Positions 1 to 64,000 are shown, numbered from the stretch's first letter. The stretch: 64,000 nucleotides of DNA from Styela clava (GCF_964204865.1 NC_135262.1:3534001-3598000); one strand, 5' to 3'. Translations and numbers: made by a program. The notes: a model not told the origin generated them from the sequence alone.

Positions 1-1019
1 CGTTTTAAAATAACAAACGAGAATATCGGTCGGAGACCGAAGACTTATCGATCGAAACTGCGATTTCGCTTCATGACTCTATAGTGACACCGCGTGTCCC
101 ATCACTAATCAAATAATAACTCGCTAATTATACAAAATAATTCATCCAAAATCAATAGGCTTTTGGTTCGAGATATGGTGAATGCACATGCAAAATTTGG
201 AGCAGATTCAGCCTCGCTTTCGTGAGATATCGCGTGCATCTATCAGACAAACAAACAGACAAATACCTATCAACATACTTACCGATCAAGATCGATGAGT
301 AATTGGTAAGTATCAGGTTAGGAATAAGTTTCGGAATGATTGGAAAATTTGAATTTCTAGTGCAATCTGCATTCCCAACCCTTACTCTACAAAAAATCCC
401 AAAAATTTGTAGTTCGAATGGGTAGACATTGGGATCCAAAAAGAATTTCAAGTTTTCAAAAAATTACGTTTCGCGCAGTTTACGGGTATAAATTTAGGTG
501 CAAGAACAACGAAATTAGACTCAGTTATTCGCTCATAATTGCATATATTCTCTAATAGATATTTGTATATAACGACCCGAGAAGTGAAACATTTACACAT
601 CATTTATTTCCAGATGCTCCGGTATATTAATCAGAGACGGTGACTTGTATGAGACGTATATGAATAAAGAGTAAATCTTAATTTAACTTCCACAACGTTT
701 TATTTGCCGTATTTCTCCAATTTGTTTAACCAAATTTACATCAGGAAATCAAGCATATCATTTTAATCAATACAATACACAACTGGCTACTCAACTGGCA
801 ATACCAATATCAACGAATTCCCTGAGCTATTTGTTTTTAGATAAAACATCAAAATTTGGTTGGAGAAAATTACCTATTGGCCCCTGGGCCGTAGTTTGTC
901 CGTGTCAGAGTTAAAAGCACTGAAATATATCCAAGCGCAATATATTTTTATGAAAAACCGGGCCGCAGAAATTTTGTAGTTTTGTATACGGATTATTGAT
1001 AGAAAATAGTCGAGCGGCA

Positions 1020-1348
1020 CTATTCACAGACTACTGACGCATCGTTGTCGTGAGTGCACAATGCATTGTACGGTCCATACTTCCCGACGCCGCGACACGA
1101 TTCGAACTGTGTAACCTCTCTATCGCAGTGAATTGAGATCAGCCATATTTTCCCTTTTCCTTCACCGAATCGAAATCCGACTCCCGCTTCTTTCGCTTTA
1201 TTGAATCCTAGTTCCCGACAAGCTAAGTATGCCTCATCCATTCCCCAAAGGTATCCACATATTGTTCCCCATTCTCCTGCATGGAACACTTCCAGTCTCC
1301 CTTCGCTGTCAGAATTTCCTCCTGCGAGTCTCAGCTGTCCATCTTTAA
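1020..1348 (-). CDS. Gene A' SRCR exon
   Basis: Identical translation to 11523-11851; acceptor AG at 1349-1350. Confidence 0.85.
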
Positions 1349-3531
1349 CTGAAATACAGTTACCTTATAAGTGTGGGACATAATTAGTAGTAAGTTTCAA
1401 AGATGTCCCTCGAGTTGTCCCCGAACCTGTTTTTGGAAATACTGTGATAATAGGAAACGCTCCCGTTCTGTTTGTTTTGTTTTAATACGACAAGGCTTTC
1501 TGAAACAAAGGACCCTGTTGTTAGGGAGTCAGATTCAAAAGCAAATCTGTCCTTAATTTTTTCCCGCCAACCCAGCACATAATGTTGCACAAATTGGCGC
1601 GTTGTTAGGTACATCAACCTCACTTATTGGAGATCCCGTGTTATGGTAGTATTTTTATAGATATTTCCTCTAAGCAAGGTCACGAGAAATTACTTAGAAA
1701 TTGACCTCCGAGCGAAGCTACGCGCGACTACCAAAATGCCAAGAGATTCCATTACAATCGGCCTAACTACCGACTCGTACAGTTCAATACTTACTCTCAC
1801 ACGTTGGTCCATTTCGCGTGTATGGTTTTTGACATTTACAGTCGTACTTTTCATTGCCTAAACGTTTGCATATTGCATTGTTACCACACGGGTTGGTATA
1901 ACAAGGATTAGAATCTGAAAATTTATAGGGATGTTATAGTTTTTATATTTAATTATTTATATTTTATGCATCGTGCTGATCGTTGAGGATACGCTGGCTT
2001 TCGCACCTTTGATTATCCTAACTGGGTTTGCAGGTTCGAAACGGGTGAAAAGAATCTCGCGGAAGATGAATCTGTAATTCGCGTCCCCTCCCTTTTCGTA
2101 ATTGCTTGCTGTTACCGCTTCCTTCCCCATCAAGTCTATGCATCCAAAACAAATACCTGGCTAACTAATCTTATAACCGACATGAACTGGTATCTGGCCT
2201 TTGTTTGCTATATGATAAACCGCCTTATCGGCTATTCGTTCCCCGGGGATAAATATGAAAATCCTATTTATCTTTTTTAAGGCCTTATATTTGCAAACTA
2301 TTGGTACTTGATTTTATTATTTATTTCCCATAGTCTTTAGTGCTATTATCTGCGTGCAAGGAATTTTCGAAATATCAGAGTGAAATGTTCATGTACCAAA
2401 GCATTTTTGAATTATTTTATGCGCCTACATTCTGCCATATTACATAAGTATTCCTATTGAAAATCTTACCTTGTTTTTTATTTTGTCCAGTCGCAGCATT
2501 TCCCTTTTTTAAATCTTCGATACTTTTAGTCTGCTCGTCGTTAATTTTACGAAGTTGGTTCAATTCCGACAGCAAAAAAACGATTTCTAAATGTAGATCA
2601 ATATTATTCTGTATTCGAAACACGAACAGTGCTACTTTGGTGAGCAGCCTCAGCGGTTGTGAACTTGAAGATTTTGGTTCGTACCAAAGTACCAAAGTAT
2701 CAACATAAGATACATGGTTCAACTCTGGTAAGCGATTGAGATCACGCTAAGCAAGTGAGATCGCCTTACACCAGTGTTTCTCAATCCATGGTACGCGTAC
2801 CACTAGTAGCCACACAAAATACTCCCATAGCCCCCCTTGAAAAGATAAAAATAAGTAAAAAAAAATGAATTTTTTGTTGGTACGCAGCCCGAGTAAATTA
2901 CACAAAAGTGGTGCGCAGTCAGTGAAAGATCAGTAAACCACTGCCTTCCACGAATATCAACGCTTCAAATTATCATTCTATGATCTGTTAATGCAAGGGT
3001 TCTGATTTCCTGGGAAATGATTTTATGTTATAGGATTATTAATCTCTCAACTTTCCTCACCAACCACGAACTTTGTACATTCCCGATCAGAACTAATAAT
3101 TGGGCAACAAATTCCTATATTTCGATATAGCTCCCTAAATATTTTTTTAATTAATTAATAAGAAACACAGCTACATAGAGACACTACTAAGAGACACAGA
3201 GTCGAAATGAGCCCGTATCGGATCTCCTATAGTGTCTGTTTCTGCATTAATAAAATGTTCAAATTTCACAAATTTTTAAACTGTAAGAATATGAATTTAA
3301 ATGAGACGACCCGTAACAGTATTTTACATTTCAAAATGCCTCCGATATAGCCTTTTGTGCCTCTTTTGGAGAGAATATTTACCGTGGACGTGTTACGTGC
3401 AGTTAAGAAACTCCCGATATAGAAAACAATCTAAGGCAAGAAGATATAGCGATAAACAATGTAAGAACAACGAATGAAATAAATACCTCCATTCTTCAAA
3501 CTTTCAATTTCACTAGTGAGTGTCTGTACCT
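1020..3531 (-). CDS. Gene A': inverted duplicate of gene A, exons 2-5 only (3487-3531, 2470-2586, 1795-1914, 1020-1348); no copy of exon 1, so either a 5'-truncated paralog/pseudogene or an alternative cassette
   Basis: Reverse-complement match to gene A exons with identical lengths (45, 117, 120, 329), intact splice sites and no stops. The SRCR peptide is identical to gene A. Homology ends in intron 1 at 4179/8923. Confidence 0.78.
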
Positions 3532-3624
3532 CTGAAAAAATAAGGGAACTTAAAATTATTAAAATTATAAGTGGCTTCATTATACTCTAAGCGGTATGTA
3601 TAGTTTTTTCAATATTGATTTATT

Positions 3625-4038
3625 ATTGGACACGAAGTGGACATAACGATCGTTTCAATATTATGTTGTTGTTGTTGTTGTTCTTTGACACGTTTTTAAA
3701 AAGTCGCTTTTCTCTTCGAATACTGGACCAATTGCTTTGAAATTTTCAGTGGTTAAAGATTAATTTTTTCGCTAGAAGGCTATTACTTTTATTTATTTCA
3801 AAATTTTGCGTGAATTCTATGAAATTTGATATTTCGTCTAAAATTTTGCTGTATAATTTTTTATCCATGGGAACACGGATTTTAGTCAGTGTCATGACTG
3901 GCTATACGTTTTGATTCTGCAAAATTCTTGCTACTGGAAATTCAGAACTTTTTTGAGGGTACCGGTAGCGTCAAAGGTACCGGTAAGGACTGATTCGCTC
4001 TGGTCTGACGTGTCCATATATTTGTGCGTAGCTCTCTT
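3625..4038 (+). mobile_element. HINE-like family 3, inserted only in the left arm
   Basis: Subterminal IR tggacacg...cgtgtcca, (TTG)n microsatellite; the empty site tttattgttaatt is visible in the right arm (about 9057-9070, reverse). Confidence 0.65.
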
Positions 4039-5169
4039 GTTAATTGGGCGAAGGCAGCTATCCACCATTTAATTGCCCATTGAATTTTTCCTGGATAAAT
4101 GAGATAAATTATTTATCCGGGGATGGACATTTTCATTCCTAACTTTTTATGGGTGAAATATACACTGAATTTTGTTTTGTGTGGCTCAATAAATGGCTCC
4201 ACATCAGCATATTGCAAACTGTGAAAAACTACTATTATGCCAAGGGTAACAAATCTGACAAATCATGGGGCTTTTGTAATTAGTAAAATTGTTGTTTTTT
4301 CTGGCTTTTTTATATCTTGATTTGGCTTTTTTGATTGCTGAGATCTGGCAGCCCTGCTCATGTACCAGCGAAGATCCTGGGAGCCAATCAGTTTGTTTTA
4401 TAATCTTTTTGCATTTTCGAACTTCTATTTGTTCTCTGCTGATCATGATCCAGTTTAGAATGTATTTACTAATTCATATTTAGAAAAAATGTTCAGGATT
4501 GATTTAAAATGGTGGATGATTTGGTTTTGGTCGAGCCTGATTATAGAATTCACCACCAAGAGGTCATTGTTCACGGCAACAACATTTCAGCATTTATGTA
4601 ATACCAAAGCTACGTGTCACGTTTGCATCAGAGTCTAATATAACTTCATGTGTAAAGTATACATGATTACACTACCTACGTTAGAAGTTGAAATTGAGGA
4701 ATAAAACCTATTTTTGAATTATTGAATAACTTTTTTCAATCGTGTTGCGGTTGCTCATCAATAATAAATTACTATATGTGCAATCCTTATCGCGCCGCAA
4801 TGCTGCCTCCACATGTACATATTTATTGTGTAACAAAATATCGCGAAAACTTTACCAGCACATCGGAATGACCAATGACCTTGGAAATGACTTTTCCTTG
4901 CCATCTTTTACTAATAGTACCAAAATAAAAATCAGCCCGCTCATTCTGTTAACAAATACATAACTTTCTTGCTTAGAGATATATTATAAAAACCTAATTG
5001 AAAAACTTTCATCACGGGAAAAATTGAAGAAGGTATTTGGTAACAGAATCCAGTTGTATATGAAAATTAACTTGTTTAACAGTATATATTTTTACTCTGG
5101 CGTGATAAGCCAAAAATTTAAAGATCAATGGCGATGACTCTCCATTGTCATATTAATTCATAACCAACG

Positions 5170-5545
5170 TTAAAAGATTTAAATGTATGATTTCGACTAT
5201 GCCTTTTCACGTTGAAATTTTGCAAAAACGCTTTCCACATTGTTGACATGTGTACGGCTTTTCAGTATGTGTTCGAATATTTGTTTTCAAGTTGTAGTTT
5301 GTTAAAAAAAAAACTGCTCACAATATTTACATGTGTATGCTTTTTTCAGTGTGGGTTAGAATATGCCTTCGAGTGAAAATTTTGAGAAAACACTTTCCAC
5401 ATTGTTGACAAGTATATGGCTTTTCTCTAGCATTGATTTGCATGTGACTTGCAAGTTACTAAAACTTTTGTAACAATAATTACTAGTGTATTGTTTTTCT
5501 ACAGCGTGGTTTCAAATATGGGGTTTTCAAATTGCCAGTGACCAT
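5170..5545 (-). pseudogene. Decayed C2H2 (Kruppel-type) zinc-finger array, about 4 fingers
   Basis: Minus-strand fragments HAVEKQYTSNYCYKSF, HMQINAREKPYTCQQCGKCF, HILTHTEK(P)YTCKYCE and RTHTEKPYTCQQCGKRF, with frameshifts and stops between fingers. Confidence 0.8.
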
Positions 5546-5884
5546 TACAGTATCTTTTGCGATGTAATTCACTAACTAGAGGGCCGTGATTGGCAGTGTT
5601 AAGCCATCGACTGGAGTTTTCCAACAAGCCGCCGGTGGGCAGGAGAGATCGGTCAATTTTCTGACATATATATATAGGCAGCATTTTTGTAATACTGTTT
5701 AAGCTGGTTGCAAAAAACACGCGCGTGTTTGAGTTTGGACCACCCTGATCTAGGAGATTAAATTACATAAAATTAGCTTTAGGAATGATAACATTTAAAA
5801 CATAAATTAATAATCGCATGAAAAAGGGTGGCACGATCGGGTAATTACACAAAATTAAAAACTACAGCTACAACTACACAAATC

Positions 5885-6150
5885 CTCTGATTACTCTGCG
5901 TGGGTTCGAATCCCATGCAGGGATGGTTACGTGCAAGAGGACTGCTGGACTCCTCGCCGCCTCGGGGTGGTTCACGAAACCGCTGGTCGGTTGCGCTTTC
6001 TTCCAACATCAAGTCCATGCTTCCGAACCAAATAATTAACTAATCCTATACTCGAATTGGAATGGTAACCGGACGAGACCGTTTTTCCCCATATGGTTGA
6101 GCCGTCTAACCGACTTTCCTTTTCCCGGGACGGGAAAAATATGTAAATCT
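5885..6150 (+). mobile_element. tRNA-derived SINE; copies about 62680-62866(-), 1972-2265(+), 10628-10935(-)
   Basis: Pol III B-box GGTTCGAATCC at about 5903; shared body gctggactcctcgc..gggtggttcacg and 3' ccggggataaatatg across copies. Confidence 0.7.
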
Positions 6151-7541
6151 CATTCTTTATTCATAAATCCGTGCGCAATTAACGATAAATTCACGAGCAA
6201 CTTATGTTTTGTGCGAATATTCTCCCGATTTTATAGTAATAGCAATTGTAATTCTGATTTATCATACAATTAAATTTATTTTAACTCAGAATTGTTATTA
6301 CTCGAAAATCGGGCGAAATTTTTTGGGCACCCTAAAATTTGAGTGCAGATGAAATAACAAATAAAATGCGTGTTCACTCTTTTTTTTTAATTCGTTTTTA
6401 TTTATTTTTTGGTTATAGGTTGTCTTAATAAAATTTCAAGACTTTGCAAAACAACAATATCAAGACTATACATTTCAAACGTAGATCGCTTGAATGCGGG
6501 CAATGAATGAGTACGCAAGATTATAAAAAGTTTGGTATTCATACAGGTGTTTTTTATTACATCATCCTGGTGATTTTTATAATATTTACAAAAATAAAAC
6601 ATTAGAATTCGCGAAATATATCCTCCGGCGGTAAAAACATCAACACATTTACGGACTCTAGCAATGCTATACAATATATATAGCTAGCTACACAGCTTTG
6701 TAGACTTCATCTGGTTTAGTATTAGAAATATTTGAAGAAAATTTCGAATAGCGTTGTCGGAAGTTTCTTTACAAAAATCTTACCTGGTAACTGTCAAAAG
6801 AATATGTTATTATAAATATGAGTTTACTTCGACCCATAATCAGCATATTAGACGATAAAGTAATTGCTAAAAACTAAATAAATAAAACTGATTATGGAAT
6901 CAGGACAGCAAATTAAACCTTAAGTGAGGTTCAAAACTCACAAATGTTAGATTGAAATGTTGTCGAAAGGTGTAATACGTGCTTGCTCACCCATCAGTAT
7001 GAATTTGTTAGCTGTAAAAGGGTAACTAAAGTCGAGGATAAGTTAATAGGTTCTCAGCATATGCTAATAAAAGCGTTATTGTGGTCGACTTACATTCTTG
7101 CCTGTAGTCTATGAAACGGATAATACCCGAAATTGCTATCTGTTGTATTGCGTGGTTCTTTGATACAGCCTAGTGTCGTGACGATTGCTCGTCATAACAT
7201 ATCAATAATATATTGATCGTCTGAATCCTATTATTTCAATAGCAGAACTTGGGGTGCCGCTGCTAGGTAACCAACTTTGGTTCCCTTCCCCAATAAAATT
7301 ATGTTCCTGACTTTTCGCATATTTTTTGCATTGTATCGGTTTATTATTTTTCTGGTTAAAAAAAATAAAGTTTGAGTTTGGCTATGCTTTTGCGCTGGTA
7401 GATACGGCATAATTTTTTCGAACCATTCCAAACGCCAGACTGAATACCTTTAGTTTCACCAAACTGCCGCCATACGAATTAGGCGTTAATGTTTGGGATT
7501 ATTGCTGGACTCTAAACCGCAGCTGGTTAGTTCATGAAGCC

Positions 7542-7911
7542 CAGTGATTTTCAAACTTTTTAAGCCGCGGCGCTTTTTTAAATTTTCCACGTTTCGTGCC
7601 ACACCTCAAACTTAACTAGCTAACAATAAGGTACAAATAACAGATAGTAAGGCGAAAGTATGTTTTATTCAAAAACACATTGAAAATACGTGGAACAAAA
7701 AAATTGAATTAAATGGAAAGTTCTGAAAACAAGCTAAATTTGTAACAACAACTCTGTGCAATTTCTAAACAATAAAGCAATGTAAATACAGGATATAAAA
7801 TAAGGCAGGATCAAATCTAACCAATATATTTACTTTTAATCAGCTTCACGCCTCCTTAAAAAATGTCCCCACCTCCTTTGTGGGGCACGCTCCGCCGTTT
7901 GGGAACCACTG
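7542..7911. mobile_element. hAT-type MITE (CAGTG...CACTG); related copies 2772-2943, 9737-9910, 19469-19616, 22751-23159 (nested MITE), about 27090-27391, 45985-46233
   Basis: Imperfect 8-bp TSDs: atgaagcc/atgtagcc, ccttacac/ccttccac, cattagat/caccagat. Confidence 0.75.
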
Positions 7912-8375
7912 ATGTAGCCACTTCTTACCTTTTGTTTCAAATCTCCTGACATACGTGAAAAACATCTTGTACAAAACGAACGCCAAACTATTTAGCCACT
8001 CTGACGGTTACTATTCGTCATTGTCTTTCTTTCGGCGATCCAGAAGTATGTGTACCAATATGGTGGTAACTAATTTTGTTCGCCTACTTTACATCAAGTT
8101 GTGTAAAGGAAGTATATTCACTTGTGTAACACAGACAGTCGCTAAACTCGTAATAGGCCTGAAATAGAAAATCGGAATAAAATTATGGACTAACCCTAAC
8201 CTGGTACAGGTACATTACCGGTACACTACCGTTGTAACTTTTTTCAAACTGTGCTAAAGTGTTGGCAATTGGAATCGTTTGTTTATAAAGTCATTAATCA
8301 TTAATCGCTAGTTTGACTTTTTCTATCATTTAACTTTTTTACAGATGTATCAGCATTGCATACAGTTATACAATA

Positions 8376-11300
8376 ATGAATTGGGTTTCCAATAAATTAT
8401 TTTTCACCATATGCCTCTTCGTCCACCTTTCAATGGCAGAGTATTTAAATTGTCGTTTCAAACCCGGATGCGATGGCAATCGATGTGATCCTTCGCCTTC
8501 ATCTCTTGAGCAAGGTTTCGGTATTTCTGATTATTTAAAGAAGAAAGAATTTCCCATAACTTGTGAACAGAAAAAGGAAGTTTCAAGCGATGTTGCTAGA
8601 CTATACAGCGAAAATGCTGACAATAGATACGAAATAAAACAGTTAAGAAAAGGTAAGTTGTTCAAATTGGGGCTCCCGAAGTATGCGAACCAAGATGGCG
8701 GACATCGGAATGTAATTCGTGTACTAGGTTAGGGTTAGGCCATAATTTTAGATATAAATACTACGGGAGGCTCTTGGCTAGTCTTCGAACTGATAATAGG
8801 ACTAAAATAAGGAAAATTGGAAAAAAATTATCGCCTAACCCTAACCTGTTACCCATGTTACGTTCCGATGTCCGCCATCTTGGTTCGCATACTTCGGGAG
8901 TACCAAATTTTTTAATAATGTTCAAAACAAAATTCAGTGTATATTTCACCCATAAAAAGTTAGGAATGAAAATGTCCATCCCAGGATAAATAATTTATCT
9001 CATTCATCCAGGGAAAATTCAAGGGGCAATTAAATGGTGAATAGCTGCCTTCGCCCAATTAACAATAAATCAATAATAATAAAAAGTATAGATATCGATT
9101 AGACTCATATTGTAAAGCCACTTTGCAATAATTTTAAGTTCTCTTATTTTTTCAGAGGTACAGACACTCACTAGTGAAATTGAAAGTTTGAAGAAGGGAG
9201 GTATTTATTTCATGCGTCGTTCTCAAATTGTTTACCGCTATATCTTTCTGCTTTAGATTGCTTTCTATATCATGAGTTTCTTAACTGCACGTAACACGTC
9301 CACGTGAAATATTCCCTCCAAAAAAGGCACAAAAGGCTATATCGAAGGCATTTTGAAATGTAAAATACCGTTACGGGTTGTCTCATTTTAATTCATATGC
9401 TTACCGTTGAAAATTTATGAAATTTAAACAGTCACTAGAGGAGATCCGATGCAGGCTCATTTTGACTCTGTGTCTCTTAGTAGTGTCTCTATGTAGCTGT
9501 GTTTCTTATCAATTATTTAAATCAATATTCGGGGAGCTATATATAGGAATTTGTTGCCAAAATATTAGTTCTGGTCGGAAATGTACAAAATTCGAGGTTG
9601 TTGAGGAGAGTTGAGAAGTTAATAATCCTCTAACATATAATCATTTTCCAGAAAATCAGAACCCTGTTTTAACAAACACAAAAGCGAATTAACAGATCAT
9701 AGAATGATAATTTGAAGCGTTGATATTCGTGGAAGGCAGTGGTTTACTGACCTTTCACTGACTGCGCACCACTTTTGTGTATTTTACTCGGGCTGCGTAC
9801 CAACAAAAAATTTTTTTTTTTTTTTTCATTTCTATTTTTTAGGGTGGGGGGCTATGGGAGTATGTTATGTGGCTTCTAGTGGTACGCGTACCGTGGGTTG
9901 AGAACCACTGGTGTAAGGCGATCTCACTTGCTCAGTGTGATCTTAATCGCTTACAAGAGCTGCACCTTTATGTTGATACCTTGAACCAAAATCTTCGCGT
10001 TCACATAACCGCTGAGGCTGCCCACCAAAGTAGCACTATTTGTGTTTCGAATGGTTCCATTACATTTGAACCCACGTACATTTGAACCCATGACAATTGA
10101 ACCTGTATGCTATTGCACCTATGAAATTTTTTTTGTTTCACGGATAGTTAAACCCATACTAACCCTAGCCCATGGGTTTTAGCACCCGCATATAGATTCA
10201 ACCCGTAGATATACGCATGGGTTCAAATGTACATGGGTTCAAATGTACGGTCACCGTTTCGAATATAAGATAACATTGATCTACATTTAGAAATCGTTTT
10301 TCTGCTGTCGGAATTGAACCAACTTCGTAAAATCAACGACGAGCAGACTAAAAGTATCGAAAACTTGAAAAAAGAAAATGCTGCGACTGGACAAAATAAA
10401 AAACGAGGTGATGTAATTATTTTATTAAATTGTTAGATTTTCAATAGGAATACTTGGTATTATGGCTGAAAGTAGGGGCATAAAATCATTTAAAAATGCA
10501 TTGGAACATGAACATTTCACTCCGATATTTCGAAAATTCCTTGCACAGATAATAGCAAAGACTATGGGAAATAAATAATAAAGTCAAGTAGGACTACAAA
10601 TATAGGGCTTGAAAAGGATATAATTTGACTTTCATATTTATCCCCGGGGAACGAATAGCCGATAAGATAATAGCCGATTTATCATATGGCGAACCACGGC
10701 TTCACATTCAGATACCAGTTCATGTCTGTTATGGGATTAGTTAGCCAAGTATTTTTTTTGAATGCATAGACTTGATGGTAAGGGATGCCGTAACAGCACG
10801 CGCCACGAAAACCACCTTACGGCGGTGCGAAGTCTAGATTCATCTCGCGCAAGATTCTCTTCACCCGTTTCGAACCTGCGCACACAGTCAGGGTATTCAG
10901 AGGTGCGATAGCCAGCGTATCTTTAATGATCAGCACAATGCATGATATAAATATTTTAAATTTAAGAACTCTAACATTCCTATAAATTTCCAGATTCTAA
11001 TCCTTGTGATACCAACCCGTGTGGTAACAATGCAATATGCAAACGTCTGGGCAATGAAAAGTACGACTGTAAATGTCAAAAACCATACACGCGAAATGGA
11101 CCAACGTGTGAGAGTAAGTATTGAAGCCGATTGTAATAAAATCTTTTGGCATTTTGGTAGTCGCGCGTAGCTTTGCTCAGGGGTCAATTTCTAAGTGATT
11201 CCGCGTGACCTAGCTTAGAGGAAATATCTATATCTAAATATATCTAATCATTGAGCTTGATGTACCTCAAACAACGTGCCGATTTGTGCAACGTTTTGTT

Positions 11301-11851
11301 CGGTGGAATTGAAAAATTTAAGAATAAGTTTGCTTTTGAATCTGACTTCCTAACAACAGGTTCCCTCGTTTCATACAGCCCTACCATACTAGAACAAAAC
11401 AAACAGTACGGGCGCGTAGATTATCACAGTATTTTCAAAAACAGGTTTGGGGACAACTCGAGGGACATCTTTGAAACTTACTACTAATTATGTCCCACAC
11501 TTATAAGTTAACTGTATTTCAGTTAAAGATGGACAGCTGAGACTCGCAGGAGGAAATTCTGACAGCGAAGGGAGACTGGAAGTGTTCCATGCAGGAGAAT
11601 GGGGAACAATATGTGGATACCTTTGGGGAATGGACGAGGCATACTTAGCTTGTCGGGAACTAGGATTCAATAAAGCGAAAGAAGCGGGTGTCGGATTTCG
11701 ATTCGGTGAAGGAAAAGGGAAAATATGGCTGATCTCAATTCACTGCGATAGAGAGGTTACACAGTTCGAATCGTGTCGTGGCGTCGGGAAGTATGGACCG
11801 TACAATGCATTGTGCACTCATGACAACGATGCGTCAGTAGTCTGTGAATAG
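8376..11851 (+). CDS. Gene A: secreted coiled-coil/EGF/SRCR protein, 5 coding exons (8376-8652, 9156-9200, 10291-10407, 10994-11113, 11523-11851), 295 aa
   Basis: All introns are GT-AG and phase 1. Exon lengths 277+45+117+120+329=888 nt give an open frame to TAG. Signal peptide MNWVSNKLFFTICLFVHLSMA; Cys module LNCRFKPGCDGNRCDP...KEFPITC; heptad exons EVQTLTSEIESLKKG and EIVFLLSELNQLRKINDEQTKSIENLKK; EGF DSNPCDTNPCGNNAICKRLGNEKYDCKCQKPYTRNGPTCE; SRCR GQLRLAGG..EGRLEVFHAGEWGTIC..CTHDNDASVVCE. Confidence 0.88.
8668..8905. mobile_element. MITE family with long TIRs (CAAGATGGCG motif, TTAGGGTTAGG); other copies 16628-16739, 19678-19795, 22806-22917, 25214-25450, 25812-26049, 27633-27859, 51478-51567 (half)
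   Basis: ctcccgaagtatgcgaaccaagatggcggac ... gtccgccatcttggttcgcatacttcgggag; 6-bp AT-rich flanking duplications at 19678 (atattt), 22806 (aaaatt) and 25812 (tatttt). Confidence 0.85.
10053..10255. mobile_element. Mutator/foldback-like MITE with 9-bp TSD GTTTCGAAT, right arm only
   Basis: TSD at 10044-10052 and 10256-10264; inverted sub-repeats tacatttgaaccca / tgggttcaaatgta; single gtttcgaat in the left arm (about 2614-2622, reverse). Confidence 0.8.
11523..11851 (+). CDS. Gene A terminal exon: 6-Cys (group A type) SRCR domain
   Basis: tttcag acceptor at 11522; LRLAGG, GRLEV, GEWGTIC, CRELG, FGEG, IWL and ASVVC SRCR motifs; stop TAG 11849-11851. Confidence 0.93.
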
Positions 11852-12168
11852 TGTCGCTCAACTATTTTCTATCAATAATACGTATACAAAACTACAAAAT
11901 TTCTGCGGCCCGGTTTTTCACAAAAATATACTGCGCTTGGATATATTTCAGTGCTTTTAACTATGACATGGACAAACTACGGCCCAGGGGCCAATAGGTA
12001 AATTTCTCCAACGAAAGTTTGATGTTTCATCTAAAAAGAAAATAGCTCAGGAAATTCGTTGATATTGGTATTGCCAGTTGAGTAGCCAGTTGTGTATTGT
12101 ATTGATTAAAATTGATATGCTTGATTTCCTGATGTAAATTTGGGTAAATAAATTGGAGAAATACGGCA

Positions 12169-12270
12169 AATAAAACGTTGTGGAAGGTCAATTAAGACTT
12201 ACACTTTATCCACATACGTCTCATACAAGTCACCGTTTCTGATTAATATACCGGAGCATCTGGAAATAAA
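12169..12270 (+). terminator. Candidate polyadenylation signals of gene A
   Basis: AATAAA at 12169-12174 and 12265-12270, both retained in the inverted copy. Confidence 0.4.
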
Positions 12271-13151
12271 TGATGTGTAAATGTTCCACTTCTCGGGTCG
12301 TTATATACAAATTTTTATTAGAGAATATATGCATTTATGAGCGAATGACTGAGCCTAGTTCTGTTATTATTGCACGTAAATTTATACCCGTAAACTGCGC
12401 GTAACGTACTTTTTTGAAAACTTGAAATTCTTTTTGGATCCCAATGTCTACCCATTCGAACTACAGATTTTGGGATTTTTTGTAGAGTAAGGGTTGGGAA
12501 TGCAGATTGCGCTAAAAATTCAAATTTTCCAATTGTTCCAAAACTTGTTCCTAACCTGATACTTACTAATTACTCATCGATCTTAATCGGTAAGTATGTT
12601 GATAGGTATTTGTCTGTTTGTCTGTCTGATAGATGCACGCGATATCTCACGAAGTCGAGGTTGAATCTGCTCAGAACCAGAAGCCTATTGATTTTGGATG
12701 AATTATGTTGTATAATTAGCGAGTTATTATTTAATTAGTGATGGAACACGCGGTGTCACTATAGAGTCCTGAATAGAAACAGCAGTTTAGATCGATAAGT
12801 CTTCGGTCTCCGACCGATATTCTCGTTTGTTATTTTAAAACGTGACGCGGGTGCTTTTCCAAATCTCACATTTTTGCATTAGCGGCGGGGCTTTGAACAA
12901 AAGATCCCAGATTTGTTATTCTCTTGACTTTGAGTCCGGTTTCGGATCAATTAATTGGTGGAACCGAGCATTCAGATTCAGACATTTTCGCCATGCAAGA
13001 ATCAATATAGAACAAAACAACAAGAACTTTCTAGTCCATAATCTGCGTTGGATAATTATCAGAGTAATCAACGCGAAGTCATCGAGGTCTTATCAGTCAG
13101 CTTGCCGTGTGTGTGTTGCAAGGTTGCGCTCATTCACAGCATTTGGTTTTG

Positions 13152-13454
13152 TTACTTATCGATCTTATGATCGGTGAGTATGTTGATAGGTATTTCTCTG
13201 TCTGTTTGTTTGTCTGTTAGATGCATGCGATATCTCATGAAAGCGAGGTTGAATCTGCCCCAAATTTTGCATGTGCATTCACCATAGCTCGTACCAAAAG
13301 TCTATTGATTTTGGATGAATTATGTTGTATAATTAGCGAGTCAATAATTAATTGGTGATGGGGCACGCGGTGTCACTATAGAGTCAGAGTGAATGAATGG
13401 GGAACCCCTAACTTACATCGATAAGTCTCCGGTCTCCGACCGATATTCTCGTTT
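13152..13454 (+). mobile_element. HINE family 1 copy
   Basis: Same termini and GTCT microsatellite as 15255-15552. Confidence 0.8.
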
Positions 13455-13737
13455 ATATTATCATTTGTTATTTTAAAACGTGCATGTAGCAGGCTAGTAT
13501 GCTAATGTTGCATGAACTACCTGTAGTATCATGAAAATTGATTTCAGTCTGATGCTCATGACCCTGGTAAGTAACAGAACCATAACTCGTAGTAATAATA
13601 ACAAGTTAGTGCAGAAACATGGATGGGAAACTATAGGACTGCTTTCTTCAATAGTAATACGTCGGGCAGAATTGTTCACAGATATTGGTGCTGATGATTA
13701 AAAGTTATTTTTGATCCCTAGCTGACAATATTGAATA

Positions 13738-14031
13738 AATGAGAATAACGATCAGAGACCGAAGACTTATTGATCGGAAGTTAGGGGATCCCACAAAACA
13801 GCGCTTCTACTCCATAGTGTCACCTTGTGTCCCATCACTAACTAATTAATAACTCGCTAATTATACGACATATTTCATCCAAAATCAGTAGGTTTCTGGT
13901 CCGACATATGATGAATGCACATGCAAAATCTGGAGCAGATTCAATTTCGCTTTCGTGAGATATCGCGTGCAACTAACAGAAAGACAGACAAATACCTATC
14001 AACTTACTTACCGATTAAAATCGATAAGTAA
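13738..14031 (-). mobile_element. HINE family 1 copy (opposite orientation)
   Basis: gagaccgaagacttat...acaaatacctatcaacttacttaccgattaaaatcgataagtaa. Confidence 0.8.
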
Positions 14032-14334
14032 TAAAGCTTTTGTTAAAGTCGTTATTGATTGAAAAGGCTTTGATGTTGGTGAAAATTATATTCTCACATC
14101 GTTTTGATTTTAACACGCTTACCATTAGTTCCTGTTAACTTGATTCCGATGAGATTTACGATAGGATTGAATACGCTGAATTTTCATTTATCGCTTTAGG
14201 AAGAAAATCCAACGCGGCGGTTCAATGACACGGCGAACCACGGCCTCTTGACGGATTATGGTGTGTATGAATGAACTGAAGTTTTACTTTACTTTTAATC
14301 GAAACGATCTCAAATGCTGGGGTATAGACTAGAC

Positions 14335-14730
14335 CAGGGGTCGGCAACCTTTTGTAGCTCGCGGGCCAAAATTAGGGCTGCAAGTCATTGGCGGGCCGCA
14401 CATATTTTTAGAAAGTTGAAAAACCGAACGAATGGTACTTTTTATAATAAAAATCAAACAGTGATACATCTCTCGAATAGAATATAGATTTATTTTCTCA
14501 TTGCATCTCATAAAATTCCATCTGAATATTTTCGTCGCCATTGAACCCTTTGCACTTAGTTTATGCGTTTTGTTGCCATTTGCTTAATTATAATTAAATT
14601 ATAGGATTATTAAACGAGTAATTGTGCATTATATAATTGTTAGGTTATAATATAATTTAGTCTAAAGAATATATTCGTCAAAACTGATGTTTTGTTACTA
14701 TAATTTAGTGAAGTGCCGCGCCGACCCCTG
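14335..14730. mobile_element. hAT-type MITE with perfect 8-bp TSD GACTAGAC
   Basis: TIR caggggtcggc...gccgacccctg flanked by gactagac on both sides. Confidence 0.88.
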
Positions 14731-14948
14731 GACTAGACTAAAATCAGATGCTAGTGCTTTGAATGCCAAGTGGTCGAGCAGTTTAGAACGAAATGCTTGT
14801 TCGTAAATGTAAACCAGGTCGTGGGTGCTAACCTACGCCAAACGTACATTGCTTAGGTATTGGTATTTAAAATCTCATTTCGCAATATCGCACGCACTCT
14901 GTTGTGATTTTTCAGCCCAACGTCCAATCGAACAAAGCTCAGAGAGAC

Positions 14949-15110
14949 GGCGTGTCTGATTAGACCGTTTTTGGTCCAATCAACGTTCAGGTGGCGGGCA
15001 TGTATGATTGGACTGTTTTTAGTCCATTCAACGTTCATATGGCGGGCGTGTCTGATTAGACTGTTTTTGGTCCAATCAACGTTCAGATGGCGGGCGTGTC
15101 TGATTCGACT
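14949..15110. repeat. 48-bp tandem repeat, about 3.3 copies
   Basis: Unit ggcgtgtctgattagactgtttttggtccaatcaacgttcagatggcg; explains the repetitive ORFs 14853-15239 and 14971-15192. Confidence 0.9.
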
Positions 15111-15254
15111 GTTCGATATGGAGTTGCCGACGTCACGTGGCACACCCAATGGTGGAAATGCGCATTCCGTTGATCGCTTCACCCGTAAGTGATGCACGGT
15201 AGTAACGCATCGAAACGGGTTAGCTGTGTTAAGTTGCAATCATTTAGCAACTTG

Positions 15255-15552
15255 TTACTTATCGATTTAAATTGGTAAGTATGTTGATAGGTATTTGTCT
15301 GTTTGTCTGTCTGTTAGATGCACGCGATATCTCACGAACGCGAGATTGAATCTGTTCAAGATTTTGCATGTGCATCCATTATATGTCGTACCAGGAGCCT
15401 ATTGATTTGAATGAATTATGTCGTATAATTAGCGATAAATTAATTAATTAGTGATGGGACACAAGGTGTCAGTATGGAGTAAGAGCGCTATTTTGGGGGA
15501 TCCCCTAACTTTCGATCGATAAGTCTTCGGTCTCTGACCTATATTCTCGTTT
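15255..15552 (+). mobile_element. HINE family 1 (non-autonomous Helentron/DINE-1-like); further copies about 15-302(-), 12566-12827, 13152-13454, 13738-14031(-), 29254-29700(-, partial/tandem), 29793-30170(-)
   Basis: 5' TTACTTATCGAT subterminal IR with a nearby partial IR, (GTCT/GTTT)n microsatellite, 3' GATCGATAAGTC IR, then hairpin TCGGTC-TCC-GACCGA (perfect at 12803-12817) and a T-rich end; no TSD evident. Confidence 0.8.
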
Positions 15553-16067
15553 TATTGTTTCACTTGAATAAGTAGCACTACTATATATAACACGTTGCAA
15601 AGTCAAAGCCTTATTCGAAGATATCGACTATTTAAAAATACAATCGTGTCATTCGTGATACGCAAAGATGTCGAAAAACTCTCAGGTAAGTAGTATCAAC
15701 ATTATATTCAGACTGATAGATTCATGCTACTTGGCCGAAGTCGCACTTTAACTGCGCGTTAGGAATATAAGACATCTCACTCTGCCAGAATTCAGTTCAA
15801 ATCTCACTATTTTACTTATGTCTTGTATCATTGCTGAATTCCACGCGCTTCTTTAAGGTAGTTCAGGCGAATGCATGCCATTGATAGCGTTCCATCAAGT
15901 CTATGCATTTGTGACTCCTAACTGAAATGGTAGCCGACGAGAGGCTTTGGTTCTGGATACGATATAGGTCGTAAGACTCGTAATGTTAGCTTCCTTTCCC
16001 GGAATAAATCTGAAAATATTGTATTGCAAAGTATGTAAATTACGTTCAAATTCCAAATAAGTTAGAT

Positions 16068-16380
16068 CAGGGCTACTCAACTGGCGGACCGCGGTCCAAA
16101 TCCGGACCTTTCGGGTATTTAATTCGGATCGCTTCAAATTCTTTATTTGAAATTATCAGCCGCAATTTTGTTTTCTTTTTTTATAAAATCCCTCTTATAA
16201 AATTAAATATATATGAAAATAACTAGAACACCACAACAAACAATCTTGATTAGCTAATAATCATTAGTCGGCCGAGGAAGTGCGTGTTTAAGGGTGCCGA
16301 AATATCATTTCTGGAAAGACTGGACCCAAATATTTTTGAAGTTCTGTATGCGGATCTTCGGTAAAAATAGTTGAGCCCTG
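16068..16380. mobile_element. hAT-type MITE; similar elements 43277-43506, 50028-50328
   Basis: cagggctactcaact...agttgagccctg; TSD agttagat/agttagtt. Confidence 0.75.
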
Positions 16381-17322
16381 AGTTAGTTGACATCTGCTCC
16401 TGCGCCATAGACTTTAATAAATTACTCCTTTACCGTTTACAGAAGCCGAAGAACATTTACACTTTAGTCTGTCACACATATTTATGTTATCATGGGCTGG
16501 CTGAATGACTCGTCAGCTACGTTGGTGTAAATGGTAATTGTTGCTTAATTACTGCCTACTCTTCTATTTATTCGAAAAATCGCTTAGCAGAACGTTTCAA
16601 TTTCAATCAAGAGGACTAACGATTTTTAGGACCTCCTGAAGTATGCGCACCAAGATGGCGTACAACCTGAACTCAGGTTGTGTACCTGATTAGGGTTCAG
16701 GTTGTGCAACATCTTGGTGCGCATACTTCAGGAATACCGTTTTTTACAATTGCATTCTAATCGAATGACAATATTGACTGTTCAAGAAGGCTGGTGGCAA
16801 TGACATTATCCAACTACGGTAAGATACAAAAATAAATATAATGATTGTTGAATTTATAAACCACCACAACGTACTTTGTTCATGTTATTATTTGTTCATT
16901 CGTATTGTTTACCAACAGCCGAAATGAATGAACAAATTCACCACAATCAAAAAAAAACTCGTAAAAAAATCTCTAATATTAGAGTGTCAAAGAAAACGGG
17001 CGACGACATCAACCAACCGAGGGGAGATAATTCAATAAAAAAAATAATTGTTCATTCAATGCGGATAAGTTTCTAAAATGTTTTTAAATGCCTCCACGCT
17101 ATTGGTTTAAACAAGGCTCTGTAAAAACAACATTCAATTATACCATATATCGAGACATTATCGTTTATTATGGCCTTATTATGTTTATTCCTTTTCGAGC
17201 CTTTCTAGGCAGGGCTTAAAATTTTATGGTCTCCTAAATTAAATCGGTCACCTATATGGAGCACTTAAACACACGATACTGAAGCGTAGCTTCTTGTATT
17301 AACTTACATTTGAATGGGACTA

Positions 17323-17626
17323 CAGGGAGTCCTCGACTGACGACGTTGTTCCGTTCTCGAGACGCGATGTAACCCGAATTTCAGTGTCGGAACATTATAC
17401 TGTACAGTACATAAATTACTCTATACATATCGTACTGTATTGTAAAGTATGGTACAGTAATAAAATGTACAAATAATGCAAAAAATTACTTTATTAAAAA
17501 ACATATATCACATGAATGAAAGCAAATACTGTACAGTACAATATTATCTTTTATATTTTTTTATGGATTGCGTTCGTAACCTCGAAACAGCTTAAGTCGC
17601 AACCGTCGTAACCAGAGCACTCCCTG
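17323..17626. mobile_element. Tc1/pogo (Tigger-like) MITE, TA TSD
   Basis: ta|cagggagtcctcgactgacgacg...cgtcgtaaccagagcactccctg|ta. Confidence 0.78.
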
Positions 17627-17790
17627 TATTGCTTATTGCATGGTAGGCCATAGTACAGGAGTGCCTTCGAATTGGAGGATGAAGCAGACGAAAGACTTTG
17701 GAAGGTACAATAGATTCTCTCTGGTGTAATAAAAGGCAATAAATCCCAAATTTGTTCACGTGAATGGTCTGAATACATTTTTAAATCATT

Positions 17791-18326
17791 TATTAGGCTT
17801 CCCGCTGCTTGTCAGCAGGGAACCTATTGTATTCCTGTGTTTTATTATTATTTATTTTTATTATTTTTTTTCAAATTGGTCCTACAAACTTGAAATTCGC
17901 CTCAAATGTGCAGAAGTTCTCAGCTAGCAATAAAATGCAAATTTTATGCATGACTGACCACGCTTTCACGCTCCAGTGAGCAAAACGCGTCTTCAGTTTT
18001 TTTGCGATTTCTCAAAATTGATACATGCTATTGGGTTGAAATTCATAACAATGATTAATGGACATGTTTCGGATACGATATGTCAAGGATACGCATGAGT
18101 GACCTCGGCGATACGCTCCAGTGAGCAATATAGGATTTTCATCTTCTTCTCGAGAACGACACTACTTAGAGACTTGAAATTTACATCACATGCAGATAAT
18201 AAGTCCCCCATCATAAATTGCAAATTTTATGCATGACTGACCACGCTTTCACGCTCCAGTGAGCAAAACGCGTCTTCAGTTTTTTTTACGCGGGAAGCCT
18301 GTTAAAGCTGCACGTAGCTCTAGTTT
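17791..18326 (+). mobile_element. HINE-like family 2 with internal ~65 bp direct repeats
   Basis: Subterminal IR aggcttcccgc...gcgggaagcct, (TTA)n tract, 3' hairpin agctgc-ac-gtagct followed by ctagttt; direct repeat 17937-18002 / 18219-18285. Confidence 0.6.
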
Positions 18327-19840
18327 AGATTTGATATTCGAATTTATAAAAACTATTGGTCACTATTGCGCTTAGAGAGGAGAAGTTTTCAATTGATATT
18401 GACAAAGGATTCTATTTGTTGAAGCTCGAGTCAATGTTGCCAAGCCCGGTAGCACTAAGCTACTAGTGAGGTAGTAAGTCTAAGGTGAATCGTAGTTGAT
18501 TACTTTAGTAACGCACACAATTGTATTGAGAATTTTGCCTTTGGGTCCCGCAAACCACGTGAAAACGCGATGGTGGTAAAACAAATTTCAAATATTTTGG
18601 CCAACTGCGCACCAAAGCAAAATCGCCTATTGTAAATGTTTTCTTAGTTCTTGGGCAACCCAGGGTTTTGTCAGGCCGATCAGCTTTATTACAGAGCTTC
18701 GTCCGGCGTTTGTAAACAGGCTCAAGACTGCAATATTTGAGTCGGTGTTTTAAATACAGGGTGAGTAAACACCCGCGCTTTGATCTAGATAGCCTAACCC
18801 CCTGGTGCTTTCACCATTTAGCTAGGATTCACTCAACGTAGCGTAGCGAAATCGCCCGCGCACACAAAACACAGGATTGGTTAGAAAAAGCTGACCTTAA
18901 GCAGGTTGGAATGTTTAGGGAGCGCTTCGTTCATTGCAATAATATACGAGGTCGGCGCTAATAGATTTCGTCAATCTATGGATGAAAATTGATTGTCGCT
19001 GGGTTTTTATAGATGAGTGTTTGAGGTATATGTAGTTAGCTTCTTAGTTAGGAATAGATAGGAATAAATGTGAAGAGTGATTATCACACCCACTGTTGTC
19101 TCTTCTTGCGACTTCAAGTTGGGTTTGATAATTTAGTTTTCACAGTTCTAGGAACGCTTTACGGGAATAAATGATGTATTGGTTCCCAAACGTCTTGTTT
19201 GGGGATCAAACTGTTGTAGTACACTAATTGTTAGAAGAAATATCAGCCGAACTGCTTTTTTGTTAGCTAAAAATTTCAAGGTGGTAATCGTAGTGCAATG
19301 CTGTAATAAGTAGATGGGAGTTTCATAGATATGGAAAATGCGGGTCATTATAAACCTCGTTTTTCCTTTCATATCTACTGTCAATAACTGTATTCCGAAA
19401 TACAAAATTTACATATACGTGATGAGTCCATCTTTAATTTTTCAGTTTATTTGTACTATTTTACACACCAGTGGTTCTAAATGGAACATAAATATCCAAA
19501 ATAAATCCAACAAAATCGAATCTAACAAATATTTATATTTTTAATTAACTTCACGCTTCCTTAGAAAATTATCTACGCCCCCTCGTGGGTCGCACCACAC
19601 CTTCTGAGAACCACTGTTATACATCATTAATATCATTGGTTTATTATGTTGAACATTGTTATTGTATGTATATATTTGGGCGCTCCCGTATTATTTGTAC
19701 CTAGATGGCGCACAACCTGCTAACCCTAACCCGGTACACATACTGTAATCAGGTTGTGCGCCATCTTGGTACAGATACTACCGCCCGGAGAACCTATATT
19801 TGTACAAATTGAACTGATCTGGGAACATATGGTATAGAAG

Positions 19841-20166
19841 CTATTCACAGATAACAGAAGCACCTTTGCCATGGTAGCAAATTATTTTGCCGATATTTTG
19901 AATACCGATATTACATTCGGAGAAAGTGTTCTCAGTGCCTTTGCAATTAGCAACATAAATCCAAATCCGCCCGCTTCCTTTTCCAAAAAGCGCGCCTTTC
20001 AGCGCAGATGTTGCCTTTTTGAATCCTAAAGTGCGGCAAACAACATTCGCATCTTTCATGTCCCAATGATCATCACAAAAAGTTCCCCATTCTCCGTGAT
20101 AATAGATTTCAACTCTTCCTTCCTTGTCTGAATTTCCACCAACGATTCTTAGTTGTCCATCTCCAA
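19841..20166 (-). CDS. Gene B terminal SRCR exon
   Basis: ttacag acceptor at 20167-20169; canonical SRCR motifs, 6 Cys, TAG stop. Confidence 0.92.
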
Positions 20167-23100
20167 CTGTAACAAACAAAAGCATGTATTAGTGAACGCC
20201 CTATGTTTCTTCATTTCTTCAAGTTGTTCCATTGAATATTTAAAATTTGTCAAAACTCCGTTGACGTGAATTGAGATTTGGAGACAAACAATAGCTGAAT
20301 ATTTTTGCCGATTTATTTTTTTGTCTAAAATTGTCAGAATGAAAGATTCGGAGCTTAATTGAATGAATAAATATAGGCGACTTTTAATCATTACAACACT
20401 CCAAATGATGTTCTTTGGTTGATTTGTATTCCGTGAATTTACTATTACCAATGTAGCGTAGTAAATCTCGTAATAGATAAAGACACACCTTTGCAATTCC
20501 TTCCGTCACCGGTGTATGGTTTCTTGCATGTGCATTTATATCGATGAAAATCAACTTGTTCACATTCTGCATGCTCATGACATAAATTTGATAGGCAAGG
20601 TCCGATTGGTAACTCTGCTGCATTATTTAGAAATAAATATATTAGTCTGTAAGATTCTTTTATGTTTTAATTCCATTATGGGCCCCTATTAAAATACCGC
20701 AGAAAAGTCTCACTTCTGCAATCCATTCCGTTGCCAATGTATGGTTTCTTGCATCTGCATTGATAACGATTAGAACCAACGTTTTCGCATTCTGCTTGCT
20801 TATGACATTGATTTGAGCAAGGAAAAGTACCTGCAACATGTATAAATGACTGACTATATTACCTTTTCAGAAAATGTTTCTATAATGCGCCCTAATTAAA
20901 ATGCGATTATTAAAATCGCACAGAAAATTTTTAATACTTATACATATATATGATTACTTCTAACTTGGTTTAATGGAACCTTTTTTTTTCTGAGTTCGAC
21001 TGCTTCAATAAAGTCTTGCAAGATTAAATATCAAAATTATGCGCTCATTAAACAACCAATAAAAATACAGACCAACTTCAGATGTATTTTCATATTTATG
21101 ATTTAGGAAGACACAAATTTTCTTAATAGATTGTTTATTTTATCAAGGTGTTCATTTTAATATAAACCAATATACAGTCTTCTTTCTTTTTGATTAAACG
21201 TGTTATATAGCGTGTCTAAAAAAATTTACAAAGGCAATTTATCGATACACTATATTGTTTGGGTCCCCACAAATGTATTTAAATGAATTAAAAATACTTG
21301 CACATTTACCGATTGAAGTGAAACTTTGTGGACCCTTTCTGCAAACTGATATCCCGTCACCAACATATGGTTTCTTGCATTCACATCTATATTGACTGGA
21401 ACCAACATTTTGGCAATCTGCTAGTTTATGACACGGATTTGAAGTGCAGGGTAGGCGAAGGATACCTGTAATGTGTCAGATAAACTTTATTGTTTTGTGC
21501 AAAGTATTTTTGATTTAAGACATAAATTCTCTTTATAGATTATTTATTGCATCAAGGTATTCATTTTAATATGAACCAATATACAGTATGAGGCGTGAGC
21601 TGTCTAAACTTCTTTCTTGTTGAGGGGCCAATAAAATATTGAAGTTGCAAAGGGAATTTATCGATACCATATATTGTTTCGGCCCTCACAGATGTATTAA
21701 AATGAAATAAAAATACTTAAAACAACAAACGCTTTATGGACACTCTGTATATCTCATCCACACAGCGACTTTTATAGAACTTGTATCCAGTCTGTTAATT
21801 ATCTTATAACACTATAAATACCACTGGAATAATAAACAATAGGGGCAATGAGTGCTAAAAACTTCCTGGAGGGAGACACGAGCCACAAAGTTTGGGAACC
21901 ACGATATTATTGGTTTAGTGACTTATACGGTCCATTCAACGTGTACTTTTACAACAGAACAAATATTTACCAACACAACGATTGTTTTGTAACGTATATC
22001 CTGGTGCGCACTTGCAAACTCCTTTTCCATTGACATTAGAACATTTTCGATTGCGTTGACATTTTACTGTTGAACATGGATTAATATCTAAAAAAGAAGC
22101 AAGAAAAGTGTGAAGCAAGAAAATACAATGTTCAATAAAATGTGACGGCGTTCCGGAAATGTGTGTACCATAATGGAGGTAACTAATTCTGTTCGCCTAC
22201 TTTACATCAAGTTGCGTAAAAAGACTAAAATCTATGGGCAGGGGGTATATTCACTTGGCTAACACAGACAGTCCCCGATCTCGTAGTAGAACTAAAATAA
22301 GGAGAATCGGAATAAAATTATGGCCTAACCCTAAACTGGTACACTACTACTCTTTCGACAACTATACTTTATATTTTCAGACACCATCATTAATTACTTC
22401 TTCAAATTTACGAGAATACAAAATTTAGTGCGGCATGTAACTATATATTTTAATGTAAGTGTTCAACCAAGTATTGTTGTATCGCAGTAATTAGCGAAAT
22501 GTGTGACGGAAATTGCTCAAAACAAAAGTTCAAATATTAAAAATACTCTTATTAAAATACCTATAGGGCTTGGTTTCTGCGAATCCAACTCATTCTTCAA
22601 CTTTTCAATTTCTTTGGTTTGATCTTTGTTAACCTGACGAAGATTGTACATGTCTACACGGAAAACATTTATTTCTCTGAGGAGGTTTTTTGTTTCTTTC
22701 CGAGATTCATTGATTTCTGAATGAATACGCGAGTTTAAAGAGAGCCAAAGCAGTGGTTCTCAACTTTTTTTATTTCCGTGGCCCGCTTTTGTTGCACGGA
22801 AAATTCGGACCTCCAGAAGTATGTGCACCAAGATGGCACACAACCTGAACACAGTATGTGTACCAGGTTAGGATTCAGATTGTGCGCCATTTTGGTGCAC
22901 ATACTTCGAGAGTGCCGAAAATTCTGTCGCTTATTGAAATCCATATGCAAGACTACCAGAAAAACAAAAAAAACTATTTGCAAAGATACCCACTTTTATT
23001 GTAATAATTAAAATGAGAATGGCCACTCGTAGCAAAAACAGCCTCATCATTCATTGCTGCTACAAACAAAGTTTAGCAATTTTTATTAGGTTTCCGGCCC

Positions 23101-26100
23101 ACCTTAAAATGTTTATGTGGCTCAGAGGTGGGCCATGGCCCGCTGGTTGCGAACCAGTGAGCTAATGGAAATAGACTTATGTATTTGCTGAAGTGTTATA
23201 GATTATTTTTGACCAATATCAGCATGAGCAGGTAAACGGATAATATTCAAAGACGGTTTATTAACAGCAATTAAAACTGTCCTACATAAATATAAAAATT
23301 TAATTGAAATATCATGTTGAGTTTGAATATTTTGAATGAAAGTTGTTACCTCTTTATGAACTCAACGGTCATCGAAAAAAATTTATATTCTTCGGTCGAG
23401 TTGAACACATCACAAATTGGGCCCATAGTTAACAAAAATATCAATACCAACAGCAGAAAGTAAACAGAGAGGGAGGTTGAAAGAAAAAATGGAAACATTT
23501 ATTAAATTTTTGCATAAAACTTTTACAATACTTACCAGTTTGTGAGGTATTGATTATCTTTTTTAAATCTTTAATTTCTTGTTTCAGTAATAACAGATCT
23601 GCAATTAGGTGAGATAAAGTATTAGGTTACTTTAATAATAAATTTAAGCTAACTGGTTATCTCATGTTGAGGGAATTTTATAACTTCATCAAATCAAGCC
23701 ATAAACAAGATAGAAAGTTTTTTACAATTTCACAGTCATGTTGTGGTTTTTCATAGATTGAGAAAACAAATAAATATTTTATTGTCATTTCTAGTACAGG
23801 CCCATTTTTTTACAGTCTTTAAATACAAGTCCAGCTTGTGTATCAGAACTCGCATCGTTAAGTTTGGATAAGGTGATAATTTTATTTAGCTTCTAAAGTT
23901 TTATCTTCCAGACAGATTCAAAGTTGCTGTTTCAGGTTTCATTTAATTGAATGCGTACATTTTTGGGTACTTCCGTAGCGTATGTACCAGGCTAGGGTTA
24001 GGCCATAATTTTATTCCGATTTTACTTGTTTTAGTTTTATTGCGATTTTGGGGACTGTCTTGTTAAGCAAGTGAATATAACTCCTTTTCTTAGGCTCCAG
24101 TCCCTTTACACAACTTGATCCAATTAAAGCTTATGTAGATGAACACGCATTGTTAAAATTTTGAATCAAGTTATTAATTAAGATATTCAAAGCCTGTAAA
24201 GTTTTATATTTGAGGCGGATTCAAAGTTGCTGTTTCAGGTTTCATTTAATAGAATGCGTAGATTTTTGGGTATTCCCGTAGTGTGTGAACTAGGCTAGGG
24301 TTACCCCCTAATTTTATTCCGATTTTCCTTATTTTAGTTACGAGTCCGGGAAATGTCTGTGTTAGCCAAGTGAATATCCCACCTGCCCTAAGGTTTCAGT
24401 CTCTTTATACAACTTGATGTAAAATAGGTGAACAAAATTAGTCCCTCCATATTAGTACATACACTTCTGGAGCGCACATTTTTGTACGAACCGTTCGTGC
24501 TTTTGCTCTACCTTCACCTTTCACTAATTTAATATTCAACTACTTTTTATTTGCTGTATAACGATATCGCATTTTTATCAGGTTGTTTTATACAGTGATA
24601 AAATTGTCATAAGATAAACTCTACAATGCAGCTATATTTTGTCTGTTATTACCGTGTTTCCCCGGAAATAAACAGTGTCTTATTTCAATGTTCTTTTAGA
24701 AATAACACTAGGGATTTGGGGGATGTCTTTTATTTTCATTCAGAGAATTACAAGATTTTCAAATCTACAATATATGAACAATGATATTCATTTACTTATA
24801 AATAACTTTATCTGAAATAACTGCTAAACATAGTTTATTAACCATCTAAAACAAGTGGGAAAGATTTCTTGCTTTTGACTATGTCAAAATAAAATATTGC
24901 GCTACCGACTAGGTCTTATTTTAAGCGGAGGGCTTATATTGAAATCATTTTAAAAATTCATGCTAGGTCCTATTTTCAGGGTAGGTCTTATTTACAGGGA
25001 AACACGGTAATTTTCAAATTTGAATATTGTGAATATTTGTCACCTTGATCGTTTGAAGAAATCTTCGGACTCTCAAGCATCTTTTTCAACTCTGCAACTT
25101 CTAGTTTTAGTATGTGCAGGCCTGTAAAATGAATGGTTAGTGAAAATTTTGGGATACGTCAATATTTGTGTTCTGTCTCTGTGACAATTTCTCCATAGTT
25201 TGCTCACGCAATTGGGTACTACCAAAGTATGTGAATCAAGATGGCGGACTCCGGAACGTAGTATGTGTACCAGGTTAGGATTAAGCAAGAATTTTATTGA
25301 AAACTTCCTTATTTTAGTTCTATTACGAGTTCGGGGACTAGCCAAGTGACTCCCGTAGTATTTGTACCTGAAATTATGACCCAACCCTAATCAGGTACAC
25401 ATACTACGTTCGTTGTCCGCCATCCTGGTTCCCCTTCTTTGCGACTACCCAGTTCTGTAGTACGAAACATAGTGAAAATTTCGAATATGTCAATATGCTA
25501 TCATTGTGATAATCTATCCATAGCATTGCTCACGCAAATGAACGTTTGTCACCTTGATTGTTTGAAGAAGTCTTTTGACTTTTAATCAACTTGATTTCTT
25601 TTCTCTGCTTCTCATTCAATTTTCGAAGTTTATCAAGTTCTTAATACAGGATATAATATAAATTGAAGTTATAAAATGAAAATTTGTTCTCAGAATTCTC
25701 CAAAGTTTTTGATACGGGTTTAAAAATATTTTGTTCTTTATTTTTCCATTTTTGTAAAGCCCATTCCCCGTTTTGCTTCTGTGCTTGAAGGTTTGCTTTA
25801 AGGTTTATTTTTGATACTCCCGTAGTATGTCAACCAAGAAGGCGGACACTGGAACGTAGTATGTGTACCAGGTTAGAGTTAGGTCATAATTTTTGGTACA
25901 AATACTACGGGAGTCACTTGGCTAGTCCCCGAACTCGTAATAGAACTAAAATAAGGAAAATTTGAACAAAATTATGGCCTAACCCTAACCTGGTACACAT
26001 ACTATGTTCCGGTGTCCGCTATCTTGGTTCACACACTACGGCAGCGACGTATTTTCTTGCATAGACTATGAATGTGGGATCCTTTACACGATCGTCTGTT

Positions 26101-26936
26101 AGCCGAGTAATATGGGTTGTTATATCAATAAACAAAAATAATTTGTTCTTTTATTGTATCCCGTAGGAAATCCAAGTTTTCATTTTTCATTTTGGAGCTA
26201 TTAATAATTTTCACATGCATAAATTTGTTATTTCTTTTATAAATTTATTTCCATAACTGTGATCTGGAAGCAGATGTGACCATCGATATAATAAAATCCA
26301 CTTTATAAAGGTATTGATTTGTAATATCAACAACTTTATATTCTCAGGGCAGCGCTTGTTTAAAAATTCAATCAAAGTCGTCTTATATATTATGCACAAA
26401 TGAAAACATCTATAAACCTTCAATATGCGCTTTAAAAGAGTATTTTGACTCTTAGCATATTCGACACCTCATGTTTATAGAATACTACGCTTAATTGATA
26501 TGCCTATTACCCGAGGCAAGGTTTTAAGAGCACTATTTCTTGTTGTTTTTTTTCTCAATCTTCAAGTTATATTGCTTCCTTGCAGTTTTGTTGTCGACGT
26601 AGAAGTACACCCGACGCCGCCATACATCATTAGAAGTTATTAAATTTTCGTTGATAAATTACCTTGTTTCAATTCTTTCATTTCTTGTCGATTGTCAGCG
26701 TTATCAGCATAAAGTTTTAAAACATCGTTTGATGCTTTATTCTTCATGTCACAAGTTATAGGAAATTCTTTCCTTTTCAAATATTCTTTCACATTGGAAC
26801 CTGGTTTGTTCCAGAGAGGCAATGGATCACAACCATTAGCGATACATCCTCGTTTAAACTGACAATCCAATTTTTCTGCCAGGTTTCCGTTACCAAACGA
26901 AATGATTATAACAACGATAATAGAAATCCAACTCAT
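19841..26936 (-). CDS. Gene B: paralogous secreted coiled-coil/4xEGF/SRCR protein; exons 26663-26936, 25553-25639 (uncertain), 25044-25121, 23536-23598, 22561-22716, 21971-22087, 21310-21465, 20714-20830, 20489-20617, 19841-20166 (about 500 aa)
   Basis: Exon 1 MSWISIIVVIIISFGNGNLAEKLDCQFKRGC...KEFPITC aligns without gaps to gene A exon 1. Heptad exons: ELDKLRKLNEKQRKEIKLIK, GLHILKLEVAELKKML, DLLLLKQEIKDLKKII, EINESRKETKNLLREINVFRVDMYNLRQVNKDQTKEIEKLKNEL. Four 6-Cys EGF exons and an SRCR exon GQLRIVGG..GRVEIYYHGEWGTFCDDHW. All internal exons are phase 1-1 with GT-AG. Confidence 0.82.
20489..22087 (-). CDS. Gene B EGF-like exons x4 (21971-22087, 21310-21465, 20714-20830, 20489-20617)
   Basis: DINPCSTVKCQRNRKCSNVNGKGVCKCAPGYTLQNNRCV; PCTSNPCHKLADCQNVGSSQYRCECKKPYVGDGISVC; PCSNQCHKQAECENVGSNRYQCRCKKPYIGNGMDC; PCLSNLCHEHAECEQVDFHRYKCTCKKPYTGDGRNC. 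Confidence 0.88.
24652..25007. mobile_element. Tc1/mariner-type MITE, TA TSD; second copy about 36143-36540
   Basis: ta|ccgtgtttcccc...gggaaacacgg|ta; internal ggtcttattt repeats shared with 36143-36540. Confidence 0.78.
25812..26049. mobile_element. Same MITE family, full copy with tatttt TSD
   Basis: Long TIRs; tatttt on both flanks. Confidence 0.8.
26663..26936 (-). CDS. Gene B first coding exon (signal peptide + 4-Cys module + start of coiled coil)
   Basis: ATG at 26936, hydrophobic leader, phase-1 donor gtaat; 36/69 identities to gene A exon 1 by hand count. Confidence 0.85.
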
Positions 26937-28009
26937 ACTTGCAAAGACCAGAAACAATTTTCTCCTATGTGACACGGAGAATTGAAATATGAATGTTGTG
27001 AACTAATATAAAATAAAAGTATTAAATTAGTTTAAAAAGTTTAAATTTTCATTTTTTAGATAATTTCGACCAGCATCAGACATGTACTAATTATATAATT
27101 CTCAAGCCGCGCCCCTATTTTAGAATTTGTCAAGTCTCGCGCCCTACCTCAAAAATAACTAGCTAACAATAAGCAAAAAATAACAGATAGTAAGGCAAAA
27201 GTATGTTTTATTCAAAAAACATGTTGAAAATATGTGGATTGAACGTGAATATTCAAAATAAAGAAATGTAAATATCCAAAATAGGACGGGTAAGATCAAC
27301 TTGAACAAATATTTTTATTTTAATTAGCTGACGCCCTCTCAATAAATTGTCTACGCCCCCTAGGGCGCGCCTCGTCGTTTAAGAACCACTGAGATAAAAT
27401 ATTATAAATGCAATACAGAAAATATTTTTGTTCCTGTGAAGGCAGAAAGAACCACTGATAAGCGCAAGAAAATACATTTCTTCATTTCCAACGTTTCTAA
27501 TATTCCAAGGGATGTTTGGTTAATTTCACGCTGAAGTACTCACTCGTATTTGCGTGCGTTGTTATAATTTATCATTTTAAAAGATGAAGTTTATGTAAAA
27601 ATCTGAATGCATGTATGCTTGCATTCAAAAATTGGGTATTCTCGAAGTATGTGATCCAAGATGGCGGACACCGGAACGTAGTATGTATTTTAGGCCATAT
27701 TGCAGGTACAAATACTGGGGGAGTCACTTGACTATTCCCCGGACTCGTAATAGAACTATGATGTGGAAAATTGGAACAAAATTATGGCCTAACCTTAACC
27801 TGGTACAAATACTACGTTCCGGTGTCCGCCATCTTGGTTCACATGCTTCGAAGGGACCAATAATTTTCCTTTTTATTTAACGAGCCCATTATCATTGCAT
27901 TGTAGCATATCATCTATGAGCCAGCAATAGACATGATGTCGATCTAGTAGAAGGTATTGGTCATTATGGAAACCTAGGACATTCAGATTCATTATAAAGT
28001 AATAAATTG

Positions 28010-28620
28010 ATAAGTGGGAAAATATCTTGCTCACGTTGGACACCGCTTGTAAAATTCGCTAAAACTTGTAAAACTCGCTAAGACATAAATTTGTTTCGTG
28101 TTACTGGGAACTAAATTAATTACATGAACTCCCCCATTGGCGTTTTTTTTTTAATTCAGTATTATTTATTTGTTTCATATTCATTTCTAGCTATCCTACA
28201 TTTCTGTATATAATATCACTTCCCATGCTACTCCCATTAAAGATATTATAATTACGATTAAAATATAGCCCCGTTAAGTCGTTTTAATAAAATTATCCCA
28301 GTGTCTCAAAGGATATTTAGACTCATTATTAAGTAATATATTAACAAGTGGGAAAATATCTTGCTCGCGTTGGGAACCGTTAAAAAAACTCTTTGTTTGG
28401 AAATTTGCCAAGACATGCTTTGTTTCGTGTTACTGGTAACTGGGATATAAATTAAATTACGTGAATGCGTTATTTCCCAATTCGATATTACTGATTTGCT
28501 TCATATTCATTTCTAGGTATTCTATATTATTTCTGTATATAATATCACTTTCCATGCTACTCCCCTTAAAGATATTATAATTACGAATGAAATATATCCC
28601 CGTTAAGTCATTTTATTAAA
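28010..28620. repeat. Tandem duplication of ~335 bp upstream of gene B
   Basis: aagtgggaaaatatcttgctc at about 28012 and 28347; ctgtatataatatcactt.ccatgctactccc..taaagatattataattacga repeated. Confidence 0.85.
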
Positions 28621-29253
28621 ATAGTAGTCTTAAAATAGTAGATTATCATAACTGACTATATTCTGACTATGCTGAAAAATACCAAGCTGTATACATATAT
28701 ATTACATATACATTATGCTATAAATCGTGCAATTTATAAATGCGTCTTTAAAACTAATACGATTCCAATTTGTTCATACTTTTGTAGCTGTATGTCTTCT
28801 TTCACCCGAGGCTACGTGAACTTATTGTGAATTGTTTTTGTTTTTCAATGAAGCTTTGACATTTTGCTTTCAAATTACATCACGTTAATTAAACTGGTTG
28901 TAAACCTACGTGAAGTCACAACAACTCATATTTGTCAGGGATTGTTTTCAGAGGGTTCGTGAAAATGGGAAGATACAATTGCCATTTTTTTATCATGACA
29001 AATAGTATCTTTAGTGTATTCAGCCTTAAGATCCTTATATCAAGCACCGAGTTTTCATTACAACACTACTTTATTGTAAGAGTCGAACATTTCCAAATAA
29101 AGACACCATAGCAACAGCAAACTAAATAATCAGTAACACTTAACACGTGGAAAGATAGAAAAGCAATGACAACCTCGGATATACGAGGTCAAATACAATA
29201 CGGGTTAACAGTGTCACCTAGCGGTATTACAATATAACACAATAATATATAAC

Positions 29254-30170
29254 ACGTGATAGCGTTCAGAGACCGCCGACTTATCGATCTAGCGGCGTAT
29301 ATCCTTCGCTCTGACTCAATAGCTACACCGCGTGTCCCATCACTAATTAAGTAATAAAAGTAATATTATCGGTTAGAGACCGAAGACTTATCGATTGAAA
29401 GTTAGAGGATCCCCTAAAATAGCGCTCTTAATTCATAGTGACACCTTGTGTCCCATCACTAATTAATTGATAACTCGCTAATTATACGACATAATTCGTC
29501 CAAAATTAATAGGCTTCTGGTACGAGATATGATGAATGCACATGCGAAATCTGCAGCAGATCCAATTTCTCTTTCGTGAGATATCGCGTTCATCTAACAG
29601 ACAGACAAACAGACAGACAGACATAGAGACAGACAAACAGACAAATACCTATACACATACTTCTGCCAGGTTTTCGTTACCAGACAAGGTGGTTATAACG
29701 ATGGTAATGGAAATCCAGCCCATACTGGTAAGGGGCAGATGCAATTTTTACTTACATTCCACTGGGAATTGAAATTATAATAATAACAATTAAAACGAGA
29801 ATATCGGTTGGAAACCGAAGACTTATCGATCGATAGTTAGGGGATCCCCCAAAACAGAAACTGCAGTTTCGATTCATCCGCTCTTGTAACTTGCGCACTG
29901 CGCATCGCACACACACACTCGGCGGGTTTCAAAATTCTCTCGCTTTACAAAAATCTAGATCACTATATCAATAATTGATTGATAACTCGCTAATTATACG
30001 ACATAATTCGCTCAAAGTCAATAGGCTTCTGGTCCGAGATAAGATGAATGCACATGCAAAATCTGGAGCAGATTCAATCTCGCTTTCGTGAGATATCGCG
30101 TGCATCTAACAGACACACAGACAGACAAATACCTATCAATATACTTACCGATCTTAAGATCGATAAGTAA
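29254..30170 (-). mobile_element. Cluster of three HINE family 1 copies/fragments
   Basis: Repeated accgaagacttatcgat heads at about 29270, 29380 and 29815; (ACAG)n tracts at about 29600 and 30110; end gatcgataagtaa at 30170. Confidence 0.75.
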
Positions 30171-33100
30171 TAACAGAGGGTAATAGGGCATTGTATATTG
30201 AACTGCAGCTCCTTTCTCTTTGTTTACTTCCTACTTGGGACTCATTTGTGTCTGTTGCCACAAGAATGCTTATACGATAAAGTATTATAAAGATAAATAA
30301 GGACAGCCTAATCTCTTTCTACAAAATAGCAAGTATATTTTTTATTTAATATGTTTGCTGTGGTTCCGTGATCACATCTCAGTTATTTGGTGGTCAGACT
30401 ACCGGTACTGCAAAAGACTTTGTACTACTTCGTTTCGGCCTTCTTGTCCATGTATTTGGGAATTACTGTCTTAGTAATATAATATTAAAATAGTGAAAAA
30501 TAGCTTTCTTTTTTATAAAGCATTATCGATTTGCTCCATACCCACTTCCTACAACCCTAAATTCACGAATGAATTACAGTTTTCCATACTAATTTCTATG
30601 AATGATATCTTTTATATTTATAAGAAAATAAAAGTCCGAAATGTTCACACTGTGCCTAATTACATACAAATTTATTACAGTAGTGTAAGACAAGTTTTCT
30701 TTACACACTCTCCTGCGATGTTTGATGATATTAAACTGTATAATGTATAATCATTCTGCAATCATCTTCTGTATAATCATATTTAAGTATTGCAACTTAA
30801 ATATTCGCTTTTAAGCTACATGCGATGTTATTTTCAGATTATTTGTCTATAATTTTGAAGCGCTATATGTTTCCTTATCACCTAAGGCTAATTAAACTTC
30901 TTATCAATTGCTTTTTGTCCCTATGAACTTATATTTTGCGCCCAGACAACCCGAAGCGGCGTGCAAATATATATAACATTTTTGGCGCTTCAGAAATGTG
31001 TGTACCAATATGGAGGTAACTAATTTTGTTAGCCTACATTTTCAATAAATTGTTTAAAGAAACTGGAGCCTATGAGCGAGGGGGATATTCACTTGGTTAA
31101 CACAGACAATCCACGAACTCGTAATAGAACTAAAATATGGAAAGTTGGAATAAAATTATGCCACACTACGGAAGTACTGAATATTTAATTAGTTTTTGTT
31201 GTTTGGTATTTTTTTTAGAGGGGGGTGCAATTGCAGTTTTTTTTTCGTGACTTATTGTTGCTGATGAAGACAAAGGAATCTGCTTACAATTTAGAAATAA
31301 AACAATATTAAAACTATGATAACGAATCTATATTTGACGTTTTACTCGATGATTTTAAATTACTACAGAAAATGAAGACTATTGGACAACCAAGCCCGTT
31401 TTCAAATCCCATGCCACCAGCGCCAACATTTTTTTAGCGAAGCCGCTTTCTACAAAAACTGGTAATGATATACAGCGTTGAAAGAATGTAAATCAACATA
31501 TTTCAGTCAAGTTCGAGTTTTTCCAGATAATTCATCTTCTTGTAATAGATATCGGTACCAGATGTCGTTTGTCGTCTACTTTGCCCAGGCTTGCTCTTTG
31601 AATATTGTAACAACAGTCAATAAGGTGAACGCTTTCATTATAGCGTGATTATGCAAGTATGATATTAGACCGACTGGCAAACCCAGTATATCAAAATCAG
31701 CTTATGACGAATTTTTAGAAAAGTTCGATTCTGAATGATGTGACATAAACGTTGGTTTTATTACGACGACAAACGCCTCAAGTGAGTTTTTTATTTGAAG
31801 ATTACCAAATACCAACCTCCATTCTTTGGAAGTAATCTTTTGCCCTGTTACCAGCGTACCTTTTGTGACGTGACACTTAAATACGATTGATTAATTTACT
31901 AAGTGTTGTTCCGTATAAGTGGGGGTTTCAATATTTTCTATCTAACTTATTATCAACGGGTTCCCTCATTCCAGACTATGTATGTACTAATACGTCACTT
32001 ACTGAGTAGCCTAAAAAGTAATAGCATGAAACGCTTTGCATACATCCAAATGGCCTACATAACTTCCTAAAACGCTAGATATAATCTAAGCCTCTACTGC
32101 ATACCCGGTGGTAGATTTTTCCACAAGTTCGAATATTTTTACATTTAGCTTCTATGGTAAATATCGCCGTCGAAGGATCACAAAGAAAAAGGAAGACATC
32201 CTCCATATACGAACTTATTCAAAAAGTGTCACATTCGAATATTTCTAGACTGCAGACGACTAATTTGAAATATCATGAACACAAAAGTTTTTTATTTGTT
32301 CTTTATTATTTATATAAAACCAAGAAAAAAAACTTCAACAAAAACAAAACAGAAAAAAAATTGAAATTGAATTAAAATTTTAGCTGCTATTTTCACACTG
32401 CAGTGAACAAATTAACAATCCCTATACCTTGGATAATTGCCTGTTTTAAGCACCTTTATAGATTTACAAATCGAGTTAGTTTCATTCCTTAAAATGATAT
32501 TTTCTTCCAATTCTAATCATGCAGATAGTTTACATTTAATTAGTGCTATACGCTCGTATCTGTAACCATGAGTGCCTTTTTGTGTTTTTTTTCTTTCTTT
32601 CTATGCTCTTTTTTTTTATTTCAATGTGATCTGTGCAATAACTGCAGTTTTCAATCTGATCTGGTTTTTAATTTAGGTTTGCACTCAAATAAAAAACTTA
32701 CAAAAGTAATATTCCTAGCAAAATAGGGAGCCAATTCAAGCTGACCAGTTTTCTGATTTAGATAAGCAGCAGCAAAGGATCAAAAATTCAGCCTTTTCAC
32801 ATTATTCCTATAAATTCCGCCGTTAGGGAGATTTAGATTTTGGATTGCTTGATTTAAACCAAAGCGAGTTTCGGAAAATAAGTTTTGGGTTTGGAGTAGG
32901 GGCTTCTATTATTCAGTCTAGTCGAAAGACTACCCAACCGGTTCGGAAATCGTACTTGTCTCTTAAAGTAGTGCTATAAAACCATTAACCTAAATAAGTG
33001 CCATATGTTCTACTTTTGCGCAATTAATAAAATAAAATGGAAAAAAACATATGTAAAAAAGTTTCAATAAAACCATAAAATGATAAAAAAATTTAGCGAT

Positions 33101-34422
33101 CAAACACAGTGATTGAAGTTGAAAAAAATCATAAAAGGTTACTCGTTTTTTACAGTAACTCCACATAGCCACATACTTGGTTTGAATTATTCTAGTTGAT
33201 TTGATTGTGTTCCATCGCCTACGGACCAAGGATGAAGCAAAAGCAATCATTTTCTAAAATGTAATATTTAAAAATATTTCCCCTATCTACCCGAGCCATA
33301 CAGAAAAGTTTCAATGGTTCCAACCATAGTAGCTTATTACAAATCAGTGGGCAAATATGTGACACGTTTCAGTGAATGGAATTTTCCAAATTTGAAATAT
33401 TAACATGTAAAGTTACAATGGAACTTTTTCAACAACTGTATACTGGTTTTGAAGCAAATAAAAAATGAACGAAATTAAAATTAGGCTAGAATTGATTGGT
33501 TCACCTTGGCTGAAATTGTGGGCCAGTAAGTCGGTAACAAAATGTCGAATTTTGTCTGAAGGTGCACGACGCTCATAAACTATAGTTTAAGTAAAACAAA
33601 GTCATTTATTCAAAGATATAAAAATCGAAAAATTTTCAAATTTTGATGTAAACCAAATCGCCAAATTGTTACAACATATATATATAAATTTTTGTGATGC
33701 TGAATATACGTCATCATGATATGACGTCCATAACAAAAATAACACCTTGGTTTCGAAACAAATTTCAAATTTTTGAGTAAAATATCAAAGTCTTTTAGGT
33801 CAAAATATACATAAAGCATTTTTGTCATATTAAAGCTGGTTGCTCGCCATTTGAACGACTTTTTCCGCTTTGTGAGGGGTATTCAACATGACGGGATAAT
33901 TTGGGCAAAAATATGTTTGTTGAGATATTCTTAAAATTCATAATGCTATTTACTATATCAAGGTATTAACCTGCTCATTGTACATAAAAAAAATAAATAA
34001 CAGAATTTGCCGGTTTATAGGGTTAAAATGTTATTTTTCAGATTTAGCAAAAAACAATTACACCATGGCCTCAATTTGGAAACACCCTCTCAAAATGAAA
34101 AGATGAGGAGCATCTGGCCGTCCTCATTTGTAAATTTGACTTTAGAGAGAACGCCAATTCCAAGTCTTTAGGCAAGCAGCAAATCAGGTGATGAGAACTT
34201 ATAGCAATCCCTTAATTATAAGGAGACCGTGAGTACACCAAAGTATATGCAATTCCAGCATCCGGGAATGTTTGTATTGCTTTAGCAGCGTGCATGCTCA
34301 TTGTGGTTCTGTCACTCCAATCTGTAATGATTTCGCGTGATTGTCGTGGCTATCATCAAGGCGTATATCTCCGCCAGATCTTTCTTAGGGCTCTTCTTGC
34401 CCCAAAAGTTTTTCTATCAGAG

Positions 34423-34529
34423 TCACATATTGATGTAAAGCGTTAGAAGTGCTAGTAATGATGTCATCAGTGTTACGTAATGAACACGTAATGCTGCGTT
34501 GCCACCTCCATCTGATTGACGATCGCTAC
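34423..34529 (-). CDS. EFNA: Ephrin exon 5 (GPI signal)
   Basis: ttttag acceptor; small residues (DGGGNAA) then hydrophobic tail to TGA at 34423-34425. Confidence 0.85.
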
Positions 34530-37500
34530 CTAAAACAGAAAAGTCACTTTGTCAGATGTTTTGTAGTGGTGCATGTAGTGGCGCTAAAGAGTCGTGAAGA
34601 CATCGAACCGATATTGCCACACCTTACTTTATCCAGCGCAATCACGTCTTTCTTGCTAAAAATCGGTTTCTAAAGCCAACCAAAACAACCAAAAATCTAT
34701 TACCGCTACCGAAATCGGATAATGATTTATTTAATCGAAACATCAGTGAATTAAAGTCCTAATCTAACACGGGATTATCGAAAAAAAGGTTTACTTTAGG
34801 TAAGCATTATATCGTCCACACATTCTAAATTTACTTATAAAATTGGCTACGGTTTCAATTTATAATTTTACGGGCTCGTGTCGTGACAATTGGTTAGTAT
34901 TTACCAATTTTGACCGCAACATATAACTGTTTTCACACTTACTGGGCGAACGAGCAACTGATTTCCTTGTCGTTAAAACTCTAGATAAAGTAGTAGTCTT
35001 GACTGTAGTCGTTGTCCTCAGAGTAGTCGACTCCTTGAATACAGTTTTAAGGTCTGGGATGATCAAATTAGTTTTCTTTTTTGTCACTTTAACTTCGAGT
35101 CTTATCAAGTTATTGCAAGGGTGGTTGTGATGCTTCTTTTTGTGGTCGTAGCCCTTTGGAACTCCTGTAAATTAATTTTGTTTATTTGTGCGTTATAGAT
35201 ATATCATTATCGATTTTGTTCTTGTTTTATAATGAGCACCGTTATACATTTTACATCAATATTTCGAAATATTTGTAGTTTTAAAAAAAGCTGATGGAAT
35301 TCGGAAACTTTTTAATACAGTTACAGCGTACAGATGTATATTTTGATAAGAAGGAATGTGGAAGTGAAGTCAGAAAAGCAAAACAACAATTTACGTTAAT
35401 AAAACTTAGGTCACGAGACTGCTCAGAATCAAAATAGTTCTGGTACTCAAATTTCATTGTTTGTTTCAATCGCGTTTTTTCGACTTGCTTCAATTTTCAA
35501 ATTTTATATGGTTTGTGTGGGATTGTGGTTGAAGTAAAATAGGTTGTTCAATACCGCTCACTGTTATTCCGACTGTGGATTAGGCTGGGGAGTCAGCCAT
35601 ATTCGAGAAATCTTTATATTGGTTTAAAATAGAAGCAAGAATTGGATTAAATATTGCTTATGATAATACATGTGAGCGCGATGACCCTGTGGTATCGGGT
35701 TCAAACTACAACCATCTGAACCAGGATGTAATAAATTGACTTGGCAAAGGCCGAACCGTCGATATCTCAGTCATTCCAAATTGAAGTAGCCGCTTTTAGG
35801 ATAAAACGCGTGAAAACGTAGCAAATATAGTATATATAAGCTATATATATGATAAAACCAACTTACCAATGTAATAATACGTCTTCCCTTCTTGAAAAGT
35901 GAATCCTATCGGGTACGGACTAATTTTCTGGAACTTAATTGTGAGTTTCGTCGGACAAACCGGAGAATCACATGATAGTATTGGGTTCTTTTTTGCTGAA
36001 ATTAAAAAAAAATGAATAAGTAAAACCAAATTTTTCAAAAGAGAAATTGAACGGACCAAAATCATTAAATTCTGCAACTGTACGTTTACGCACAATTGAA
36101 GAAGTAAGATGCATATTGTCTATCTACCATGTATACCCACATACCGTCATTCCTCGGAAATAAGACTCTGTCTCTTTAGAAAAATACCACTATTTTGGGA
36201 GGATGTCTTTTATTTTCATTTCCCAAAATCAAAATTACAAAGTGAAGTAGAGAATTACGGGATTTTCTTATATACAAAACATGAAAAACGATATCCATTT
36301 ACTCGAGTGGATAAATAACACGTTTTTATTAAAAAATACTAAACATAGGTTATTTCAAAATGACCAATCATATAAAACGTGTAGGGGAGATTTCTTACCA
36401 TCGACTAGTCTAGGTCAAAACAAAACAAAAAATTCGCGCTATTGACTAGATTTTATTTTCAGGGGGCAGCTTATATTAAAATTTTTGAAATTCAGATTAG
36501 GTCTTCTCTTCAGGTCAGGTCTTATATTCGGGGAAACACGATGTTAGTAACCACAGGCTAATTATTATGGGGTACCTAAGTCATAGTTATTGTCAATTTT
36601 ATTTTTTCCATTCAGTCAAAAATAACATACACGAATTAAAGATAAATTAAATAAAATTAAACATATCTTTCTATCGGGGAAGGGAACCTGCTTCAGGTTG
36701 GGTCTTATATTCAGGAAAACACGATATTAGCAACCAGAGGCTATGTCTATAGCTAAATAGATTTGATCCGACGCTGAGTATTTTTAATGTTATCACGTAA
36801 TAAAATCTTGATATTACAAACACGGGCATAGGAGTTTATTTTTCGTTTAATTCGACCACTTAAAGTTTGCATATCAGCGCAACTGTAACGAATTTGTGGT
36901 TAACCCGCGGTTCCTGGCTCAAAAAACGAACGAATGAATGTAAAACGTTTTTCTTTTCTTGGATAGTTCACAGCTATTTTTAATAAAAAAAAATGAAAGC
37001 GATTGTTCACATAGTTAAAGTGGTGATATTATTTTCCCAAAACAAAAACGAAATTCAAAAACATCGTTTCAAATACCCTTTGAGTGGATGTTGTTGGTGA
37101 TTCAGCTATCAAAGCCATACTCAACAACAATATCTAGTTAATTTCCGACCTTACAAATTTAATTAGATATCGAACCTTGGATTTGGCTGCTCGATAACCA
37201 GTTTTGGTTCCTCGCAGGTTCCCTTCCCCGATAGAAAGATATGTTTGATTTCATTTATTTTTTTAAATTCGTATGTTATATTCCACTGAATGAAATAATA
37301 AACTTGACTATGACTTGGGTTTACATCGCACCCCATAATAACCTTATCAACTCTCACCTTCTATGGCACAAACATCGTACGCCTTCTTATCGGTGACCTG
37401 GTAAAGGTAGAAGAGTTCCATCTCATCTTCCGCTTTCCCTTCCGGGTATTGAGGGCAAATGATGTCCATGAATTCGTCGATATGAGCTTCAAGTTTGATC

Positions 37501-40500
37501 ACTTTTCTGTAAAGCCTGAAACAAAAACATACAAAAATATTTTTATTTATTTATTTTTTCAAATTCTTTAATTATTTTGTTATCGACTTTTAAGTAAATA
37601 AATCATGATCACATGATTAGTCGAAGCTGAAACATTTTTAAAATTCAAATATGGGTAAATTAGGAAAATCCAGTTCAGCAAACTATCTAAATCAAACGAA
37701 TAAAATGTAAATTTTTTATCGGATGAAATCTTGAAAAAAAAAATTCTGTTCTGAAGTTTTGAATTTCTTCTTGCCAAGTTTGACAGTAACAGCAATCGCG
37801 TACGGCCGGAAACGCAGGTTTTCAAAAGTCTTCAGGGTCTAAGAATTGTTTCAAGCAACGAAAATTGCTTTGATACAGAAAAATACTGAGTATCGACCCT
37901 TCCCCATCTCACCAATCCAATACATAACTAAGACTGGTAATTGAACTATTCATCGCCTCATTGTTACTCATATCATCTTGTTCCTTGAATAAATAAATAT
38001 CCCTAATCTAGAAATTGCTATGAATGCCTATATTTGTTTGTTTTTTAAAATTATCTATATTAAGATCGACTTTGCTGACGATTCTAAATAGCCTATATTT
38101 TTCATATTAATCTGTTTGCAAATATTTACAGTTTTCGTAAGACGAAAAATTATATGAACATTTATTTTGTCAGTAACGGTCTGATAGACATATATATCAA
38201 CTAATTTTTATGGCATTGAGCGTTAAAAATAATAAATGATGATAAATTGGAAAAAATAAAGAGTAGAATGTTTAAACTTGTGTTTCACGGCCAGAAATAT
38301 CTGTACATGCACATAAACATACACAAATTTTTAGTCACAATTTTTTTTTCGTTATTAAAACAAACATCATATTTGGAAAATTTTGAATTAGAGTACTAGA
38401 GTAATCTGAGTTAATTTGCTACTAGACTCGCCAGGATTTGAAACCGTCACAAAATTTCAGTTATCTTATCGTTGGAAGAGTCATGCCATTTATTATTCAA
38501 TATGGAGCAAGATTGAATGAAATTCATTTACCGTACATCCAGTGTGATTATGTTTCAATAGCGACAGAGTTGCTCTTCTATCTTATTAATTATCTAATTA
38601 ATTATTGAGGAAATCCCTTTTACGGATGGAAAAGTATGAATAAGTCACACATAATATTGAAGCTTTCTTGCTTCAAATTTGAGGCTACATAGACTCATTA
38701 ATTCGGAAGCAAATGAGCGTTTGAAAATAAGGCAGCTAATAAGTCTTAGATTATGAAAAAATTCATTTGTGATGAATCCGCAATTAGTTATCATGGAAAA
38801 TCGGAGTTATCAAATTTAAATACAAAGTCTTATAAACAATTTAATAGTAAAAAATTGCTATTATTTATTATCAAAAAAGTACTTTTTTCTAAATTGGCCC
38901 TGTATTTCCGAATAGCAAGTTTGAATTTAATCTTGAACATGGTTTTGATTTCAAAAAGATTAATATTCATCACAATTAGTTGTTTTCAGTTTTCATGACT
39001 GACTATTCAGAATCACTCATGTATTTCCTAAGATTTGCACGGGTTAATTTGGATAGCGAAAGTAGGTTCTATAACTGAAATCCCTCATTTAATTAAATTA
39101 TGCTATTGTCATGGTTATACTAGTTTTATCGCAACACTTATACTATTAGGAATTAGGAATAAATTAATGAGTTTTACAGTAGTGAATGAACTGGATTGGG
39201 AGATATTTTGCATTCCCGGAATCAGCGTAAGTGAAGTCGGTCGAAATGTTGGTCTGATGAGTTTGAAATAAAGCAATACGAAGCTACAAATAGAAAAAAA
39301 AATTCTGAAGATTCATAAAAGAAATAATTTGTTTTGCTGTGATCTAATCACCCATATGTGTGTGCGCGCGTGGCAACACATTCTAACTTTTATTCTGTAC
39401 GCTATGAACGTTACTTGAGGTTTTGTTTGCTCTCCTGATTCTCTAATCAGTTTTTATTAATTATTTCATCGTCTGTCATGCTGATAATAAAAAGACCAAT
39501 GTATCATAAATGGAGAAAAGCAGTCACAATTATGCCTTTATTCAATGATGCTCCTAACTTGCATATTTTGTTAGAGTAAGCAGGTTGTCAAAGGGAGCCT
39601 TAAAATTTGATTGGTGCGAAAAGACTCGCGAATGACATATTCCCTCTCTCAATAATAATTATTTATTCCCGAAGAATAAAATATACTTTTCATCAAATAC
39701 CATGTCTTGCGTACAACATAATGAAGTTTACAAAGCCTATTGTGGTTTCACAATAGATAATTATTACGTCAAATGAATACTACTGTGAAAAGTTTTAAAA
39801 ATAAATAGATTATCACAGTATTTTGATATTTGTATAATATGTTGATATTTACATAGCACCAATTCATTATCATATCTACATTGGATGGCGATTTGTTGTA
39901 ATTAATATCATCAAACTGTATTAGGGTCAGTTGAGATTCGTTTATGCCCAGAGCCTTGCTGGAAGAAAATATGTTATCATTCCTTAAAACTGTTCTTGAT
40001 ATATTTTGTTGGCCGACCAATAGTAAAATGATGCAATTACAGACGAATATCAGTAAAATAGTTGAGCATTTTTAATAGTACACAACTGACCTATTCACTT
40101 CTTTCTGAGCACCAGGACTCTAACACTATTGCCATGCCCTGTTCTGTTCGAGATTAAAGCCAAGGAAATGAATTTAAATAATTACTAGTATGGCAACAAA
40201 GGGTAATCTATTGTGCCACAACCTTTAGTTTATTATTCCACTATTTCGTCTTGTAGGGCAACGTATGATTACCAGAAATGTAAATCATGAAGTAGACTCG
40301 ATGGCGCCTTAACGGCATTGTGCTTCTCTTTTAAGGCTATCATGATTACGGGAATACATATACAGTATTATTTGCTACTGAATCCCTTAAAATTGTAAAT
40401 TTTGGTCGCTCGCAAAAACAAAAGTTAAAAACCACTGTCATGTTAAAATGTCTTATCTCCATCTTTTTCTTTGATAGGCAGGCCCACACTTCAATTAGAA

Positions 40501-43500
40501 AAGCGCTGTCTCCAATAGGCCTTTACTGCATGGTCTATTTCACAGAGGGCTGGTTGTTGTACAGTCATATAGGCATCATGTTTATTTTTAGTCGTGTACT
40601 TTAAATCAAGTACAACTAAATAATAAAATATATGGTCGCAGTAAAGCCATAGAATTTAAAAAAAGAAGCAAAGCTTCATAACAAGATATAAATTGTTAAG
40701 CGTCTAATGGTATTGTTAATAATATTCCAAGCTCTCTAGTCTAAATTAAAAATAGGAAAACTATTCGTGGTGTAAGTCACATTTGTCTTTACTCGAGACG
40801 ATCACGACTTATTGTGGCTTGAATATCTCGTGGTTTTCAACCATTATTTAACCGATTACATCAAATTCAAACCAACAATTAACAAAAAACGTGGTGAGAG
40901 TTGTACCAGTGGTATCGTGATACCGCGGTCGTGTACATGAGTTTTCCCATAGGTATATTTACAATAATATTAATTTTATTTTATTTTTAAATCGAGTTGT
41001 AAACAGGAATACCTAAAACAGGGTGGGAATCGCTAAGTTTCAATATTTTCTTCAATACTCTAAAAATTGGGTAGAACACTCAATTTTATAGGCATCGCAG
41101 ATTACACGCACATGGTCCAAATTCAATGCTCTGGCCTCGCCAACACCTCATCCCATCTGAGAGATCCCAGCGTTTACAAAACAATATAAGTAGCTTATTA
41201 CAATTGATAGATAGCAGTTGCTTCTTGTAATGTACTTTGTTTGGAGAACAAAAACGAGAATAGGCGATGATAAAAAGTATAGTACACCTTACACATGGTT
41301 TTTCATCAGCGCAGAACCAACATGTGTATATATCTATCCTGCAAATTCTCAAAGCGACAACTGAAAATAAAAAGCAAGCCACGAAAGATGCTGATTGGAT
41401 TTATTCTGCTAGTTGGACAACAAATTAATTTTGAATATTTGAATTTGACATGAAATTTTCAAAATAGTGATTTTATTTTTCGTAGTTTTGGTGAAATTTT
41501 CCCTCTGTTTATCAAAAGTTTTTATTGTTGAAATTTTCCCAAGTTAGAATCTGGAGTTAAAATGACTAAATTGTAATTTTGTTACCCCATAATTACCCAA
41601 AACATTAGAAAACACGGGATAACAAATCTCATTAGTAATAAAATCCTCCAAAATACAAAAATAAAACCAACAACTGTGATATCATAATTCACCACGTACA
41701 AGGCGGTCTCGCTTCGGTGAATATGACTGAAAGTCTTCAATAAAGCGTGTCCAAGAAATTGAGAATACTATGACAACACTTCTGAGTGATACTTAATGTT
41801 TTGTCACGGAGAAGCGTAATCCGCAGAATCATATCCGCCGTAGCCCCGTGCTTATTCATCTGCGCACACATTTATGACTGACTGTTCGTTACAGTCGCAC
41901 GGTCTTACTCTAGTGTGTGATCTCAATGATATTAATTAGGGTTGTGGACTGAAATCTATGCGAATGTTTTTATGTATTAAACGCATACCAAATTGACACC
42001 ACAATTGGTAATTTGGTATTCGATTGAGATCTGGCTTATCAAGTAAGATCAACGTACTAATCAGCGACCAAATCCCATTTCTATATAATTTTACTGTCAC
42101 TCTTTTTTTCAGCAACACATGATATTACATACATTACATATACACAGTAGTGGGATTCAGCCGGTTCGCACCGGTTCTATAGAACCGTCTCACGGAATTT
42201 ATAAGATCAGCGAACCGGTTAGCATTACATGACATTTTGTAACAGAACCACCTGAAAATATGACATTTGTGTGATGGAACCGGCTGACAAAATATTTGAA
42301 TCTCACCACTGCATATACAAATAACAAATTCTAATAAGTGACTTAATAGGATGAATCATACCAAATGGGGCTTGATTACATTGCGACATGGATAATACGA
42401 GAGGAATTTTAATCATTCAATAACATATAACGGGGGCGGAGAGGAAGCTAACAATTTTGATGATTAGGGGTTCAGATTCGGAAATCGAGTGTAACCGTAA
42501 GCAAAGTATAAAGTTTTAAATGAATTCAGAATACCACAATTTAAATGATGGGTATTCTAAATCGTCAGGACTGAAGAAAAACGAAATACAGCACGGGTTT
42601 GTGACGTCATATAAGGCCGACACCCTCTCGAAAATTATTCTCACAAAATTACCCAATCGGGTGCAAAAGATATACACAAATAATTTCCCATGGGGTCAAC
42701 ATCATTATATATAAAGTTGTGTAAAAGATACCTGACTTCTTAATTACCACCTTAAAATTTATACAATTTATCAAAAGTATTTGTGTTAGCGAATAAAAAA
42801 TAGGCTATCCGTAGTCAAGTTTGGGTTGTTCAACTCTTTAAATCCCTTTATTAACGCGCTTAAGGCGGCGCCTTAGCATCTCTTGATGTTTAATATCATA
42901 AGCTGATGGATCAGGGTAATTCAGTGTGGGCTAATCACGTGCTAAGCTGGGTTACGGTGACGTAATAAGCGCAGAATGTAATCAAATTGTGATGGCATAA
43001 TACATCGTGCGTCGGATATAAGCCCACTTAATTTGGGGTGTCGAATTGCTATGACTGATATCCGCCTCGAATGAAAATTTTGCTACCGCGCTGAAACTTA
43101 AAATATGCCATATAAGCGCCTTTACACGTTCACTCTAGCCAAAGCATTGGGTAAGTAATGGTACAACCGTTAATATTAGAAGAGATCAATTTTTTTTTGG
43201 TTTGGACCTCCCCTTCATATTTATTAAACACTTAGGGCTGTGACTGGTGTTCACCTGAAATGAAAAATTCTTTAGATCAGCGATCGGCACCCGCGGCTCA
43301 CGTGAATCAAAGTGGTTACAATTTTTTTTTTTTTCCCAGCCAGAGAAGTTTAATTTTTCTATCGCACTGAAAGGTTTTACGCATAATTGCAAACTTTTAA
43401 AAGACATTATATTAGAGTAGATGTTGCGGCTCCGAGTAGGTTTAAATTTGACGGAAACGATGCCAAATGACTCTCTCAAATCTAAAGGTTGCCGACCCGT

Positions 43501-46500
43501 ACCCGTGTTAGATGATACGACAGTTATTAGACGAAATCTATATTCTGTTAGTACAGTCCACCAATCCATAATTTTACACCCGTAGTGTTGTCGTTGGCTT
43601 AGGTGCTAACCTAGGTCAAGACAGTTATATACAAGGCCACAAGCACAATGCCATCTTTATTCTTATATTTGCCGTTGCCAGAATTGAACTCATTTCTGAT
43701 AATTCAATTCAATTCCATATTTTGTATTTTAATATGACCTGTCGCCATTTTTATTTTAATATAATTCCAGTTTTACGACTTCGACAACGCCCTGCGGCAA
43801 CTACATTGAAGCAGATAGCAGGTTTGATGCTTTTATCCTTGGATTAATAGCTTGATTGTCAAGTCAAACAAATCACATTTGAGCATACTTATCAAGTACG
43901 ATATTATAATGTACCGTAAAAAGACATTTACAAAACTATATGGTTATATAAACTAAATTTTCGCTTTGAGACCACTCCATGCAATGCTCTGCAGTAAAAC
44001 GCGCCACTGATATGTGAAACGTTACAATTTTTGAAAGACCATTTTTTCAGTTTGGCATTGCTATATTGTAAATAAAATGCAAAATTTTGTGTTTTATGCA
44101 ACGCCTTTCATGACTTTCACTCCAAACAACGTAGGTTTTGTTACGTTTTTATGAACATTTAGTAGGTTTTTGACGGTTTTAGTTGGGCTTGTGGTGTTTT
44201 AGTACGATTCACTGATGTATAAGAGGCTGCAATTTATAAAAAAAACTTTCATCTTTCCAGTTTGCCATTGCCTTTCTAATTATTTCAAATGTGGACCATG
44301 CGTCCTCCAAATTCGATTACGAGCACTTCTAATCAAAATTGTCATCTAGCGTTGAAATTGTATTTTCAAAAAGCCTTTACCATATCCCATTACCAATACG
44401 ATAATGATATGATGAGACCAATATATGGATGTTGCCCTCTCCAATTGAATAAACATACTGCAGGTGTGTATATGAAATATACGTAAGTTGTACGAATTTT
44501 TAACAGTGTTGAAATGTCAATATCGTCCGATATTTGTCAAACAAGTCTGAATCGGTCAATGATTTACAATTCTGTGTAACAACCCGGTTACGATAGCAAA
44601 ACAACCAGCTGAAACCAGATTAGGTCAAGGTGAAATAAAAACAGGACACAAATTATATCAAAATCGAAAGCAAGACTTCCAAAGTGTTAATATATGATGA
44701 ATTCAGGAGCGTATGGCCGGAGGCCTCAACTTCCGACCTTCACCCCCTACCACCCCCCACACCCCCCTTTTTATTTACTTGGAACACTTTTTAGACCCTC
44801 AAGATGCTTGAAACCCATTACCTTGGTAAAACATGCGAATTAGAAACCAAAATACTATAGTGAATAGACGAAATATTATATTTCACTGGCTTGGTTAGCA
44901 TATTATATTGTGTTTTCGCGCTATACGAGATTCAATGTATGTTTAAGTACAACTCCCATTATGCAAACATTAAAATAAAATTGGGCCGAAACTTTATATG
45001 AACAAAATAAGACTGTGCCAAACGACTTCTCGGTCAGAAATTACATTAAACAATCAATTAATGAGACATGCTGGGGGTTTCTTTTTATTTGGGTATATTT
45101 TTCATGAGATTTTGCTCCCTTGCTCCGAACTAGGCCTCCATACATGGTAAACTGCTATTCGAAGACTTCGAAGAACCGAGTTATTTACCAAGCCCTGGAG
45201 TTAGGTGGTGGACGAGGTTGAGAACCTCTGATCATTGCCCCACGACGTTCTATGTGCTTGGGTTGATGTCGCCATTAAACGTAATTTTCTATTGAATTTC
45301 AGCTCTTTTTAGAATTTTTAAAAGTCGTATGTGTGTATGGATTCATGTATGAAAGTTCAATTCTTCATGACAAAAGTGAATTTTTTAGAGGGGACTTCCT
45401 GTGTACTCACGACCCCGACCTAACTTTGAGCAAATCTGCATCAGAAGCTGGTTTATAAACATTATAACACGTTATAAAACTAGCTTATGATGTTTTCAAT
45501 TTTCAAAGCTTCTGCTTTTCGATCATGCCCCAATATTTGCATTGTGGCGCAACGAACAATCTATTATTTCTATTCCACGTCACGAACTCGTGATCAGCTC
45601 GTGGACTGCGATAAGCGATTGGTCTGAAATTTGGTCTGTCAAGTTGAACCGTAACAGCTAGCGAGTCCGGCCGAAGACCGGGAAGCGTGATTTTTTCAAG
45701 AGACATGAGGATCTAAGAAGCGCTTCCAGATATGAAAAATTGTCATGTATAATACAGAAATTTTTTTTTTTCTTCTCACATTTTGAAAGGGTAGGGAGGG
45801 GTTGGGAGTTCGGTTACGACCCGCAACCATTCTTCCCTGAGCACGCTCGTGTAATCCAAAGGAGAAGTAATTTAAAAGGCAATTGGGACTCATCGCCACC
45901 AGTAAATGATATTGAATGATTAAAATCTCTATTCATTTATTTGAGGATTAAATACACTATATTTCATTATTTCTTGCATTAGATCAGTGGTTCGCAAACT
46001 TTTATGGCTCTTAGCCCCCGGCTTTTAACACACATAGCCCCCTATTTAAAATTCCAGTGATATTCATAGTGTTATTTTGATTTGTAGATTCCAAATCTTA
46101 TTATGTTCAAACAATTCATGGAAAAATTAAAACACCCAGTAAAATAACTTTATCAAGTGAAACTATGAAAAACAGGGATTGGCTTCTCTGTGATCCCTTG
46201 GCATGGGTACGGGCCCTTGATTTAGAACCGCTGCACCAGATAATTTAATTATTTGAAAACATTGAAATTGCCTGATGGAGCCTTGTAGAGGCGAGAAACG
46301 TGTCATGAAAAATCAAAAAAATTGTCTTTGACATTTTATTGCCTCGAAATATGACTTCGGAACCTTTTTATATAAAAGCTGCAGGAAACCAAATTAACTA
46401 TATTGTATCAGTTATAAATGTAATAAAACACGAAGAATGAAATTTAATTTGATTTTTGTTTGACGATATTATTTCTGCTTCTCAAATTTCCAATATAGGA

Positions 46501-49500
46501 AAAGTGGTTTCGGAATCCGCTGGTCGATTCAGACGATAAAGAAAAAAAACGATACATTTACAAGATCGTTCGTTATCGATAATAAACTATAAACGTCTGT
46601 TTTCTTCATTTTCAGTCATATTTATGTGAAATCTTTATAAACCAAAGTTTGCTTAAATTTTGGTTTGAGGGGCTTAAACTAAAAGTAACTGAAACTAACT
46701 GACAGAGGATTACATTCCTGCACAAACAGAAGTTCAGTTGTTGACTAGATTGTTCTTTATCCATGTAGAATTACAGTGAATCAATTTATGGGTTCTGTTC
46801 TTTAAGTTATCGTGAATATAGTATGAAATGCCGTGGTCATATAGGGTGTTCATAAAATCTTAAATTTTTTTCAAATTTTCAAGGGAATTTATCGATATCC
46901 CATTGTTTTGGTCCCCATAGATGTAATAAATGAAGTAAAAATACTTAAACAAATACTGATTAACAAACAACAAACCTGGTAACGAGATATATTAAGAACT
47001 GTCTTCATAACAAACTTGATATTGCGAAGGAACTTTATGGACCCCTATAAAGTAATCACATGCGCATATTTCTGCATACACCAATTTCAATCGAACTTCG
47101 AAATCTTGAATGGATTTTTTCATTTTCCAAATTATATTGTTCACAATTCAGTAAAAGTCGACGACGCCCTACATCTAAAAAATTGGCATTTAATCCGCTT
47201 GTATAAGGTTAACATAGTCACATATGGCTGCTTATTTTTCACCATGTGTCCATGGAAAAGCATATATGTCTAAATATTTTGTGTCTGGGCATGTCTAGCC
47301 CACAAAGGCCATACAGACAATAGGAGTTCATGTAAAAAGCACAAACATTGATTTTATTTGGGCCTTGCTTGTGCATGTTAATATTATTTATTACCCAAGC
47401 TTGATTAATTCTCCCATTTTTATTGTCCGCTTGTCAAAGGATTAGATAAATATTTGAAATTGGAGTACTATGGCCATAAAAGTTGCTTTACGTAGAACTA
47501 TAGTGTGTTCTTTATATCAGTTGTCATTTGCCCACACACAAGCAATATATCAGAAGTAAGCCGGTATAAATCACGTAAAAAGTTCTTTACACTAATAAAG
47601 GTGCCCGGAACATATTATACCGATGTAATTGTAGTCAAAGAAAAGAAATTTTTGTTATATCTGTCTTTGAGCCCTAGCTATGAGTATATTTTTGCACAAT
47701 ATGACAAGTATTTTGTAATTCTTATTCTTAAATATCAACATAAGTGCCTGGAACCCTATACTATAACTAATATCATTGCGGTGAAAAATATATATGTTGT
47801 TGAATAAATTTGTTGGTACTCCTTTCTTCGGTTCTTGATGATATTTTCATTTACAAACAGTATAACATACAACCTTCAATTCTAAATCTTAGTCGATATT
47901 TCAGTATTAATTTGAACAGCACAGTCGCTTGGTCAGAAACACAAACGAAAGTACGATATCATGTTCCCCAAAGCTTTTCGTTACATTTTGTCGTGCATTG
48001 TAAATTCCAAAAATTTCATAATATTATTACTATTTTATGAAGACTAATTTGACAAATTTCTAACAACTGAATTACAATCATTTATAAAATCGTGAAACTC
48101 TCACACTGACTCTCAGCAGAGTTTTACCGACGGAAAATGTCGCCCCGAGAAAAGGTATTACACACACTTCTTAAATGGAGATATACTGGTTCAAATACAC
48201 TTCAGAATGTAATTGATAGCATTTGGTATCTGATAAGAGTATTTAAATTTTTGTTTGAAAGCTTAAATGGCAAATGTTTGGTGATCAGGATAGAGATATG
48301 ATTGTTCCTATACACACAAGAAGCGAAGTTGATTTATTATACAGTTTTGTTGGTGGTATTTCTGGTAGTTCAAGTCGGTTTATATCAGTATAAAGAATCC
48401 AATTCATACAAGAAATATTTTGGTTGCAAGATTCGATGAATTTGATATTGTCAAATAAGCATATATGGTATATGATAGTATATATCCCAAGTATATGATT
48501 TGTTATCCGACGAGACCTTGGTAAAAAAAAAATTCAAAACCGGATAGGTTTTTCGACTCCGATCCGTAATATGTGTACCTGGATAGGGTTGTGCCATAAT
48601 TTAATTCCGATATTCTTTATTTTAGGTCTATTACGAGTGCGAGACGGGTTCTATTACGAGATATATTTCAGTCCCTTTACACAACTTGATGCGTAGGCAA
48701 ACAAAATACAATTAGTTACCTCTATATTGGTACACACACTTCATTGTTTCATTCTTTACAAAAACCACACACATTTTTACAAATTCTGTTAAAAACAATG
48801 TTCAATTATTTCTCCAATACACTAAAACCCTAATTATAGCGTAGCGTGACAATTATTCTTCTCCAGACGTTAATTGCGTGGGAACCGGACGAAAAGACAA
48901 TTTACTGCTCGTTGTAAATTTGCTAAAAACAATTTAACTCTTTATTTGGAACACTTTTGAAAATGGTGGTAAATTAATTGTTAATTAATTGTTTTGTAAG
49001 TTAACCAAAATCTTTGAACAGGCTCAAGCCAAACATACATTACCATTACCTGGACCTGGAAAATATGGATTAGGAAAAAATTTGTGTAACTTTACTCGAA
49101 TTTTAAATTTGATTGTTTTGCAATCTAGCAGGAATTTCTAACAAATTTAAGCTATATTTGAACAGTGTGTAAAAATCATATTTATGATTTATCCCAATTG
49201 CATACGTCTTTCACTTCTAAAAAGTCGAAGCACCAACTACTAGTTAAAAGATGCAACTTTTCAAATACATTTTTAAATATGACGTCAGAATAGATTTCAA
49301 TTTCACTATAACGAATATTCAAATATATTTAAACCAAGGATTGTTTAAAATAACCCCAGACAAAACCTTTCCAAAACGATAATAATTTTGGACGCTTTTT
49401 AAAGTCGAATATGATTGCTAGTTTGTATGTCTATGAGTTGTTGAGTAGCATTTCTGTGTTTATACTCTGCTTGAGAGCAATTTTTGGTCAGTTTGTTGAA

Positions 49501-52500
49501 CGAAGGGTCTCAAAATATACGACTGAAACTGAATCGTATTTCAACAATGTGTCGAACTAGGAAAGTAGGCAATGCATTATTTAGATTTTTAAATTAAGTA
49601 ACCCGATTCGTTTCCGATTGCAACATTAAAATTGATCACGACCAATTTTTTTTGAGTTAAATGTAATCCCAACCTAAATTTGGCCTGAAAGTCCCCGTAA
49701 TGTACATATACCTGTAATTCGAAAGTTTCTGAAGATCGCTCTCTCGGAGGTCAAAAGGTAGATTACGAATGTTTATCTTATATGTACATTGAATAAATTT
49801 AACAAAACTTTGTTATTTCTGACTTTGGAATAATATTATTTTAAAATAATAAATAGAATACTCCATTAATCATTTTGGTCACGAGGCTATTCAGGGTAAA
49901 CTGAAGAGTGAAACAATTTAAATAAAGTTTTGTTTTGTTTCCGCGATCACCACAGCCACGGGCGTAGCTAGTAATTTTCGGAAGAGGGGGATTCTGAAAT
50001 TTCTAATTGCCATGATAGACTGTAGCACAGACATTGACAAAGTACTGCTCGCGGGGCAAATCCGACCCGCTGGGTAATTTAATCTGGCCCGTATGATGCT
50101 GCCACAACCAAACTGAAATCAAATTTTGATGTTTTAGCTAAAATAGCTCAAGAAATTTGTTGAGATTGCGGTTAAATTTAGTTTTGGCGCAAGGCCAATT
50201 GTATTCTACCTTTGCTTTTTAACACTGTAAATATTGTTCATAAAATGTTTTACGTAACACTTTCATGGCCCGCCAGTCTAAGTGGGCAAAAATTTTGGCC
50301 CCTGGTTCAAAAACCTTGCCCACCCCTGCCGTAGTAGCTAGTGAATCCATCGAAGTTTTGGTAGAAAATTGTAGTCGGAAATCTTTCCGTTTCTACATTG
50401 TCCACTCAATTTATTACCGTGATCATTTTGGATAAACTCTAAATATTTACCCATATGGCTCCAAGATAGTCGGAGGCGTACCGGTCTAACTAAGTGAACG
50501 ATTCCCAACAGGGGAGTAACTTTCCCGAGGAGCAGGAATGAGGAGTTTCGGGAATAAAATGAGTAAAGAGGCGAACGGGGGAATTTAACGGAAAAGGTTG
50601 GGAACCACCGAACCAATTGGTCACGATTATATCATTGCTTACTTGATAAAATATTTAAATACAGCAAGGAATAAATTCGAATTAATTTATGGGATGGAAT
50701 ATTGTATTAACATGAAGGCAGAAGAATACCGAATATAATCGTTGTATTGGAAAAATCGTCAAGTTCCTAGTTCTTCTGAGAAATGTTTTGCCATTACATC
50801 ACGTTTCCGCATTACGTAATCTTAATCAACAGTAAATTACATCATACATAATGTTTGAAAAAACAAATTAATTATTTCCCTGCGTTTGTAAACTTACACA
50901 AAATTAAAATAAATGAAAAGTTCCCTCTGTTTAACCCTTCAAAACATTGATTAATAATGACGATACAACTTTTAATTACATATGAAATTATATTATATTT
51001 TAAAAGCGGATGTTTGAAAAATGAAATGAGCAATTAGGTACACTTTGTGCTCTATAAATGTCACCTGTTTTAGTAGAGTTATTTTCATTATTATAGGTGC
51101 TATATCATGGTGCGATTTCCTCGGTTTTCACATAATTATTGCTAATTGCATTGTTTTATATAAGAATCCTACTCATTCGGATCATAATTACACAATTTTC
51201 TTATTATATTACATGAGAAAGTTTGATAACGATGGTGATAATTAAAAAAGCTCAAATTTTGATAGCACACATCAGATTTGTGGGAAATAAAAGCTTAAAC
51301 ATATACCTGTTTATTGAATAGCATGAACATTCTGACCAACTTAATTAAGAATGAGGCAAATGAAAAACAAAAAAAGTGGAAAATTAGGAATTTTCAAAGT
51401 CATAGCACAAGAAGTCGATTCCATAAAATAAAAATTTGACTCAACATTTTCCGAAAGCTATCATGATTTTTGATTCAATTTATGGCCTAACCCTAACCTG
51501 GTATACATACTACGTTCCGGTGTCCGCCATCTTGGTTCATAATCATATATTTCGGGAGTAGGCTACCAAATATTTTATAGAACATAAAGTGTACATTCGT
51601 GATATTGTTGTTGTAAAAAAAAATCGCTTTTCTCCGAAAGTGATTGATCAAAGTGAATTCAATTTACCATTATTTAAACTCAGTATAATTCTCTAATAGT
51701 ATTTGATTCAAGAGTCTTCCTGCACATTAATGTATTTCTGTAACGTCCGCTGTCATGTGTAACCACAACTGATAGTTGTAAATTGTTGTTATGAATAATT
51801 TCAATTCTTCATTTAATATTCTTATCGTTTTATTTTTCTTTTCTTTTTATTTCTGAGTAATAAATGTACCAGTGAAATATTAGCGCCTATGTTGTTCTAT
51901 TAGTTCACAAAAATGATTAATTTCGCGTGCTTTGAGTTCAAAAACAAAAAACACATTGCATCACAGTACAGAAACTACTTTAAGTCGAGTGTGCATGGAG
52001 CACCAAAACTTTATTTTTTATCTTTGAGTTATCGATCCAACAAACTTGGTTGAGGAAATTAGAAATAATTATGATGTCACATAGGAAATTTTTTTGAAAC
52101 GCTTGGGGCTAATTGACGTTAAAACAAGAGACGACTAATAAAAAAAAAATATGTATAAATTTCATTGTTTTACAAAATTTTATCATCAAAATATATTCAT
52201 GCCAGATTGCACAAAAATTGAATATACAAATAACTTGTACTGCTTAGTAAGCATTGTCCTTAAAAGATCTTGAATTCAGGAAACGCACTCTAAAATACAA
52301 AAAAAAATTACCACTTGGAGGAAATTGTTTATTGTTTTTTTTATACAACGACTAAACTACGATTCAGCATCGGAATGAATTGACACAGAAAATCAGTGTT
52401 GTTTAAGTCTATTGTGAGTCCTGTTTATACCAACACATTTTCACAAAACCAGCACACTATTCCTAATAAGGAACTGAATGAATATTGAGATATATTACTT

Positions 52501-55500
52501 TTGAAGAATTCCAAAATCAGCAACATTGAACGTGATGACAGATAGAATACGTGAATACTATTTAAAAAATTCGCAACTGAAAAAAAACAGAGAAAACAAG
52601 ATTCCCATTTAAAGATAAAACAAAAGCATTTGAGCGTCGTTTAATTTGGCAAGGTAAATCCTAACACAAAAATGATAAATTTTCAGGAATACACTCAGCG
52701 CTTCAAAAGTGTGTGTACCAATATGGAGGTAACTATAATTTTATTCGCCTACTTCACATCAAGTTGTGTAAAGGAAATGAAACCTATGGGTAGGGGATAC
52801 ATTCACTTGGCTAACACAGACAGTCCCCGAACTCGTAATAGAACCAAAATAAGAAAAATCGGAATATAATTATGCCCTAACCCTAACCTGGTACAAATAC
52901 TACGGAGTACCTTAAAATTAGCTACGTTGAGGATGTTCATAGACAGAACACTCAGAAATGATAATTTTCTAGTAAAAAATTCCTTCTGGGAACTTGAGCT
53001 AATGTGGTAACAGTTTAACAACTTCAATCATCGCCCGAAACCTACCGGGGTCATTAACTTTATCTCAAAGTCAGAATGTTATTCACGCATCATTTACTGC
53101 GTATGATAATGATGACAAAACAACGATACATCATAGTTTACACTCAAAATAAGAAAAATATTGAGAAACTGCGATTCTTAAGTGTTCGTTTATTTTTGTG
53201 GTTGTGTGTTTTTTAATAAAGTGTGCGATGAAATATATTAAAAAAAGTGGGAAAAAGGTTAAATTCTTGTTCCCGCTATTTTGTGAACTCGTTTATATAT
53301 TATATATAGCTATATGAGTTCTCTATTTTTCAAGCATTTCGAGAAAATCCAATTCTTCTTACGAAATAACTTTTTTGTGGCTCTAGGTAACAATGTGTCA
53401 GTGCGGGTAACGTCTGGTAGTAAATTGTGAACGTACGATTTAACACCGAAGTGGGCAAGCTTTTTAGACCAGGGGCAAAAAAATTTGCTCACTTGGACTG
53501 ACGTGCCATGTGAGTGTGACATAAAAAGTTACATTTTATGAACAATATTCACAGTGTTACAAAATCAAAAGTGGAAAACAATAAGCCTAATGTCAAATCT
53601 AAATTTAATCGCAATCTCAGCAAATTCCTTCAGCTATGAACACGGGTTTGCACAATCAGCCAACAGATATCATGTATTGGAAAGACAAGAGTCCTCTTAA
53701 TTACTGAAGCCGTATCTGGATTTTGAACCATAAGTGTGAGTTTTGTAAAATATGGGATAAAGAACAAAGCCCTATTTTTATGATAATCGTAATAACAGTA
53801 TCGCGGTTAAAATTCGTAGTATTTCGCAAAGCGTGCCACTAGAATAAGGAACACACTTCTTAAATAATTCTGACCTAAAAGTTCTTGTTGTTTTTTCAAA
53901 AAGATAAAACAGTAAGACGTCACTGCGGTATTTCCATTCCAAAAACAAATATCTAGTATTAAAATAAGTGGCATTTTTATTTTTAAGCGGTGTATTTATG
54001 CAAAATTTGCTACTTCCGATATTAATTTTGATCCGTATACATCACTTCATATCGATGTCGTGTAGACACAAAGAAGATGTAAGTGAAATTATACACTTAT
54101 TCAAAAATTTCAGTATTTTTTTCGTAATTCCTAACAGCGTTCGGAAGCGGGATCTTGACAAACACCTGATGACGTTCGATGAATCATTCGGATCGCATTT
54201 CATAGTTTCGCTTAATAGTAACATGAATAACATTATTTCGGAGTTATGATAGTTATAAATGAGATTATATTCCCCATTTTTCGTCCAATAAAGAAACTCA
54301 ATAGAGTATTTTTTGTTTGATTTGCTTTTGAATAAAGTGAAATAATAGTGTATCCTAGAGAAGGGTTTCTCAATCTGGGGTCCGTGCACCCCCGTGGACC
54401 CGTGATGACTGCACAGAGGGTTCGAAACAATATGGTTTAATGATATGATTAAATAAAGTACATTTGTTTAATTTGTTTTTGAATAAATTGAAACAACGGT
54501 GTATCTTACAGTTTACAAAACTGGGGTTCGTGAACCACTGGGTGTCCATGATGACTGCACAGGGGGTTTGTGATGATATGAAGAGAGTCCAATCGATCTT
54601 TAACGATTGATTTTAATCAAAAAGTCATCTTATTGGTTGAGCGTTCGATGGTTCAATTTTCTGAGTGGAATTCTCAACACGAGAAATAATACTCCCGCAC
54701 AGTATTGACAACTGACTTTTTTTTGTAATGAGATTTAGTCAAAACTACAATAGATGGAATCAATCTTTTATTCGGATATTATTTATTGTTTGTTTGAGAC
54801 ACAATCCCTGAATGTTTGAAAACATCACAAATTTTATCGGTAGCGATGAATAACTACATTCCTCAAATTCCAATGGATTTACAACTATACAAATAAATAT
54901 TCCTAAGAACATTACTTATATTTACTGTATATGAGACGTTCAATATTTAATATTTAAGGAATTGAGATACATTTCTTTCTGTTTTTCTATGACAACAAGC
55001 TAACTGAAACAAACAACTAAAAATAACTGGTCACGACAGCGACAATAATATATATTTTGTGCATGGTGATTTACAATTACCGTACAACTTTACAAATAAA
55101 TTTTACTAAAAACATGTTTTATATGCATGATCCATTATTGTTATGAAAATCGCCCAATCTCCAATATTCAGAGGGTTGAGATGTATTCACTTCTTAGTTT
55201 TTTTTTATGATAATAACCATTAAAAATAATCCTTCATGAAAACGATAAAAATATTATATTTTTTGCATGCTAAAAAAACGATAATAAAATGAAATCAATT
55301 CAGACAACTTTTAACTCTGACCGGACTCGAGATACCGGATATCCGATTTCATATTGTATTGACTCACAAAACTGAAAGAAGTTTTGTCTTGCCATCTTTG
55401 TATATCAAACATTGTTAATTCAGTAACGCGCGTTCAAGTGGTTCTAACACTTCGACAAAAACACCAAATAGCGTCATAAATCCGTGTTAACCTCTAGTTG

Positions 55501-58500
55501 GGTGGGTGGATTGTTGTTATAAAGGCGTCTACGTGAAAGATTCATAATGCGTAAAGTAAATGCGTAAAGTAAAGACTGCTGGAATGATCAGAATAGCAGC
55601 ATATAGTTCCGATTTGTGTTTGACATATTTTCCTCCGAACGGAAGAGATATCCAATAGAAGTAAAACGCAGCTGACGTACTATTTTAGATCGAAGCTCGA
55701 AGTACATTATAATTGAACAATCATCATTAAAATGTGGCAAATTATATACATATAGTAACAATAAGTCTTTGACATATTGTTTCCACAAAGCGAATGTGTA
55801 TGGTAATACTGTCAAGCAAAATTTCAATTTATTACTTACTGAATATTTACTTACGTGTATAGCGTGACGAATATTCCAAATTTTAATTTTTTTATTTGAT
55901 AAGCCAATAACTGGTTCAAATATTTCTATATTTGTGCCGAGAATGCATGAATACAATTGAATAACAATTAAAGTGATTTTCGGTGTGTTTAAAACCCATT
56001 TCTAAAATTCATCATATTACTATGATAATCAATTTTTGTACTTGTGAACTTTGTAATAGTATTTCTATTTATTTATTAATTTATTTTGCAAAACGAATAA
56101 AATAGATATTTTTTCTCTATACTCAGTATTCAATGCCAAGATGTCAATGGTAATAAACTGTAAGCCCATAAGCTAACAGAATACAAATCCATAACACAAG
56201 TACCGATATAGGATAATTTGTAACATTCCAATATGACAAGATATAATTTAGAACAGTGTATTCAACATCTGTAAACGAACTGTAAGTTCATAAGCTCACA
56301 AGAATACAAATTCATGACACGGAGAAATATATAGTAATTTGTAATCTTCTAATATGACAAGAAAAAAATACAGATTTTTAAAATAATCTACAATAGTATA
56401 TACAACATCTGTTTCTTTTCATCATAGACTAATACATCTCTATCAATCTCACTATGTTAACTAAACTTCAACTTTTAACCCAAGCGCCTGAGGAGGCCAA
56501 GCCCAGACAGATTAGCTTTATCTTATCAGGGTTATGTTACCGAAGTATAAACAGTTTGGACAGCAAAGCAGTATTGTAAGCTGTATTATACATGCCCGGA
56601 TCATATGTAAGGTGATAAGCTTTTTGTCTGTAAATTTGTACAAAAATATTGGTTGGATTTGAAGAACTTGTATTATTTTAGTCGTCAAAATGATTGCGTT
56701 AACGTTGCAAAAGCATCAAAAGTTTAACAGCTATTCGTCTGTGGATAAGCACAAAAAATATCGGATGAATGCAAAAAAATTCAATTTTCTTTTGAGTTGT
56801 CAAAATGATTGGTTGAGTATTTTAAGTTGGTGACTTTTTCAAGAAATTAGTTGACCTTGAATCGACCTCTACTGAACGATATTTGCTTCAATCAACGAGG
56901 TCAAATACAGGAATGCGGACCAATGTAAATCAACAAATCGACCAGACTTAAAATCACAAATTGTCGTTGCCAAAGACATTTTATGCAAGACTCATCAGCG
57001 ACAAAACGACATAAGTTTTTCATGTACAAATCGAGGTTCAAACGGCCGCTGCTATACTACCTTGTTGAGCCACGAACCCAATGGCCTCCATAAAAAATTG
57101 GTTTGGTATTATACAAAGCTTAAGGATTTTCGTGGATAAGACGAGTTCGGATGCATCAAATTAGACAAAATTCGCGATCAAATCATTATTATTATTATTG
57201 AATGATTTACCTGAACATTAGGGCAAATTTTCTGAATTTTTTACAATAATACTCTCAACGGCCAGTCTGTGAAGGTGTCAAGTTACCCGAGACAAACGAC
57301 ATAAGCTATTATGATATTATTACAACATAATGACCCAGTCCCCTAATTTGGGCGGATTTTGAGATAACTTTGCCAAAGTGCCAATTTCAAGCGTCTAAAG
57401 CATTTTAATCTGACCTTATCGATGGACTATCGAATACCACAAAAATTTGGGCGTTAAATATGATAGTTCCTATTAAGCTCGAGTTTTGAACTAATTTTAT
57501 TGGTCGATTCAAAAATCTGAACTTTGATATTCTTGATGTTTCTGAAAAACCTAATGAGCATATTAAATTTTGTTCGGTAACAATTGAGAATGGCCAATGA
57601 ATGTGACCCTTTAGCTTAAAACTTAGATTAGGATATTGGGATTGCATTAATCCTTATTCGAAGCAATGGATATTACGTCATACTACGTACGAGTCTTGCT
57701 CGAAACGTGAAGGAACTTATAAAACTCAAGATTAGAAATGGATAACTTTCAAGGTTTGAATTTGTAATGAATAGCACTTTAGTCATAGGGCTGTACTAAA
57801 CATTCAAAATGAATTGGGGTATCTGATGTACGTTTTTGTACAAAGAATGAGACACATTTTATCCAAAATACTCAAGGTATTGAACTCATTAAAATTCTGC
57901 TTGACTTCTGCTTGACACTGGGAATACCTCAGTATTCAAGATGGCTACAACTCCCTGCTTATTTCTTAGGCCAAGGTTGAACATGGATCCGCTCAACATT
58001 GGATTCCAGTAATCGGTTCAACAGTATGAATTGTAGTGAAATGGGAATCAATTCATTGAAATGCTTAGCAGTGTTCTTAAATGCTAGAAGAGCTTACAGG
58101 CGTAACGCTGAGCTAACACTTGGAAAAATCTTGAGAAATCTCAAGTTAAAAATTCACAGGTACAAGTAGAAACTGGTTCTCGAGGAGGTTACCAGTTATA
58201 GTAAATAGGCCATTTAAGAGGAATGGCCTTGCATAAATTGGCGATGGAAAATTGTACTTGTAAAATAAAGTGTTTTAAATGAAATGACTTGCAGTTTGGT
58301 GTAAGTAAGTAAAAAAAATGGAAAATTACTGAAATATCTGAGTAATTATGGTATATTATGTGAGTAATGGCATTTTTAGTAAAATTAGATGCGCGTTAGA
58401 AAGATTACTGTATTCTTTACTCGCGATATATTGGCTTAAACTTATTACAGCTTTATTGGAGATAATGTTATGTCTATAGAAGGATTTACATATACGAGAT

Positions 58501-60430
58501 TAATTAACTATATTTTTGGCAGCGTGAGATCAATTGTGACAGGGTATTGAAAGTTTCCTGACGTTTCAAAGACCAATGACGCAGAAAGTATAAGTGCCGG
58601 GTGGGACGGGAACCAATTAGCAAACGTGACCCTTGTTGACTGCTGATTGCGAAATAAAATTACTATGATCAAGATCCCATGACTTAAAGTTAAGACAGAA
58701 AAGTTTATTCGAAAAAAGTTGAGTCGGATCATAAGTGATTTTGAAGAGATCTTGTTCCTCCGTGAGATGGGTGATTTTAAAAACAAAAATGAATTTAATA
58801 CATTTAGTCTCATATCTACGAGTATGAAAGTAAGCCATTATTTTAGTAAATGTGAATTCTATGACAAATAGAAAAACCATACCATGGGCTACAGAAGCAT
58901 TCTGAATGATCTACCCAAAATAGCATGGTTAAGTCATTTGTTTTTCTCGTTATCCGTGGGATGGATAACTTTTTGTTGAATGATCATTTGATTATGTTAC
59001 GTCCACTCCCATATCTATGTGTCTATAACGTTAGTTTAACTAGTATTTCAGATAACTTCAATTTTATGACATTTTGCAAAATTTTCAAAATTCTGACGAG
59101 ATACTGACATTAGTACAGTTGTTATCTTAATTTCAAAGTATACCCTTGTTTGACGCGTGAGTCAATTTTTTTTATCATCAATTTTCAAACTAAATAGTTT
59201 ACAATTATAGAAAAACCTGAAAATATCCCATCGTCTTCAGATACTTTCTTTCACCTTCTTAGTAAACACTTGCTTTCAGTCATCTTAGTCATAACAACTT
59301 AAATAAATTACAAGCAACTAGGCAGGCACCAAGTAAGTTAGATGTATAAAAAATAATTCTAACTCATCGTTTAAAACACTCTGGCGAATCTTAGATCAAG
59401 TAATCATTTGACGAGGTAAATTGAGGGTGACAAATAAACTAGCCAGCACTCGTCATTCGTTGAAGAATTTATTATTTTGATTCGTCATAATCTGAATCAC
59501 AGGCAATTACATTGAACTTGCTGATGTAATGTATTATCGAGATGTTATTGTGAACAATAGTATATCAATCAGGACATGGCCAGGATTTTCCGAACGGGGT
59601 CTCTAAAATTACCAAGTCAGACCGTATCAGCTAACGGACCCGGTCGGAGGCCGTGGGTTTTTTAAGGATCTTAGGAGAAAGCGTTTCAAGATACAAGCTA
59701 AGATATATTGCTATGTATTATTTAGAAGAATGCTCTTTTTTACATTTTAAGAAGGGATTCCGACCCTTGACCCCCTTGGCTACGTTCCTGTAGCCATACA
59801 AGTTGGTGTTGGAGTTTGGGAATTTCGCGCGGTCTTCCTGTGATGTTTCAGCAAGTTAAAAAAAAATTATATATTGTAAATTATATTCAGTTGCAAACGA
59901 CATAAAATCAAATCACATTTATCACACCATTGCTTCACGAATTAAACGTACTGTTTGTAAAAGTTACAAGTCTGTTTAAGTCCAATCCGTCTATCTAAAA
60001 CTTGCTGGCCAAAACAGCGCCGATGCGAAAGACAAATTCGAAAAATACCCTAGAACAGGGGTTCTCAAACTTTCGGGATTACTGTGTCCATGCAGAGGTT
60101 TACTAGTATTTTTAAAAATGAAAACAAAAGACATATTGCTGCTTTGTATTTAACAAATTGCGGTTCAATTGAAGTCATTGTCAAATTTTATTTTATTTTT
60201 TGGACAGTTACAAAATTAGCCAAGTCAGTATTTTAATAGTTCGCGACGGGAAAATATGCCCTTATGAAATACCTTTCCACAACTTTCAGATACTATTAAA
60301 AAAAGTATTGAAAAAGTTGTACTCACTCAGGATTAACGTCAGAATTCATCTGAATCTCATGGGTCGTTCTTTTCTGTGCCAATGCAGAGGCAGCAACGAA
60401 CAAAGTCACCAAGAAAAGTAAAGTATTCAT
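34423..60430 (-). CDS. EFNA: Ephrin-A-like (predicted GPI-anchored ephrin), 5 exons: 60327-60430, 37358-37515, 35867-35995, 34943-35164, 34423-34529; 239 aa
   Basis: 104+158+129+222+107=720 nt in frame. Signal peptide MNTLLFLVTLFVAASALA; ephrin motifs FMDIICPQY, FYLYQV..YDVC, LSCDSP..TIKFQKISPYPIGFTFQEGKTYYYI, C..LIRLEVKV; Thr-rich stalk; C-terminal hydrophobic tail with no cytoplasmic domain (GGGNAALRVHYVTLMTSLLALLTLYINM*). Confidence 0.87.
34943..35164 (-). CDS. EFNA: Ephrin exon 4 (end of receptor-binding domain + Thr-rich stalk)
   Basis: GVPKGYDHKKKHHNHPCNNLIRLEVKV...STTLRTTTTVKTTTLSRVLTTRKS; ttacag / gtaagt. Confidence 0.88.
35867..35995 (-). CDS. EFNA: Ephrin exon 3 (G-H loop region)
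   Basis: AKKNPILSCDSPVCPTKLTIKFQKISPYPIGFTFQEGKTYYYI; ttcag / gtaagt. Confidence 0.93.
37358..37515 (-). CDS. EFNA: Ephrin exon 2
   Basis: LYRKVIKLEAHIDEFMDIICPQYPEGKAEDEMELFYLYQVTDKKAYDVCAIE; gtttcag acceptor, gtgaga donor. Confidence 0.92.
42145..42311. mobile_element. hAT-type MITE with perfect 8-bp TSD CATATACA
   Basis: TIR cagtagtgggattca...tgaatctcaccactg; catataca on both flanks. Confidence 0.85.
46843..47047. mobile_element. Small TA-flanked MITE; related sequence in gene B introns (21170-21340, 21583-21750)
   Basis: tagggtgttcataaa...tttatggacccta; core aagggaatttatcgata..ttgttt..gtcccca..atgta..aaatgaa..aaaaatactt. Confidence 0.6.
52696..52912 (+). mobile_element. Related MITE subfamily (gtgtgtaccaatatggaggtaac...ctaaccctaacctggtac); copies about 8034-8220, 22147-22350, 23964-24120(-), 24268-24475(-), 30983-31178, 48555-48742(-), 61603-61780
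   Basis: Shared internal block cacttggctaacacagacagtccccgaactcgtaatagaactaaaataagg, and a right end shared with the CAAGATGGCG family. Confidence 0.8.
56150..58100 (-). mobile_element. Highly decayed LINE (CR1/L2-like RT) fragment, sense to the ephrin gene, in intron 1
   Basis: Degenerate RT-like motifs in expected order on the minus strand: GF.. (about 57550), VFDS (about 57435), QQGSI (about 57060), VVL-ADE (about 57000); 3' region holds two ~125 bp tandem units (56155-56410). Many frameshifts. Confidence 0.45.
60327..60430 (-). CDS. EFNA: Ephrin exon 1 (signal peptide + HEIQMNSDVNP)
   Basis: ATG 60430, typical signal peptide, phase-2 donor gtgagt matching the phase-2 acceptor of exon 2 (GA|G = Glu). 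The segment corresponds to ephrin HxVYWNxSNP. Confidence 0.8.
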
Positions 60431-60649
60431 TTTCTTCCTTTTCCGATAATTGAATATATCCAAAATTTAAATGTCGATACTATTCGCAACAGGAAAATTG
60501 TTAAATCCAATCTATTGTAGATAGACTAGCTGATTAAAAGTAGGGATAGTGATTAGTATGATTGGCATGTATTGTTTCCCAACAATCGATCATATACAAT
60601 TAGGAATAAGAATCAACTAACTAAAGTTGAAGATTTGTAATGTGTGAGT

Positions 60650-60745
60650 CCTCTCTTGATCCCTCTTACTCTCTTCTTGCTCTCTCCTCTTCTCTCTCTT
60701 TTTCTCTTTTACTCTCACGTTCTCTATGTTTGTTTTTGTGTTTTC
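60650..60745. repeat. CT/GA-rich low-complexity tract in ephrin 5'UTR/promoter region
   Basis: ctctcttgatccctcttactctcttcttgctctctcctcttctctctctttttctc, 220-310 bp upstream of the ATG. Confidence 0.7.
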
Positions 60746-62679
60746 AATTTGATTGATGTCAACACAGTGCTGAAGTAATTGCGACAATTTCTCAAAAGGA
60801 CAAAATTTACGACTTTTTCTTCACATTTATCAAAATTGAATTTAATTGTTTAATACCCCGCTAACTGAAGACTCACTCTATCAGTATTACGATTCAATTT
60901 TTTGTAGACCTGTATTGAAAAACACTTTATATTAATCTGTATCTAAACCTAGCTAATTCTCTATATTGGCAGCATCGCCATAACACAGTCGGTACAAACA
61001 CCGGTACACTTTGTAGTACTCTATGACCGCGAGTACAATTTAATCTGGAAGTATTTACTACACAAATTACTAGAATAGAAACCCACAAATCGGCACGAGG
61101 TTTCGTTGTAAAAATAACCAATAAAAAATTCAATTTCAGTCGGCAATAAAGTTTGAATGTTCAACACTACGTTTCCAGCCGTGGAACTAAGATACACCTA
61201 AACTATTACACCTGGATCAAGCTTGTAATATATTAAATAAATAAGATCATTAACTTAACTAAACGACCATTCTGAATAAACTTTGCAGTGACGTTGCATC
61301 TTTGTTGTAAAGTTAACAATCTAATGAGAAAGGTTTTTGCGTTGTGCCAACAGAATAAACTTCAACTTGCAAGTTGAGGCCTCAAAATTTTATGGATGTT
61401 CAGCAAATCACACGTATATCAAAGATCAGGGGATAATATATAAGATAATTCATTAAAATTCAATTTAAAATTAAATACGTTAATGGCGGCCAAATTATGC
61501 AAAATCGTATTTTAATATTTTTGTATATTCCAATATATATAGTATAAATACCAAATGTTGCCTAAACAAAAAATTTCCGTTTTATTTTTCAAATACTTTT
61601 ACCGGCGCTCCAGAAGTTTGTGTACTAATATGGAGGTCACTAATTTTGTTCGCCTAATTTACATCAAGTTGTGCAAAGAGGGGACGAAGGATATTCACTT
61701 GGCTAACACAGACAGTCCCCGAACTTGTAATTAAACTAAAAAAAGGAAAATTGGAATGAAATTACGTTCTAACCCTAACTGCTTTTTTAGGGCCTTGGTT
61801 TAAATAAAGACACGTAAAGCGCTTGATCAGATTTAACTGAGAAGTAAAATCTCCATCACCAAGTAGAAATGATCGCACTAGCTGTGATAGTTAGTAAACT
61901 TTATCTCTATATATAAGAGCCATAGATCCATTCCTACTTTTACCTATTTCAGCTTTTGGTTATACTTTGCGGCTTCGTATAAAAATATAGCCTGGTTTTC
62001 TATTTTTTGTATTTAAAGTTTGGCTTGGGTTTAGATTTGTAATTCTGCCATCTCCGACGTATTCAAATCATATAGTCACATGAAAACTAATCTGAATGAA
62101 AGTTTTTCGTCTAACTGAGCCCATCACAAGCGCGTTTAACACACAAATTAAGACGCACTTCTTAGTAATGTGCCTGTAGGTTCAATGAGTTATAGCATAT
62201 TTACATTGCGTTATCGTAGATTTGTTTAGACCCCCGCGGCCAGTTAGTCCGTTCATATTGAGTGTTTACAGACAAACACGAATTCTTGCGTTTTTTTTCT
62301 TGAAAAAAATATCTTAGTTGTTTCAAGCATGGACTGGCAAAACACTTTTCTTGCTATACAATAACCAATCTTATTAATTCATATTTACTTTTCAGGAAAA
62401 TAAAATTTCCATACTTCGCAGAACCTTATCTTAATCCGACATAAGTGTTAAACTGACATATTGCAGACAGGGCGTGTAAAAAACACGTTCCGAATCGTGA
62501 TTAGTATATAATTATAAACAACACTTTGTGATAAATTACGGTGATTTTGTCCAAAAAATTGAGGGCGGATTTTCATATGACCCTTATTATATAAAACGTT
62601 TTACTTGTTCGCACTGAAGCAGGCGCTGGACGAGCGTTTCATTGGAAAATAGGAGATACTGAGCTTGATATGATCGGAT

Positions 62680-62866
62680 AGGATATAATTTACATATTTA
62701 TCCCGGGGGAGGAAGCCGTAACCGACCAACAATTACGTGAACCACCCTACAGCGAGGAGTCCAGCAATCCTCTTGTACTTAATCATCTACGCATGGGATT
62801 CGAACCTGCCCAGGCAGGGTAATCAGAGGTGCGGTGGCAAGCGTATTCCTAACGCTCAGCACGACG
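62680..62866 (-). mobile_element. tRNA-derived SINE copy (internally deleted)
   Basis: Reverse strand ctctgattaccctgcctgggcaggttcgaatcccatgcg matches 5885-5920. Confidence 0.7.
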
Positions 62867-64000
62867 TTGGAAAATCAGGTATTGAACCCAAAATTTTAAA
62901 CATTGTACGTCCAGGTACTTCAGCATAACCAAACCCTAAATATTTAATCTGCGTATACAAATACATATATTTTAAGAATATTGGAATTGAAGACTATTTT
63001 TTGTTATTTAAAGTGTTAATAGCACACTTTGTATTATATCTACTTTACCAAATCACAACAAGCAGAGACATTTTTTACAGTGAAATTCGGTTTGGTTTTA
63101 TCTACCGAGTTTTTTAACAGTAAACTAACCTAAATCGGAGATTTTATCTGTCTTGATTCAACATAAAGGAAACCATTATGTCTGAACTTGTTGAAGTTTC
63201 AAGAACAATTTCGGTTCTAAACGAATAAATTAGAACTTAATCAGTTTAATAGTTCAAAGATAACGAGTCGAAATAAAACGGTCGAATTTATCATTCAATT
63301 CTGTTTTGCTATGAATACAGATTTGACAAAATTTTTGTCTTTTTTCTATGCCGTTGAGTTGTTGTATCCGTATTTGTAAACTTTAGTGCTGCGTTAGGAA
63401 GCAACAGTATGTGAGATGAATATTTCGGTAGAGATTTATTCTAGTTCTTCCTAACAAATACGCACTAATAGAGGTTATGAGTGTTGGGGAGAATTAACGT
63501 CGGTGAGAGCAGCTAGCTTTGAGTCTCTGAAAGAATCATCTCCTGATTTCAATTTTTCAGTGATGTAGTGGACGATGCAAGATATGAAGAAGACAAATTA
63601 GATTATTAACTAGATTTAACAGGATTGAGTTGACAATATATTTAATAATTGGTCTTTCTTATCTACAGGGACTCTAATACTTGACTTTACCAACTTTCAT
63701 TTAACAAATTCACTCAACGCTTCATCGTAGCTTATCCAATATTCAACTCCTTCATCTCGTTCTAAGCAGGGCTTTTTGTCTTTCAACATTTCTCAAAATG
63801 CATCAATTGATGAGTTATATAATATAACAGTTATTAGAATGTTAATCTCTGATTTTAGATCATCGTTTCTGTTTGTATATTACTTTAAAGTATTATCCTT
63901 TCGAAAAAAAAAAAACTGAATTGTTACATATGTAATTTTGCATGTGTAGGAACCCCGTGACTATACTTCAGGGTAGCCCTTCACGAACTTTCATTTATCA

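What the first reader, a model, noticed from the sequence alone, without database searches (positions are those of the whole stretch)
8376..26936. Unrecognised family of secreted Cys-module/coiled-coil/EGF(n)/SRCR proteins
Genes A and B share signal peptide - 4-Cys module - coiled coil - EGF x1 or x4 - single terminal SRCR, with no transmembrane segment and no collagen. Established: class A scavenger receptors use coiled coil + collagen + terminal SRCR, and collectins/ficolins use an N-terminal Cys region + stalk + terminal recognition domain. Inference: these are soluble oligomeric pattern-recognition (or gamete/matrix) molecules in which EGF arrays replace collagen and SRCR is the head. I do not recognise this architecture as a named family.
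Basis: partly seen in the sequence, partly recalled or inferred. Interest (0 to 1): 0.72.

Follow-up and report, generated by a model that had tools for sequence, protein, structure and literature searches.

The report
Sea-squirt secreted proteins with swappable heads
These two sea-squirt genes belong to an apparently undescribed family of a few dozen secreted proteins that share a small cysteine-containing base and a helical stalk but carry different binding heads, a design that other animals use for innate-immune recognition and for matrix cross-linking.

Summary
Genes A (+, 5 exons, 295 aa) and B (-, 10 exons, 500 aa) match database proteins letter for letter, and A is Styela clava LOC120333179. 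Both run signal peptide, 4-Cys module, coiled coil, EGF x1 or x4, one group A SRCR, with no transmembrane segment or collagen. The reading changes. The defining part is the 40-residue module (C-x5-C-x4-C-x~25-C), with no Pfam, PDB-sequence or fold match. It heads 56 database proteins; all 50 named hits of the profile search are S. clava. Heads: 43 of 56 divergent C-type-lectin-like, 3 SRCR, 1 Sushi, 9 none; one has a collagen stalk. A and B are therefore minority head-swapped members, and EGF is an optional spacer, not a collagen substitute. All 13 introns are phase 1, which permits exon shuffling. Heads diverge faster than the module. Against a textbook pattern-recognition role: the Ca2+ ligand site of SALSA/MARCO is lost in A and incomplete in B, and the lectin-like heads lack sugar motifs. 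Most likely a multivalent innate-recognition platform (0.5); matrix cross-linker is the main rival (0.3). Oligomeric state is untested. New variant of a known design.

The parts
8376..8652 (+). Gene A exon 1: signal peptide (about aa 1-21), 4-Cys module (C26-C63, nt 8451-8564), first heptads of the stalk
   Evidence: identical to P0001
9156..9200 (+). Gene A exon 2: coiled-coil exon, phase 1-1
10291..10407 (+). Gene A exon 3: coiled-coil exon, phase 1-1
10994..11113 (+). Gene A exon 4: single EGF-like domain
   Evidence: Pfam EGF E 2.5e-07
11523..11851 (+). Gene A exon 5: group A SRCR (6 Cys) and stop; Ca2+ site-2 positions are G218/Y219/N288
   Evidence: Pfam SRCR E 8e-23
26663..26936 (-). 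Gene B exon 1: signal peptide, 4-Cys module (C25-C62, nt 26864-26751), first heptads
   Evidence: model identical to P0002
25553..25639 (-). Gene B exon 2: coiled coil
25044..25121 (-). Gene B exon 3: coiled coil, ends almost like exon 2 (likely duplicate)
23536..23598 (-). Gene B exon 4: coiled coil
22561..22716 (-). Gene B exon 5: coiled coil
21971..22087 (-). Gene B exon 6: EGF-like 1 (below Pfam cut-offs, six Cys)
21310..21465 (-). Gene B exon 7: EGF-like 2
   Evidence: Pfam EGF_3 E 1e-09
20714..20830 (-). Gene B exon 8: EGF-like 3 (74% and 78% nt identity to EGF 2 and 4, tandem duplicates)
20489..20617 (-). Gene B exon 9: EGF-like 4
   Evidence: Pfam EGF_3 E 6e-10
19841..20166 (-). Gene B exon 10: group A SRCR and stop; Ca2+ site-2 positions are D424/D425/K493
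   Evidence: Pfam SRCR E 3e-28
1020..3531 (-). Copy C: inverted duplicate of A exons 2-5 (3531-3487, 2586-2470, 1914-1795, 1348-1020); frame and splice sites intact; no first exon in the window

Best explanation
A and B are secreted members of a Styela-expanded 'platform plus head' family. The first exon supplies a signal peptide, a small disulfide-bonded module and the start of a helical stalk. Phase-1 exons add stalk length, optional spacers (EGF here; collagen or Thr/Pro-rich linkers in relatives) and one terminal binding domain. The usual head is a divergent C-type-lectin-like domain; in A and B it is an EGF(n)-SRCR unit, most simply gained by exon shuffling. Proposed working: the chains associate through the coiled coil (dimer or trimer), the module caps or clusters the stalks, and the grouped heads bind repetitive foreign or damaged surfaces by avidity in blood, tunic or pharyngeal mucus, acting as agglutinins or opsonins in the way collectins and the collagen-free ascidian lectin GBL do. 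SHOWN: gene structure, domain order, family membership, variety of heads and stalks, faster divergence of heads, loss of canonical Ca2+ ligands. INFERRED: secretion, oligomerisation, direction of the head swap, and the immune role with its ligands.
For: The module profile finds 24 representatives in a full HMMER read of 1.84 billion proteins and 50 hits in the word-indexed search, all 50 named S. clava (43 distinct gene labels from two annotation series). Of the 56 distinct proteins, heads are CTLD-like 43, SRCR 3, Sushi 1, none 9. The profile of 15 members hits PLA2R, LY75, mannose receptor, tetranectin and E-selectin lectin domains in the PDB. All four Cys and a Gly are invariant in 46 of 46 aligned rows. 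A hydrophobic leader precedes the module in 55 of 56, and 55 of 56 have no transmembrane-like stretch. Distances from module to next Cys range from 23 to 382 aa in the 10 members measured. Among 38 complete lectin-like members the module is more conserved than the head in 689 of 694 pairs (67% against 43% mean identity; 9 near-identical pairs of 703 left out). P0012 joins the same module to 22 Gly-X-Y triplets and a lectin-like head, a collectin-like order. In two trees A and B sit with lectin-headed P0003 and P0023 (UFboot/SH-aLRT 92/89 and 81/91). All 13 introns are phase 1. Precedents read as passages: SRCR/lectin head exchange on one stalk in class A scavenger receptors (PMC3567963); coiled coil in place of collagen in Halocynthia GBL, which activates C3 through MASP (PMC8605247); expansion of MBL and ficolin genes in S. 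clava (PMC7540406).
Against: No expression, binding or challenge data were found: six family gene ids gave 0 hits in 6 supplement files of PMC12992692. The Ca2+ bridge that SALSA needs for the three ligands tested (D1019, D1020, E1086; PMC7043408) maps to G/Y/N in A and D/D/K in B, and the site-3 acids are also replaced. None of 38 complete lectin-like heads has EPN, QPD or WND, and 33 of 38 have only four Cys, so classical sugar binding is unlikely. The module-versus-head comparison is biased because members were collected by the module. The trees rest on 76 columns and are unrooted, and one clade for the three SRCR members is not rejected (p-AU 0.069), so neither the direction nor the number of swaps is established. 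The same domain order is used by matrix proteins such as multimerin-1.
Confidence: 0.5

Rival explanations
1. Extracellular-matrix, tunic or mucus-net cross-linkers. The stalk multimerises heads that bind matrix proteins or sulfated glycans, as in EMILIN/multimerin or tenascin-type proteins, with no primary immune role.
For: Multimerin-1 has the order Cys-rich N-terminal domain, coiled coil, EGF-like, terminal globe, and is a matrix protein (PMC3342094 passages). Mature B is strongly basic (pI 9.0, net charge about +23), which suits binding to polyanions. Canonical Ca2+/sugar sites are lost. Some relatives have Thr/Pro/Lys-rich linkers (P0019, P0054).
Against: Dozens of paralogues with fast-diverging heads and exchange among CTLD, SRCR and Sushi heads is more typical of recognition families than of structural ones (general knowledge). 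A is near neutral in charge.
Confidence: 0.3
2. Gamete-coat or self/non-self recognition proteins (egg coat, seminal fluid or allorecognition), diversified by reproductive selection.
For: Apparent restriction to one species in the protein sets searched and fast head divergence. EGF arrays and SRCR domains occur in gamete proteins of ascidians and sea urchins (recalled, no call).
Against: No zona pellucida or transmembrane domain in A or B. No expression evidence either way.
Confidence: 0.1
3. A and B are ordinary members of an already named family (class A scavenger receptor, collectin, EMILIN or GBL) whose N-terminal part has diverged.
For: The SRCR domains are about 36-44% identical to the best-matching vertebrate SRCRs, and the overall domain order is shared with these families.
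Against: Transmembrane and collagen domains (class A receptors), the 7-Cys EMI and gC1q domains (EMILIN) and a lectin domain (collectin, GBL) are absent from A and B. A whole-protein search returned, besides A itself, only SRCR-limited matches covering 35-42% of the query (6 of 7 hits).
Confidence: 0.08

Closest known systems
Class A scavenger receptors (SR-AI, MARCO, SCARA5, SCARA3, SCARA4/COLEC12)
   Same: Helical stalk with one terminal group A SRCR; the family swaps SRCR for a C-type lectin head or has no head on one stalk (PMC3567963 passages), as the Styela family does.
   Different: Those are type II membrane proteins with cytoplasmic, transmembrane and collagenous domains. A and B have a leader peptide, the new module, EGF and no collagen, and lack the complete Ca2+ site.
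Collectins (MBL) and Halocynthia roretzi glucose-binding lectin (GBL)
   Same: Secreted; N-terminal Cys region (collectins, recalled), stalk, terminal head. GBL uses a coiled coil instead of collagen and works with MASP (PMC8605247 and PMC514892 passages; the primary paper was not read). Family member P0012 has a collagen stalk and a lectin-like head.
   Different: A and B have no lectin domain. The family's lectin-like heads lack EPN/QPD/WND. The N-terminal part is a conserved 40-residue module with a hydrophobic core. Whether GBL carries the module was not testable.
EMILIN/multimerin family (multimerin-1)
   Same: Cys-rich N-terminal domain, coiled coil, variable insert (collagen or EGF-like), terminal globular head (PMC3342094 passages).
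   Different: EMI has about 80 aa, 7 Cys and a WRCCPG motif, and the head is gC1q. The module here has 40 aa and 4 Cys, gives no EMI match, and the head is SRCR.
Biomphalaria VIgLs (FREPs, CREPs, GREPs)
   Same: Lineage-expanded secreted family with a shared N-terminal platform, a coiled-coil region of variable length (described for FREPs) and exchangeable heads (PMC10075465 passages).
   Different: The platform is IgSF and the heads are fibrinogen, C-type lectin or galectin. An analogy of design; no homology was tested or is implied.
SALSA/DMBT1, CD163, Mac-2BP SRCR domains
   Same: Group A SRCR with six Cys; clear sequence matches.
   Different: A single terminal copy; Ca2+ ligands of sites 2 and 3 largely replaced.

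Membership tests
Class A scavenger receptors | N-terminal cytoplasmic tail and transmembrane segment (type II) | tested here: not met
   The only hydrophobic stretch is an 11-residue leader at the N-terminus; best 19-mer hydropathy downstream is 0.51 (A) and 0.64 (B)
Class A scavenger receptors | Collagenous Gly-X-Y domain | tested here: not met
   Longest run is 2 triplets; no Gly-X-Y exon within either gene in six frames
Class A scavenger receptors | Alpha-helical coiled-coil region | tested here: met
   Heptad periodicity p=0.0005-0.021 in 4 of 7 segments; one helix on A 63-140
Class A scavenger receptors | Terminal SRCR (or lectin) domain | tested here: met
   Pfam SRCR at the C-terminus of A and B
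Class A scavenger receptors | Homotrimer | not testable with these tools
Collectins / GBL | C-terminal Ca2+-dependent carbohydrate-recognition domain (EPN/QPD, WND; motifs recalled) | tested here: not met
   A and B end in SRCR; 0 of 38 complete lectin-like heads of relatives carry these motifs
Collectins | Collagen stalk | tested here: not met
   Absent in A and B; present in 1 of 56 family proteins, P0012
Collectins / GBL | Association with MASP and activation of C3 | not testable with these tools
   Needs biochemistry
GBL-like lectins | Homology of the N-terminal region to GBL | tested here: inconclusive
EMILIN/multimerin | N-terminal EMI domain (7 Cys, WRCCPG motif) | tested here: not met
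   Four Cys and no such motif; 0 of 16 module sequences match EMI in Pfam at E up to 1
EMILIN/multimerin | C-terminal gC1q domain | tested here: not met
   The head is SRCR; no C1q match in A or B
SRCR superfamily, group A | Domain of about 100-110 aa with six Cys, encoded here by one exon | tested here: met
   Six Cys in each; matches to MARCO, SR-A, SCARA5, Mac-2BP, DMBT1
Ca2+-bridging SRCR ligand binders (SALSA, MARCO) | Acidic site 2 (SALSA D1019, D1020, E1086) | tested here: not met
   A has G218/Y219/N288 and B has D424/D425/K493; columns read from the alignment with vertebrate SRCRs and by spacing; the SALSA sequence itself was not printed
Any known fold, for the 4-Cys module | Structural match in the PDB | tested here: inconclusive
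   Model of low confidence (pLDDT 63, pTM 0.29), so the fold searches cannot decide

The most novel reading that the evidence does not exclude
The 40-residue four-cysteine module is a new small fold that does the job of the collectin collagen stalk as an effector dock (for a MASP-type protease or a haemocyte receptor). Styela would then have a collagen-free plug-in system in which dozens of diversified, Ca2+-independent lectin-like, SRCR and Sushi heads feed one complement or opsonic pathway, with A and B wiring SRCR recognition to it.
Probability: 0.12. Interest if true: 0.8.

Novelty: new variant of a known kind. Interest (0 to 1): 0.5.

Why it matters
It defines a domain without a Pfam model and a family of a few dozen 'uncharacterized' S. 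clava genes whose lectin-like heads fall below Pfam cut-offs, so domain-count surveys of tunicate immunity would miss them. It shows in one invertebrate chordate family the exchange of SRCR and C-type-lectin heads, and of collagen and coiled-coil stalks, that is otherwise inferred across vertebrate class A scavenger receptors and collectins. If the module proves to be an effector dock, it would bear on how collagen-free lectins such as GBL activate complement. The design principle itself is familiar from several animal groups, which limits the surprise.

Tried and rejected
Complex prediction of the module plus stalk as three copies was not available, so the oligomeric state is untested. The cluster look-up for P0001 could not be made, so its other three member sequences (isoforms or a product of copy C) are unseen. 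The Atlas did not hold P0001; with homologue P0013 it gave no usable hit by features and only weak helix-driven structure rows (best TM 0.52), which shows neither absence nor novelty. Single-sequence folding of A was poor outside the helix (mean pLDDT 54). The module model from 46 sequences suggests strand-helix-helix-strand followed by the stalk helix, at pLDDT 63; Foldseek found 0 matches at E up to 0.001 and VIA-align a best Z of 2.6 among 48161 chains, which does not show a new fold. The module profile found 0 PDB sequences at E up to 10. The whole-protein search was word-limited (690 candidates, 162-517 aa) and is weak evidence of uniqueness. The SRCR tree of 3 family and 8 vertebrate domains (from 5 of the 6 non-self hits) did not resolve the origin of the head (support 42/52). 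Rejected: a first exon for copy C in the window (the module profile finds only A's and B's among 3009 six-frame segments); C as a plain allele (intron divergence 11-18% and pS 8.6% against genome heterozygosity of about 1.72% in PMC7540406); lectin-like exons in the window (none). No eukaryotic genome collection was searchable, so presence in other tunicates was tested only through the two protein sets. Literature: ten searches. The two architecture searches returned 0 papers, and the Styela listings (titles and abstract starts only, 25 of 120 listed) showed nothing on this family. Subscription papers, including the GBL and Styela plicata collectin papers, and bioRxiv supplements could not be seen and may bear on the novelty claim.
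Full report
Observation. The finding's coordinates are the start codons of two convergent genes. Gene A (+) has exons 8376-8652, 9156-9200, 10291-10407, 10994-11113 and 11523-11851. Gene B (-) has ten exons from 26936 to 19841. All 13 of 13 introns are GT-AG and phase 1. The 295-aa and 500-aa products are identical to database proteins P0001 and P0002. P0001 is NCBI's Styela clava LOC120333179 isoform X1, 'uncharacterized', so an independent annotation supports model A and names the organism. Pfam confirms the SRCR domains and EGF repeats, with B's first EGF below the cut-offs, and finds nothing in either first exon. There is no transmembrane-like stretch and no Gly-X-Y run. Heptad periodicity is significant in 4 of 7 stalk segments, and AlphaFold gives one helix over A 63-140, at pLDDT 68-93 for residues 81-140. 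The signal peptides are judged from hydropathy only.

What it is. I searched with the one unannotated part, the first-exon module. A two-sequence profile read against 1.84 billion representatives gave 24 proteins at E up to 0.001. A 16-sequence profile in the word-indexed search gave 50, and all 50 are named S. clava. They carry 43 distinct gene labels from two annotation series, so the true gene number is a few dozen. Of 18 rows with contig data, 11 share one 23.8 Mb contig length and the rest lie on five others. Five representatives remain unnamed, and the second search missed 5 of the 16 sequences in its own alignment, so restriction to Styela is suggested, not proven. The module is C-x5-C-x4-C-x~25-C with conserved K-x-G-C, C-D-P, G, L and E-F-P-I-x-C; the four Cys and one Gly are invariant in 46 of 46 rows. 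It has no Pfam match and no PDB sequence match. A low-confidence model suggests strand-helix-helix-strand, and the fold searches on it are inconclusive.

The 56 distinct proteins share leader, module and stalk but differ behind it. Heads are C-type-lectin-like in 43, SRCR in 3 (A, B, P0010), Sushi in 1 and absent in 9, some of which look like truncated gene models. The lectin-like identity rests on sub-threshold Pfam Lectin_C hits and on a 15-member profile that matches PLA2R, LY75, mannose receptor, tetranectin and E-selectin in the PDB. One member, P0012, has 22 Gly-X-Y triplets before its lectin-like head.

History. In trees of module plus first heptads (50 and 19 rows, 76 columns each; one protein missed by the pattern and five with identical stretches were left out of the larger tree), A and B group with lectin-headed P0003 and P0023 (92/89 and 81/91) and P0010 lies outside. 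An AU test does not reject one clade for the three SRCR proteins (p 0.069). The trees are unrooted. A lectin-like ancestor and a swap to EGF-SRCR is the simplest reading given 43 against 3, and uniform phase-1 introns make it mechanically easy, but the direction and the number of swaps are inferred.

How it most likely works. The constant part assembles and the variable part binds. Among 38 complete lectin-like members the module is more conserved than the head in 689 of 694 pairs; for the 283 pairs with module identity of 80% or more, the heads average 57% (biased, because members were collected by the module). Multimerised, diversified heads on a secreted stalk are the working principle of collectins, of Halocynthia GBL, which has a coiled coil instead of collagen and activates C3 with MASP (PMC8605247, passages; PMC514892, passages), and of snail FREPs and CREPs (PMC10075465, passages). 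Class A scavenger receptors exchange SRCR and lectin heads on one stalk (PMC3567963, passages). S. clava has expanded MBL and ficolin genes (PMC7540406, passages; its one supplement file had none of the five terms searched). A review of tunicate immunity (PMC5465252, passages) names no such family in the places read. I put an innate recognition or agglutinin role at 0.5.

Results against that reading. SALSA's binding of the three ligands tested needs a Ca2+ site formed by D1019, D1020 and E1086, and the same site matters in MARCO (PMC7043408, passages). The equivalent columns hold G218/Y219/N288 in A and D424/D425/K493 in B, and the site-3 acids are replaced in both (the place of the site-3 residues relative to the cysteines is recalled). 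None of 38 lectin-like heads has EPN, QPD or WND, and 33 of 38 have only four Cys. If these proteins recognise microbes, they do so by a non-canonical surface. The same domain order, Cys-rich domain, coiled coil, EGF-like, globe, is found in the matrix protein multimerin-1 (PMC3342094, passages), and mature B is strongly basic (pI 9.0). A tunic or mucus cross-linking role therefore gets 0.3 and a gamete role 0.1. No expression data were found: six family gene ids gave 0 hits in the 6 supplement files of PMC12992692 (main text not read).

Copy C. Positions 1 to about 4180 are an inverted duplicate of A's region 8923-12842, with exons 2-5, an open frame and intact splice sites. It differs from A at 16 of 609 coding bases, with pN/pS 0.12 (Fisher p 4e-05), while the introns differ by 11-18%. 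It has been under purifying selection and is too divergent for an ordinary allele at 1.72% heterozygosity, yet no first exon for it exists in the window. It has either lost that exon recently or is spliced to a distant one; gene B's first exons lie upstream on the same strand in a compatible phase. This is untested.

Comparison and verdict. A and B fail the defining tests for class A scavenger receptors (no membrane segment, no collagen), collectins (no lectin domain) and EMILIN/multimerin (no EMI, no gC1q). A whole-protein search returned only SRCR-limited matches besides A itself (6 of 7 hits, word-limited). Two architecture searches of the open literature returned 0 papers, and five Styela searches showed nothing on the family in titles and abstract starts; subscription papers and bioRxiv supplements were not visible. 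The module and the family appear undescribed, while the design is well known. Verdict: real, a new variant of a known kind, interest 0.5. The boldest reading not excluded, that the module is a collagen-free effector dock feeding many heads into complement, has probability 0.12 and would deserve 0.8.

Noticed in passing
window 1020-3531 (-): Copy C of gene A exons 2-5 is under purifying selection (pN/pS 0.12) but has no first exon in the window; it lies downstream of gene B on the same strand with compatible phase-1 acceptors.
   Followed up: partly
window 34863-37550 (-): Ephrin gene: two exons match Pfam Ephrin (E 4.5e-09 and 2.6e-11), followed by a Thr-rich stretch.
   Followed up: no
window about 5190-5450 (-): Broken C2H2 zinc-finger array (HTEKPY-type linkers, with stops and frameshifts), a pseudogene trace between copy C and gene A.
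   Followed up: partly
window 8664-8909, 25210-25439, 25810-26045, 27629-27867: A self-complementary repeat of about 240 bp (MITE-like) in A intron 1, with copies in B introns 1 and 2; other dispersed 200-300 bp repeat families recur across the window.
   Followed up: no
window 14949-15113: Tandem repeat of 48 bp, 3.4 copies, 87% matches, between genes A and B.
   Followed up: no
P0012 (LOC120336707, not in the window): The same module with a collagen stalk of 22 triplets and a C-terminally short lectin-like head: a collectin-like member.
   Followed up: partly
P0009 (LOC120340926, not in the window): Module, coiled coil, Sushi domain, then about 100 aa of Cys-rich sequence with no Pfam match at E up to 0.001: a possible further unannotated domain.
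   Followed up: no
P0015 (not in the window): A family member mislabelled 'golgin subfamily A member 3-like', presumably because of its long coiled coil; it has a leader, the module and a lectin-like head.
   Followed up: no
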